Assembly: GCA_030704615.1 (NCBI GenBank)
Contig: CM060732.1
Span: 50,282,001-50,346,000, forward strand
Reading direction: 5' to 3'
Source of the DNA: Takakia lepidozioides
Taxonomy: Eukaryota > Plantae > Bryophyta
Length of the DNA: 64,000 bases
The notes beneath the pieces were generated by a model. It searched no databases and had not been told where the DNA came from. It saw nothing but the letters and a program-made list of their open reading frames with translations. A program made the position numbers and the translations under genes. Below are positions 1 to 64,000 of this stretch, piece by piece; the stretch's first letter is position 1, and every line of letters starts with the position of its first letter.

Positions 1-499
1 GGAGGCAGAAGGTGGTGGGGCAGAAAGAGGCATGCTATGGACAATCAGCAAGGAGGAAGGTGTGCTAGGTTTGTCACATTTTTGGATCCATATATGTGCA
101 GTGGGTAGTTGGGGTACTTGGGCTACCGTTGAGAGATTAGATTCTTTGAAACTCTCCACTTTTTTGTTGATCTGGAGGCACTGGACAGACTTGAAACACG
201 GAACCATTGTCCATTGTCTTTCTATTATATTTTCCATCAATTGTCAAATCTTTATTTACCCAATTGCTCACGACACCATGTATTTGTGCAAAATAATATA
301 TTCTCAATATAAATGGTATTATATTTGAATATATATAAATATACTAATTCAGTAAACATACAATACAAATTAAACCTCTTTGAAAAAAATAAAAATAAAA
401 AATAAATCTAAAATAAAAATAAACAGAAAACAAATGCACTATAAAGGTAAATATTACAAATTCCATCCAGTTAGAATACTACATAACTCAAACCAATGA

Positions 500-1079
500 G
501 GCCATGCTCATGACGCAAATACCTTTCACATTTCAAATTCAAACCATACACTATGCGCCACGTAGCCACTCAATGGGACTTGAGTCAGATACATGACCAC
601 CTAAAGTTAAGTAAATGGTCATTCTCATGACCAAAAAGGTCATGCTCATGACCAGGTTAGTTTCCCCATTCCTACCAGAAACCATACAGAGCGCGCCACG
701 TGTCCGGGCACGAATGCATCTACAGTCAGATCCATGACTCTCGAAAAAGTTGCTAGATTTCAACATGTGGTACGTTGTGGCATGCGTGCGAGCTAGCGTC
801 GTCCCTACACCTGTCATCATCTCAAATTGACACATCGCAGTTCAGGGAGAATCGTGTGTTGTTAGGAAACGGTCACGGACGTGACGAAAAATAGGGTCAT
901 GTATCTTATTCACTAGGGGATGTCACCTAGAGTCATATTCACGACGCGGATATTAGAGTCATCGTAACGACACGGTCTGCATGACTCTTTTCAAAAGAGT
1001 AAAAAAAGAGTCAAAATGACCAAAAGAGTCATGAAAACAGTAAAAAAAAGTGTCATGAAACCCGTTTTTTGTACTAGTG
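500..1079. mobile_element. Right end of a CACTA-like element (subterminal CATGAC/GTCATG repeats, terminal TAGTG)
   Basis: Ends ...cgttttttgtactagtg at 1079; its reverse complement CACTAGTACAAAAAACG is a typical CACTA TIR start. Many catgac/gtcatg motifs lie upstream. Left end not identified. Confidence 0.5.
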
Positions 1080-1086
1080 GGTGCAG

Positions 1087-1700
1087 CTGAGCAGAGATTG
1101 AAACACGGCCTGCTAAGACCAAGCTCTCTCCCAAGAACCTTGTAAACATAAGGAAGAATACCAAATCATGGTACTAACAGGAGCCAACAGCCCACATTTA
1201 CATGATGGACAAACTTCTTCACATCGTACATTAAGAAAAAACCACACCTTGCGATTGCGGTTGTCGCACCATCGTGAAGGATCTTTACAAAATTCATGTC
1301 TGCTCTGCTCCGTGCTGCAAATTTAGGGCCGAGTCTGATGAGCGGGCAAAACAGGCTGAAAGACGTCGAAGAAGGTGCCCTCACCACATTGTCCTCGACC
1401 TTGTGTCATGACCCATCGAGGATTTGACTGACCACCTTTTGTGTGTGTTGCTTGTGTCTGTAGTCAGGTAATGTTGGATTGGTCTGCGAGAGGATTGGTC
1501 TGCGAGAACCACCACGATGCAACTGAGCGGGCGGAGATTGAAACACGACCTGCTAAGAGCAAGCCGACTCTCCCAAGAAAGTTGTAAACGTCAGGAAGAA
1601 TACCAAATCATGGTACTAAGAGCCCATATTTGCAGGATGGACAAACATCTTCACATCGTACATTAAGAAAAGCCACACCTTGCAATTGCGGTTGTCCACC
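1087..1700. repeat. Diverged direct duplication of ~180 bp (1087-1271 and 1524-1700)
   Basis: Both copies read gagattgaaacacg.cctgctaaga...aggaagaataccaaatcatggtactaa...ttcacatcgtacattaagaaa.ccacaccttgc.attgcggttgtc. Confidence 0.8.
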
Positions 1701-1884
1701 CAAGCTATTGCATATCCTGCAGATCCTCCCATGCAAACACAACAAAACGATCAAGTCCCATAACTTACTCATCGCTGAACGCAATCCCGCAACACTAAAT
1801 CCATTTTGAAATATTTGGATGAATGCATCGTAGGTGGATGGATTTTGGGTTTTCCATCAATCTATCCATCCATCCATTTAATTT

Positions 1885-2130
1885 TCCGTTCATCCAATAG
1901 TTGCCAGCAAGGCGTTTGCTTTATCGTTCATTCATACGTTCATCCAGTGCACACAAATTATATTTCATACGTTCATCCAACAACTGCCAATAAGGCGTTT
2001 GTTTATCATTCGTTCAGATAATTCAGTTGTTCTGTTTCACTAACCTTTCATACGTTCATCCAATAGCTGCCAGCAAGGCGTTTGTTTATCATTCGTTCAG
2101 ATAATTCAGTTGTTTTGTTTCACTAACCTT
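1885..2130. repeat. Tandem ~80 bp repeat, 2-3 copies
   Basis: Recurring cgttcatccaa..gctgcca..aaggcgtttgtttatcattcgttcagataattcagttg. Confidence 0.7.
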
Positions 2131-3284
2131 AACCAGCACACGATTAGTTTACTATTAATGTGTTGGGTCAGTGAAAAAATAATTAAATGTTTTACTTCTT
2201 ATTATCCACGTATATATTGCTATATAGAGTTTATATATTGTGATTACACATGCCATTGCTTAACTGGTTGTCTCAGTCAGCTCATTTTAGGTAGTCAAAA
2301 TCTCTCACTACAGTCAAAATTTTCGCGGTTGTCTAGCATCTCGAATATTTTAATATAAATTTTGACTGCAAAATGGTTGGAACAGTCGAAAGTGACAACA
2401 GTCAACGTCAGCGTCAAACTAAATCGTCGAAATTACATAGGGTATGTTGTAGTGCACCTATTTCCGCGGAACTGTAGTCGACTACCACGCCCCAGATTTG
2501 CCAACTTTATTTTCCGAGAAGTCTCATCTCTCATCCAAATCTTGGTTGGATGAGAAATCACGGGTGGATTGTGGATGGCTTTTGTCCACGGGCACATGAT
2601 ATTTTAGAGAGTACCATGTCCTGTTGTGTAATGAACACGAAGGAGAATGAGTTTGTTCTAACGAAGTTCCTTCCCCCCAATTCACATCCACTTTTCATTG
2701 ATAGACGTTCTCCAGACAAACACCAGGAAATCCCTAAAGCGTCTTTGCGATTTATAAAAAAAACATGGTACAGAACAGGTTGGCAAGACCTGCAATGCAA
2801 GACACGAAACGGAGAACAACAGGACCAACAATCATACAAAATGCAAAAAACTGTCCTAAAAAAACCTTGTGTTAACACGAGATTGATTTCTGATAATGTT
2901 CATTTGAATGGGACTTGATGTGTTCGCAAATGAATAAATGAGTTTGAGGAACGAATGCAACAAATGGTAGACGCACGCACAACACGATTGATGACGTGAC
3001 ATACACCGACAGACATACAACTTCTATTTTTTTTTTTGTTTTTTTTTTGTTTTTTTCTCTCCTTGGGGAGTGATGCAAATCAACCTTGCGTTGACACAAC
3101 CTTGATTTGAGAAATGAAAACATCTTATTTTGAAGTTTTTTTTTTTTTTCCTCCCTGGGGGTGTGATGCAAATCAACTTTGTGTTGACGCAACCTTGATT
3201 TGAGAAATGAAAGCATTTTTGATCTCTGCGGACGCCCTAAACCCTTACCCATCTCACCTTCAGATGGTGAAATCCCACACTTAT

Positions 3285-3444
3285 TGGCTCCACGGTTATA
3301 GGCCCACCATCTTTGTGGTGATGTAATACGACCTTGGGTGGGCTCACGCCACATCAGCACCAGAGCCACGTCAGCGCTGTGAGCCGCCACATCACCATTG
3401 TGTGAGCGTATGCTCACACGCCACGCTCACGCCGTAGCGTCGTT
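3285..3444 (+). mobile_element. Right terminus of a Mutator-like family copy (left end not found)
   Basis: ccacggttatagg...gctcacgccac.tcagc...gctcacgccgtagcgtcgtt matches the right ends at 25654 and 53031. Confidence 0.75.
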
Positions 3445-3447
3445 GCA

Positions 3448-3675
3448 AACATACAAAGACTTTGAGGAGTTTATATACCATCATCTCTTTCCCTTTTACA
3501 GCAAATCCCTCTGGCTGGTCCATGCATATTTCCTCCATAAGATCTCCATTTGAGAAAGGTTGTACATACATCCATCTGATGTACGTCAAGATTTTCAATG
3601 GCATCAAATGCAAGAATCACTCGAATTGATTCCATCCTTGCAAGAGGGAAGAAGGTTTTATTGTAATCCATACCT
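3448..3675 (-). mobile_element. Ty1/copia reverse transcriptase fragment (frameshifted)
   Basis: GMDYNKTFFPLARMESIRVILA...VHQMDV..TFL / NGDLMEEICMDQPEGF matches the copia RT motifs GIDYxETFAPV and QMDVKTAFLNGDLxEEVYMxQPEGF. Confidence 0.9.
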
Positions 3676-4066
3676 TCGAGTGTGGTATGTTCTTCATCCC
3701 GTTCCCTTGGGCGGTGTCCCATATGAAAGTCTTCACATCAAGGTTACTACGAAAAATGTTATTTTCTTCTTTCATTATAATTAAAGGCCTGATTTTTGAG
3801 CTGTCGCTCCCAGGTGTTTTCTCTCTAAAAATAACAAATTTTTGATAAAATAAAAATACAATAAACATAGTTATTCGTATATAGCTATTTTATATCTATT
3901 ATTATTATTTTCACTTATATACATTGTTTTGAAAATGAGAAAGATTGATTAAAATGGCCTTTATCCCTTTTGCCTGAAAACATGAAAAATAAAATGGCGG
4001 TTTAAAAATTAGCTTAGAATGCATACACAATATAACATGAATATAGTGAAGGTTTCTTTTTATTAT

Positions 4067-5409
4067 CAGCTTGACTGTAGCCGCAAAGAAATAAACGCGC
4101 TGCATTTGGAGTCACGACCTTCATTCCTCTCAACACCTCGGCGTGCTCAGCCCTCACTTGACTCTGCAACCGGGCAACCAGGCATACACCACCGCTGCTT
4201 TGCCTTCCGCCACCAAAGGAGTGCGGTCTAGGTTGAGTGTTTGTAGCCACAGATTGACTCCCAACAAATCCATGATTGTTGCAAACACCGTCTGCCCAGC
4301 AACACCCGTACAACGTTGTAGATCAAGTGATGTCAAACAAGTGTTGGTGGTAAGTGACTTGAGCAACACCACAATATCTTCTTGGGACATCCCATCATTA
4401 CCGGACAGATTCAGATGAGTCAATGTGGAATTGCATTTCAACATGTTGGCCAATGCAGCGGTTGCTTACTCCCAATTTCCCTTGTCATGCCCCCAATTTC
4501 TGTCATACATGCTCTGACAGTAGCTAACGTCAAGACGTGTTAGTGAAGCGTTGTGAAGGAGATGTGTCGCTAGCGCCTCCACACCATATGCACCTATTGG
4601 GTTTCCAGAGAGGTCGAGCTCTTGTAGAGTGTTGTTGGTGGCCAGAGCCCGCCCAAGTTCAGTATCGCCCTCCGAAGTCATCCCCCAACTACTAAGGCGT
4701 AGCGACAGCAATGAAGAATTGCTGAACAACATCGCTGCCACATGCTTGGCTCTCTCGTCACGCGGCACTTTGAGCCTCACTAGCTCACCGTAAACATCAA
4801 TGTTAGCTTCTGCAGCGCACGGTTGGAGGCCGAGGCATGTGTAGCAGCAAGCGGAGCCACCAACACTCGCACTCGCTCAGCATCCAAATTCTGCACATTT
4901 ATCAGACGGAGAGAGTGCAGGCTACCATTTTGACGCAACGCGTCGGCCATCAGCGCCGATTCATTCATGTTCAGGGTCACACCATCCAATTTAAGTTCCG
5001 TTAGAGAAGTGTTTACGCAAAGCATTTCTGCGACATCTTCTATGACATGGCTCCGCACCTGCATCCCTGCGTAGATCTCCAAACGTTCTAAAGTTTGGGT
5101 GGCGTGCATGCCTCTGCAGAACTCCTGCACCTCCGCTTTTACGGAATCTGCCTCTTCTGCCCTCGTTGCAAAAAAATCTAACCACATGGCGGAAACCACA
5201 TAGGAGGAAGTAAGTGCACGGAGAACATCCAACCGAGTGTGGTGGGCGCGGCTCGCATCTTTCTCCGAAGGAAATTTGTACACAACACTATCTTTGTTAG
5301 CGAAACGTATCTCAACCTCAGATTCCCGCAAAACTACAAGATTTGGAGAGCGAGATGAGATTGCTGAAAGAAGATCTCCTAGCTCCTGGAAAACGTTATC
5401 GCTCGCCAT
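4067..5409 (-). pseudogene. TORNADO1-like LRR-Roc gene, copy 1: LRR exon only, frameshifted, splice donor lost
   Basis: RNI-like LRRs (LATNNTLQELDLSGNPIG, LKCNSTLTHLNLSGN) end at the half P-loop RLFLCGYSQA. There are about three frameshifts. The donor reads AT at 4066-4065 where copy 2 has GT. The Roc exon is absent; homology stops at ~3678. Confidence 0.8.
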
Positions 5410-5640
5410 TACAACCGGAAGAAATGGGACCCTGAGCAAGAAGGCAGAGCAAGAAGGCTTTCGAGAGCGAGTCTCCAGCGTCATTACAAAGGAAGATCTG
5501 ACAAGGGGTGAGGACACATGCAGCTTCACAACTGAGCATTAAACTTAATGAGCCTTGTCTTTTGGATATATTCGAATTCCACTCTAGGCAGTCAAACCAG
5601 GAAACCTCAAAAATCTAAAAGCTTTCCTATGTGATATTTG

Positions 5641-5729
5641 TGATAGGGCCCACCCTCGAAAAGGGGCAGTAGCCGCAAGGCGAAGTGGCTCTTAGTTACC
5701 CCGGCTTTGGCCGGAGTCTTCTCTCTCTC
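5641..5729 (+). mobile_element. ~90 bp LINE-derived insertion with 11-12 bp TSD
   Basis: Flanked by tgtgatatttg at 5630-5640 and 5730-5740. The paralogous site at ~14841 has one copy. The insert matches the reverse complement of 18785-18870 (LINE 3' region). Confidence 0.8.
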
Positions 5730-5740
5730 TGTGATATTTG

Positions 5741-5990
5741 TCAACCTAATAAAGCATCCTTGCCTGCAATGCTGAAATCACAACCACTTGGACCCACCAG
5801 GTACCGACAATGGTGTGGGCGATCAACCTAATAAAGCATCCTTGCCTGCAACGCTGAAATCACAACCACTTGGACCCACCAGGTACCGACAATGGTGTGG
5901 GCGATCAACCTAATAAAGCATCATTGTCTGCAACGCTGAAATCACAACCACTTGGACCCACCAGGTACCGACAAATGGTGTGGGCGATCA
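5741..5990. repeat. Tandem repeat, 3 x 82 bp
   Basis: Units start at 5741, 5823 and 5905 (tcaacctaataaagcatc...ggtgtgggcga). The paralogous region at ~14852-14935 has a single unit. Confidence 0.9.
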
Positions 5991-6135
5991 ATTCATGTTC
6001 AGTAGTCCTGATTAGTTATGTACATAGGAAGCTGCTCTGGTTCATGTCACAAACTTAAATGCGCTGAATCGAACAAGCAGATATGCGGCCTATTCTGAGT
6101 TGTGCAGCTTATGGTCTGTGACCAACCTCGTTTAA

Positions 6136-6427
6136 CCCCTAAGCGACGAGACCTGTTCTTGGATTTTGGGACAAAACCGGGACCCACCCTCACACGTTAG
6201 CCTATAGCTGCCTACCCTCGTTCATCCACGTGGATGAACCGTACAAAGTCATACCTACCTACTAGATGCACAAGCACCCCAAATTTGGGAAGATTCCACC
6301 GTTTTGTTTGGGATATGATAACAATTGAAAATAGTACATTTTTTGGAAAATAAAATAAAATAAAATAAAATATTATTTATTTAGTTTATTTAATTTAATA
6401 ATAATAATAATTAAAAATAATTTATTT

Positions 6428-6470
<43 letters not shown>

Positions 6471-6750
6471 CAAAACCCAAAACCCAAAACCCAAAACCAA
6501 AACCAAAACTTCATGTTTGACCAAGCAAAAAATCATTGATGCAACTAAGAATGGAGGTTGGAGCACGCACATGAAACAAAGAGGGAGAGCCTAAGTAAGC
6601 TGAGAGGTTTAAGGCTTGAAACACAAAGAATGGCAGCTGGCAGTCATGGATGAAATTTCCAAATTTCTCCAAATAAAAATAAATTATGGATGCATTTGCC
6701 AAATATGGATGATATATATGGATTATGGTACAGAAGTGGATGATTTCAAC
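6136..6750 (-). mobile_element. piggyBac-like element 3' end inserted at TTAA
   Basis: TTAA (6132-6135) is followed by cccctaagcgacgagacctgtt. The paralogous site 15073-15076 has an empty TTAA. The region is homologous, inverted, to 26330-26804. Confidence 0.7.
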
Positions 6751-7239
6751 GAATGAACAAAATGTACTGCTATTTTCTGCAAAACTCTGTAGCCACTCGT
6801 GATGTTTTCCAAATTTCCTAAGAAAAACACTGCTGGCAGTGCTCAGTGAGGCTCCCCTAGGTGGACTTACTAGTAAGATTAACAAAAACTACTAACAATT
6901 TGTACCTTTTTTTAGCCTCTCCTAGCCTCTAGGTGGACTTACTAATAAAATTGCTAATAACTATCAGTAATCTCTGCAGATTTTCTATTCATTTGTAGCT
7001 TTCAGGCTTTGTGAGCCTCTCCTAGGTGGACTTAGTAATCAAATTACCCCTAATTATCAGAAATTTCTGCCTTTCTTTTGACAGGCTATTTTGTTTTTTC
7101 GACTTTCACTGTGACATGCATTTTTTTCTCATTGTTTTTCTTTTGACAGGCTCATTTTTTTTTGGCCTTTTTTTGCCTGTCAAATGCCTTGTGACAGGAA
7201 GATGGCTCAGCCATCCACTCAATGCTCACTCAATGCCTA

Positions 7240-7590
7240 TGCAATGACCTGCCCCCACAGCATGGTGAGCAGGCATTTAAACTATTTGGCCAAATGCAGC
7301 GAGCAGGCTTGAAACCAAACAAGATCACTTTTCTTAGCGTCCTCAATGCATGTACCATCCCAGCAGCTCTGGAGCAGGGCAAGCAAATTCATGCGGCAAT
7401 AATAAAGGCTAGATTTGCATTAGATCCGTTTGTGGGGACTGCCCTTGTCGCCATGTATTGCAAGTGTGGGAGTGTGTTGTATGCTCGCAGAGTGTTCTTC
7501 AAAATGCCTGAATGGAATATTGTCTCTTGCACTGCAATGATCAAAGGGTCTACTCAGAATGGTCAAGGGGATGCGGCCTTTGAACTCTTC
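7240..7590 (+). pseudogene. PLS-class pentatricopeptide repeat (PPR) protein fragment
   Basis: EQAFKLFGQMQRAGLKPNKITFLSVLNAC...GKQIHAAI...VGTALVAMYCKCGS...ARRVF...IVSCTAMI is a typical P-L-S triplet. Only about three motifs are present and there is no E/DYW domain. Confidence 0.85.
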
Positions 7591-7688
7591 ATTGGTTTTG
7601 TCATGAAATCATGGGAAATCTTATCACAAGTTCAAGGATCTTTGATCCGCATGCCAAGCTTCAATTTGTGAGCAATGATGGTTGTGTG

Positions 7689-8229
7689 TGTCGTGCGCAT
7701 ACATATCGCTACACAACTACATCGCTGTCCAAAACCACACAACACATGTGCACACCACACACTAGTATACCACTAGTCCACCACTAGTCCAACCACTAGG
7801 CTACAACTAGTTAGTCACTAGGCTGCCACTATGCTGCCCACTATGGCAGTCACTAGTCCACACAATGATAAAGAAGAAGAATACAAGCACGAGCTCACAA
7901 ATCTGAAGCATAAACTCATGCATATATAACCTCATCACTCAAATACAAGTCAAGCCAAGTGCACCCCATGCCATGGGGAATCCACACTACGGCGCCATAG
8001 CTAGGCGCGGTGAGGCTCAACTCGAGAAAGATGAGCCTTCCGCGCTTGCCGTGAAGATAACCACTCCAGGGCCTAAATCTGCCTTGACCCCTGGATTGAC
8101 ACTTGGGCCAATCCCAAATGTCAATATGTAAAAGCTAGCTATTTCCTAGCTAGTTTTACACTAGTGGTAAAATAACTTGACAGCTGTCGTGCGCATACAT
8201 ATCGCTACACAACTACGTCGTTGTCCAAA
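7689..8229 (-). mobile_element. Isolated 3' terminus (LTR plus partial duplicated unit) of the DNMT-Gypsy family
   Basis: Nearly identical to 26805-27357. TGTC...GACA block 7689-8182, then gc, then a truncated second A unit at 8185-8229. Confidence 0.9.
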
Positions 8230-9049
8230 CACTTTTGAGACCGGATGATGTATGGAATGGCGAGATGAGCCTTTAGTGAATAAATGTTTTTTTCTACTTA
8301 TGAGTGAACTCTTTTTTTCCTCCTGAATGGAATTATTTTATCTGTCAGCGATGAGAGTGTGTAGTGGTGAACCTCCACTGGACAGTGGAGGTTAATATTT
8401 TGGGAGTTTTGATTGGTGTTATCGATATCAGTTTGACGCCCGAGGTGGTTTGTTCTGTCGACAGCAACACTACCCCCCGGGATTGTGCTATTGGAATGTG
8501 CAAAACTACATGTGGTTCATTTGTTTCTCGAAAATCTCCGAATTTCAAAAATGATCACCTGGCAGTTTTTGAGCTCAACCCAGAAGTCACAGAATGAAGC
8601 ATCGTCCCCGTTGGAACACCTCCGGACCATAAGTTCCGGTTCCACTACAAGCTTGGTGCAGAGGTCGCCGAGCTCAAATATGTAGATGTGGTCGACGTAG
8701 AGCTGGAGATGGAGGTTGAATTTCCTATGCTGGTTATTTTCATTCTGGAGAATGGTAGATTCCCCAGAACGTTTGGCTTCAAACTGGATGTACGACTTCT
8801 AAGGAAGGCCATGATGAGAGAGTCCATTCGGGCGGGGTTCACATATTGCGACGAGGGTACATAATTTACAGATGAAGGTTTTTGCATGGCTTGGGGTATT
8901 TTCTTGGATGTGCTTTTCTTACACGGTAAGGAGAATGCAAAGACGCGGGAGGAGGAGGCAGCGAGAGCTCGGCCAAAGAAGGGAAAACGGAAATCCTCTG
9001 ACCCCGGAGGTGATGTGAATGAAGCAGGACATGGATCCCGCAAATAACA

Positions 9050-11060
9050 AGAAACCCAAGGCTGCAGACATTTTTAACAAAGACAAGTGTGAGAAGATGC
9101 ATGAGAGGCTGGAGAAAGACTACAAGGACATGTTTCCTTTTGGGACGTCCAGGACGTCAAAGTTTCCATGATGGAGCTTGCTCCCAGGGATATGGTGTAC
9201 ATGCCCCTAAATGTTAAGCACAAAGACGAAGTCAAAGCGCGTCTGTACCAGCAGGTGTTCGACTCCAAGCATCCAGTTTATTTGATACCCGCCAACCCCA
9301 AGAATCCTGGGGAGGTTTCCACTTCGAGACCGAGGAACTGGAAAGAGGTGGAAAAATCAAGATTCTTCGTCATAGATGGACAACACACGATCATTGCAGC
9401 CAAGGTATATTTTTCTGTAACTTTCCATTTATTGAATCTACATAAACCTCCACTGGACAGTGGAGGTTCATGTACTTCATACATGAGGCTAGGTATGTCA
9501 CTCGAATTTCTGACCTTCTTCGATTGTGTCCCAAGAACTTGTGGAAGACCTGGATGACGATAATCTTAAGAAGTGTTACTCTGACTGGCCCTCGAAGATT
9601 ATTTGGTCAAAGGATCTGATGAGGCTTGTGAAGCTATCAAAGCTCATAAACGACCCCAAGAGTTTGACACAACATTCCCTGAGAAAGTTGGACACGCTTG
9701 AAATTTTTTCGAGCTGCGGGGGAGGCCAAAAAAGTACAACGATCATACAACGAAGAGTGAGACAAGACAATGGAAGCCTCAAGGTAAATGATTCACTGTA
9801 CTTTTTGTTTATTTTTGCTCGGAAACCAAAACATTTTCATGCTCACTTTTTCAAGTGTGGAACGGAACGGTTCATCATTCAAATATTCGACATGTTGAGA
9901 TCTTTTGTAAACATGTCTATTGCTTCGTAATGAGGTGCTTCTCCAGCTCATGTTTTTCCAATCTGTTTATGTTTTCCACCTGGAACAGTCACGCAAATGT
10001 ATCGAGAAAATACTTGAAAAACCATTTAACCATGAAAATTTATGCTGCGGAGGATGCTTGCAAAAGTTTTCATGGTCATTTGGTATTTCAAGGATTTTCT
10101 TGGAACATTTTCGAAACTGTTCCTGGAGGAGAACTTGAACAGATTGGAGAAATTAAACGTGGAGGAGCACCGCATTACGAAGCAGGAGACACTACAAAAA
10201 GAGCTTCATAAGGCAAGGCATGGAAGGAGAGAAATCAATTGGCAATCGAATCATTCAATGGACGATCGAATGCTTGACATGATCGAGTGGTTGATTGCTT
10301 GATGTTTGATTGCTTTCAAAAATTTCCACTATGTTGAACATACCGGTCGAATATGGAATGACATGTCTAATTTTCCCCCTTGCTCATATTCGCAGGAAAT
10401 TATGCAAGCATGTCAACTCATTCTGGAAATGAGTAGCCTCAAGGAGGCCATGGTCCTGGTTCTCTGTGACGAAGACGTCTGGAAGCTTTGGGAGGAGGTG
10501 TTCAAATAGTGGGAACTTGGGAAGCTTATTGATATTTTGGGATTCAGTGCAAGGGTGAACAGCTACCACTCAACAAAATCGCTATCGCGAAACTGCAAGG
10601 ACTAAATAGCAGGCAGTTGAGAAGAGTGGCGGAGAAAATCCTCAACTGGGACATTTGCATTCGGGGACAAAATTCAAGGGCACGGACAAATCCAAACAAA
10701 CAATGAGCACGTATATTGACCAAATAAAATTGCGAAGGTTTATTATCGACGATGTAATGGAAATCTTAGGGTGGCCTCAAAGGAGCAAACAGAACCCGGA
10801 ACCATACACCAAATTGGAGTGGCGTGATGTAAAGAAAAAATACAACTTCAACAAAGCCGAGTTTGAAACTTTTCGAGATCGGCTCGGAAACGACTACATT
10901 GTAAGCAAACAGAAGATTAACATGGAGACATAGCCCATGACTTATGCCTTCAAAAAGTACGTCTTGTCGTGCAAACAAACTTTCGAGGATAACCAGAATG
11001 CCCTGGCGATTCTATGTACGAGCTTCAAGTCCCATTACACATAGTTGAGGGGAAAACTAA
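9050..11060 (+). pseudogene. Degraded multi-exon gene with a ParB/DndB-like motif (FFVIDGQHT), probably transposon cargo
   Basis: Exon 9168-9403 ends FFVIDGQHTIIAAK|gtat. Further coding pieces at ~9535-9783, ~10395-11060 contain stops and frameshifts. Confidence 0.55.
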
Positions 11061-11859
11061 AATTTATTGATGCCAAATCTCGGTTGGGACTTGCTCCGAA
11101 GAAACGGTTTGACAACATATCGATGGTTGTCAATACAGTTTGTGATGATGACTCTGTTGTCTTCGAGGCGGTTACAGCGTAGGGGATTTGTTTTAGGGGG
11201 TATTTTGGACCCTCAAGTATTTCTTTCTTTGTTGACCCCTTTAAAAGGGAAAGGGGCTGATTAGGGTGATCTATTGGTGAGGAAATTGCATGCTTTGGAG
11301 AGAAGGAGGGCGCTAGGAAGGCCGATCAGATAAGCCCAGGGAGAGCCGAAGGAGACTTTAGAAGTGAGAGTTAGAAGGAAAAGTAGCTAGAGACAGGCGC
11401 GAACCAAAAGTACTTTGTCCATGTTTTACGGCTACAGTAACCCCACGTGTTAGAGCCAGGGGTAGAAGACGACGCTTTTCACGAGGGGAAAGCTGGTGGG
11501 TTATTTTAAATATAGGGGGCGTTGAAACTAGGCTTGGGCCCACCCCTGGAATGTATTAGGAAGGGCGACAGGCCCGTTTTGCCACTAACGAATGTGCAGC
11601 GGAGTCTGATCCGACGACTTCCGTTCATCCGCGGAATAGGCAGCACTTCCCGCGACGGAGGAACGGATCCCGGGCGTTCCCCGGGGTTCCATTGAGTTCC
11701 TAGGGGGTTCCCACAACCCATTGGGAGGTTTTTTCGTCTCTGGAGACTCCTCCTGCGCCTCTATTTGGGAGGTATTTTTTCTGGAATATTGTTTTTAAAA
11801 AAAATTAATTTTTGCTTTTTGGAAGAGGGAAATTCCTTAATTAGGATTGCCTTTTTTTT

Positions 11860-14294
11860 TTTAACCGATCGGCATTGGTAAATACAATTGATATGCGAGG
11901 ACGATACAATGTTGACCTTGTTGTATTTGAAGCGAAAAAAACGTAGCCAATACCATAGCTCGTTCTTGATTGTCTCCAATTTCACTTGTCCATGGTTGGC
12001 ATCGTTTGTCATCTTGAATGGGTTGCACACAAGTAACAATATGCCGACATTGCCTTGGCCACTAAGGCCACTAAGGTTAGGCATCATCACATTATGAAAT
12101 GAATGGAAATCTTCTTGCCCGGCGATATCCCATAAAGATATTTGAATGTTGTTAAGCATTGTAGTCTCAACCTCGATCCCTCGTGTGCCTTGCAACTCCT
12201 GTTTGGATTGCAATTTTGAGAGTACAATCATGGCCTTCCGCCATGGTTTAACCAACACATTTGAAGCCTCATATGAAATCCTTCGAGCCATTGATTTGCG
12301 CAACGTTGTTTTCCCTAGAACATAACAGACATATCATCAAAATGCATATGTAAACAGCATTTTTTGTCTTTCTTATTTGTTCAGAAGCAATATTGTAAAT
12401 ATCACCTATCATAGTCAAGAATATTCATATTTTTTCAAGTATTTACCATGACTATAGTGCTACCAAACCATAATATGTTCGGATTAGAAACATTTATTTT
12501 TTGGATAAATCCAGAACATACCAAACATACCGATTCGGTAGCTCAGTTGCCTACACTAAATACCACCCAGATGATTCTCGGTCAAGTCCGGCTACCTCGA
12601 CGAGTGTGGTATGTTCTTCTCCCTGTGTTCCCTTGGGTGGTGTCCCATACGAAAGTCTTCACATCGAGGTTACTACGAAAAAGGTGATTTTCTTCTCTCA
12701 TTATAATTAAAGGCCTGATTTGTGAGCTGTCGCTCCCAGGTGTTTTCTCTCTAAAAATAACAATTTTTTGATAAAATAAAAATACAATAAACATAGTTCT
12801 TCCTATATAGCTATTTTTATATCTATTATTTTTATTATTTTTATTATTTTCACTTAAATACATTGTTTTGAAAATGAGAAAGTTTGATTAAGATGGCCTA
12901 TATCCCTTTATCCCGAAAACATGAAAAATAAAATGGTAGTCTAAAAATGATCTTAGAATGCACACACAATATAATATAAATATAGTGAAGGTTTCTTTTT
13001 ATTACCAGCTTGACTGTAGCCGCAAAGGAACAAACCCGCTGCATTTGGAGTCACGACCTTCATTCCTCTCAACACCTCGGCGTGCTCGGTCCTCACTTTA
13101 CTCTGCAACCGGGCATACACCACCGCTGCCTTGCCTTCCGCCGCCAAGGGAGTGCCGTCTAGGATTAGTGTGTGTAGCCACAGATTGACTCCCAACAAAT
13201 CCATGATTGTGGCAAACACCGTCTCCCCAGCAACACCCCTACAACGTTGCAGATCAAGTGATGTCAAACAAGTGTTGGTGGAGCAAGTGATTTGACAATA
13301 TCTTTTTGGGACATCCCATCATTCCCCGACACATTGAGATGAGTCAATGTGGAATTGCATTTCAACATGTTGGCCAATGCAGCGGTTGCTCTCTCCCAAT
13401 TTCCCTTGTCATGCCCCCAATTTCTGTCATACATGCTCTGAGAGTAGCTAACGTCAAGACAAGTTAGTGAAGCGTTGCGAAGGAGATGTGTCGCTAGCGC
13501 CTCCACACCATATGCACCTATTGGGTTTCCAGAGAGGTCGAGCTCTTGCAGAGTGTTGTTGGTGGCCAGAGCCCGCCCAAGCTTAGTAGCGCCTTCCGAC
13601 GTCATCCCCCAACTACTAAGGCGTAGCGACAGCAACGAAGAATTGCTGCACAACATCGCTGCCACATGCTTGGCTCTCACGCGACACTTTGAGCCTCACC
13701 AGCTCACCGTAAACATCAATGTGTAGCTTCTGCAGCGCACGGTTGGAGGCCGAGGCAAGCGGAACCACCAACACTCGCACACTCTCTGCATCCAAATTCT
13801 GCACTTTTATCAGGCGGAGAGAGTGCAGGCTACCATTTTGACGCAACGCGTATGTTCAGGGTCACACCATCCAATTTAAGTTCCGCTAGAAAAGTGTTCA
13901 GGCGAAGCATTTCTGCGACGTCTTCTATGACATGGCTCCGCACCTGCATCCCTGCGTAGATCTCCAAGCGTTCTAAAGTTTGGTTGGCGTGCAAGCCTCT
14001 GCAGAACTCCTGCACCTCCGCTTTTACGTGATCTGCCTCTTCAGCCCTCGTTGCAAAAAAATCTAACCACATGGTGGAAACTACGGAGGAGGAAGTAAGT
14101 GCACGGAGAACATCCAACCGAGTGTGGTGGGCGCGGCTCGCATCTTTCTCCGAAAGAAATTTGTACACAACACTCTCTTTGTTAGCGAAACGTATCTCAA
14201 CCTCAGATTCCCGTAAAACTACAAGATCTGGAGAGCGAGGTGAGATTGCTGAAAGAAGATCTCCGAGCTCCTGGAAAACGTTATCGCTCGCCAT
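11860..14294 (-). pseudogene. TORNADO1-like LRR-Roc GTPase gene, copy 2 (exon 14294-13006, intron 13005-12315, exon 12314-~11860)
   Basis: GT-AG splicing restores the P-loop LFLCGYSQA-G-KTTLRKS. Also present are G2 (TRGIEV), G3 (SLWDIAGQEDFH) and ELWYWLRF. Several frameshifts occur in the LRR part, and it is 3'-truncated before COR. Confidence 0.85.
12537..12752 (+). mobile_element. tRNA-derived SINE in the Roc-gene intron (5'-truncated paralog at 3678-3825)
   Basis: Head ggtagctcagttg (A box)...ggtcaagtcc (B box). The tail ggcctgatttgtgagctgtcgctcccaggtgttt is shared with 56463, 56567 (reverse complement), 61147, 61871 and 62562. Confidence 0.65.
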
Positions 14295-15534
14295 TACAAC
14301 CGGAAGAAAAGGGACCCTCCAATGCGACGACCGCTTCCCACAAACCCAAGTTGCTATAGAGGCAATAACGTTTTACACGTCGTGGGTAGCAAACCAAGTA
14401 ACAAGGAGAGTAGAGCGCTCGAGAACTTGGTACAAAGAAGTTGAGAATCGGACGGACAAATTGCCACTGCACTGCAGAGTCACTAGGCTCCCCGTCGAGC
14501 CGTGCACTCATGTGCAGCAGAGAGCGCAGCACAGGGCAGCCCTTGAGGCGATCAGCCACCATGACCGGGTGCAGGAGCCAAGACCATCTTGGATGAAGTC
14601 TGCACTGAGCCCGGTGGCCTGGTCTTCGTAATTTGCTGAGGAGTGAAAAGTGCAGAGCAAGAAGGCTTTCGAGAGTGAGTCGTCAGCGTCCTTATTACAA
14701 AGGAAGATCTGACAAGGGGAGACATGCAGCTTCACAAGGGAGCATTGAACTTAAGGATCCTTGTCTTCTGGATATATTCAAAGTCCACTCCAGGCAGTCA
14801 AACCAGAAAACCTAACAAAGCTAAAAGCTTTCCTTTCCTATGTGATATTTGTCAACCTAATTAATATGCTTGCCTGCATCGCTGAAATCACAACCACTTG
14901 GACCCACCAGGTACCGACAATGGTGTGGGCGATCAATTCCTGTTCAGCAGCATTACTTACGTACATAGGAAGCTGCTGTGGTTCATGTCACAAACTTAAA
15001 TGCGCTGAATCGAACAAGCGGATATGCTGCCTATTCTGAGTTGTGCAGCTTATGGTCTGTGACCAACCTCGTTTAATTACGCTTTGGAGTCTAGAAAGAC
15101 TTGCATCCCAGGTTTAAAAGATGTCACCGGCTATTCTGCCAGGCGGAAGGTATCCCCACACTTGAATTGTTCCAAGTTTTATGTCGGATCAGTGCCTTCG
15201 GTTCCACCACCAAGATGTCAAAGAGGATTTCGATGTCTTCGGATTCAACCAGTGAAGCAACCCCAAAGAAACCATCACTTTCAGACTTCGATTGGAATTA
15301 GTATCCATTCGTGCATCCACGATCCACCCGCCGGGGGTGGACATCAAAGTGTATTCTCCTCGGGCTTTCCACAAGACATCTCCTTCCTCATGAAGTGATT
15401 ATAGCGGATAAATCTGGTGTTCAAAGATTAATCTTTGTTGCTGATCTTTGTCTGGTACAGTATAGATGTTTGCTGGTGGGAATTAAGGCAGACATATAAA
15501 CAGTCATGTGCAATTCATTACGAATTTTGAAACA

Positions 15535-15935
15535 GCGGCTGCGATAGAGATGCGACGCCTGCATGTGGCACGGGTCGATGGGCTGCTTGATGCAATTAAT
15601 GTGCCCATGTCCATTTTTTGGCTGCTGCCGCAATACATGCTGACAGGCGTTTGTGAGGTTTCCATCAACGTGGGGCAGATGGAGTTCTTCTTGGACCAGG
15701 CCCCTGACTCTATGCGCAGCTTGGGCAATGCGCTCTACCTCAGCACTGTAGCAGTGGGAACCTTTGTTAGCAGCCTGGTGGTCACGTCGTCACCAAGATC
15801 ACCCAAAATTCCAACGTCGGCTGCATAGGGAACAATCTAAATCGTAGTCACATGCACTGTTTTTACTGGATGCTTACAGCTCTACTAGTTTTGTCAACAC
15901 CATTATCTTTGTGCTATGCGCGTGCTGCTACACTT
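15535..15935 (+). pseudogene. C-terminal fragment of an NPF (NRT1/PTR) transporter
   Basis: IEMRRLHVAR...VPMSIFWLLPQYMLTGVCEV..VGQMEFFLDQAPDSMRSLG, then after a frameshift NNLNRSHMHCFYWML. Confidence 0.85.
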
Positions 15936-17204
15936 ACAAGTCTACGGTCAGTAGATCTTGCAGACTCGAGTGACTCCGCAGACTCAAGTGGCCCCCTCAA
16001 TGGCCACTATCAAAAGTCATCAAAATGGTTGCTAAACTTCAACATGTCAAGACGAGTCAGAAGTCAAAAATGCAATTATTAACTCAAACAACGGCGGCAC
16101 CACTCAAGTCCACTCAAGTCTTAGGACTTTGATATATTGGAAGGAAGACCTTGCCTTTGGGCCATGGAGCAAAACCCTGAGGATGGTCCGCGCGCTTTGA
16201 ATCTTCATGGAAGGCATCGGAGCTGCAAGCGTGATGGCGCAGTCCAACATTGAGTGGGGAACTTCAGAGAGCTTTTTATTCACACTCTAAGGTAAGCTTG
16301 ATGTGACAGTAAGAGCCCCATGTGGAGCCCTTAATAACCCCTTTACACGGCTGCTGGCTTCAAGCAAAGCCTTGGGACAATCATGGATCCAATACAGAAA
16401 TCCAATACTCTTACACATGAAATCTGGTGAGGCCTGCAGCTAGCTAACTAGTCTACTGATTCCCTCTGGGACTACATGAAGAAGGTTTCAAGAGGAAGAT
16501 GACTAAGATAAGCTCTGCCCATTTTCATCAAACTTGGGGTGGGATCTTGGCATTTGGTTTCTGAACACTACATAGGGGAACGGAAGGGTCGATGATGCAA
16601 ATTATCGATGCAAGTAATGACTGGGGGGAAGTTTGTTGTTTGATATTTTGCCACTACCCATTACGTCTTTTATACCTACAAGAAAATTTTGTATGTGATT
16701 CCTAGCGAACGTGACAGGGCAGCATCCATTGTCCAACCTTCACTTAGTTTTCTTAAATGATATAAATTTTGTTATTCCAATTACAGTATATTACGGTTAG
16801 TTGCGTTGATAAACTTACTATATGTAGTAGTATGCTTATAATAAATATTTAATGGATTGTTGTTTTTTCTAAATAAAAAATAAAAAATAAAAGGAGAGGA
16901 AGCCCTGTAAATCAATGTATGAAGCCAGACGTTTGTTTGTTTTGTTTTGTAGTGTTGAGATGTCCCAAACCGCGAGGCCCCAGCACTGGTGTTTGGTACC
17001 GTTGGAAAGCCCTCGACGAGGAGGGGTGCACCAGCTTGGTCTCACAATTTTTGGACATGCGGTGTGGGAGATACGGAATTCCAAGTACTTTTGGTCTCTG
17101 GAAATTAAGTTGGCATTCCTGGACAATGGTTGGAGCCTCGACGGGAGAGATATCAAGGGAAAGGTCTCCGGTTCGAATCTGGTCGTAGGCCCCCGGGGAA
17201 AAAA

Positions 17205-18305
17205 ATGCATTTGGACTTAGATGACGTTGGACACTTGGCTGAAAAAAAAAAAATGGGGCCTTGACATGGGAGACGTACTTGGATACATAGGAGATTGCAA
17301 CTTGGATAACCTGGATACACAGGGGATTGCATTTGGACTTAGATGACAGTGGACATTTGGGCCTCTACATGGGAGATGCATGAATAGAAGATTGCACTTG
17401 GGCTTAGATGGGCCTCCACATAGGAGACGCACTTGGATACATAGGAAATTGCACTTGGTCTTAGATTTCAATTCTTCACACATGGGCCAACGGCATAGGC
17501 TACACTATAGGTTGCACTTGGACTTCCTGAAAAATAGCAAAGTGGGCTTTCCTAGAACAATGACGTGGAGATCTCCCAAACTGCACGGTCTCTGGATTAC
17601 ACTTGGACATCGATGACAACGGACACTTGGGCCAATGGCATATGCTACCCTAGAGGTCATACTTGGGCCTAGACATAGGAGACACACTTGAATGCATAGG
17701 AGGGCTGGAAAAAAATGATGAAACTTAGATGACTTAGATGACATTGGACACTTGGGCCAAGGGCACAAGCTATCCGAGTGTCTAGAGGTTGCACTAGGGC
17801 CTCGACGTAGGAGATGCACTTGGATACATAGGAAATTATACTGGATACATAGGAGATTGGACTTGGGCTTAGATGACAGTGGACAATTGGGGCCTACATG
17901 GGAGATGCACTTGGATACGTGAACAGAAGATTGCACTTGGGCTTAGATGGGCCTCGACATAGGAGACGCACTTGGATACATAGGAAATTATACTTGGTCT
18001 TAGATTTCAATTCTTCACATATGGGCCAACAACATAGGCTACACTAGAGGTCGCACTTGGGCCTCAACATAGGAGACGCACTGGGATACATAGAAGATCT
18101 TACACTTGGGCTTAGATTATGAGAGTCAGTTTTTTTGTGAAATCTACGCAAATATTTCTTTCTTTCTTTCTGTTGTATCTTCACATATTGAATGTAAATG
18201 TTACCCTAGAGGTCGCATTTGGGCCTCAACATAGGAGACGCACTTGGATACATATGGGATTGCACTTGGGCGTAAATGACACTTGGGCCAACGGCACAGA
18301 CTACC
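17205..18305. repeat. Degenerate minisatellite built on CACTTGG units with higher-order duplication
   Basis: Dozens of cacttggatacatagga / cttgggcttagatgac motifs; 17320-17520 closely resembles 17860-18060. Confidence 0.75.
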
Positions 18306-18311
18306 CTAGTC

Positions 18312-19830
18312 ATATTAATAAAGGGAAACCCTGGAAAAATTAATCAGGACACGAGGCCGTAAGGCTTACATCTTGGAAGATTGGGTAACACCCTAACCAG
18401 CCACTGAGGGCAAGCTTTAATTAACCACCACCCCTGTTCCATGTTTTTACTAGAAGAGAGAACTAGAGAAAGATGGCTCTAAGGCTGAAGCTGCAATTCT
18501 GTCTAACTACAGAAAATAATGAGGCAGTTGAAAAGTGGGGGGGAGGGGGGAGCCAATACTGAGAACTCAGCCAGAAGGCTCAGAACAAGTGAGCTGCCAG
18601 GAAACCTGCGAGGGAGATAAAGGCTGAACTGCCAGCCAACCTACACAGCCCACTGCAAACAAAGAACTACAACACCTTAACTGATTAAGATCCTAAGTCC
18701 CTACTTGGCAAGGAGATAGCCCACAATTAAACCAAGAGAGACAATAGTAAGCTACCAAGAGCAAGCATAAAAAAAAGAAGGGGGAGAGAAGACTCCGGCC
18801 GAAACCGGCGTAACTAAGAGCCACTTCGCCTCACGGTTGCTGCCCCCTTTCGAGGGTGGACCCTACCACAGTAACAGAGTCAACATTTTTCTCTAAGAGG
18901 CTCAAAATCTAAATGAGCTCTAACACTAGAATCCCGGTGTCTCGGTGACGCCAGTTGATGTCCTGCTCCTCAACCCTGTCGGGGAGGCCAAGTGGGTGGG
19001 GGAGGCACTAGTCGACTATAGGTCTGGATGCCCAACGTACTCCTTCACCTTGTCTTTGACAAAGAAGTCCAGAGTGCCCCCATTCGGCATCAAATTGCGA
19101 GAGAAAGGTAGCCTGCCGGCTCCGCAGAGCATCTACAAACTGTGACCAACCGCCCCTCCCACAATTTACGCCCCTGTACCAATAAGTCAAAAAAGATAGA
19201 GGCCAAGGAAGCTTTGGCACAAAATGAGAGCACAACGGGCTTTCCAAATATGCTAGAGGCCAAGCCCGCGAAGTGCGACCTAGGCTTGGCAAGATGGGAG
19301 GAAGTATTGAGTATAGAGTATTGAGTATAGAAGAAGAAGATGAAGTATTGAGAAGAATTAACAGAGGATCCCTGCAATCAAAACTATGGGCCAACAAATA
19401 TATGGAGAATGGATTCTAGACTAAATAAATGTCGCAAAAGGACAAGACATGAAACAATGCTAGTATGTCTCCACTTCCCCAGAAGAGCAAGACCTGCACA
19501 AGAGTTTCAAGAGCCAATTGACAAGAGAAAATGGGGATAATGTGATTGCACAGTTTCCAAAGGAAGGCCGATATCTTCGCAGCACACTGCTTCCGCCAAA
19601 CATCCACCCAAATGAGTTTCCAAGCCAATTCAAGGACTGAGATGGGAGCCCACTTAGCCGACAGCTTAGCAGTTTTAGGGTGAGGGTTGAGAAGGATCTT
19701 GTACCCCAACTTGACCGTGTAAGCAAAGAAGGGTTTGCTATTATCCTGCACATGCTAGGTCCATTCCCCGGGATCCCTTTGAAGATGGGCCAGAGGGGTG
19801 TTAAGAAACCAAAACACCGAGATTGCATGA
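18312..19830 (-). mobile_element. L1-type LINE 3' fragment (zf-RVT region plus 3' UTR)
   Basis: WKLIWVDVWRKQCAAKISAFLWKL...CRSCSSGEVETY*HCFMSC matches the plant L1 ORF2 C-terminal zinc-binding region. Confidence 0.75.
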
Positions 19831-21099
19831 CCCCATTGCTCTAAAGTACCTACCCCATTGTAAACCGTGTTAAGTACCGTTCCTACAACATCAATGGTTC
19901 TAACCGTGGTGGGTAGTGTGTCGGTAAGGTGATGATTGCACTGTTGGCGAGATTTTGGGTTCGATTCTTGATGGGAGGCTATTGTAGTATATACTGTAAC
20001 CCGGGTACCGGTACCCCAATCGGTGTAACCCTCTGTAACCTCGATCTCTCATGTAACTCTTATTAGTCCATTTTATACTTGGTTAAATTTCGAGACCAAG
20101 TGAGTTACACCGACTGGAGTTACACACCCCCTCGTGTAACCCCAAGTGGAATTCACTCCCCATCATATAACCCAGCGTAACCCCAACTGGAGTTTACACT
20201 CTTTCAGTTCCCTGTCACTCTCAAGAGATGGTGGGGAAGATTTGACGTGCCAAAAACCGGCATACCATCCTATCAGAGGTTGCACGTGGTGTGAGTTAAG
20301 TTCTTACCTCATTTCTATTATCTTCCTCATGAGTGAGGGTGTAACTTTTTATCCCCCATCATCCATAGGGATGAACATTATAGTTATGTGCATATGTATT
20401 ATATCCACATCCTATCAAAAGTGTAGGCAATTTGACTATTGCTTTTAGAAGATTATATTAAAATAATCTGCCCCACTTTGTAAATGTACTCCAAAATAGC
20501 TTGGACAAAAAAAGTTTGACTACAAAATTCAAGTATCGAGTTGAGTTTTCCCAGACATAGGCCCTCCGTAATCTGATTATATAGCACCTAAAGAACTGTC
20601 TCCCCCAAAAATTAGATCAAAATTCCAAAGTTTGAGATAGGCTGGCTTCTATGTGAAATCTGGGGGATAAATTGTGCTTCTTTCCCAAGTACATCCATGA
20701 GCATGACCCAAATTAGGTCGTGTCGTCCTTAGGGGTTAACATTTGGAGTTTTATTCAGTTTTCTTTTGGGCAGCTTAAAAGATGATGATGATGATGTGGT
20801 TGATGATGACGTGCCCTATGCAACGTGGCGACGACGACGTAGCACTATGGCTGCTGGCACCCTATTCTTGCCCTGATTATCATAATTCCGCGTGTTTTTT
20901 TTGTTTTGTGTTTTTTGGGCAGCCCAAAAAATGACAACGACGATGTGGCTGACGATGACATGTCCCACGAAATGCAGCGAGGATGAATTGGCACTACGGC
21001 ACCCTACTCTTGCTTTGCAAACATATTACCCTATAACTGTGGATTGTACTCGAGCCAATTTTTTTTCTTGCTTATGCTGCACTCACGCATAATAACAAG

Positions 21100-21260
21100 A
21101 TATGACACTTCCCCAAGGAAGTGTAAATTATGGTGTCTCTTGACCCCGAAGGAGTACTGCCTTCCAGCAGGAAGGTGGACACCTTTGTGACACCAATCGG
21201 TGGATTGAACCCACAACCACTTCCGATGTGGTATGTGCCCATTACCACTGGGCTACAACT
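21100..21260 (-). mobile_element. tRNA-derived SINE-like head
   Basis: The reverse complement reads gtagcccagtggtaa (A box)...gggttcaatcc (B box). It does not fold as a complete tRNA. Confidence 0.5.
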
Positions 21261-21702
21261 TGGTTGTAGCGCTCACACACTATGAGCCCCATAGCTTCTT
21301 TAGGGTCTTAACCCTTAAACGCGAGGCGACCCGTCTCATTTTTTCATCCAGCCGTAACTTGGTTGAAATTATAAATCACTGGGCTTTGGTGGAAGTTGGA
21401 ACAGCATGCAAATAGGAGGCAACTGAGAGATATTTTGGGCCTTCTTTTTGTTGAATACTTGGTAAGCTTACCTTCTCCTCCTCGTGCGCAGCATTGCCCG
21501 AAAGCATCCCCGTGCTTTCAACTACCGTTTTTTGTTTAGACGACAAGTGAGCTTGATTCTGGGGTGGAAAGAGAGGAGAGGAAGGTGACAAACAAGGCTT
21601 TCAGTGACGAGGTGAACGAAGTTTCAGAGAACATGTCTGGCCAGATGAGGATTGTCACACAGTTCAGGGACTTGGCTCAAGCGAAGCGGTCCACACCTGC
21701 CA

Positions 21703-23029
21703 CACTACTATATTTAGGGGGTGTTAGTGACGCCCATAGGCACCCCGCGCCAACCCCATTGCGACTACAGTGTCACATAGGGGCCCGCCCCGGCCTTGCG
21801 ATATTGGGGCGTCGCACCGCCGGTGCTGCCACAACGTCGCCGGAATTGGGGCGTGACCGCCACCGCGATGGGGGGTTGCGACGCCTGGGCGTCGCAGCCA
21901 TGCTTTGCGACGCTCCTGGGAGACAACCACGCCGGGGAGTTGCAACGGCACCCCCTCCCACTTAGGCGCCCCCACCAGCACGCTGGGGGGTTGCGATGCC
22001 CCCGGGAGGCTGCGACGCTAGGGAAACGCAATGGCGTCGCCGGGACGTCACAGCGCCATAGCCCCAGCTCGTGAGGTCACAGTCGCGGCAACCCAACGAC
22101 GCTTTTGGGACGGCAGGGGGTGGTTTTTATTTTATTTTATTTTATTTTCCTCCCCTCTTCCGGGCATTGCGACCCCCCGCCGTTGCAAAAGCGTCGCTAG
22201 GTTGCCGCAACTGTGACCCCACGAGCTAGGGCTGTAGCACTGTGTCGTACCGGCGACGCCGTTGCGATTCCCTGGCGTTGCAGCCTCCTAGGGGCGTCGC
22301 AACCCTATAGCGCTGGAACTTAGGCCCTTGATAGATATTTGTCCTTCAAGAACTTTGGGGACAAGTCTCGGTGCAAATTCCAGCTGTAAGAGCTCCTACA
22401 TAGTGCTTATAATCTGTACCATCTAGGATGACACAGTGGTAGTCACCAGGAGTTAAATCTTGATATGTATATATATACTTAGACTGTTTTTGTAATACAT
22501 AGATGTGTTGGTTAGTGTGGAGTATCTTATAAATGTTATAACGTAGAGGTCCTAGGTTCAAGTATGCATTGCCTAATATATGTAGTACATTGTATGAACT
22601 GCCATTGGACAAAACCAGAGTCAATGATCAACTAGTTTTTGAAATTCAAATTTCACATTTAAATTTAAATTTTCCTACCTAAATTCAAATGTACCCTACT
22701 AAACTTCGACGTCTGGGGTCGCACTCTCGACTGTCGGGCGGCATCGCAAAAAAGAGGGGAAAATAATAATAAAAATAAAATAAAATAAAAAATAAAAAAT
22801 TGCGACTCCCAGACATCGCAGGTCAATGCCGGGGGGTCCCAAGGGTTTAGCGATTCTCTGAGGTCGCTAATTAGCGACGTTTCGGGACCGACATCGCAAA
22901 ACGCCCCAACGTTCCCCGGGCGCCATAGAGTATCTCCGTCGCAAATCGTGGCGGTTGGAGGTCGCTGGGCCATCGCTAAACCCAAACCACCCCCCCAAAA
23001 AAATAAAAAAATAAAAAAATGCAGTAGTG
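21703..23029. mobile_element. Non-autonomous CACTA element
   Basis: CACTACT at 21703 and AGTAGTG at 23023-23029. The 3-bp flanks are cca/tca (one transition). GC-rich GCGACG/CGTCGC subterminal repeats are present. Confidence 0.75.
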
Positions 23030-23208
23030 TCAGTTCGAGTTTCCATCCTCTTCGAGCACGCGTGAGGATAAGATGTGAGATTGGGTCTAATGTGCCAGGT
23101 ATGACATAGTTGTATACCATTGACGGAAACTATGCTGCTCATGGTAGTGACCCATGTAAGGCTCATTTGAGTGATATGTCTGTGAATCTACTTGGCAGAG
23201 GTGTTAAC

Positions 23209-23766
23209 TAGTGTTGTGCAGTTATTTGATTTTTTGATTCAGCCGGTTACGGATGTTTAACTTTAACTTTGTGTTCATATCCTCCGGTTCCGGGGTTTTG
23301 GAGCTTTTCCGTTTCTGATATCCTGCCGGTTGGCAGCAAATACAAAATTTAACCCTATGCGGTTATGAACAAATGGAGTTTATGTCAGGATGGCCTCCGG
23401 CCGGTCAGTATCCGGTTATCAAACAAGTCTAATTTTATTTTAATAACATAAAATAACCCAAACTAAAAATCTAATGTATTAAAAATACTAATGAAATAAT
23501 GCGTGCCCCTCTGAACGTGCCCCTCCGGATATATGGGTTCATAACTTGCTTCTTTTGGCCACTAGTTCCGGTTCAAATCAGATTTAAATAAAATACAAAA
23601 TCACTGGTTCTCAACCGGATCCGGTTATTTCATCTTTTCAGATCCGGCGATTCTTATCGGAGGCGGATTTTTTATTTTTTTAACCTCCTGCAGATCCACA
23701 TATATATATATCTGGGTTGGGACCCGCCAGGGGTTTGAGGCTGAATCAAATATCCGCCCAACACTG
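23209..23766. mobile_element. MITE with 23-bp imperfect TIRs
   Basis: tagtgttgtgcagttatttgatt ... aatcaaatatccgcccaacactg; internal ccggtt motifs. Confidence 0.7.
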
Positions 23767-24019
23767 AACCTGTTAATTTGGTGGCTCCAATGAATGTGCA
23801 TAGCTTAGAAGTCCGGGAATCTCTGCCTCGGGATGTCGAAATGGTGTCTATGGATAGGTATGAGGGTGATAAATGTGAGAAAGGTGATTTGGAAATAGAT
23901 CTTGCAGAGGAGATCTTGGATGCGACCAATGCATCATTTGCCACTTTGTTTGCTCCTGGTCAATGGGAGTGCAGAGATACTTTTAGTGAGAGAGAGACCT
24001 TTTTGGGGTTCCAATGCAT

Positions 24020-24440
24020 GTGCAGTACCAGACTTACATGCATGGTGTTGATGTCCAAGAGATTCAGTTGCGATGTGCATAATATAGCAGCTGAAGACTC
24101 ACAAATGGTAGCATAGAGTATTTTCTTTCCTTTTGGACACCTGCACCATAGTGAATTCTTATCTGTTGTATGTCTGTCACATGAAACTTATGGGCTTACG
24201 ATGGATGAGCCACCTGGAATTCACATTGGCCGTGGCACACAGTATCACATCACATAGTCAAGTTCATGTGCACATGAACTTGACCACAGGGTTGGCAGTG
24301 TTGCCTTCGAGGTGACATTTTTCTTTGCACAACCAGCTTCGTCATGTATGCATTCAATGCAACATGTACGAACTCATTACTTTTGTCCCTAGTGCGATAA
24401 TGCGTTCATGTGTCTTGGTTCATGCTGGTGTCAAACACAC
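24020..24440 (+). pseudogene. piggyBac transposase C-terminal remnant
   Basis: QYQTYMHGVDVQ (YNxxMGGVDxxDQ motif), LKTHKW*HRVFSFLLDTCTIVNSYLLY, MSHLEFTLAVAH, and a Cys-rich tail (YFCP...FMCLGSCW...H). Confidence 0.8.
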
Positions 24441-24455
24441 CTCGTCCGGGCAAGG

Positions 24456-25654
24456 GGAATGCCTCCGCGTGAGCCTGGCCGCGTGAGCGAGTGAGGCGTA
24501 GCCAGGCTCACGCCACGTCAGTAGTTCCTGCCATGTTGGTTCTCACCAGTCTAGTTCACACCACGTCATTCACATAGGCACGGTCCTATAACCGCAGACA
24601 AAATAGCGTGAAGGGGCCCTATAGCCGCGGACTTGAGCATTCGGCACATAAGAAACCATATTTGGGCGATGAGAAGAAGTGCAGAACAAAAGGTTCGAAT
24701 GAATATTGCTGAATGATTGTGTTTGGAGAGAAATATAAGTGGGCATCGTGCAAGGCTACAGACATTCTATCGCAAGTGAACTTGCACGTTCACAGAACTT
24801 CGGCGCTCACTCACTTTGGGAAGACAGTCTGCCTCTCTGTAAATACGGACTTCTTTTCGCTTCACATTCCTCACAAGGGATGTGAAGCGAAAGGGAGTCC
24901 GCATGTGCACAGATGTTGGCCTTGTTCGCAACCTTGTCAACAGCCCACGCACAGAAGCTCAAGAGGGTTGATGATGCAAGAATATCTCAGTATGAGGCCA
25001 TTGGTTTCTACTCCAATCAATCAGAAAAGTCACGATTCCTCAGTCTGCACACAAGTTTTTTCTTGGGGCAAAAGCCTCTCCTTAGCAAGGGGGATTTTTA
25101 TTTTTTTATAATTTTCATCCCCCCCAGTGTGCGGTGCCGCACACCCTTTCTGCCCATTGAAAAACACCGAACTCGGGACCCAATCAAGCTCATGGAGAAG
25201 GTTCCATGGAGTGTTGAAAGGGATAGACAAGAATGCACCCACGGTCTGCGGCACCGCACACCATTTAAGCTCCCTTTGAATGTGTGCTTTGAGTGGAAGG
25301 GTAGGAATGGAGGCTGCTATTTGGGGTTCACAACAATGTACGGTGGATTCTTGCTTGAAGACATCGAATGGATGCGAATGGATCTCATTTCATTTCTGGT
25401 TTGTCAATTGTGGTTTTCTGGTTTCATGTTTTGATGAATGAATCCCACGGTTATAGGCCCCTCAGTTATAGGTGCCATATCTTTCTGGTGACGTGGCGAT
25501 GGCTGTACTAGCGCCACGTCAGCATACCCACACCACGTCGGCAAGCTCACGCCACGTCAGCGTGAACATATGCTCACCCCACATCAGTTGGTGTGAGCGT
25601 AGGCTCACACCACGTCAGCATTGTGTGAGCGTACGCTCACGCCATTGCGTCGTT
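24456..25654 (+). mobile_element. Non-autonomous 1.2 kb member of the Mutator-like family
   Basis: Left end ggaatgcctccgcgtgagcctgg, right end gctcacgccattgcgtcgtt. Flanks are gtccgggcaagg (24444-24455) and gttcgggcaagg (25655-25666). Confidence 0.85.
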
Positions 25655-26804
25655 GTTCGGGCAAGGTGAAATGGTGTTATTGAGGCTGCCGATTTTGGGA
25701 CACGAGGATGAATCGGCAATTGCATGACAGTAACTAAATGTAGGTGTGTGAGTGTGTGTGTAGGGCAGGGATCACTTATATATGTGGGTGTGTTGTTTGG
25801 CAGGGATGGCCGTGTGGAGTGTGATGTGCATACAGTTGATCGGAGTGTTATGTGTTCGCTGCCACAATGGGCTATTGGGATTTCATTGACCATGCATGTG
25901 TGTGTGTGGGTGGGTGAGTGTGTATGTACGTGCGTGCGTGCGTGCGTGCGTTGCTTTGGGAGGGGGGGGTTGTCTGCATATGAGGGCAGAGAAGGGGGTT
26001 CGATCCCCCCTCAGTTCACAGTAAGCTCGTTCCTTTCCAGTGAGTGAGTGAGGAAAGAGGTGGTTGAAGGTGTCACGGGAGAATGAACGACGTGTTTGAA
26101 GGGCAGTTGAAGTCGGGTGGATGGCGGGCCTATGCAAAAGGTGAAGTGGGTCAGCGGGCTTGTTTGGGCGACGTGGCCCTGAGAAGTAGGTGCTTAGTGA
26201 CGTGGCCTGAAAAATGTTGCTGGAGACAGTGCTAAGTCCGGCAAGCCTTTGCCTGACTTATCACATAAACCTCCATCGGTGTTGTAATCTTACTCAAATT
26301 TGTCTAGATATTGGGCAGTGCGTTGTACTATTCATAATGCAAAGATTGACCATTGGAAATTGCATTTGGCCAAGCATTTGAGGACACCATGGGAGGCATC
26401 TTTGATGTTGTTGAAAATATGAAATTTTGGCCCCTCCCCATTCACATATAAAGCAACCCCCTCCAATTCTTTGAGGTTTGACCTCAAATTTGGTGGTATT
26501 TCATTTTGCATGTGAATATGGAGAGGATTTATCCACCAAATTTCTGAACATGGCCCTGGGGCTTGGTCAAACCTGACATTCACATGCATTTTCCATATTT
26601 CCAACAAAATGATCTATTTTGTTTTGTTATAATTTCCTAATTCCAACGGTGGAATCTGCCAAGATTTTCTGAGGATGTGTATCCGACATGTACGAATGGT
26701 TCAATGGTTCATCTTTGTGGATGACTGGGGGTAGGTAGATATAGGCTATTATCCTTAAGGTGGGTTTTGTCAAAAAAAATAAAAACAGCTCTCGTTGCTT
26801 AAGG

Positions 26805-27500
26805 TGTCGTGCGCATACATATCGCTACACAACTACATCGCTGTCCAAAACCACACAACACATGTGCACACCACACACTAGTATACCACTAGTCCACCAC
26901 TAGTTCAGCCACTAGTCCAACCACTAGGCTACAACTAGTCAGTCACTAGGCTGCCACTATGCTGCCCACTATGGCAGTCACTAGTCCACACAATGATAAA
27001 GAAGAAGAATACAAGCACGAGCTCACAAATCTGAAGCATAAACTCATGCATATATAACCTCATCACTCAAATACAAGTCAAGCCAAGTGCACCCCACGCC
27101 ATGGGGAATCCACACTACGGCGCCATAGCTACGCGCGGTGAGGCTCAACTTAAGAAAGATGAGCCTTCCACGCTTGCCGTGAAGATAACCACTCCAGGGC
27201 CTAAATCTGCCTTGACCCCTGGATTGACACTTGGGCCAATCCCAAATGTCAATATGTAAAAGCTAGCTATTTCCTAGCTAGTTTCACACTAGTGGTAAAA
27301 TAACTTGACAGCTGTCGTGCGCATACATATCGCTACACAACTACATCGCTGTCCAAAACCACACAACACATGTGCACACCACACACTAGTATACCACTAG
27401 TCCACCACTAGTCCAGCCACTAGTCCAACCACTAGGCTACAACTAGTCAGTCACTAGGCTGCCACTATGCTGCCCACTATGGCAGTCACTAGTCCACACA
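26805..27500 (-). repeat. 3' terminal structure of the DNMT-Gypsy: A (27500-27313), gc, B, A (26992-26805)
   Basis: Two 188-bp A units differ at one base. Block 27310-26805 has TGTC...GACA ends. A PPT-like AGTTAGGGGGGCG lies at ~27515-27503. Confidence 0.9.
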
Positions 27501-27760
27501 ATCGCCCCCCTAACTGGTGCTTAGGTCCCTCTAAGTCCAGGTAGCCACAAGATGTGATAGTGACCATAGCCTCACTAAGTCCTCCACCACTATCCCTACT
27601 ACACTCAAACTCGATAGATCAAGAGGCCGGGTGCAAGAGTTGCCCCATCGTTAGTCGCCGTCTTGCAACCTGTGAACTTGAGCTTGGGATCTCATGTATT
27701 GACTCCTATGAGCTTGGCCTCCCATGTCTTGTTAGCTGCCTCCAGTCATGTCCACTGCCA

Positions 27761-29185
27761 CTATCCCAAGCAATGTGGACACAACCAATCTCCGTCAGGA
27801 ACCTTCTCAAGAGGTGGTGTCAAGCATCCCATATGCCAACCCTTTGAGCATTGATCACACACCAGCATGGTGGCTGCCCCTTTGGCAGACCCACAGAGCA
27901 TGCACCTCAAACCTGCAGGTACCACTGCCAAGTTTGGGTCAACTCTGCCATCGACATTGGGAAGGTGACATGACGCACAATTACGCACATGGTCCTTCCA
28001 AGTCATGCCATCCCGACCCTCTAAGATCAGGACCCCAGAGGGCAACACCTCTCGAACCCTCAAAATAACACGCCCTGCAGTAACATCCAGAGTCGTAGGA
28101 GCAGTCTGCTGCAAATAAACATAGTCACCAGGGCTAAACCTCCGAACCCCAGGACGATATCCTCCACCACGTATAGTGGCATACCTCAACGTATCACGGT
28201 GCTATACAATGGCAAGGTTCTCAAAAGCCATGGGCATGACTTTCTTGAACAACTCTGCACGCTGATCACATGCACGTACCCACACGTCCGGATCGTCAAG
28301 GTTAAGGACTTGAGCAGTGTCCCTACTAACGGTTGCAGGCAAATCCGGCTCTCGGCCAAAGAGAAGGAAATATGGTGAGAAGGAGGCAAGTGATGCTTGT
28401 TTGTTGAACCTGTAGCCCATGGCTAACCAAGGAACCTGAAGATCCCAATCTCCTAGGTGTCCCTTCTGCAAGCCATATTTGCACAAACCCCTCTTCACCG
28501 TCTGAACAACTCTCTCTGCTAAGCCATCGGCCTCAGGATGATCCCGAGAAGTGGTGCGGTGGTCTATCAAGGCTTTATCACACAAAGCCTGAAACTCCCC
28601 CAAGAACTCTCTCCCTTGGTCCGTGAGTACCTCAGCTGGAGCACCAAATCGGCTAAGCACACGATCCAAGAATGCATACGCAGCCCCCTCACTAGCCTTG
28701 TCAGGCAATGGAACCAACTCAATCCACTTGGAGAAGTGCTCCACCATCACCAACACATATCTGTGGTGGCACATAGTCAGTGGCAACGGTCCTGCGAAGT
28801 CAAGACTCCACCTGTAGCCCAATCCCATGATTGGTAAATGATGCAACTGTGGTGTAGGGGCGTTGAATGAAGCACGCACCATGTCACACACCATGCACCT
28901 AGCCACGAACTGTTGCACCTCTGTATGCATACCACGCCACCAATACTGCCCTTGCAGTAAACTGTGAGTGCGTCGCACTCCAAAATGCCCCAACTCCTCA
29001 TGGGCATGCCGCACTAACCGTGCACGTTGTGTGGGGTGAGGCACAATCCTCACCCGACCATCCTCCCACACTCGAAGTAGGTGTATCCCCTCCCACTTGA
29101 ACCTCTTGGCTCGTTGCAGGATCCGATCCCTCTCCCTAGCAGTCACACTGGCTGCCGTGTCTCCCGTGCGGAGGTAATCCAACAC
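27761..29185 (-). pseudogene. Integrase (HHCC + DDE) with C-terminal PHD finger
   Basis: One frame with an internal TAG at 28202. The PHD CMLC...MLVCDQCSKGWHMGCLTPPLEKVPDGDWLCPHC is C4HC3. Confidence 0.92.
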
Positions 29186-29242
29186 AGCCGAATCCTCATG
29201 TATATCTCTGGCACCACTTGGCTCATCACTAGCCTCAGGGTC

Positions 29243-30800
29243 CTAAGACACTTCGTCTACAGTCATCCCTGTTGTAGGTCCAACCTGACCTCCCGATGCC
29301 AAGATACATAAAAATGCAGATGCGTGCCATCCCGGCACCATCTCCTCGTCCGTCTCACCATGCCACCGAGCTCCTGTGTCATCCTGCTGGCTCATGCATG
29401 GATTGCGACTCAATCCATCCGCATCCCGATTGACCAAACTTGGTCGATGCACAACCTGAAAGTCATACTCCTGGAGTATAAGTGCCCACCGTGCAAGCTT
29501 CCCCGTAAGCTTGTCTGACTCCATCAACCACTTGAGTGGCTGGTGATCCGTGACAAGGGTGAAAAGATTGCCGTATAGATAGCACCTGAAGTGTGCCACA
29601 GCCCACACTGCAGCTAAGCACTCTCCCTCATATGAGCTATACTTAGCCTCTGCAGCGTTGTTCGAGCGGCTAGCATAAGCCATTACGAACTCTCTTCCCT
29701 CATCATCCACATGTGTGAGCACCGCTCCAAGCCCCAGCATGCTCCAATCCGTATGCAGCTGAAAGGGACGCCCCTTGATAGGTCGTCTCAAGATAGGCGC
29801 CGAGGTCAACCTCGCCTTGAGCTCTTGAAAAGCTCGTTCTTGCTCATCTTCCCACTGCCACTCCTGGTCCACCTTGGTCAGCTTGGTTAGAGCCTTTGCA
29901 ATGGTACTAAATCCCTTGACAAACCGTCTATAATAGTTTGCCAACCCCATGAAAGCTCGAACTTGGCTCACATCCGTGGGGCGTGGAATTTGTGCAATGG
30001 CCGCTACCTTAGTCTGCTGTACCCCCAATCCTCCAGGATATATCATGTGACCCAGATACTCAATCTGGTTGTGGAAAAACTTGCACTTCCCCGGATGCAA
30101 CTTCAATCCATGCGCTCTCAAGCGCTCCAATACCACCTGAAGGTGTCTCTCATGCTCCTCCATCGTAACACTAAAGATGATGATGTCATCTATGTAGCAC
30201 CGAGCAAAGTCCACCCCTGCTAGAATCCTATCCATGACTCTCTGAAACTCTGCAGGAGCATTCTTAAGCCCAAATGGTAAGAACCGTCACTGATATAGGC
30301 AATCCTTGCCGTGCTCATTGATCCCCCAGAATGTCGTCTTCTGCTTGTCCGCCTCCTTGATTGGCAACTGGTGATATCCGGATCGTAAATCCAAAGTGCT
30401 AAAGGCCTTAACATGCCCGATGGCATCAAAGATCTCCTCTGGTGTTGGCATGGCATACTTATCGGACTTGGTCTGACGATTTATAGGCCGGTAATCACCG
30501 CACATATGTCTCTCCGTCCAATTGCCATAGACATCCTTCTTGGCTGGCATCACTGTGGCTGAAGCATACTCTCCACCAGAGAGCTCCACCAAACCTGCCT
30601 CCCAGAGATCTTGAGTCCTCATCTGAATCAAAGACCTCTCCATGTCACTGTATCTATAGGGTCTCCGAAAGATTGGCGTGTCAGTGGCCAATTCAATACG
30701 GATCTCTTGACCCTTCAGTGCTCCCAAGTCCTTCAAACTGAAGGCAAAGCAATTCTTGTAAGCCCTCAGGAACCGCCGTATACGTCGTCTCTCTCCTCCG
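29243..30800 (-). pseudogene. Reverse transcriptase and RNase H
   Basis: One frame with a TGA at 30287 (Q*RFLPFGLKNAPAEFQR); YIDD; LVTDHQPL. Confidence 0.95.
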
Positions 30801-31199
30801 CTGACAATGGGTCCAATGTCAGGCTCCCAATTGTCCTCCGTAACTGCAACCTTAAGTCCAGTGGGCCTAGAGGTAGAGGACGCGTCCAGTGGTTGCTATG
30901 TTGCAACCTCTTGAGCAGTACTCCCTACCTGCTCAGTCAATGACAAGGCCTCATCCTGCCCCATCATCTCATCCTTGAGGACCTCCTCAACCCGAGAAGA
31001 ACCCCAACCTCATCCATCATAGCCGCCTTGGCTGCCAACTCCCTCTGAAGCTCAAGCACCTCCCACGTGTGCCATGAATGCATGCACCCCGTGGTCCACA
31101 CATGCTCGCCCTCACTCACTGCCTGTACCGTCTCGGTAGGCAGAGAGACCATTGAGGAAAGTATACTCCGCACTCTGCATTGCTCAGCCAGAGCCAAGC

Positions 31200-32150
31200 T
31201 GATAATCCAGGTCAAGCAATTGAGATCCATTGCTTGCCCCAACACTGACGTGATGCCTCAGAAAGAGACGACACCGCCGTGGTACTAGTGGTAAAACCCA
31301 TTGCCCGCTCACGCTCGTCAGCATTAGGCTCCACTAACTGTTGCAACTGAGCATCCCACAGGAGGCCAGGTCCACTATCTCGGAAAGCATGCGATCCTGG
31401 GAAGCTGAGCAGTGTAGGTAATGCTGCTCGTGGTTGACCCACCTTGTTGACCACTGCCAAAGGCGAACGGTCATCGTGTCTCACACGCTGAGACTGCCTC
31501 TTTGTGTCCAGAATGTTATCCAATGTGAGATGTGCTGGCCGCTGCACCCCATCAAATGCACGCTTGAGTAGTGCGGGTGGCATCAAGTTAGTCCACCATA
31601 GCCGTGGACGATGAGCCCGTGACCCCACTGTAGCTGCATCTAGCAACACTGCTGACCCAAGCCATGACCGGACTTGATGCACACTGGCCATCACCCTGGC
31701 CCAAGAATCGCCCATCAGTGGCACATTCTCCAAGATGTATGCTGGAGATACAGCTTGATGAAGCTGCAAGTGGCGCAAAACCCGCACCATCTCCCAAAAC
31801 AGACCCGACCTCGAGTCTCGCAATCCATTGTCATGCCCGGCTGATGAATGCCCTTGGCAGGGCCAACCTGCCACTACCAGATCAATGGAGCCAACCCGCT
31901 CCAAATTCCTGCGCCCCCAGCAACGAAATGTCTGCTGGCAAGGCCTGCTGATATCCACGAATTGCAGACACCGACAACAACTCAGGGTACCGCTGCACCA
32001 ACTGAGCAACATGGCGAAGTGAAACGTGTCGTGCAGTCTCATCTCTCTCCACATACAGGTAACGCCAAACTCGTATACCTGCCTGTAACACAGCAGCCAA
32101 TCCGGTGCTGATCCCGCCAAACAAGTCCAGAAGACAAATGCCTTCATCCG
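31200..32150 (-). pseudogene. C5-cytosine DNA methyltransferase domain (DNMT3/DRM-like motif style) inside the pol polyprotein
   Basis: Motif I LLDLFGGI, II YVERD, IV DLVVAGWPCQG, V DSRSGLF, VI YILENV, VIII AHRPRLWWTN, IX ERERAMGF, X LGQAMD. Frameshifts at ~31903 and ~31245. Confidence 0.92.
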
Positions 32151-35062
32151 AATACTGCCACATAATAGGTGTGGTGTCCAATGGAGAGAATTGAGGTGGT
32201 GCTGGTGCAATCCCCGCACTCTCCTCCTCTCCTGACGGTACAAAAGCCTCCACCCAGGCTTGTTGCACCCGTCGATCAGCCTCCCGCTGCAAATCCTTGC
32301 TTGTGCCCCACAATGGAGTCTGAGCAACCATGGTAGGCAACTCCGCCATACCATACATGTCATCCTGCTCTCCCGGAGGTGGTACATCCTCTGAATGAGC
32401 GTTGCCCTCAACCAACTCTCTAGGCCAACTCACTGCCACTATGAATGTTGCTAGTGTCGGCATCTTGCCTCGCTGGGCAACCGCAACTCCTCCTATGAAC
32501 GTCACAGGGAGCTGCACACGCCGGCCCTCCCCTGACTGCCATGCAGGCCTATAGGAAGCTGACTCCTCCCAAAAATCCAGGGTGAAGCCCATGGGGTACA
32601 ACACTGCCCCACCAACCAGGACATCGTATGAGACCGCGTCTGTCACAATGGCCTTGGCTCGCATCACTGAGCCATCTGTAGGGTGATCCGGCCGTAGTCT
32701 GATAGCCAACTCACGTCGTGTCATGCCCCGAGCTTGCTCCGATCCTCCCAGAGACGTCTGTATCTGGAAAAGACAAGGCTTTATATCCGCCTCCGTGAGG
32801 CCCAAGCCTGCAATAGCAGCTCTGCCCAGCATCAGTGGCTGAGCTCCCGAGTCCAACAAGATCCGCAGTGGCCGGTACCTCTTGCCTGCCGGCCCACTCA
32901 AACAGAAAATGCCATCCTGGTTGTCTAACATGACAACTCCAGGTGTCACCATGGCGCGCTCAATGGCTGGCCTAGCTGGCAGCTCCATCAACCTGGCAGC
33001 TGCAGCTTGCCATGGCGCCGCCGTGGCAGTCTTGACCCTCAAATCCGAGGATCCCTCCGGCACTACACCTCCTACTATCTCCGCAGAAGATGAAGTAACC
33101 TCCCCACTCTCACAGAGTGTAGCTGCCAGCCTGAACACCTCAGCTGGTCTTACCCCCGGCGTCGCAATCATGGTAGCCGAGAACAATGGAGCCTGACACA
33201 CAGATATGGCCGCTCCTAGCAGCACACTAGCTGCCGTAGCCTTGGCGACACTAGGTAGTGGTGCTACCCGTGTAGCTCTCCCCAATGGCATAGTAACCTC
33301 CGCCTCGGTAAGAGTCGGGCAGAACTAGGTGCCATGGATGGCGTCGACACTGTCTCCACCAATGTGAATGACTGAGGAAGCCTAGCCTGACGGCTTGCCT
33401 CCCCACGCTGTGGATCCAACTCCACCTCTGCACCTCGTGGCTCAGGAACTCGAGCTGCTCCTCGAGTCACGGCTGCAGCAGACTCCACCTGCACTAGTGG
33501 TAGTGCTGCTCCACACATGAATCCCATGCCTCCCATATCTCCTCCCTCAGGAGTAGGAGGTGGACCATCTGGCCTTAGAGCCGGTACCACCTGAGCTGTA
33601 GCCATGGCAGCAAGCCTCTGCTCTAGCTGTTGAAGCCAGTTGGCCATGCCTTGGTCAACACCTTGACCTCCGCGTCCTTGGCCATGTTGAGCTTGCCCTT
33701 GGCCTGCACCTCGTGGCTGGCCACCTCGTCCTCTCTGGGCTGCTCCACCTCGCCCCCGGCCACCATTGTTCCCTTGGAACTGGCCTGGACGCAACTCAGG
33801 ATGCAAACCATAACACTGGGCCTCTCCATGCCCGTGCTTGCCACAATGCCCACACTGCAACTGTGCAGGCTGTGCATGTGCCGGCCCTTTGCCTCCCTCT
33901 GGGCAATCCTTCTTGACATGGGGTCCTCCACATGTCCAGCACACCACATCCGCCCGTTGTTGGCCAGCAAATGAAGGGAGAGACCCCTGCATCTGAGGTC
34001 CTCTCTGCCCTTCCCTGCGCTTCACCTGAGCCCCCTTGTTGCCTTGAGCAAGTTGAGGTAGTGGTTGGCTAGGAGCACCACTACCCCGTGGTGTCTCCTT
34101 AGCAAATCCCACCGTGACCACTCGTTCCTCCACCATGTTGAGCTCTATCCGCTCTGCCAGCAAAAACACATTTGCTAAGGTAGGTTGGGCCGCTTGTAGG
34201 AGAGTTGCATCCCGCACCCTTCTCCTCAGCTCCTTGTCCAATATCCCATACCAGAATTGGACTGCCTGAGCTTCCGTAACCCTTGGGTTACATTTATCAA
34301 GCGCCTCATGCGAGTGAAAGCCTCCCTCAAGCTCTCGGTCGGTTTCCGTTGGAACTCTTGCAAGCTCCGCAACTTCTCTGTCATCACCCCTTGGTAGTTC
34401 CCTCTCAACTCTTCGAAGAACTCCACAACAGGGTTGAAGGCAGGCACGGGTGCTAATGCTGGTGCGGTAGTGGCTTGGGTGGACATCGTAGCTACTGTAC
34501 CACCAGTCCCACTGCTACTTGCTGAAGCTGCCGGTGCAGTGGCAGGTGTAGCCACTGCCCTCGTGGCTCTAGTGCCCCTAGTGATGGAGACATAGTCGGG
34601 TGACCAGTACATCCTCCACTCCTCGATCTCAACCTCATGCCCCCGCCTGAACTCATGGTAATCATCCATAGGCGGCCCCTCAAGGTGCTGAAACAGCCCC
34701 TTCCATGCCATGAAAGGCGTAAATAGTTGTGGATTGCGCATTTGCTGCAAATCACACCAACTATCAAACTCTTGGATAAAATCATCCAACTCGATGGTGC
34801 CCACCGCCCCAGAGTACCTTCGTGGCCCCTTGGTAGTTCCATACATCTCCTCCATTGTGTCCCACAACAATGGCAAAGAAACAACTTGCACCGCCGGTAT
34901 GAGTCCTCCTGATTCACAATCCGAATCAGAACCTTCCGTAGAAGACACAGGAGGTGAAGGTGGCCTAAACCGCACACCTCGTCTCGTGTACCCACTAGTA
35001 TCGCTAGTGCTCGAACCGGCACTGTCCCCAGCAACTAGTGGCACCTCCGTGTTGACACTCAA
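32150..35062 (-). pseudogene. gag and aspartic protease
   Basis: Gag-like LRSLQEFQRKPTESLREAFTRMRRL, two CCHC knuckles, and RILLDSGA...YDVLVG. Frameshifts near 34280 and 33300. Confidence 0.85.
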
Positions 35063-35699
35063 CCGGTCATGAACATGTCCCTAACCCCTCTCCACAAGGT
35101 AACCGGGTAGAGAACCTGTTGCGGCTTATGGTTTGGAATACTAAGTTCCTAACATAGCCTACACCTGTACCTGCATCCACCGCAAGCACTCCTATGGTTG
35201 GCTGGTCATCACCTCCAACCTCACCACAGGAGAAACAATGATGGTCTGGCTGGTCATCACCCCAGCCTCACCATCGACAGCATGCTCTAGGACTGGCCGG
35301 TGATCAAATCCGGACCAATCACCTATAAAAACAAGCGCCCACACAAAACTAGCATGGCGCACAGTCAAGCATGCAGGTATGGAGGGGATCCAAACACAAG
35401 AAATCAGAACGACAACTCCTCACACCAAAAACAACTCCACGGTGTTGCTCCTGCAAGGACCCCCAGCCCAAACCCACCCGGACTGACTCTTGCCTCCACC
35501 TACGGAAAGGTCTTGGCCTAATGAGAGGGTGGAAACTACGAGGAAGAGAAGCTAAAGCAATGCCTACCCCAGCATGCCCTCATCCCACACTCTTCCTCTC
35601 CTCTCTTCCCTCACTTGCATGACCATGGGAATATCATGAAGATACTCCTCAAACCGCCCTCCACGAGCTTCAAAATTCGGCCTTCAAGACCACATGCCA

Positions 35700-37120
35700 G
35701 TCCTTAGGCAGTCCACCAGTGCCTCCACGAGTCAGCACAGGCCGTCCACAGTCAACACGGGCCACCACACAGACCAGCACAGGCCCACACCCCTCACTGG
35801 TCACAGCCGTCACAGTCCCATGGCCACTGGGCACAGCCTGTCACAGCACTCACAGCCCGTCACAAAGCGCCAAAGCCTTTGTCACAGCCTGTCAAAGCCC
35901 CACAGGCACAGGCACAGCCCGCCACAGCCTGTGTCACAGCCCCTCACACCCGTCACAGCTTGCCACAGCCTGTCACAGCCCCTCACAGCCCCACAGGCCA
36001 CAGGGCAAGCCCGTTCACAGCCCCACAGGCCCTAGCCAAAAAAGCCTGTCACAACCCTAAACAGCCCGTCACAGCTCGCCCCAGCCCCTCACAGCCCCAA
36101 AGGCCTCAGGCACGGCCTGTCACAGCCCCTCACAGCCCTCACAGCCCCAAAGGCTCAGGCACGGACCTTGTCACAGCCCTCACAGCCCAAAGGCCACGGG
36201 CACAGCCTGTCAGCCCCTCACAGCCCCTCACAGCCCAACAGTCCACCGGCACCAGCCTGTCACAGCCCCGCACAGCCCGTCCGCCCCACAGGCCACTGGG
36301 CACAGCCTGTCACAGCCTTTCTGTCACAGCCCCAAAGGCCTCAGGGCACGGCCTGGTCACAGCCCCAACACAGCCCGTCACACAGCCCCAAAGGCCTCAG
36401 GCATGGCCTGTCACAGCCCGTCACAAGCCCGTCAAAGCCACAAAAGGCTCAGGCACGGCCTTCATCACAGCCCCTTCACGACCCAAAGGCCACGGGCACA
36501 GCCTGTCACAGCCCCTCACAAGCCGTCCAAAGCTGCCCCACAGGCCTCAGGCCGGCCGGACACAAGCCCGTCACAGCCCATCCACAGCCCCCAAAGGCCC
36601 GGGGCAGGCTTGTCACAACCCATCAAGCCCGTCACAGCCCCAAAGGCCTCAGGACACGGCCTGTCACAGCCCTCACAGCCCATCACAGCCTAAAGGCCAC
36701 GGACAGCCTGTCATAGCCCCAAAAGGCACCGGCACAGCCCCTCAAGCCCCAAAGGCCTCAGGCACGGCCTGACACAGCCCCCTCACAGCCCGTCACAGCC
36801 CCAAAGGCCTCAGAGGAGGCACGGCCTTTTTTTTGTCACAGCCCCTCACAGCCCATCACAGCCACCAAAGGCCATGGCACAGCCTGTCACAGCCCCTCAC
36901 AGCCCACAAGGCCACTGGGCACAGCCTTTTGGTCACAGCAGCGGCACAGCCAGTCACAGCCCACAGGCCACTGGGCACGGCCTGTCAAAACCACGCACAG
37001 CCCTCACAGCTCGCCACAGCCCTCACAGCCCCAAGGCCTCAGGAACGGCCTGTCACAGCCCCTCACAGCCCGTCACAGCCACCAAGGCCCACAGGGACAA
37101 GCCCGTCACAGCCCCATCCA
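35700..37120. repeat. CACAGCC-based degenerate tandem array
   Basis: Very many cacagcc / gtcacagccc / aaaggcctcaggcacggcctgt variants. Confidence 0.9.
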
Positions 37121-37711
37121 TGGCCGCTCTGGAAGTTAGCCATTTTCCAGGGGTTTAGCCCCGCCAAGCTAGGGTCTGTGTCTCTTGGACTCTAGGCTTC
37201 TTTCCACCGAGCTATGGCTGGCTGTGAGGAAATCAGCAAGGTATTCTTGCTCTTTCGGCTCCCACACACCACCATAGTAGCCCTAAGCCATGAGGTGGTT
37301 GCCACAAACCAAGCCTTCTTTCTCACTTAGCCTCCCCAAACACGCCACTAAACTCAATGGCAAACAACCAAAGCCCTGCTGGTTCCCAAGCCCTTGTGAC
37401 GCATCATTCAAGCACTCTCCTTGGCCATAGCATCTGTCTTAGAGCCAGCCCCCTACACCCTGCTGCTTCAAGAGTTGCGCTCCCTTCAAGCTTGAAGTTG
37501 AAACCCCAACTCACATAGGCCCTACAAGTGCTTTTCTTTCACTCCAGTGGAAACCAGCCCTAGACCTTCCCTTCTAGCTCTCTAAGCTTGAAAACAAGAG
37601 CCTCAATGGCTGAAGGCATGCACATGCCCCACTCTCACCATAAGAGAATCAGCTCCTTTGCTTCATTTCTTGCACCCACAAACCTGAAAATACAAAGCTT
37701 CATCAGCTGAA

Positions 37712-38211
37712 NNNNNNNNNNNNNNNNNNNNNNNNNNNNNNNNNNNNNNNNNNNNNNNNNNNNNNNNNNNNNNNNNNNNNNNNNNNNNNNNNNNNNNNNN
37801 NNNNNNNNNNNNNNNNNNNNNNNNNNNNNNNNNNNNNNNNNNNNNNNNNNNNNNNNNNNNNNNNNNNNNNNNNNNNNNNNNNNNNNNNNNNNNNNNNNNN
37901 NNNNNNNNNNNNNNNNNNNNNNNNNNNNNNNNNNNNNNNNNNNNNNNNNNNNNNNNNNNNNNNNNNNNNNNNNNNNNNNNNNNNNNNNNNNNNNNNNNNN
38001 NNNNNNNNNNNNNNNNNNNNNNNNNNNNNNNNNNNNNNNNNNNNNNNNNNNNNNNNNNNNNNNNNNNNNNNNNNNNNNNNNNNNNNNNNNNNNNNNNNNN
38101 NNNNNNNNNNNNNNNNNNNNNNNNNNNNNNNNNNNNNNNNNNNNNNNNNNNNNNNNNNNNNNNNNNNNNNNNNNNNNNNNNNNNNNNNNNNNNNNNNNNN
38201 NNNNNNNNNNN
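37712..38211. other. Assembly gap (500 N)
   Basis: Run of N; contiguity across it is unverified. Confidence 1.
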
Positions 38212-38243
38212 CTTGCATACTTGATACTCGGGAGAGAAAGGAG

Positions 38244-41151
38244 ATGGGAGTGTTTGAAGCAGAAACCACTGCCTTTGAAGAGCAAGGCTCTTCACACAGT
38301 GAGGGTGGACTGGCAGTGCAACCCCAGTCTAAGAGACAGAGGCGGGGAAAGACTGTAGTGGCGGATCCACTGGCTTCACGGAAACCGCATGATAATGTTT
38401 CCCAAGCTCTTGTGCAAGAAGGGGCACAGCAGCACACAGAGCTGCTATTATTGGAAGCAGGGCCTTCAGAGAGGGAAGAGGAAGTCACTTCGATACCACA
38501 ACCACCACAACCAATTGACTCTGTTGTTTTGGAGGCTCCACAATTAGTATATGCTGTGGCATCATCACCAATTGCTCTGGAAGGAGAAAGGTTGGACATA
38601 CCAACTACAGAGCAGGTCGTGGCCGAAATTGAGAAGGGGGACCTTCTCTATGAAAATTCTAGTTTGGTCAGGGAAACAGTGATTCCGGAGGTGCAGCGGT
38701 TGTCCAGGGGAAACCCTGCTGTTGTTGTAATACCCACACCTCTGACGGAGGTACAACAGGTAGAATGTCAAGACACTGCAGCACCTGTAGCGGATGAGGT
38801 GGTTCAGGAAGAAAATCTGGTGGGGCAATGGCCTGAATGGTTTGTGAGGCATCACACTGTTGAGGATTAGGGAGAACAGCAGCAAGCTCACCATGATGAC
38901 CCTCAACAGACCATGCTTATGAGTTCCATAACCAGGACACTTAATTTGTTGGGCACTTATGTCAAATCCCATGTTCCAACTACCCAATTGGCAGTTTTGA
39001 GGGAGGAACTCAGGAAGGAGTTTGAGGCTCGACTTGCCACTGAGTGTGCAAAGTTGATGAGGAGGTCACTATCAAATTACAGCAAGAGTTAGAGGATACA
39101 ACAGCTGCTTTGCAATTGGCCAAGGAACTTTGATTGAAGCAGGCCTCGCGGAGGACCAGTTGCACGAAGCACATAAGCAACAGCTATACCAAATGCAGGT
39201 GAAGCATGAGAACAAGTTGCAAGAAGTGAATGCACTACATACGGAGTTACAGACGGTGCATGACAGGATGACCATACAATGTGCTACACTCACAACTACG
39301 CTTGAGCAAACTACATTAGAAGTTAACAGCCAAGCGGAAAGATGTATAAAGGCACAGACAGATAATGTCGAGCAGACAAAACTCATTATTGATATGAAGA
39401 ATACAATCTGTCATAATGAGAATACTTTCAAGCAATACAGGCAAGTTGAAGCTGACCAAGAGAGGTACATCTTGGAATTGCAACAAACGGTCATGGCCAA
39501 TAGAAATGAGCTCTCTGTCACTAACAAGGCTTGGAGGGAAGCCAATAATCTGCTTGCTGCCTATGCGAGTTTGGTTGAACCTCATGCGAAGCGCATGGAG
39601 GCTTTACAGCAGTAGTTAGATATGTACAAACTCAGAGAGGAGCAGACTCTCAGAGGTACCACAACCAACTTGGTGGATAACCACTTTCTGCAGGTTTGGT
39701 TAGCACAAGGACAGGTGGAAGGCAAAGCACCACGGAAGCTCACCCAAGGCGAGATGAATGAGCTCAGACTGCAGGTGCAGAACATTGCCACAACTACTAT
39801 AGACAATGTCTATAGTAGGATAGCGGAGTTACAGGAGGATGTAGACGGCCTGCAGACTCAGGTGGAGGACCTCACTTCAAATATCGACAAGAAAGTCTTT
39901 GTATCTGAGGAGCAGCTGATGGCTTCTTATTTACAAGCCAGAACTCTAGCTTTTCAGTCTTCCTCGCAGGGGTTGCAGGAGATGCCAGTGGTACAAGAGC
40001 CAGTGCTACCAATACCACAACAAGTGACTGTGCCAGTAGCTGACCCTGTTGTTACTACAGCCACACCACAGCCGCCACAACCTGAGGTATGGGGGGATGC
40101 TGCTTTTAACCCACCAAAAACTCCTGCTGCACGGGAGTACAATCGGGCTATGATTATGCCCTTCAACCAAATTCCAATTGTGTTGGATTTGGCTTGGAAG
40201 GAATTTAGTCCTCCACAGTCGTTGGCACATTACTACCAGATCATGCGCATTTGGCTGCCAGTGGCAACTAGGACTAAGGTTCTTCCGAACAATTGACCCA
40301 TTGAGGATCATCACTTTGCGAGGTACTGGCATGAGGCAAGTACCAGGTTGAAGGAATTAATTGCCTTCCAAGTTGTACATGGATTCATTTATACCAAGAC
40401 CAAGGAGGTAGCAAGTATTGTCATGGGCTGCGGGCTATATTACGCTGCTTGTTTTCTGGCACGTTATCACATTGAACAGCAGAAGATGCAATCGCGCTTT
40501 CTGAGTTATTCCAGTGGGGATCATTGGATCTTACCTGCAGTGCCACCTCATATGTACCTATATGAGGCAAAAGTTATGATGCAAAAGGATTCTCAAATTC
40601 GTTCATGGTTTCATGCGGCCTGGAACAATTTGTCAACACAGAAATTCGGGCCTGACGATATTTTCTTTAAGGGCCATGAGGCATGGAAAAACTTGCACAA
40701 TTCACAAGTCATTGGTACACCACTCACTTGGACAGACAAGGAGTTCAGGGTCTTCACCAATTTTGCAATTCAACGCTTATAACAAGTTTTACACATTAAA
40801 CTTCCAGACATGGTGGGACCACATTGTATGCCCCAGAGGATTCCAGTTAGAGTTCGACCGTTAAAACACCTCAGGGGGGAAGACGATTCTGATACTACTG
40901 GTTCTTCAGGGGACTCTTTTGACATGGCAGAGGACTATGCAATTCAGATGGCAGAGAAGAAGCGACGGGGGTCTCCTATGCCTGAAAGATTACCTCGATA
41001 TCAGCCAAAGGAAGGACTGACATTTCCAAGTAGTGCTCAATCATCTCCCTCAACTAGTGACAGGACACGGGCTCGCACACGGAGTCCTTCACGAGACTCT
41101 CAACGTCACAAGGGTGCTCGTTCACAAAGGTTTGCAAATCCCAAACAGTAA
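38244..41151 (+). pseudogene. Long extra ORF (~950 codons, coiled-coil rich) in the 3' internal region of an LTR retrotransposon
   Basis: ORFs at 39130, 39622, 40348 and 40810 share one frame, separated by single stops. Content is Q/E/L heptad-rich. A PPT and LTR follow immediately. Confidence 0.65.
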
Positions 41152-42596
41152 ACCGTGAGGACACAACTTTTTGAGAGGAGGAGGGGTAAATGTTAGAGGG
41201 CTGCTTGGGACTTAGACGCTTTTACGGGATCTGTGGGGTACCCTTAATTTTTACACAGACTGAGACCAACAGGAGCCTTAGGGGTGACAGCAACAGGCTT
41301 TAGGGGGAAAGATACACAGCCCAACACAGTCCATCACAGTCCAACACAGCCGACATAGTCACCACAGCCGTCACAGCTTCGCACAGCCAACACAGCCAGT
41401 CACAGCCCGACACAGCCGCCACAGCTTCGCACAGCCCTACACAGCCCGACACAGCCAGTCACAGCCCGCCACAGCCTGATACAGCCAGTCACAGCTGGGG
41501 AACAATTATCATTGGCAGGGAACGACGGTGGGGGAACGACATCTGAAAAAGGAACGTGTACTACAGGGATGACGGTCAGGGATGCCTCGGCGTGAGCCTG
41601 GTCACGTGAGCGCAACTGCGCTCACGCCAAGTCACCTTGCGCAAATGCCACGTCACGGGGCTCACTCCACGTCATCACACGTGAAGGCCGCGTCACCACG
41701 CGCCCAGAAAGAAGTGGAGTGTATTCCCGCGGATTGACACCCTTTACCGCGGAAACAAGCTGGACGACATAATAAAAGGCATTGAATAAAGGATGGATGA
41801 ATGTACAATTGGATGATAAACAGATGGATGAGTGTGAAAAATGAATGTAGATGGATGAATGAGGGATGGATAAGAGTAAAATGGATGAATGTATAATGGA
41901 TGTTGAGCAATGACAAAAATTCATGACAGGAAGATGCATGACCAAATCTTTTGACGAATGCACCTCGTATATGAAATGAGTGTGGAAGGTTTGTGGGGTG
42001 GATTAAAGAGTACAGAGGATGAATGTACAATGGATGTTGTACAAAGGAAAAAATTCATGAATGGAGCACGCATGAATACAGTGTAGATGAATGCACAATG
42101 GATATGAGAAGAGTCAGGGAGGTTTGTGAGATGGATTCATACATATTGCAATTTAAACGAAAGTTGATTCTGTGATTATTATTTGTTCTAAAGGAACAAC
42201 TACGGTGGAGGAAGGGGATTCAACGTTTTCCAGATAATATGAAAATGAATAATAAAAGAATACAGTTCAGTCTGACTCAGAGTCAGTACAATGTATCCCC
42301 GCTTCCTCTGCATCTAAGTCTAAGTATTCTAGAACACCGGATCCACGCTGGATACACCTACGGCTGGCCACTAAAAAGTCAGGGGATAGGGACTCGGCCG
42401 CGTGAAGTGCCATTGCCTCGGCATAAACAGGAAGAAGAAAATTGGAAAGGGGGCTGTCGAAAACAGACTCGCCAGAAATGACTGTATCTCCTGAAGATCC
42501 ACCGCTGCCTTTCCTGAAAGACAGCCTGAAAAAGTTATTACTGTAACTTTGATGTTATCGAGAAATTGAGTATGAGTCCCAAAGAGGGTTTAGCAC

Positions 42597-43695
42597 TTAC
42601 TCACATGAAAAGTCGTTGTCGACCTGCTTATCTTCGGGATCGTCATCATTTCGAATTTGAATCCGATCAGTCTGTGTGCCTGAAGTGGAGCCAGACAAAA
42701 GGGGGAGGAGCACTGTGTTGTAGAGGTCAGAATCACCCTCCATGCCAAAAAGGCTTCTTCCGCCTGCCTTGCATGCGTGGTAAGTTGCTCCTGCACCAGA
42801 CAGGAGAACATGAACAGTTTGGAGGGGGGGATTTAAGCAGATGAAACTGTTGAAAGGAAACCAATTCGGAAGGGAAAAAACGAACCTGTGGACACAGAAA
42901 GATCGACCACCCGTGCAGAGCGGTGGCTGCATGACTCCAGCAGTATTTGCATGAATGCTGGTGACTTTTCCTTTGCACCTCTCCAGGGAGTGCCATCTGG
43001 TCTCTTCAGAGTCTGACTGGACTGCATGAAGTTGTACAAAATGTCATCGACATGGGGCTCATAGGGGGGGTTGACGAAACAACCCTGGTCAGAAATCTCA
43101 AAGCTGCGAATGGAGGATGGTGTCTTTGAGGTGCGAATCCTCCGCAGGCAGATCGCCTCGAACATCCTCGTCTGGCAAAGATAGCAGGTTAGTGTGGTAA
43201 ACACAATCTATAGTGGAAGTGTGTACATCGGCTATTCAGAACTCTGACACAAAAAAATCATGAATCGGTGATGATCGGTGTCGATCATAACACATTCTAC
43301 TAGAGTGGAGCTGCAGAGAAAATTGAAACTCATGATCAAAGCACAAGCAAAAGGGAGACGGCATACCAGCTGACCAGGGAAACCCCCTTTCACAAGGTAG
43401 AGGCTGTTCACACAATTCCATGTGCGCAAAACTTCAAACCCTGAAGACTTGAGGTATGATGCCAATGCCCGACGACTATCATTGTCACATGACTGAAAAA
43501 GCAGAAGTGTCCCTGCATCAGAGAGGAAGTTGTTGCAGAACCCGAACACCCAACTCCAGTAGTTGTCCTCGAATTGTTCCAGCCTGGCGTCTTGCCCTTT
43601 GGAAGAACTTCTGGCACAGCCTGGCCATCCGGGATGTCGAGAATGACAATGTCGGCCGCATAAGTTTTCTGCACACCGCACACGAAGGTGGGACC
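42597..43695 (-). pseudogene. N6_N4_Mtase-like domain (motif IV, TRD, motif X/I order)
   Basis: Aligns by eye to the consensus DLIFTDPPY...L.PGG...QKP..LLERLI..SS..GD.VLDPFAGSGTT..AA...GR..IGIE.D. Confidence 0.72.
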
Positions 43696-44609
43696 TGTGC
43701 TCACCTGCAACAGACATGTTTTTTATAAGAACGATGGCAAGATTGTTTTCAAAGAACGAGACTGAAATACTGCCAACGAAACTTTCAGAGAAAAAGGAAA
43801 GAAACTGGAATTCTCACCAGATTGAGGAATGAGATTATATTGTCCCAGGTAGGGGATGGCACCCCAGTGTATCCTCTCTTTCGACTCTGCATCATCGAAA
43901 GCCAACCCTCATTAACAATTTTCATCTCTCCTGCGGAATCAGAACGGGAAGGGTGTGGCTTGGCATCGAACACGCACTGAAGAGTGCGGGTATATCTTCC
44001 AGCAGTAAAGTCCTGCCCACTCTCCATCTCCTTTTCATTCTCCTTCCCCTTGTCCTTTTCCTTCTCTTTGGACTTGTCTTTGTCCTTTGGCTTTGCTGGT
44101 GAGATGGCTATGACATCAACAGCCTTGTCTTTTGGTTTGCGGCCCGCCTTCTTTCCCTTCTGCGGCGTTCCCTGAGCATCAGGCTCCTTGGCAGCCAACG
44201 TTGCTATGTTTCGTTGATACTCTTCGTCAGTCAAAGGCGCCAGCATCTCAGCGTTATTGTTCAAGTATTTCATATGCTGTTCTTGAAAGGTCGTGTGCTC
44301 CGGTGGGCAGTCAAGGTACCAGCCACAGTCTCTGAAGTGAGAAGGACTCCAGTCCTTCAATATCCCTGCAGTATACATGGTTGGATCGTTTGCAGGGTCC
44401 GACCACATGTCAAGATAGTCGGGAATTCCGCTCAGGTGATTTCCTTCCATAAGCACATATTTCGTGTACCTGAAAAAAGGAGATAAATCCCAACCCACAA
44501 AAGCGCTCAGTGAGTAAGATGCAAGTAGAACAGAATGAAAAAAACATAGATTGAAATGGCTCTGAGAACTGCTCCAAGGACCTTTCAGGACCACACTACT
44601 GCTCCAGAT

Positions 44610-45333
44610 ATGAATGTCGTCAACGCCATTCAGAACATTCCATTCAATGATACTGTAAATACACCCCAATCCAGGTGAATGCAAATTATCGTTTAGGAAT
44701 GACACAGACATAGAAGTGAATGTCGTCAACGACATTCACTAATGAAGCCAAATTATTACTTAAATGAAGCAAAATCACAGGATGGAAATCAAAAAATCGA
44801 GTAAGGAACCCACCAGGAAAACTCAATGCACATTCATAACGAACATATCACTGAGGACCTCACAACATCACTGTATGTGAATGGCGTCAACGCCATTCAC
44901 AAAAATACCAAAAAGAAACCAATTACTTAGCTCCCAATCCATGTAAATTCAATTTGTCGCTGTTGAATAATACAGACACAGCAGTGAATGTCGTCAACGA
45001 CATTCACTTTGGATTTCTCATAACAGAGCTTATCAAGCCTCCAGATTCCTCGCAAGAGGCAAAAACAATGCAGAACAACTGAATGTCTGCATTGACATTC
45101 AGCAAAATGAAGTGAGGAACCCTCACTGTAACCTCTATGGACATTACAAAAATTTACATAACTCTGAGGACCTCTCAACAACTCCGTATGTGAATGTCGT
45201 CAACGCCATTCAAGGACATTATCAATTCTAATCAGGGACAATATAATTGCACCCTTAGATCCTAACCAGGTGAATTCATATACTCGCTTAAGAATGACTC
45301 AGACAAAGAAGTGAATGTCGTCAACGACATTCA
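44610..45333. repeat. Intronic array of six 22-24 bp palindromes GTGAATGTCGT-CA-ACGACATTCAC
   Basis: Copies at ~44610, 44716, 44877, 44984, 45190 and 45311. Confidence 0.92.
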
Positions 45334-47195
45334 ATCTGGATCTAAGATTGCAATCCATATGAAGCCACATTTTTCCCAAAAAAAACAGTAGAGTTTCAAG
45401 TATGACATTGCACCTGTACACAACTCGCATCATGGCCCACTCTCCTCCAACCTGACTGTCAAAGTCGTTGGACCGTAAAATGTTACCATCTTTGGAGAAC
45501 TCCCGGAAAAAACAGTATCTCCAGGTGAGACCTCTCCACTTCCTTATGTATGCCTCCAATGACATTTGGGGAGGGGAAACAATCGAAATGTTCAGGTCCT
45601 TCAAAGTCTGATCCAGCACAATGACGGCGCGCTTTTCGAGCTGCAAATAGTATATTTGTCAGAATTGCAAAAAGAGATAGTCATCACATACTTGAAGAGA
45701 AGAAAACAGCATGTTCGAATACACACCTGACTCCAAAATGTAGCCTTGTGGAGCCAGTTATCAAACACCAAATCACTGATTCCTTCCACCTTTGTGCCAG
45801 GCTGTATGGTGCTCTTTGGGAACTGATTCAAGTCCTTTACTGTTTGATCTGAGTTCCATATCTCCAGCCACCTTATTTTTGTTTGTGGGTCGACCATCGA
45901 TATGGCCAGCCGGTGCAATTTCTCCTGCTGCATCTCCGGATGCACATGCTTGTCATAGTGTGTTTTGATCTGCTGAAGGAACTCAGGACCAAGTCCAGGA
46001 TCTACTATTCTAAGCTGCTTTCCGAAGGCTGACATCAATTTGGTTCTTCGCATTTCAAACTCCTTCTTTATTGCAGCTTCCACACCCTTTGATGTCCTTA
46101 GTTCTTCTGGTGTAGTGCGGTAATATTCGGATTTTCCCTTCTCAGCTGCCTCTGCCAGTTCTTGCTGCATTCATTCAAGTAGTGATTAGCTCCGAAGGGA
46201 CTACAAACATGTATTCGAAAAGTAAACAGAGTACAGACTCGGGCTTACCGCATACATGTACTCCAGAAACGCCTCTCGTGTCAAAGAATACCAAGTGCCT
46301 GCAGCTCTTCCTGTTTCGCACTTCTTGATGATATTGGGTGGTAGTACTGTCCGAAAATCATCCAGCTTCATCAGACCAATCCTCTGAATTCGGAATAGTG
46401 TGTGAACCAAGCTTGTTGTCACATGCGATTTCTCTGTCGATCTGCAAAAACATTGGAAACATTGCATTCCTTAACACTGTTTTTGAGATTAATAAGACAC
46501 TACAGAGGGAATGAAATCTCCTGGATGACTTACTTGTTCACGTCGTGCATAGCTGTAAGAAGCCTAGCGATGTCGTTTCCAGGATCCAAAACCATTGCCT
46601 CCACAGCAACATGCTTGTCTTTGTCTTTCGAATGGTGTTTCTGAATGTATCCCATCCATGCCAGCAATCGGTGGTTGCCGTCCCAGACGTAGAACATGTG
46701 GTTGCAGAATTGCTGGGTGTTCTTTCCCATCATGAGGCCCAGCTCGAACTCCTCATTGGCATCTTTCCAGCACTCATCCCAGTTATCACTGATCTCTGGA
46801 GACACTAATGTGCTTTTCCCATTTATATCCGTCAGTGACACATAAAAAACTTGTGCACCAAGTCTATATCCATGCACAAAATCACTCTCCAATTTTGTTA
46901 TGTCATGGGAAAGAGGTGGACGCACAACAGGCATTGATATCATCCGGCACAGAGGTATGTCCAGACGCCCTCCAGATACGAGCATGTCCCTTATAACCTC
47001 CTGAGAGTTTACCTTCTGGAATGACATGAGTTCTTTCACCTTGTCAAGGTAGTGCACTTCGGATTCATCTGCTTCATCTGTATTCTCTGAGGACTCGTCC
47101 CCATCTCCAGATCCTTTCCCCTCTGATCCTGTAGGCTTCGACCTCACAGTTTTCTGCACGATGCCATTCAGTTCTGACTGAGTGATTTGCAAATA

Positions 47196-47626
47196 GTGAA
47201 TGGCGGTAACGACCATCACTCTGTCTCAAAGAAACTCACCATGAATGGTGTGACAGAATTCAACACAAATCACAACAGATAACGACCTGCCGGATCGGTG
47301 TTGTGTAATGACATACATGTGCAACTGATTGGCGGCAACGACATTCAGTGTAGTTTAGGGCGGATAGTAAGTGTCGACTCTCTCTTCAAACACATAGGTA
47401 CATAAATTTCATGAGGAGAATCGAATGGCGTTAACGACGCTCGCAATTCAGTAGTTCCTGCTAAAGAAGGGAAGAGGAAGGACTCCTTGAAAGGCAATCA
47501 GACAGACTGTATGATCTGAACACCAGTGAATGACTGTACCGATAGTCACCAACTCATTGTGCTGTAAACCCTTCGCAGAGGAGTAGAAAGCAAATCACCT
47601 TTGTGATTGTCGGTAGCGACAATCCC
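47196..47626. repeat. Degenerate copies of the same palindrome in intron 1
   Basis: Copies at 47196, 47326, 47423, 47526 and 47603 (e.g. gtgattgtcggtagcgacaatc). Confidence 0.7.
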
Positions 47627-48845
47627 TGTCTGGGACATTCCACTCAATCTCTACGCATATCTTCAACAATGAAATGTAAGTTAGATAAAACTTACTGGCA
47701 CCTTCTTAGGTTTTGAAATTTGATCCCCTTCTGCAGCTTTCCTCTTCCCTCTCACATCTGCTGGAATTTCTGTCTGCGCTAGGGTTTCTTGACCTTCTCC
47801 CGGTTCGGCGTTCCGCGTGCTTCCACCTTCTTCAGTGTCCCTGCGAATCATCTCTGCCTCCACAGGCTGGCGCACTCTTATCGCCGACTGTGTCACAGCC
47901 GCTGCCTCAGTCTCCGTCTGCTCTTGTGAATCAGTCTCCGCGTTCACCTGCTGCCTTGGCCCTGTGTTCTCCAACAAACGACGCCTCGTCATTTTCTCTC
48001 TTGCTCTGCGTCTCTCTCTAAGGGAAGTAAAATAAAGAGACTTTCTTCTCTTTCGTATTCTAGAAGGAACCCTCTCCAGCTTGACTACCACTCTCCCTCT
48101 AAGCGCGAAAAGTAGAAAAAACGCAGTGACTCCCGATTTCTTGCGGGATTGCCTGCGTTCTTGCGTGTCTCTAGAAGCATCGGATTCCCTCCCGCGTGAC
48201 CGTTACACATAGTCGTTCCCTTATTAGTGCACATGCCAGCAATTGGTGTACAGCTGTTCGTATTCAGTTATGGATGTCTGACGTGTGTCGCCCAAAAAAA
48301 CGGCGTGTTCTTTATTAGAACGGTTTCAATATTTAAAAATAACAGCGAATCCCAGAAATCTTGGCGCACAGTCTTACACAAATAAATGTAAATGAACGAG
48401 AGTTTGATGACAAATTTTGGAATATCATACACGGTCATCCTTGTTAGCCAACCCCACATTCGTTTCACATTTGAACTTTCCAGGTGCGCATGATCATTGG
48501 TAGTAGTATAAAGATACATTTACTTAATCTGCAATCCCATTCTCAGATCCTGTGGCATGCTTCCAGGAAGTCGGCTTTGTTATTGGGTTTATTGATGAGG
48601 TTCTGGTTAACGGTTTACAGCTGCCGACACTGCACCTAGGGATACTCTGACCACTGGGCCCACAAGAAAAGTAATTAAAATGGACGGCTGCATATCTGGA
48701 AAGAATAACATAATATGCACAGTCGTTATCTGAGCTTCCTCCGCCATATTCTCTGCTCATTCTTCAACTGTGTTCTGGAGACAGCAGTAAACCGATTTAC
48801 ACTAGATCTGCGATAGCAAGGTACAAACGTACGCGAGGAAGGAAG

Positions 48846-51800
48846 ATGGCTTCCTCTGAAGCGGAGTTCTTCTCTGACGACAAACCAGTGCCGTTCTCCC
48901 AGGAAGTCCTTGACAATGGATTTGCAATTGTTCTGGAACATGTCTTGGCTACCCGTTTTCAGCTGCAGAATGGCTCCATCTTTTTGGAGAAAGAGGTGTA
49001 CGATCTTAAAGGGAAGTTGGTGAAATATTCTTTCCAAAACCGTGATGAGACGGCTCATATCAGCCAGTGGAGAGTGCGTCCTGGTCGATACAGAGTACTT
49101 GGAGAGCCTCGGCGAAAGTCCCTTGGGTCATATGTGACGCCCGGGACTGCTGCTTCGGTCGTTGAAGACAAGAGGGAGGTGGTGGTGAAAAAAGAACAGA
49201 CGTCCTCCACTCCAATCGTTGAGCTTTCGGATTCTTCCGATGATGACATAAGTGAAATTCCAAATCCAGTCCTTCCTACTGTGGTTGGAGAAGCTGATGA
49301 AGAAGAGATTTGTAGTGTCATTCCAAAATTGCGGGCGATGGGAGGAATGGCTGGATTCAAAAGTGAGTTGCGGGGAATTGATTGGGAATCTTTGAAGCAG
49401 GTGCCTGTGAAGTTCTTGCCGGAGACTTTTGATGGCGATATCCTATTCGAGCTGCCTCCTCCTCCGCGAGTTGGAGGTGTAACAATCATGATGCATGGAA
49501 TGGACAAGAAACACGACGGGCACCCGTGGTGCAGAACAAAAACATCCAATATTCAGAATGATGACAAGCTTGTTTTCAGGAGGACAGTTTGCAATGGACA
49601 CCTTAGGTGTGATAATTTGAATTGCAGACACTTTCTTCAGTCTGGGGTTCATAATCAAAGCGAATGGGAGGGTCTGGCGGAAAATCCATTTCAGCCTGGG
49701 ACTGCCCCTCCACCGGCAAACACTTTCGTCTGCAAATTCTGCAAACTTGTGCCATCCTGTTGGCGCTCTGCGGAGCAAGAATGTACTATGTTGTCCACCG
49801 TTTGAATACAATGACAAGAGCTTGTGTGCATTTTGGATTCCATAACCATCCTGTCTCGAAGGGGGATTACAGGGAGAGTGTTGAGACAGTATCGAGGTTG
49901 ATCAAACAGGAGTTCGGGAGAAACCCATCCGCAACAACATCTGCAATTGCTCTTGGCGCAAGCAAGTCCTTCTTGGAAAGCCATATTTTGAGTGAAGGAG
50001 ATTCTGTGGGGACTAAACTTGACGGTGCAGCATTGGACCTGGTCATGGATCATTTCTCCACTTTAAGTTCACCTAACATTCGGCATCAGATCAATGCATT
50101 GAGAATGGGCTCTGGGATCAGAGGCTACATAGACAATATTTTGGAATTGAAACGAGTGAGCAAGTACGATTACATCCAGGACAATGTATTCCCAGGTCAA
50201 GGTGCCATCAAAGTTTTTCTTTTCAAAATGTCGACTGTTGGGGAGGGCAGTGGGGTTAGCCTCGTGAAGCGGATGCAGAAGACTGGGGACTTGCAGAACT
50301 GTTTTCTTATGTTTGATCATGTGAAACGAGTGAAGGATTGGACGACAATGGCTTGTCATGTCTACGATCCAGTGTACCAACGAGTTATGACAATTGCAGT
50401 TTGTGACATGCAATCCGAGGATACGGAATCCCAGAAGCTCATGTGGAATTCCCTGATACGTGTCATGGGCTGCCATGGGCTGCCATCTCCAAATTTCGCA
50501 GGTTTCATGGCGGATAGTGCTCAAGCAAATTTCAATGCTGTTCGTATTGTCTTCGGATCGGGCGACCCAAAAGTGCCTATGCCAGGAAGAGAGCGTACAT
50601 GTCTATTCCATTGGACACAATCTCTGGAAAAACATACAAAGTCGGACATCAAACCAGAGATGCAGACTCAGCACCGTAAATTGTGCAAAGAGTACAAAGA
50701 TGCTAGAACAATGAAGGAGGCGGACACTTTGTTCCAGACAATTCGTGCCTGGTGGTTCTCTTCTGGAGCTGCATCACTTGAGAGTATGAGAGCATTGGAA
50801 GATTGGCTGGCGTTTTGGCACTTCCGGTATAGACAGTGGGGAGCAGCCATGACAATGGTACGAGGCTTCTATTTCATGCTTTATTCATACATTTGCTTTC
50901 CATATTTTTGACTCATTGCTTTCTTTATGTTGTTTCCTGTGCACTGTTCTGAAGTGTGGTTATCCTCTTTGCAGAACATGTCCATTGAGGAAATGGCGGA
51001 CATGCCATCTTGCAATTTGGCAGAAACTGTGCACAATGCATGGTTGCAGCAGTCTGGGAAACGAGGTCGGGATTTGTATGTGGCAACAACAGATGATTTG
51101 ATACGTGCCTTGCAACAACAAACCCGATACCGTGATTTCTTACGAGGTGGGGTTGGTGGCAAGGGTCCGGACAAATGGGAGTTGATGTTGCGTGCTGCAA
51201 ACAGATCTGGGGATCCAATCAAGATAGCACGGGCGGTGAGCATGTATGCCCAGGGAACGCCACTTGTTTCTAGAGTTCCACATCTTGAAGGGGAGGAGAG
51301 ATTCGGCTCCTGTAAGAGGAAATTGAACACTCCACCTGGTTCGGATTCAGATTCCCACAGGGCAGACCGTGATAACTTCTCGAAGCCTCGTGTTCCCCTG
51401 CATGACAGCTCCATGTCCGGAACCTCCATTGTGGAGGAACCTCCATTGTGGAGGAACCTCCATTGTGGAGGAACCTCCAACACGACGGCAAGCTCCAGCA
51501 TCAAACAGTGCCACTGAAATGGTGCAGGAGAGAAACAACCCCCTTGATGTGCTTGAGTCCGCATGCCCCGACCACGTTTGGCACATAGAACGCACAAGTG
51601 TAGGGTCTCGTGTGAAATGTACAGCGATCAGGGCAACTAATTTCGAGAAGTGCACTTCATCTATATCCAGAGGTGGTGCCCGAACTCCTGCTCCGACTTT
51701 CACGGGCTTGATGCGTCCATACGGTCAACCAGAAGCCAAGAACCACAAGTTCTGGTTCTGCGCAGATGATTGTGCCAGATGTGTGCATGGAACTGTGCGT

Positions 51801-52393
51801 CCTTCCGTAGTGATGAAGCCATCCTCCAACCGTTTGGCCCGTGAAGGTGGGAACACATCTCAGCTTTCAGGAGATTGAAATGCTGGAGGAGGCAGGTTTT
51901 TCCCTTGCGAGACAACCCCAACTCCATGCATGTGCTACTACTTCTGCGTCCTCCCGGGTCCCCCCGGCAAATCCTGACTTGTGGCCAACCAAACGAGATG
52001 GAAAGCTCGTTCGGCGTTTCCCTCCAACCGCTGAACACTTTGGCAAAGTGGAGTCCGCAAGAATGCTCCAAGCTCGTGTTGGAAGCACCACGGAAGTACC
52101 CGATCCAGGATATGGTCGGGTATTCACAATCATCACTTCCACATCTGCTGTTCATGACAGGACCTACGACATCACGGTTTCCAATTTCCCCAATTGCACA
52201 TGTCCTGATTTTGTGAATATGCTATCAGTTTGGGCAAGAGAGGTAAATTCATACCCTGCAAACATTTGTATTTCATATTTTTGAGGAGGATGGTTTGCGA
52301 TCCCAAACGTGACAACTTCATTCACCAGGCCACTATGAGTTTCAACGAGGTCGATACTCTTTTGCAGCGGGATACAACACATGGGTAGCATGA
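48846..52393 (+). pseudogene. Mutator-family transposase: GCM/WRKY-like Zn DNA-binding domain, DDE core, SWIM finger
   Basis: CNGHLRC..C...CKFC...C...HFGFHNHP; D (MFDHV), D (FMADSA), CLFHW, E (NLAETVH); SWIM NCTCPDF...PCKHLYF. Intron 50858-50974. Frameshifts at ~49757, ~51450, ~51820 and ~52230. Confidence 0.88.
51421..51479. repeat. 3 x 17 bp tandem repeat AACCTCCATTGTGGAGG inside the transposase
   Basis: Direct reading. Two extra units (34 bp) account for the +1 frameshift. Confidence 0.9.
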
Positions 52394-53591
52394 ACTATGT
52401 AATGTGGTATGTGGATGACCATGATTTGAAATGTGTAATTCACATCAATTCGTCGGCTGTGCAATGATATGGCCTCCAACTATACGGAGTGAGCTCTGAG
52501 TGACAACTTTTAGGTAGTGCACATTTGTCATTGCACCGTTCGAAGTCTACATGTCTTGCTGTCGCTATGCACTACAATCATCTCTTGAAGATGATCCTAA
52601 CTCTCATTGTTATTTGAGGAGGGAGGAAGGTCTTCCCGTGGCAGCCTTTATGGCGCACACTTTGTGAGGATATTTTGTCGTCCTCGTAATTGTAAAAGTG
52701 AAACAAGCATTTGTATTTGCACAATGTTGGATGCTGCAATTGTAGGCCTCAATGCTCGTCTTGATTCTATTTAGGCAAGATTCCCTGCATTAATTCCATG
52801 GTCATAGGACCATCCACGGTTATAGGCGGCGCATGTTAATGGTGATGTGGCAGATGACGGACAGTGCATGTCATCATTTACCGCCACATCAACATGCTGA
52901 CATGACGCTCACGCCACGTCAGCGTGTGTGCAGGCTCACGCCACGTCAGCTGGCGTGAGCGTACGCTCGCGCGCTCACGCGCAACGCTCACGCGCAACGC
53001 TCACGCGCAACGCTCACGCCATTGCGTCGTTGGATGACGGTTAGTTAGGAAAGCGGTTAGAACAGCTTGTAGGTAGAAAAAGCAAAGAGCGGGGACGTGG
53101 AGAGGATCACTTCTTGGTGGGGGACTTCTTGCATCAGGGCTAGGAAATAGGGGGGAGAGCACATCTCTGAGTGGAAAGATGAAGAGCACGGAGTAGGAGA
53201 AGTGACGATCTGTTGTTACTTGATGAATGCAAGCTGTAGAATTGTAATGTAGAGTAGATTAGAGACACCATGACTTCAGCCTGATACTTGAAAGATATTA
53301 ATCTGATACATACTTCATACTCACACTGAGTAGAGAGACCTGAGTGAAGCTGTGGAATGAATGGATGGAACTTGATAGATTTCTGAAGCAAACTGATACT
53401 TAATTGCAGATAATAAGGTAACTCGCTAACATGAATGTGGGAAAGAGTACAAATAGGAAACCATGATACACTAGCTGTAGGTCATGACTGATTGTTCTGA
53501 GCGGGCTAAGTGCTTAGAGATTTCCAACTCTTCTATCTTGGAGTTCCCACCTCGGATAGCGAAGGGATGGGTGAGTAAAAGCCGCTCGACA

Positions 53592-56028
53592 GGATGCAGA
53601 TGGGTTGAGTCGCAATCCATGCACGAGCCAGCAGGATGACACTGGAGCTCGGTGGCATGGTTAGACGGATGAGGAGATGGTGCCTGGATGGCATGCATTT
53701 GCATTTCTGTGTATCTTGGCAGCGGAAGGCCAGGTTGGACCTGCAACAGTGATGATTGTAGATCAAGTGTCTGAGGACGTTGAGGCCAGCAATGAGCAAG
53801 GTGGCGCCAAAGATATACATGAGGATTCAGCTGTGTTGGACTACCTCTGCACTGGAGACACGACAGCCACTGTGACTGCCAAGGAGAGGGATCGGATCCT
53901 ACAACGAGCCAAGAGGTTCAAGTGGGAGGGGACACACCTGCTCCGAGTGTGGGAGGATGATCGAGTGAGGATTGTGCCTCACCCAACACAGCGGGCACGG
54001 TTAGTGCGGCATGCCCATGAGGAGTTGGGGCATTTTGGGGTGCGACGCACTCATAGTCTACTGCAGGGGCAGTATTGGTGGCGTGGTATGCACACAGAGG
54101 GGCAACAATTTGTGGCTAGGTGCATGGTGTGTGACAGGATGCGTGCTTCATTCAACGCCCCTACTCCACAATTGCACCCTCTTCCGATCATGGGATTGGG
54201 CTACAGGTGGAGTCTTGACTTCGCAGGGCCATTGCCACTGACCGCCACAACAAGTACGTGTTGGTGATGGTGGAGCACTTCTCCAAGTGGATCGAGTTGG
54301 TTCCATTGCCTGATAAGGCTAGTGAGGGAGCTGCGTATGCATTCTTGGATTGTGTACTTAGCCGATTCGGTGCTCCAGCTGAGGTACTCACGGACCAAGG
54401 GAGAGAGTTTTTGGGGGAGTTTCAGGCTTTGTGTGACAAGGCCTTGGTAGACCACCGCACCACTTCTCGGGATCATCGTGAGGCCGATGGCTTGGTAGAG
54501 AGGGTTGTTCAGACAGTAAAGAGGTGTTTGCGCAAGTATGGCTTGCAGAAGGGACACCTAGGAGATTGGGACCTTCAGTTACCTTGGTTAGCCATGGGCT
54601 ACAGGTTCAGCAAACAAGCATCACTTGCCTCCTTCTCACCATACTTTCTTCTCTTTGGCCGAGAGCCGGATTTGCCTACATCCATTCGTAGAGAAGTTGC
54701 TACAGTTCTTAACCTTGATGATCTAGACGTGTGGGCACGTGCATGTGATCAGCGTGCAGAGTTGTTCAAGAAAGTCATGCCCATGGCTTTCGAGAATCTT
54801 GCCATTGCACAACATCGTGATACGTTGAGGTATGCTACCATACGTGGTGGGGGCTATCGTCCTGGGATCCGGAGATGCAACCCTGACGACTATGTTTATC
54901 TGCAGCAGACTGCTCCTATGACCTTGGATGTGACTGCAGGATGTGTTATTTTGAGGGTTCGAGAGGTATTGCCCTCAGGCGTCCTGATCTTGGAGGGTCG
55001 GGATGGCATGATTTGGAAATTGCGCGCCATGTCACCTTCCAAATGTTGATGGAAGGGTTGACTCAAACCTAGCAGTGGTACCTGCAAGTTTGAGGTACAG
55101 GTTGTGTGGGTCTGCTAGAGGGGCAACCACCATGCTGGTGTGTGATCGATGCTCTAGAGGTTGACATATGGGATGTTTGACTCCACCTCTTGAGATGGTT
55201 CCTAATGGGGATTGGTTATGTCCGCATTGCATTGGATAGTGGGAGTGGATACAACCATAGAAGGCTAACAAGAAATGCAAGGCCAAGCTACTAGGAGACC
55301 TTCAACACACGAGATCCTGGCTCAAGTTCACAGATTGCAAGACGACGACTAACGATGGGGCTACTCTTGTACCCGGCCTCTTGGTCTATAGAGTTTGAGT
55401 ACAATAGGGACAATGTTAGAGGACTTAGTACGGCTGTGGCTATTACATCTTGTAGCTATCTGGAGTTAGAGGGACCTATCCACCAGCTAGGGGGGCGATT
55501 GTGGCAGACTACTTTATTGTGCATATATGTGTGGTGTAGTTTGGACAACGATGTAGTTGTGTAGCGATACATATGCGCACGACAGCTGTCAAGTTAAATA
55601 AACACAGTGTGAAACTAACTAGAATAAATCTAGTTATTTGTATTTAACACTTGGATTTAGTTCAAGTGTTAAGTCAGGTGTCAAGTTTAGCTTGACACTT
55701 GAACCATCTTATCTTCACGAGAGTGTCAATTGTGCGACTCATCTCTCTCGAGTTAAGCCTGCACGACAGAGCTCCCTCGCTGCTTAGCATCTGAGTGTAC
55801 TTATGGAGGGAGAGTAGGATGTTGTGGGGTGGAGTCCCCATAGCTTGGGGTGCCCCTGGCTCGACTCTTATTTTAACGAGTGATTGTATTGTATTTCGTG
55901 TTTTGTGTCAACAGAGACAGTGTGAGTTTAGTTTTCATATCATTGTGGCAGACTACTTTATTGTGCATATATGTGTGGTGTAGTTTGGACAGCGATGTAG
56001 TTGTGTAGCGATACGTATGCGCACGACA
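53592..56028 (+). mobile_element. 3' half of a second PHD-Gypsy copy (end of RNase H, integrase, degenerate PHD, A-gc-B-A terminus)
   Basis: Highly similar to the reverse complement of 27500-29425. A units at 55500-55584 and 55944-56028 (85 bp, 2 differences). TGTC...GACA block 55587-56028. Confidence 0.93.
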
Positions 56029-56288
56029 AAATTGACGATGATGACCCGGCTACTATGACCTGGTTACGATGACGTGTCTACGAAATGTGGCGACGAAACG
56101 TGACGACGATGACGTGGCACTATGGTACCCTATTCCTGCTCTACGCTAAACTAGCTTCCGACCTTCGGTTCGTCGCTAGAATATTGTATTAGTTTTGTTG
56201 ATATGTAATTTTTTTAAATAGAATTATCCAGTGTGCTACTTAGATTACATTTTTATATAAATAACTTTACAAATCAACACCAACATAT

Positions 56289-56762
56289 GGTAGCTCAATT
56301 GGATAGTGCACTCATTGCCACCCAGTTGATTCTGGGGTCAAATTCTACTACCTTGCTGGCTATGGTATGTTCGTATGTTCTTCTCCCCCTTCCATTGGGC
56401 GGTGTCTCATGCGAAAAGCCTTCACGGCAAGGTTACTTTGAAAGAGGTTATTTTTAATTAAGGGGCCTGATTTGTGAGCTGTTGCTCCCCAAGTGTTTCC
56501 CTTATATATATATATATATATATATAACAATAACGTTTTTATTTTATTTTATTTTAAAAGGGAAACACCTGGGAGCGACAGCTCACAAATCAGGCCCCTT
56601 AATAGTGAGAGGAGAAAATAACCTCTTTCATTTATGGGCCACGGAGACGAAGGACACCGCCCAGGGGAGTGGGAGAAGAGAATACCACACCTGTCAGTAG
56701 CAAGATTTGACCCCATAATCATCTGGGTGGCACTCAGTGCACTTAACCAACTTGAGCTACTG
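56289..56762. mobile_element. Tail-to-tail pair of tRNA-derived SINEs around a (TA)n tract
   Basis: 56289-56500 (+) reads ggtagctcaattgg...ggtcaaatt. 56560-56762 (-) is the same family as 12537-12752. Confidence 0.7.
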
Positions 56763-58169
56763 ACTGTTGGTGTTTTAATTCTACAACCACAGCCGGTACG
56801 GTGACTCAATTAGATAGTGCACTGTGCTGAAGAGGGAAAAATAACCCCCTTTCATATGAAGCCTTGGTGACGAAACCATTGCACACAGGTCAAGGTAACA
56901 GGATTTGAGCCCCAGACCACCGGGATGAGATAGGGCCTAAATTGTGAGCTGAATAAGGAAAATTCATTATAGATTATAAATCATTTACTTATTACAATTT
57001 CATTCAAATATTCTTTGTCATGATCGGAATTGGAGGACAGAGTTAGGAAAGCAGCTTACAAAAGCCTTTTACATCCTCCAAAAGTCTTGAGAATATAAAC
57101 AAAGGGAAATTCTAGGCAGTTTTTCTTACGTAGGCACATACATCTTAGCAGCTGATATGGCATCTAGGTTAAAGGGGGTACCACCTGCAGCTATCCTACA
57201 TGGCATGTGATTTTCCATGTCAGCAGCTATCTCAAACTAGAGGTCATATAAAGTCAGTAGCTACTCCTTTGTATTGCTTGGTTCTAATGTTAAGCCTAGG
57301 CTGCACCGTGCCGCTAGCTTTAGCAGTCCTGTTATGTACGGGTTAGCAGGACGAGTTCGTAATTGCTACTCCAGCTAACAAGACCCCGGTTGCACCAAAA
57401 TGTTAGCGGAACACTTGTTTGTGTGTAACGTTAGTTGAACACTTCTTCCCCTGCCCCTCCGCCCAGTTTCCCTCGCTATTCCTTCCTCTATGCCATGCAG
57501 TGGGTTTTTTTTTCCAACGAAAAATTTGCCAGATTTCGACTATGGGTCGACTACTTGTACAAAGGAATTATGGGGGGTAAAATCCGAAGATTCCACCAAA
57601 AAGCGCCTGTAGTTGAATATCAGGCCTGATTTTGCCAATGTGGACCAGTTAACACGTGCCACCTATTATATAACCACTTTTCTAACCCTACCACCTCGTT
57701 ATTCTCGCCACATGGGCACGGGGTAGAAATCACATTGTGGCCCTGCTTGCGATTTTGGAAAATGAGAAAAAAAAAACACTGATGCCATAGCCAAAAGAGC
57801 AAGTGAGGAAAGGGGTGGCTGCTCGAAAAATCATGTGCCAGCTTAGATTTAGCACTAGGGTGGGTGTATTTTGCCCTAGGAAACTATGAAGGGAATCTAT
57901 AGTGTAGATAGCAGTAGATAGAGCTAAAACATCTTAAGCAGGTCTGTGCGGCCTAAAGTTTCTGGCTAGCAGTAGTTAGTATTAGAATACCATGCCTTGG
58001 CAGGGCGATGTGGCCGGAGCCTAAGGTTCGTTTAGATCACATAGTGTTGTGTGATCTCCTGGCTTGCCATTGGGATATCAATATTTGCTTGCATTATTTA
58101 GAAACATGTTTTTATCACACTTCTCATTTGCAGTCAGAGGCAGGAAAATACTCAAGTGAAGATCCAAGT

Positions 58170-58535
58170 TTAATTAGGCTCCTCAGCATGTACTGCCGCA
58201 AGTGCAAAGCACAATTGCCACACCAAAGTCCCACGAATGTTCGCCACCTTCGAATTTATATCGTATGATGCACTAAAATTAGTGTTGCCATCAGCCTTCT
58301 TGCAAAAAGCATATACTGTGAAATCTTCATGCTGCTACGTAAGATATCCAATTGACTTGCACGTGTTTATATAGCCATATCCATACGGCACCAACTCCCC
58401 GTCATCGTTGCCTAAATAACCATTGAGATCTATTTGCGTGTTTGTGTGCTCCTGACTATTAGAGAGGCAGCAAGCACTGAGAATAGTCCCGTCAAGGGTT
58501 GATCCCAAGCAAGTTTTAGTAAAACCACCACAATT
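58170..58535 (-). pseudogene. Cyanovirin-N homolog (CVNH) lectin with one in-frame stop
   Basis: GGFTKTC...LDGTILSACC...TQIDLNGYLGNDDGELVP..YGYINTCKSIGYLT*QHEDFTVYAFCKKADG....SYDINSKVANIRGTLVW shows both CVNH half-repeats. TAG at 58337-58335. Confidence 0.85.
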
Positions 58536-59656
58536 CTGTTTTGAACGGTCATGCCACAACATACACACAACATACACACACATCCATGAATTAATCATTT
58601 GTATCTTCGTCCATTGAAAATTGGAACAATAAATGCATAGGATACATGTCGAGAGCATATTGTCATTCCAGTAGCACGCTTCATCCAATTCCACGAGCAG
58701 TAGGCGGGTACGAGTGCGAAAAATTTGAACAAAACATGAAATTTGATTTTTATTTATTTTAAGTGCAGCTGGAGGTATCTATTAGTGTTGCACGGATAGT
58801 TGATATTTTTCATATCAGCCGGTTACCGATGTCTGACTTTAACCTGATACCTAGAGAACCATAATATATATCTATGACACTCAACTCCAAAAGCACCCAC
58901 AACAATGGACAAGTTGATTATCGAGAAACTACTGCAAGACATGCAGATGACTGCAAAGTCTTGCCATGGAAGCACCATACTAAAATTCACCGACGAAAAG
59001 TATTTTGATCAGCAGGTAGCTGCGGAAGACTGAAAGATGAGGAGCATTGGACAATCCCAAGAGCAGATTAGAACTCCAAACGTACGGTAAGCAACAATAA
59101 TGATTCATAGTTCATTAAATATCATTGGTACTAGTCAAATGAGATGAACAACACAAAACACATCAGGGAGGACGTAACAATTTCCAACTATTAGAGACGT
59201 TTACTCACACGATTAATCTGTGCTTGAGCTCCGTTGAGCACTGCCGACATACAGAGCACAGCTAGAACCGTCATCTTTTACCATGAATTAGCCATGATAT
59301 TGATCTTCGCTAGGAGCTCACGTCGAGGAACGGATAACGGGAGACCGATGCTTGCAACTGTTGTCTATCTTCCTACTCACCAAGATGGCCTTAGATCATA
59401 GCTGATATATGGTATCAGGATGGGAAACTACTAGTGCTGAATCCTTGCGAGTGATGTTATGATTGGCAGACCTGCAAACTTGAATGACGATGGAGTGTCA
59501 TCACTATCCTACCTTCTTAAAATATACTCGGTTCAACCACTGGGTTATCGGGAAGGGGGGTGGTGCGTAAATAGTAACGAAGCCGGCTAGCGTAACCAGT
59601 GGTTACAACTGACTTTTTATTACGTGTGAAACACGTCATTTCCCTGCGTAAAGACG

Positions 59657-60965
59657 AGTGTTGGTCTGGTATGGGTATCAGACCCGAGTATCAATACTGG
59701 TATTAGGGACCATACCAGCCTTGGTCTTTAAGTGCTACATACCAGGTCATATACCAGACCAGGCTGGTATCCGTTTTCTCATACCAGCCACAATACCAGT
59801 ACACCCCCCCCACCGCCCCCCCTCTCCCCTCCTCATTTAATCTGGTATGTGTACTATACTAATTTATATGTACATGCATGTATTTATTTATATTTACTTT
59901 ATGTTTATTGTATTTGTTTTCACTTGATATGTGATAAAACTTGTAAGTCAAGATGGCTTTGGAATGATACCAGCATTGATACTCATACCATCTGGTATTG
60001 TGGTCATGATACTTGTACTCATACCAGTATCTGGAAAAAAAATACATTCACCATTATATAGACTAGACTGGTATGGAAGTTTTGTGATGGGGTTGGTACC
60101 ACAACCGGTATGGTATGTCCTAAACTGGTAAAGACCAGTGTTGTACTGGTATGTCCATTTTGGCATACCCGACTGGTCTTGGTAGGTCCACTTGGCTGTT
60201 GGGTCCAACTGGTAGGGCCCGGGGTAGATTAGGATTGACCAGGGTAGGTTATAGGATGGGTATGGGTATTTCAAATTTTGAGATACCCTGGTCCTAGGCA
60301 TGGGTATGACAAAACTCAAATGACATAGTGGGGCAGTATGTACAATGGTATGGTTATATTTTTAATGAATGGTATCTTCGACAATTACATTATATATTAT
60401 GGTATTTAAAGGTTAACTTCATGTTATTTTTACATGTTTTTTATATTTGTAGCCACAAACCCCTGTTGTTAGTTATAAATTTATATTTTTGGTACATGGT
60501 TATATTATGGTGATCTATGTTGTAGTGGTTTGGATACGTGATGCCAGTGGCTCAAATCAGTGATGCCTGCGGCTGGGAGCCCAAAGATATAGTGCTATTT
60601 TTTACATTGCACAAATGTGAATGAGGATAAGCACAAAAAAATTGTATCATTACACATACCCATGCTAGCTTGGGTTCATCAATACTAAATATGGGTCTCA
60701 AGCCGAGTATGAAAATAGTTCATACTTAGACTGGTATGGTAGGTAGGGGGTAGGTCCAGTGTTCAAAACCCGGGGTCCAGGGTATAGCCGGGGTATATGT
60801 CCGAAGACATACCCAACTGGTATGTTGTACAATACCCTTACTCATACCAGTGCACATACCCTGGCCGACTGGCACATACCAATACAACACTGGTAAAGAC
60901 CAATGTTGGGCGGGTATTACATTTTTTCATACCAGCCGGGTCCTTGTATCAGCGTTTTTTTTATA
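59657..60965. mobile_element. Cluster of GGTAT/ATACC-rich hAT-type MITEs; the inner element is 60136-60892
   Basis: TIR cagtgttgtactggtatg / cataccaatacaacactg with the 8-bp TSD gtaaagac (60128-60135 and 60893-60900). Confidence 0.8.
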
Positions 60966-61105
60966 CTATTTGCATTGTGGCGCGGTGGGCATCCACAGGA
61001 ACATAAGTGGGAGCATGTGTGGCGTGAATGAGTGTTAGGCGAATGAATCCCAAACATATTAGAGACGGTAAGGCGAACAATCTAAAATTGACATAGCATG
61101 GTAAA

Positions 61106-61815
61106 TGCTACCAATACGGAAACCAAATAGACAAACAAAATAGCCGGCCTGATTTTTGAGCTGTTGCTTCCAAGTGTTTCCCTTTTATTTGGAGAAACAA
61201 AAAACCACAATATTCATTTTTATTCACTTTATCATCCGAACCACACTATTGAAAAATAACCGGGCACTCAAGGGTTTTAGTTTTTCCCTTCAATAATCTT
61301 TTAATAAAGTTTCATCCAGGGCCTCTTTCCCCTGTTCTGTATATATATATATTTTTAAAACATAGTGAACAATTGTTTTTTATCTCCCTCAAAAACTGTT
61401 GTTGAGGTAATTATCTCTCGGGGAAGTCACTCCATATATAGTTTGGGAATCGCGTGCGATAAATAGGTGTTTTTCTCATTCATTTGATAGATGTCATGGG
61501 CCCATCTTTCGCCAAAGGGTGTGCAAGAGGAGCCACTTGTCGCCATCCTGGAGCGAGGGACGCTAAAACGGAGGGGCCAGATTCCGCTCAGCACCTATAA
61601 GGGATTGCCACATCCACATGTACATTGAGGGAGGGTATGGAGCCAACAATGTTCCTTGTACTAATTAGCATATATACTTTGTAATCAGTTTAGTCAAGAT
61701 GGCTTTGGAATGATACCAGAATTGATACTCATACTGTGGTCATGATACTCGTACTCATCCAGTATCTGGAAAAAATAATAATGCATCCACCATTATATAG
61801 ACCAGACTGGTATGG

Positions 61816-61852
<37 letters not shown>

Positions 61853-62750
61853 CGGGTTTCCCTCCTCAAGGGCCTGAATTGTGAGCAGTCACTCCCAGGT
61901 TTCCTTACCCAAAAAAAAAAACAAATGTGATGGGGCTGGTACCACGACGAGTATGGTATGTCCTAAACCTAATACCATACCAACACTGGTAAAGACCAAT
62001 GTTGGGTGGATATTACATTTTTTAATACCAGCCGGGTCCTGGTATCAGCGTTTCTTTTATACTACCGTAGTCGGCAGACTGATCCGGCAGTGAAGTGCCG
62101 AATATTTATTTTCTTTACAACAAAACACTCCGGCATAACTTAAGGAAATTTCTAGATTTTACGGCAATGCCACGAGGAGATTTTAAGTAATTTGGCGGTG
62201 ACTACCAGCATGAACTTGCTCTGTCTACTGTACCAAATGTGGTAAATGAATTATGTGGGTTGCTAAGAGCCATGAGAGCATATGGTCAATCATTAAATGC
62301 AGTGATTTTTCAGCCAATTATTCTAGGATTTCTCAGAGCTAAAGCGCCACAAGCTCTAGGAAAATATTTTGTGCCTTGAAACATCTTTGAGTAGTTTGTT
62401 TGAGATTTTAGGCTTTTTTTTTAATGAAATTTCTGAAATATCGACAGTTGTTTCTAAATTTCCACTTATTTATTAGGCATGTTCATTTCTATTTTTATTT
62501 TATTTTCTAATTATTTACTGCCGAGCTACCAATATGGAAACCAAATAGAACAAAACAGCCGACCTGATTTGTGAGCTGTCACTCCCAAGTGTTTCCATTT
62601 TATTTGGAGAAACAACATATTATTCATTTTTATTCACTTTATCATCCAAACCACTTCACTACTGAAAAATAACCGGGCACTCGAGGGATTTAGTTTTTCC
62701 CTTCAATAATATTTTAATAAAGTTTCATCCAGGGCCTCTGTCACCTGTTC
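61106..62750. repeat. ~230 bp direct duplication (61106-61340 and 62525-62750); 61692-62065 also duplicates parts of the MITE cluster
   Basis: Both read gctaccaata.ggaaaccaaatag...aataaagtttcatccagggcctct. Confidence 0.75.
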
Positions 62751-62799
62751 TGAAAAATAAAAAAATAGTGAACATATATATATATATATATATATATTC

Positions 62800-64000
62800 T
62801 AAGAAAGGGGAGGAAGCCCTTTTAAATTTTATTCGAATTATTTGAGGAAAAATTAAAACCCTGGGGTGCTCGTAGGCTGCCGTAAGGCATGTCTCGCAGT
62901 GGGCTGCGCTGGATAACTCTAGATCAATCAAAAGAGACGATGTCGGGACCATTTGACTAAGGGACGAGCCCTAAAGAACAAAGGGCTACAGTGTACTGTA
63001 GCTTGGCTGTTGAAACAGTTACTCTAGGAGGATTGCCGACGAGGACCTAGCAAGATCAAACATAGCGCAGGGATGCAAGAACAATTACCCTAGGTCGGGG
63101 AGGGACCTAGCAAGCTTACTTAAAACGAAAGCGAGAGAAGAGTAGACTCTTATGAGAGAGCCCCTAGATATTTATATATGAAAGTGAAGTCTAGCTGCCG
63201 AGGAAGATCTGATGTGTTTCCAGTTAACCTCCGACTTCTCAAATTCCGGGGAAGCTGAATAGCCTGGCTCTGTGCCCTTGCCAACATTCGGGGTCTGTTG
63301 GGCCACACACAAGAGAGCTCATGGGAGCAGTCACACATGATCCCAAGCTTCCCCCACGTTGATCGGAATGCATGGAGGAGGGCTGGCTAACATTGCGGCT
63401 TCTTGGCGACCTTTGCACACAAAGCCGCCCAAGCCTTTTTAGCTGCCACTGTAAGATCAAAGAAAACTAGAGTGAGCAGCGCAGTGGGAGAGGTATTCTC
63501 ATTGTCCAGGATCCACGCACATCTGATTTTCCATAAATTCCATAGAGTGGTTGTCCTGAGTGTCTTGAAGACAGGGCAGTCCGAAACAATAGCTTTTTGT
63601 CCTTTGTCATAATTTAGGAGAATGGGCATTGGTTGTAAGGGCATGGTGCCCCACGCCACGTAGAATGAGCGCACCAGAGGCCATATAGTGTTAGGTGCCA
63701 CACAGTCAATTAGGCAATGTTCAAGGGACTCTATGATCCCAATGTTGCAACATTGATAGAGTAAAGCCTCCCTGAAGTTCAAGAACTGTCCCACTTTGAG
63801 CACTCTATTGGCCACTTGCCATAGGAAGGCACTGACTTTGGCATATTTGGATTTGTGCCAGATAAGAGACCATATAGATTTCCAGTTTTCATTTGCAAAG
63901 TTTTGGTGACCCCATCTGTCGTTCCATTTCGCATAGAGGGGTTTTGCCCCGAGAAGTGTCTTGTAGGCTTTCTTTGCTGAGAAGGAGAAGATGGGGTGGA
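62800..64000 (-). mobile_element. L1-type LINE 3' end (continues beyond the window)
   Basis: NWKSIWSLIWHKSKYAKVSAFLWQVANRVL...ESLEHCLIDC...LWNLWKIRC is the zf-RVT region, followed by a 3' UTR. Confidence 0.85.

Follow-up and report, generated by a model that had tools for sequence, protein, structure and literature searches.

A DNMT3-like methyltransferase, a PHD finger and split direct repeats in a high-copy Ty3/Gypsy family of Takakia lepidozioides

A Gypsy element that carries a DNMT3-type cytosine methyltransferase was described as KnitGypsy-Dnmt3 from the alga Klebsormidium nitens (de Mendoza et al. 2018, PMC5890265), and elements of this kind have been termed 'streptophytes (Gypsy-DNMT3)' in a preprint (bioRxiv 10.64898/2026.05.21.726589). 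When the Klebsormidium domain was assayed in yeast, de novo methylation was not seen, a result called inconclusive by its authors, and the survey reported in the same paper covered seven land plants, Marchantia, Sphagnum, hornworts and ferns not being among them (PMC5890265). In 2018 the known hosts of retrotransposon-borne DNMTs were all algae that are hard to manipulate, and what these enzymes do has been a question since then. PHD fingers on retrotransposons have also been reported, for example in REM1 (PMC6673714). The available text of the REXdb paper (PMC6317226) contains neither 'PHD' nor 'methyltransferase' and describes Phygy and Selgy as short elements; no support was found for a PHD in the Selgy lineage.

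We analysed a 64,000-nucleotide stretch of the Takakia lepidozioides genome (assembly GCA_030704615.1, contig CM060732.1, positions 50,282,001 to 50,346,000; hereafter the window). The window contains a decayed member of a Ty3/Gypsy family of high copy number whose layout is A - gag-PR-DNMT3 - stop - RT-RH-IN-PHD - PPT - B-GC-A-B. A sequence-only reading had confined the element to 27761..33291, which is too narrow, as the copy runs on the minus strand from 26805 to at least an assembly gap at 37712. The features of this copy, and of two further copies in the window, are as follows.

34856..37711, minus strand: 5' leader with a tandem array of about 1.3 kb rich in GGCTGTGA (array about 35755-37120), running into the assembly gap
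33300..34855, minus strand: gag, ATG at 34855, located by tblastn with the Marchantia ORF1 protein P0005
33903-33941 and 33813-33854, minus strand: CCHC-type knuckles in gag
32520..32931, minus strand: aspartic protease, motif LLDSGA at 32842-32859
31222..32151, minus strand: DNMT3-like C5 cytosine methyltransferase, motifs I-X, assigned from PF00145, PDB profile comparison and a structure model
30890..30898, minus strand: conserved in-frame stop closing ORF1 (Gag-PR-DNMT), context TAG CAA CCA, recognised from related loci
29400..30799, minus strand: reverse transcriptase and RNase H (RVT_1, RT_RNaseH), YIDD at 30185-30196
27960..29242, minus strand: DDE integrase, including its HHCC zinc domain and C-terminal region (Integrase_H2C2, rve)
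27761..27910, minus strand: C4HC3 PHD finger at the end of ORF2 (PF00628)
27501..27513, minus strand: polypurine-tract-like sequence preceding B1, the same tract standing ahead of B1 in related loci
27313..27500, minus strand: repeat B1 (TGTG...GACA), differing from B2 at 2 places in 193 nt
27307..27316, no strand: palindromic B-GC-A junction GACAGCTGTC, made of the element right end, GC and the left end
26994..27310, minus strand: repeat A2 (TGTC...TCA)
26805..26992, minus strand: repeat B2, the element right end (...CACGACA)
53592..56028, plus strand: second copy, of a sister subfamily, 5'-truncated (RNase H end, IN, PHD, B-GC-A-B), 87.6% identity over 1934 nt
7689..8229, minus strand: third copy, reduced to its 3' end (part of B, then GC, A and B), 96% identity

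The window copy is dead, being broken in eight places. Five frameshifts lie near 34279, 33320, 31906, 31245 and 31001, some of which may, as far as the contigs tell, be assembly errors; the indels near 34279 and 33320, both in gag, recur in other host copies. Three premature stops interrupt the RT-IN region, at 30287-30289 in the reverse transcriptase and at 29243-29245 and 28202-28204 in the integrase. The two frameshifts counted previously, both inside the methyltransferase (near 31906 and 31245), are real, and the other three and the premature stops have to be added to them. Intact catalytic residues had also been taken to suggest recent function; since this copy cannot encode an enzyme, the retained motifs reflect selection in its ancestors. 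The protease is matched weakly by Pfam (Asp_protease_2, E=0.009, under its cut-off), and Rfam returned no match.

That a C5 methyltransferase lies between protease and reverse transcriptase is confirmed by the minus-strand translation, in which the motifs follow in order: I, LLDLFGGI (32110-32133); II, YVERDE (32038-32055); IV, VVAGWPCQ (31854-31877); VI, ILENVP (31719-31736); VIII, RAHRPRLWW (31593-31619); IX (31293-31328); and X, LGQAMDL (31222-31242). The suggested search with PF00145 matched DNA_methylase at E=1.9e-12 and 47.7 bits (cut-off 22). The order is linear, not permuted as in DRM, and the domain is intronless. When the family profile was compared with PDB entries, DNMT3A scored best (2e-25), ahead of DRM (6e-11), HhaI (2e-7) and DNMT2 (5e-4), and the predicted structure of a relative, P0008 (pLDDT 82.9), best matched DNMT3A/B. 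By profile and predicted fold, then, the family enzyme is DNMT3-like, with DNMT3A/B as its closest solved relatives. The catalytic cysteine is conserved in 71/73 loci and the ENV glutamate in 72/77. No self-methylation footprint emerged from CpG observed/expected ratios: in the window the element has 0.46 and the remainder 0.64, but in six loci the elements have 0.50-0.55 and their flanks 0.15-0.55.

The methyltransferase had been assigned to the pol frame. It does share the frame of the reverse transcriptase, but the stop at 30896-30898 characterises the family and is no product of decay, and it places the enzyme in the Gag-PR reading frame, separated from RT-RH-IN-PHD. Among the 50 related loci examined, TAG or TAA occupies this position in 46 of 47 pattern-matched RT starts, while at none of 1541 other codons does the frequency of stops exceed 37.5%. 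ORF1 proteins of liverworts have their C-terminus about 110 residues past the same methyltransferase landmark, and RT-RH-IN-PHD proteins of about 1040 amino acids exist as separate records. Judged from this arrangement, the enzyme of intact members is likely made at the Gag, or capsid, level. In the algal relatives P0075 and P0056 DNMT and reverse transcriptase lie in a single predicted protein, and in the Tetrabaena relatives P0204 and P0206 no DNMT was seen; neither stop nor enzyme is thus essential across the clade.

The PR-RT-RH-IN order, with RVT_1 and a DDE integrase, is that of Ty3/Gypsy elements, and no tyrosine recombinase was matched in the ORFs scanned, in which the rve integrase is present. 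The integrase ends, as previously proposed, in a C4HC3 PHD finger (PF00628, E=3.2e-11, 43.5 bits, cut-off 24), which is family-wide and stands where chromoviruses have a chromodomain. Its best PDB matches are CHD4, PHF12, KDM5B, KDM5A and lid. Tryptophan is missing from the cage position in all 142 family PHDs, 130 of which have glycine there, and an aspartate follows the third cysteine in 131 of the 142.

The element ends consist of split direct repeats, A-coding-B-GC-A-B, with TGTC...GACA termini. The A-coding-B-A-B layout was found in the related loci L028, L056/L078 and L066, and the 5' A repeat also occurs in the host, where a contig links 37485-37695 via 942 further letters to an A repeat; the 5' A of the window copy is therefore placed either inside the N gap 37712-38211 or past it. 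The junction GACAGCTGTC occurs three times in the window, once at the B-GC-A junction of each of the three copies, and recurs in related loci. Target duplications were scored on six related insertions with both ends, the left end of the window copy falling in the gap: a 4-bp duplication was exact in four and had one mismatch in two, and none of 30 shuffled pairs was exact. These insertions thus show the TG...CA ends and a target duplication within the 4-6 bp of Ty3/Gypsy elements, whereas a pair of full, identical LTRs accompanied by a tRNA primer site was not found, the repeats being split.

For a family with this layout we incline, with some reserve, towards a scheme in which a methyltransferase made at Gag level methylates the element's own cDNA, integration proceeds at the palindromic internal junction and the PHD finger is predicted to tether the integrase to histone H3 tails. 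The intact domain is quite probably a catalytically active C5 methyltransferase. Occasional read-through of the TAG CAA stop would likely yield RT-IN and leave the protease-released DNMT abundant in the particle. The substrate might, on an evenly balanced view, be the element's own cDNA or a fresh insertion, which would then arrive with a host-like methylation state. It seems fairly plausible that the PHD finger would bind the unmethylated H3 N-terminus, not H3K4me3, and bias integration away from active promoters. Reverse transcription would yield DNA bounded by B-GC-A units, and the integrase could, with about equal chances either way, open one GACA-GC-TGTC junction to give A-coding-B-GC-A-B, GC being removed as in ordinary 3'-processing.

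The ends might instead arise without a cut, as in DIRS-like elements, the internal B-GC-A junction templating both linear cDNA termini and the integrase only trimming GC, with ORF2 perhaps expressed by re-initiation or splicing and the DNMT and PHD roles unchanged. This account is a serious though less favoured contender. It explains why A-coding-B-A-B alone is seen: a symmetric circle would also yield A-B-GC-A-coding-B, found at 0 of 17 distinct left ends, which excludes simple random opening. It also fits the failure to find a tRNA primer site after A1, where a CTCAAAG-like sequence and not TGG stands, or a self-complementary primer of 7 nt or more in L056. With a polypurine tract ahead of B1, however, plus-strand DNA would be expected to have B, and not A, at its left end, and the A2/B2 joint reads CA-(1-2 nt)-TG, resembling joined LTR ends. 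As to ORF2, the strict read-through motif after a stop is CAR YYA; the window copy reads CAA CCA and lacks an ATG after the stop, whereas related loci read CAA CCC, which departs from that motif, and then ATG, which allows re-initiation. A short form, A-coding-B, accounts for 13 distinct right ends, against seven with an intact B-GC-A junction and one with a deleted junction. We considered it as a second insertion product and rejected this, as the right flanks of L014, a short form, and L071, a long one, match at 95%, so that at least that short form stems from later B-B deletion or assembly collapse.

Self-methylation of cDNA in the particle has to be weighed against action after or outside integration, on host chromatin, insertion flanks or the element promoter, by which the element would damp itself or its competitors. 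Gag-level expression would give surplus enzyme that need not be packaged, and host-level effects and self-limitation are among the options raised by de Mendoza et al. (PMC5890265). The PHD finger, however, sits on the integrase, in the other ORF, and leaves the DNMT without a targeting domain of its own. Fusion to Gag-PR is moreover the usual route into a retroelement particle, and we regard action outside the particle as unlikely. Still less probable is that the domain is retained to methylate RNA, or to bind nucleic acid without catalysis in particle assembly or strand transfer. The lack of DNA activity of the Klebsormidium domain in yeast would suit this view, but sequence and fold are nearest to DNMT3 and far from DNMT2, the ENV glutamate and motif VIII arginine typical of DNA-type enzymes are conserved in the family, and DIRS-borne DNMT3s do methylate CG.

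The methyltransferase is a family-wide domain and no one-off capture. Relatives at about 70% identity were found in Marchantia, Calypogeia and Sphagnum, and more distant ones in Closterium and chlorophytes. All 80 loci kept carry the methyltransferase, the query P0005 itself containing it, and loci that span the region keep the gag-PR-DNMT-RT-RH-IN-PHD order, local deletions and insertions aside. The second copy in the window lacks everything upstream of RNase H and so says nothing on this point. The family is abundant in the host, and a profile search among cluster representatives gave 655 matches at E up to 1e-30, indicating that it is large. Between lineages the methyltransferase is under purifying selection: comparison of the window copy with the loci gave dN 0.26, pS 0.73 and a dN/dS of about 0.10, approximate because synonymous sites are saturated, with 0.09 for RT and 0.11 for IN. 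Among the metagenome loci the ratios (DNMT 0.62, RT 0.42, IN 0.55, PR 0.65, PHD 0.86) are dominated by post-insertion decay; the DNMT is stop-free in only 6 of 69. Trees were built from 131 DNMT and 87 RT domains of 237 proteins, leaving out rows in which little of the domain was covered. They agree in grouping the window element with liverwort and peat-moss elements (support 97 and 99, from quick builds with no bootstrap and no true outgroup), and in both trees the chlorophyte-type RH-DNMT-IN elements stand apart as a clade of their own. The two tests set by the sequence-only reading, a one-off capture and a neutral dN/dS, thus left its proposal standing. The view that the domain is a nested insertion or a once-captured host DNMT3 gene, under neutral drift in a copy that is indeed broken in eight places, can be dismissed, given the same methyltransferase position across loci and named proteins of three bryophyte genera, the low dN/dS, the congruent trees, a host read depth (coarse) equal to that of RT and IN, and the absence from P0005 of a Pfam match to DUF3444, which host DNMT3s of non-flowering streptophytes carry (PMC6453930).

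In Marchantia, stop-free ORF1 proteins of about 1280 amino acids are annotated as hypothetical genes, and the role of the DNMT can therefore be tested in this model liverwort with existing genetics and methylome data; one Marchantia methylome paper (PMC5784723) counts, in its available text, five methyltransferases, the ORF1 copies not among them. The combination of split repeats and a DDE integrase suggests that integration takes an unusual route, and tools that search for paired LTRs would miss such repeats, which may explain the absence of the family from land-plant catalogues. A broader reading, doubtful as it stands, is that a green-lineage Gypsy clade, of an age that takes in both chlorophytes and land plants, has reassembled out of separate parts the reader-plus-writer logic of animal DNMT3A. 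A DNMT3 made at Gag level would pre-methylate each cDNA and a PHD of H3K4me0 type would aim the integrase, while the DDE integrase would open a palindromic junction within the terminal repeat and not rely on the cDNA ends, a route undescribed for LTR elements.

Gypsy-DNMT3 elements with split repeats are already known from Klebsormidium; land-plant copies, the pairing of DNMT with PHD, the conserved stop and the 4-bp duplications are undescribed as far as the literature was searched. The Klebsormidium element was rightly named for comparison by the sequence-only reading. As described (PMC5890265), KnitGypsy-Dnmt3 is likewise a Gypsy element whose DNMT3-type domain is intronless and non-permuted and has conserved catalytic motifs, its DIRS-like A-coding-B-A-B repeats accompany Gypsy domains, and its DNMT is under purifying selection, with Ka/Ks < 0.2, as against about 0.10 between lineages (dS saturated) and 0.62 among decayed loci here. 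A search for Klebsormidium DNMTs with a Closterium query gave no named match; the one Klebsormidium RT-IN fragment found, P0154, lacks a DNMT and is placed in an adjacent subclade, the deep nodes being weakly supported. The Takakia family differs in its land-plant host and high copy number, and in a DNMT that ends ORF1 before a conserved stop, whereas that of KnitGypsy-Dnmt3 is placed in the Pol ORF (PMC5890265). Its integrase ends in a PHD finger, a term that does not occur in the text and text supplements of PMC5890265, figures aside, and the target duplications and palindromic junction seen in the family and its relatives go unmentioned in the same material. SymbioDIRS-Dnmt3 (PMC5890265) shares a retroelement-borne DNMT3 and A1-B1-A2-B2 repeats, and PAT, TOC and Ngaro elements (PMC4157794) the same repeats; these are described as using a tyrosine recombinase, unlike the Takakia family, which has a DDE integrase, ends of the TG...CA type and target duplications of 4 bp. 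Chromoviruses, CopiaMBD and PHD-bearing retrotransposons such as REM1 (PMC6673714) also join a reader domain to the integration machinery, but are described without a DNMT. EpiLTRs, or DAM-LTRs, of Cymbomonas and Euglena (bioRxiv 10.64898/2026.05.21.726589) likewise carry writer and chromatin reader together within a single LTR element, built, as described there, from DAM, a DNMT4-like enzyme and a chromodomain, whereas the streptophyte family combines a DNMT3 with a PHD finger.

Translation of the window from 34855 to 27761 on the minus strand yields gag, protease (PR), a C5 cytosine methyltransferase (DNMT), reverse transcriptase (RT), RNase H (RH), integrase (IN) and a PHD finger. Each methyltransferase motif named in the sequence-only reading was found, in linear order, and the PF00145 search matched DNA_methylase (E=1.9e-12). 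RVT_1, RT_RNaseH, Integrase_H2C2 and rve were also matched, and the PHD claimed at the integrase end was recovered by Pfam (E=3.2e-11). Alignment to intact relatives places frame changes near 34279, 33320, 31906, 31245 and 31001; the two frameshifts reported earlier (near 31906 and 31245) are thus present, but the total is five, and RT-IN carries three premature stops. Host contigs have indels at four of the five frameshift sites and a loose end at the remaining one, so that the lesions belong to the window copy or its assembly, not to the family. The copy is dead, and the recent function once suggested from its intact catalytic residues is not supported. The anatomy of the element is well supported; every functional step is one that we infer. 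Features of the window beyond the coding region are as follows.

3701-6135 and 12627-15076: duplicated block of ~2.4 kb, 92-96% identity, separated by ~8.9 kb; may represent the ends of a further element
7195-7668, plus: PPR-repeat fragment (PPR_2, E=8.7e-16), which marks the host as a plant
11764-12333, minus: weak Roc/Arf/Ras-like fragment, below the cut-off
27513-26805, minus: 3' end of the element, read from sequence: polypurine tract (PPT), B1 27500-27313, GC, A2 27310-26994, T, B2 26992-26805 (A and B, split direct repeats)
35755-37120: GGCTGTGA-rich tandem array within the 5' leader
39061-40782, plus: coiled-coil-like ORFs without significant Pfam match, in a different element beyond the assembly gap
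41314-41495: shorter array, ~70% like the GGCTGTGA-rich array, in that same element

Of 4331 candidate proteins, 100 matched the methyltransferase piece; the top matches (66-71% identity) are from Marchantia polymorpha and Calypogeia fissa, followed by Sphagnum, Closterium, Chromochloris and Monoraphidium. With the Marchantia ORF1 (Gag-PR-DNMT) protein P0005 as query, relatives were found encoded in 211 metagenome stretches, of which 80 were kept as loci; these are not 80 independent events, as the same insertion recurs in several samples. The loci retain the order gag-PR-DNMT-RT-RH-IN-PHD except for local deletions and insertions; named Sphagnum proteins match them closely, and the tail of one protein, P0090, matches their ORF1 end. 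With relatives in so many proteins and loci, the element represents a family and not a one-off capture. It is abundant in the host: 98,887 contig records of sequencing run X1 map to a 9 kb element stretch. Runs whose contigs total 0.3-4 million letters contain 21-47% of the words in that stretch; neither figure is a copy number. Two members, P0027 and P0254, bear cyanobacterial names (Obscuribacterales, uncultured Synechococcales) and probably stem from eukaryotic contigs that metagenome assemblies mis-binned. Of the 15 members listed for the Marchantia ORF1 cluster, four (P0309, P0310, P0311, P0314) map to the male V chromosome. At L066:967-6081 (minus) a second, more divergent DNMT-bearing element adjoins the main copy, with an integrase stretch duplicated.

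PDB searches with P0005 and with a 37-sequence profile placed DNMT3A/B/C first (2e-25), above DRM (6e-11), HhaI (2e-7) and DNMT2 (5e-4), and a predicted model of the relative P0008 (pLDDT 82.9, pTM 0.84) matched DNMT3A/B with a TM of ~0.8 of target. The PCQ cysteine is retained in 71 of 73 loci; for the ENV glutamate the count is 72 of 77. Nei-Gojobori dN/dS between window and loci, where dS is saturated, is ~0.10 for DNMT, 0.09 for RT, 0.06 for RNase H, 0.11 for IN, 0.17 for PR and 0.32 for PHD; the DNMT is thus not neutral by this comparison. Among decayed loci the range is 0.39-0.86 (DNMT 0.62).

The DNMT and RT trees are congruent: the window element groups with bryophyte elements, its DNMT being sister to those of liverworts, peat moss and other close relatives. 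In a chlorophyte-type clade, separate in both trees, the DNMT lies after RNase H and before integrase; the association of DNMT and element is therefore old. This second architecture was seen in P0066, P0092, P0116 and ~40 others, named members being from Chromochloris and Haematococcus. In the DNMT tree, the 41 proteins with this layout all belong to a single clade of 60 rows (support 99). Its RT counterpart, a clade of 36 rows (support 99), also holds Tetrabaena members that lack a DNMT. From these trees, which have no true outgroup, the DNMT may either have moved once within the element or have been gained twice.

Approximately 110 codons past the methyltransferase core, before RT, an in-frame stop occurs at 46 of 47 pattern-matched RT starts in the loci (31 TAG, 15 TAA, 1 GAG), a further 3 of 50 being unmatched owing to local lesions; across 1541 other codons, the frequency of stops due to decay never exceeds 37.5%. 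Liverwort ORF1 proteins terminate at this site, and those of more distant relatives 115-200 residues further along. RT-RH-IN-PHD has separate protein records of 1033-1083 aa. The window context is TAG CAA CCA, and UAG-CAA is similar to the tobacco mosaic virus read-through signal. It is possible in the loci, where an ATG follows the stop, that ORF2 is started by re-initiation, but the window has no such ATG. Given a stop before RT, the DNMT would be produced at the level of Gag-PR, exceeding RT and IN.

The 3' layout of the window copy is repeated in two other window copies. The 5' A is absent from the window; a host contig runs from 37485-37695 across 942 letters into an A repeat, beyond which lie 168 letters of unrelated sequence, implying an element length of ~12 kb. 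The full A-coding-B-A-B form is found in loci L028, L056/L078 and L066. Repeat A of L056 and the window contains a GGCTCA...TGAGCC inverted pair, and at L056:8509-8860 a 10-mer within A, CTCAAAGAAC, is repeated directly after A1. The element starts with TGTC and ends with GACA, so that the internal GACA-GC-TGTC, a perfect palindrome, corresponds to right end, two bases and left end. Four-base target duplications are exact in four of six insertions and have one mismatch in two (shuffled pairs, 0/30); lengths of 3, 5 and 6 bases did not fit these six, only two of which (L028, L056) are of the long form. The insertions were therefore made by a DDE integrase, at ends matching the internal junction. 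B sits after the PPT, and A terminates in CA, joined to B2 as CA-(1-2 nt)-TG. In the simplest reading, the cDNA's true LTR would be B-GC-A, and integration would open an internal junction; foamy-virus integrase comparably cuts a palindromic LTR-LTR junction. The main rival is that the junction templates a linear end. A symmetric circle is disfavoured, as the other permutation was seen at none of 17 distinct left ends.

The solved PHDs closest to that of the family are those of CHD4, PHF12, KDM5A/B, WSTF, ATXR5, PHF21A, ORC1B, BAZ2 and UHRF1, most of which read the unmodified H3 N-terminus. Of 142 family PHDs matched by pattern, none carries Trp at the H3K4me3 cage position, two residues ahead of the His, and 131 have Asp after the third Cys. 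Most of the 120 integrase relatives listed have a precomputed PHD match, including DNMT-less ones, so the PHD characterizes the clade and is distributed at least as broadly as the DNMT. We infer a targeting role for it.

The literature comparison drew on accessible parts of the sources cited here and of PMC6317226, PMC6453930, PMC5784723, PMC11982613 and PMC4157794. Searches of largely open-access full text yielded no description of copies in land plants, of a DNMT3 paired with a PHD, of the stop or of the target duplications. Retrotransposons with PHDs are known (PMC6673714). The accessible text of a 2026 preprint uses the name 'streptophytes (Gypsy-DNMT3)' and describes DAM-DNMT-chromodomain EpiLTRs (bioRxiv 10.64898/2026.05.21.726589); bryophyte elements may be present in the DNMT tree of its supplement. 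The 2018 survey, in the sections available, covers seven land plants, with liverwort, peat moss, hornwort and fern not among them (PMC5890265), and the 2018 statement is echoed in PMC12344493. That work describes KnitGypsy-Dnmt3 of Klebsormidium, with DIRS-like repeats, Gypsy domains and Ka/Ks < 0.2; activity was not seen in yeast (de Mendoza et al. 2018, PMC5890265). The window family shares most of these features, with similar working; common descent of the two is likely. The functional steps of a DNMT3-PHD element are amenable to testing in Marchantia.
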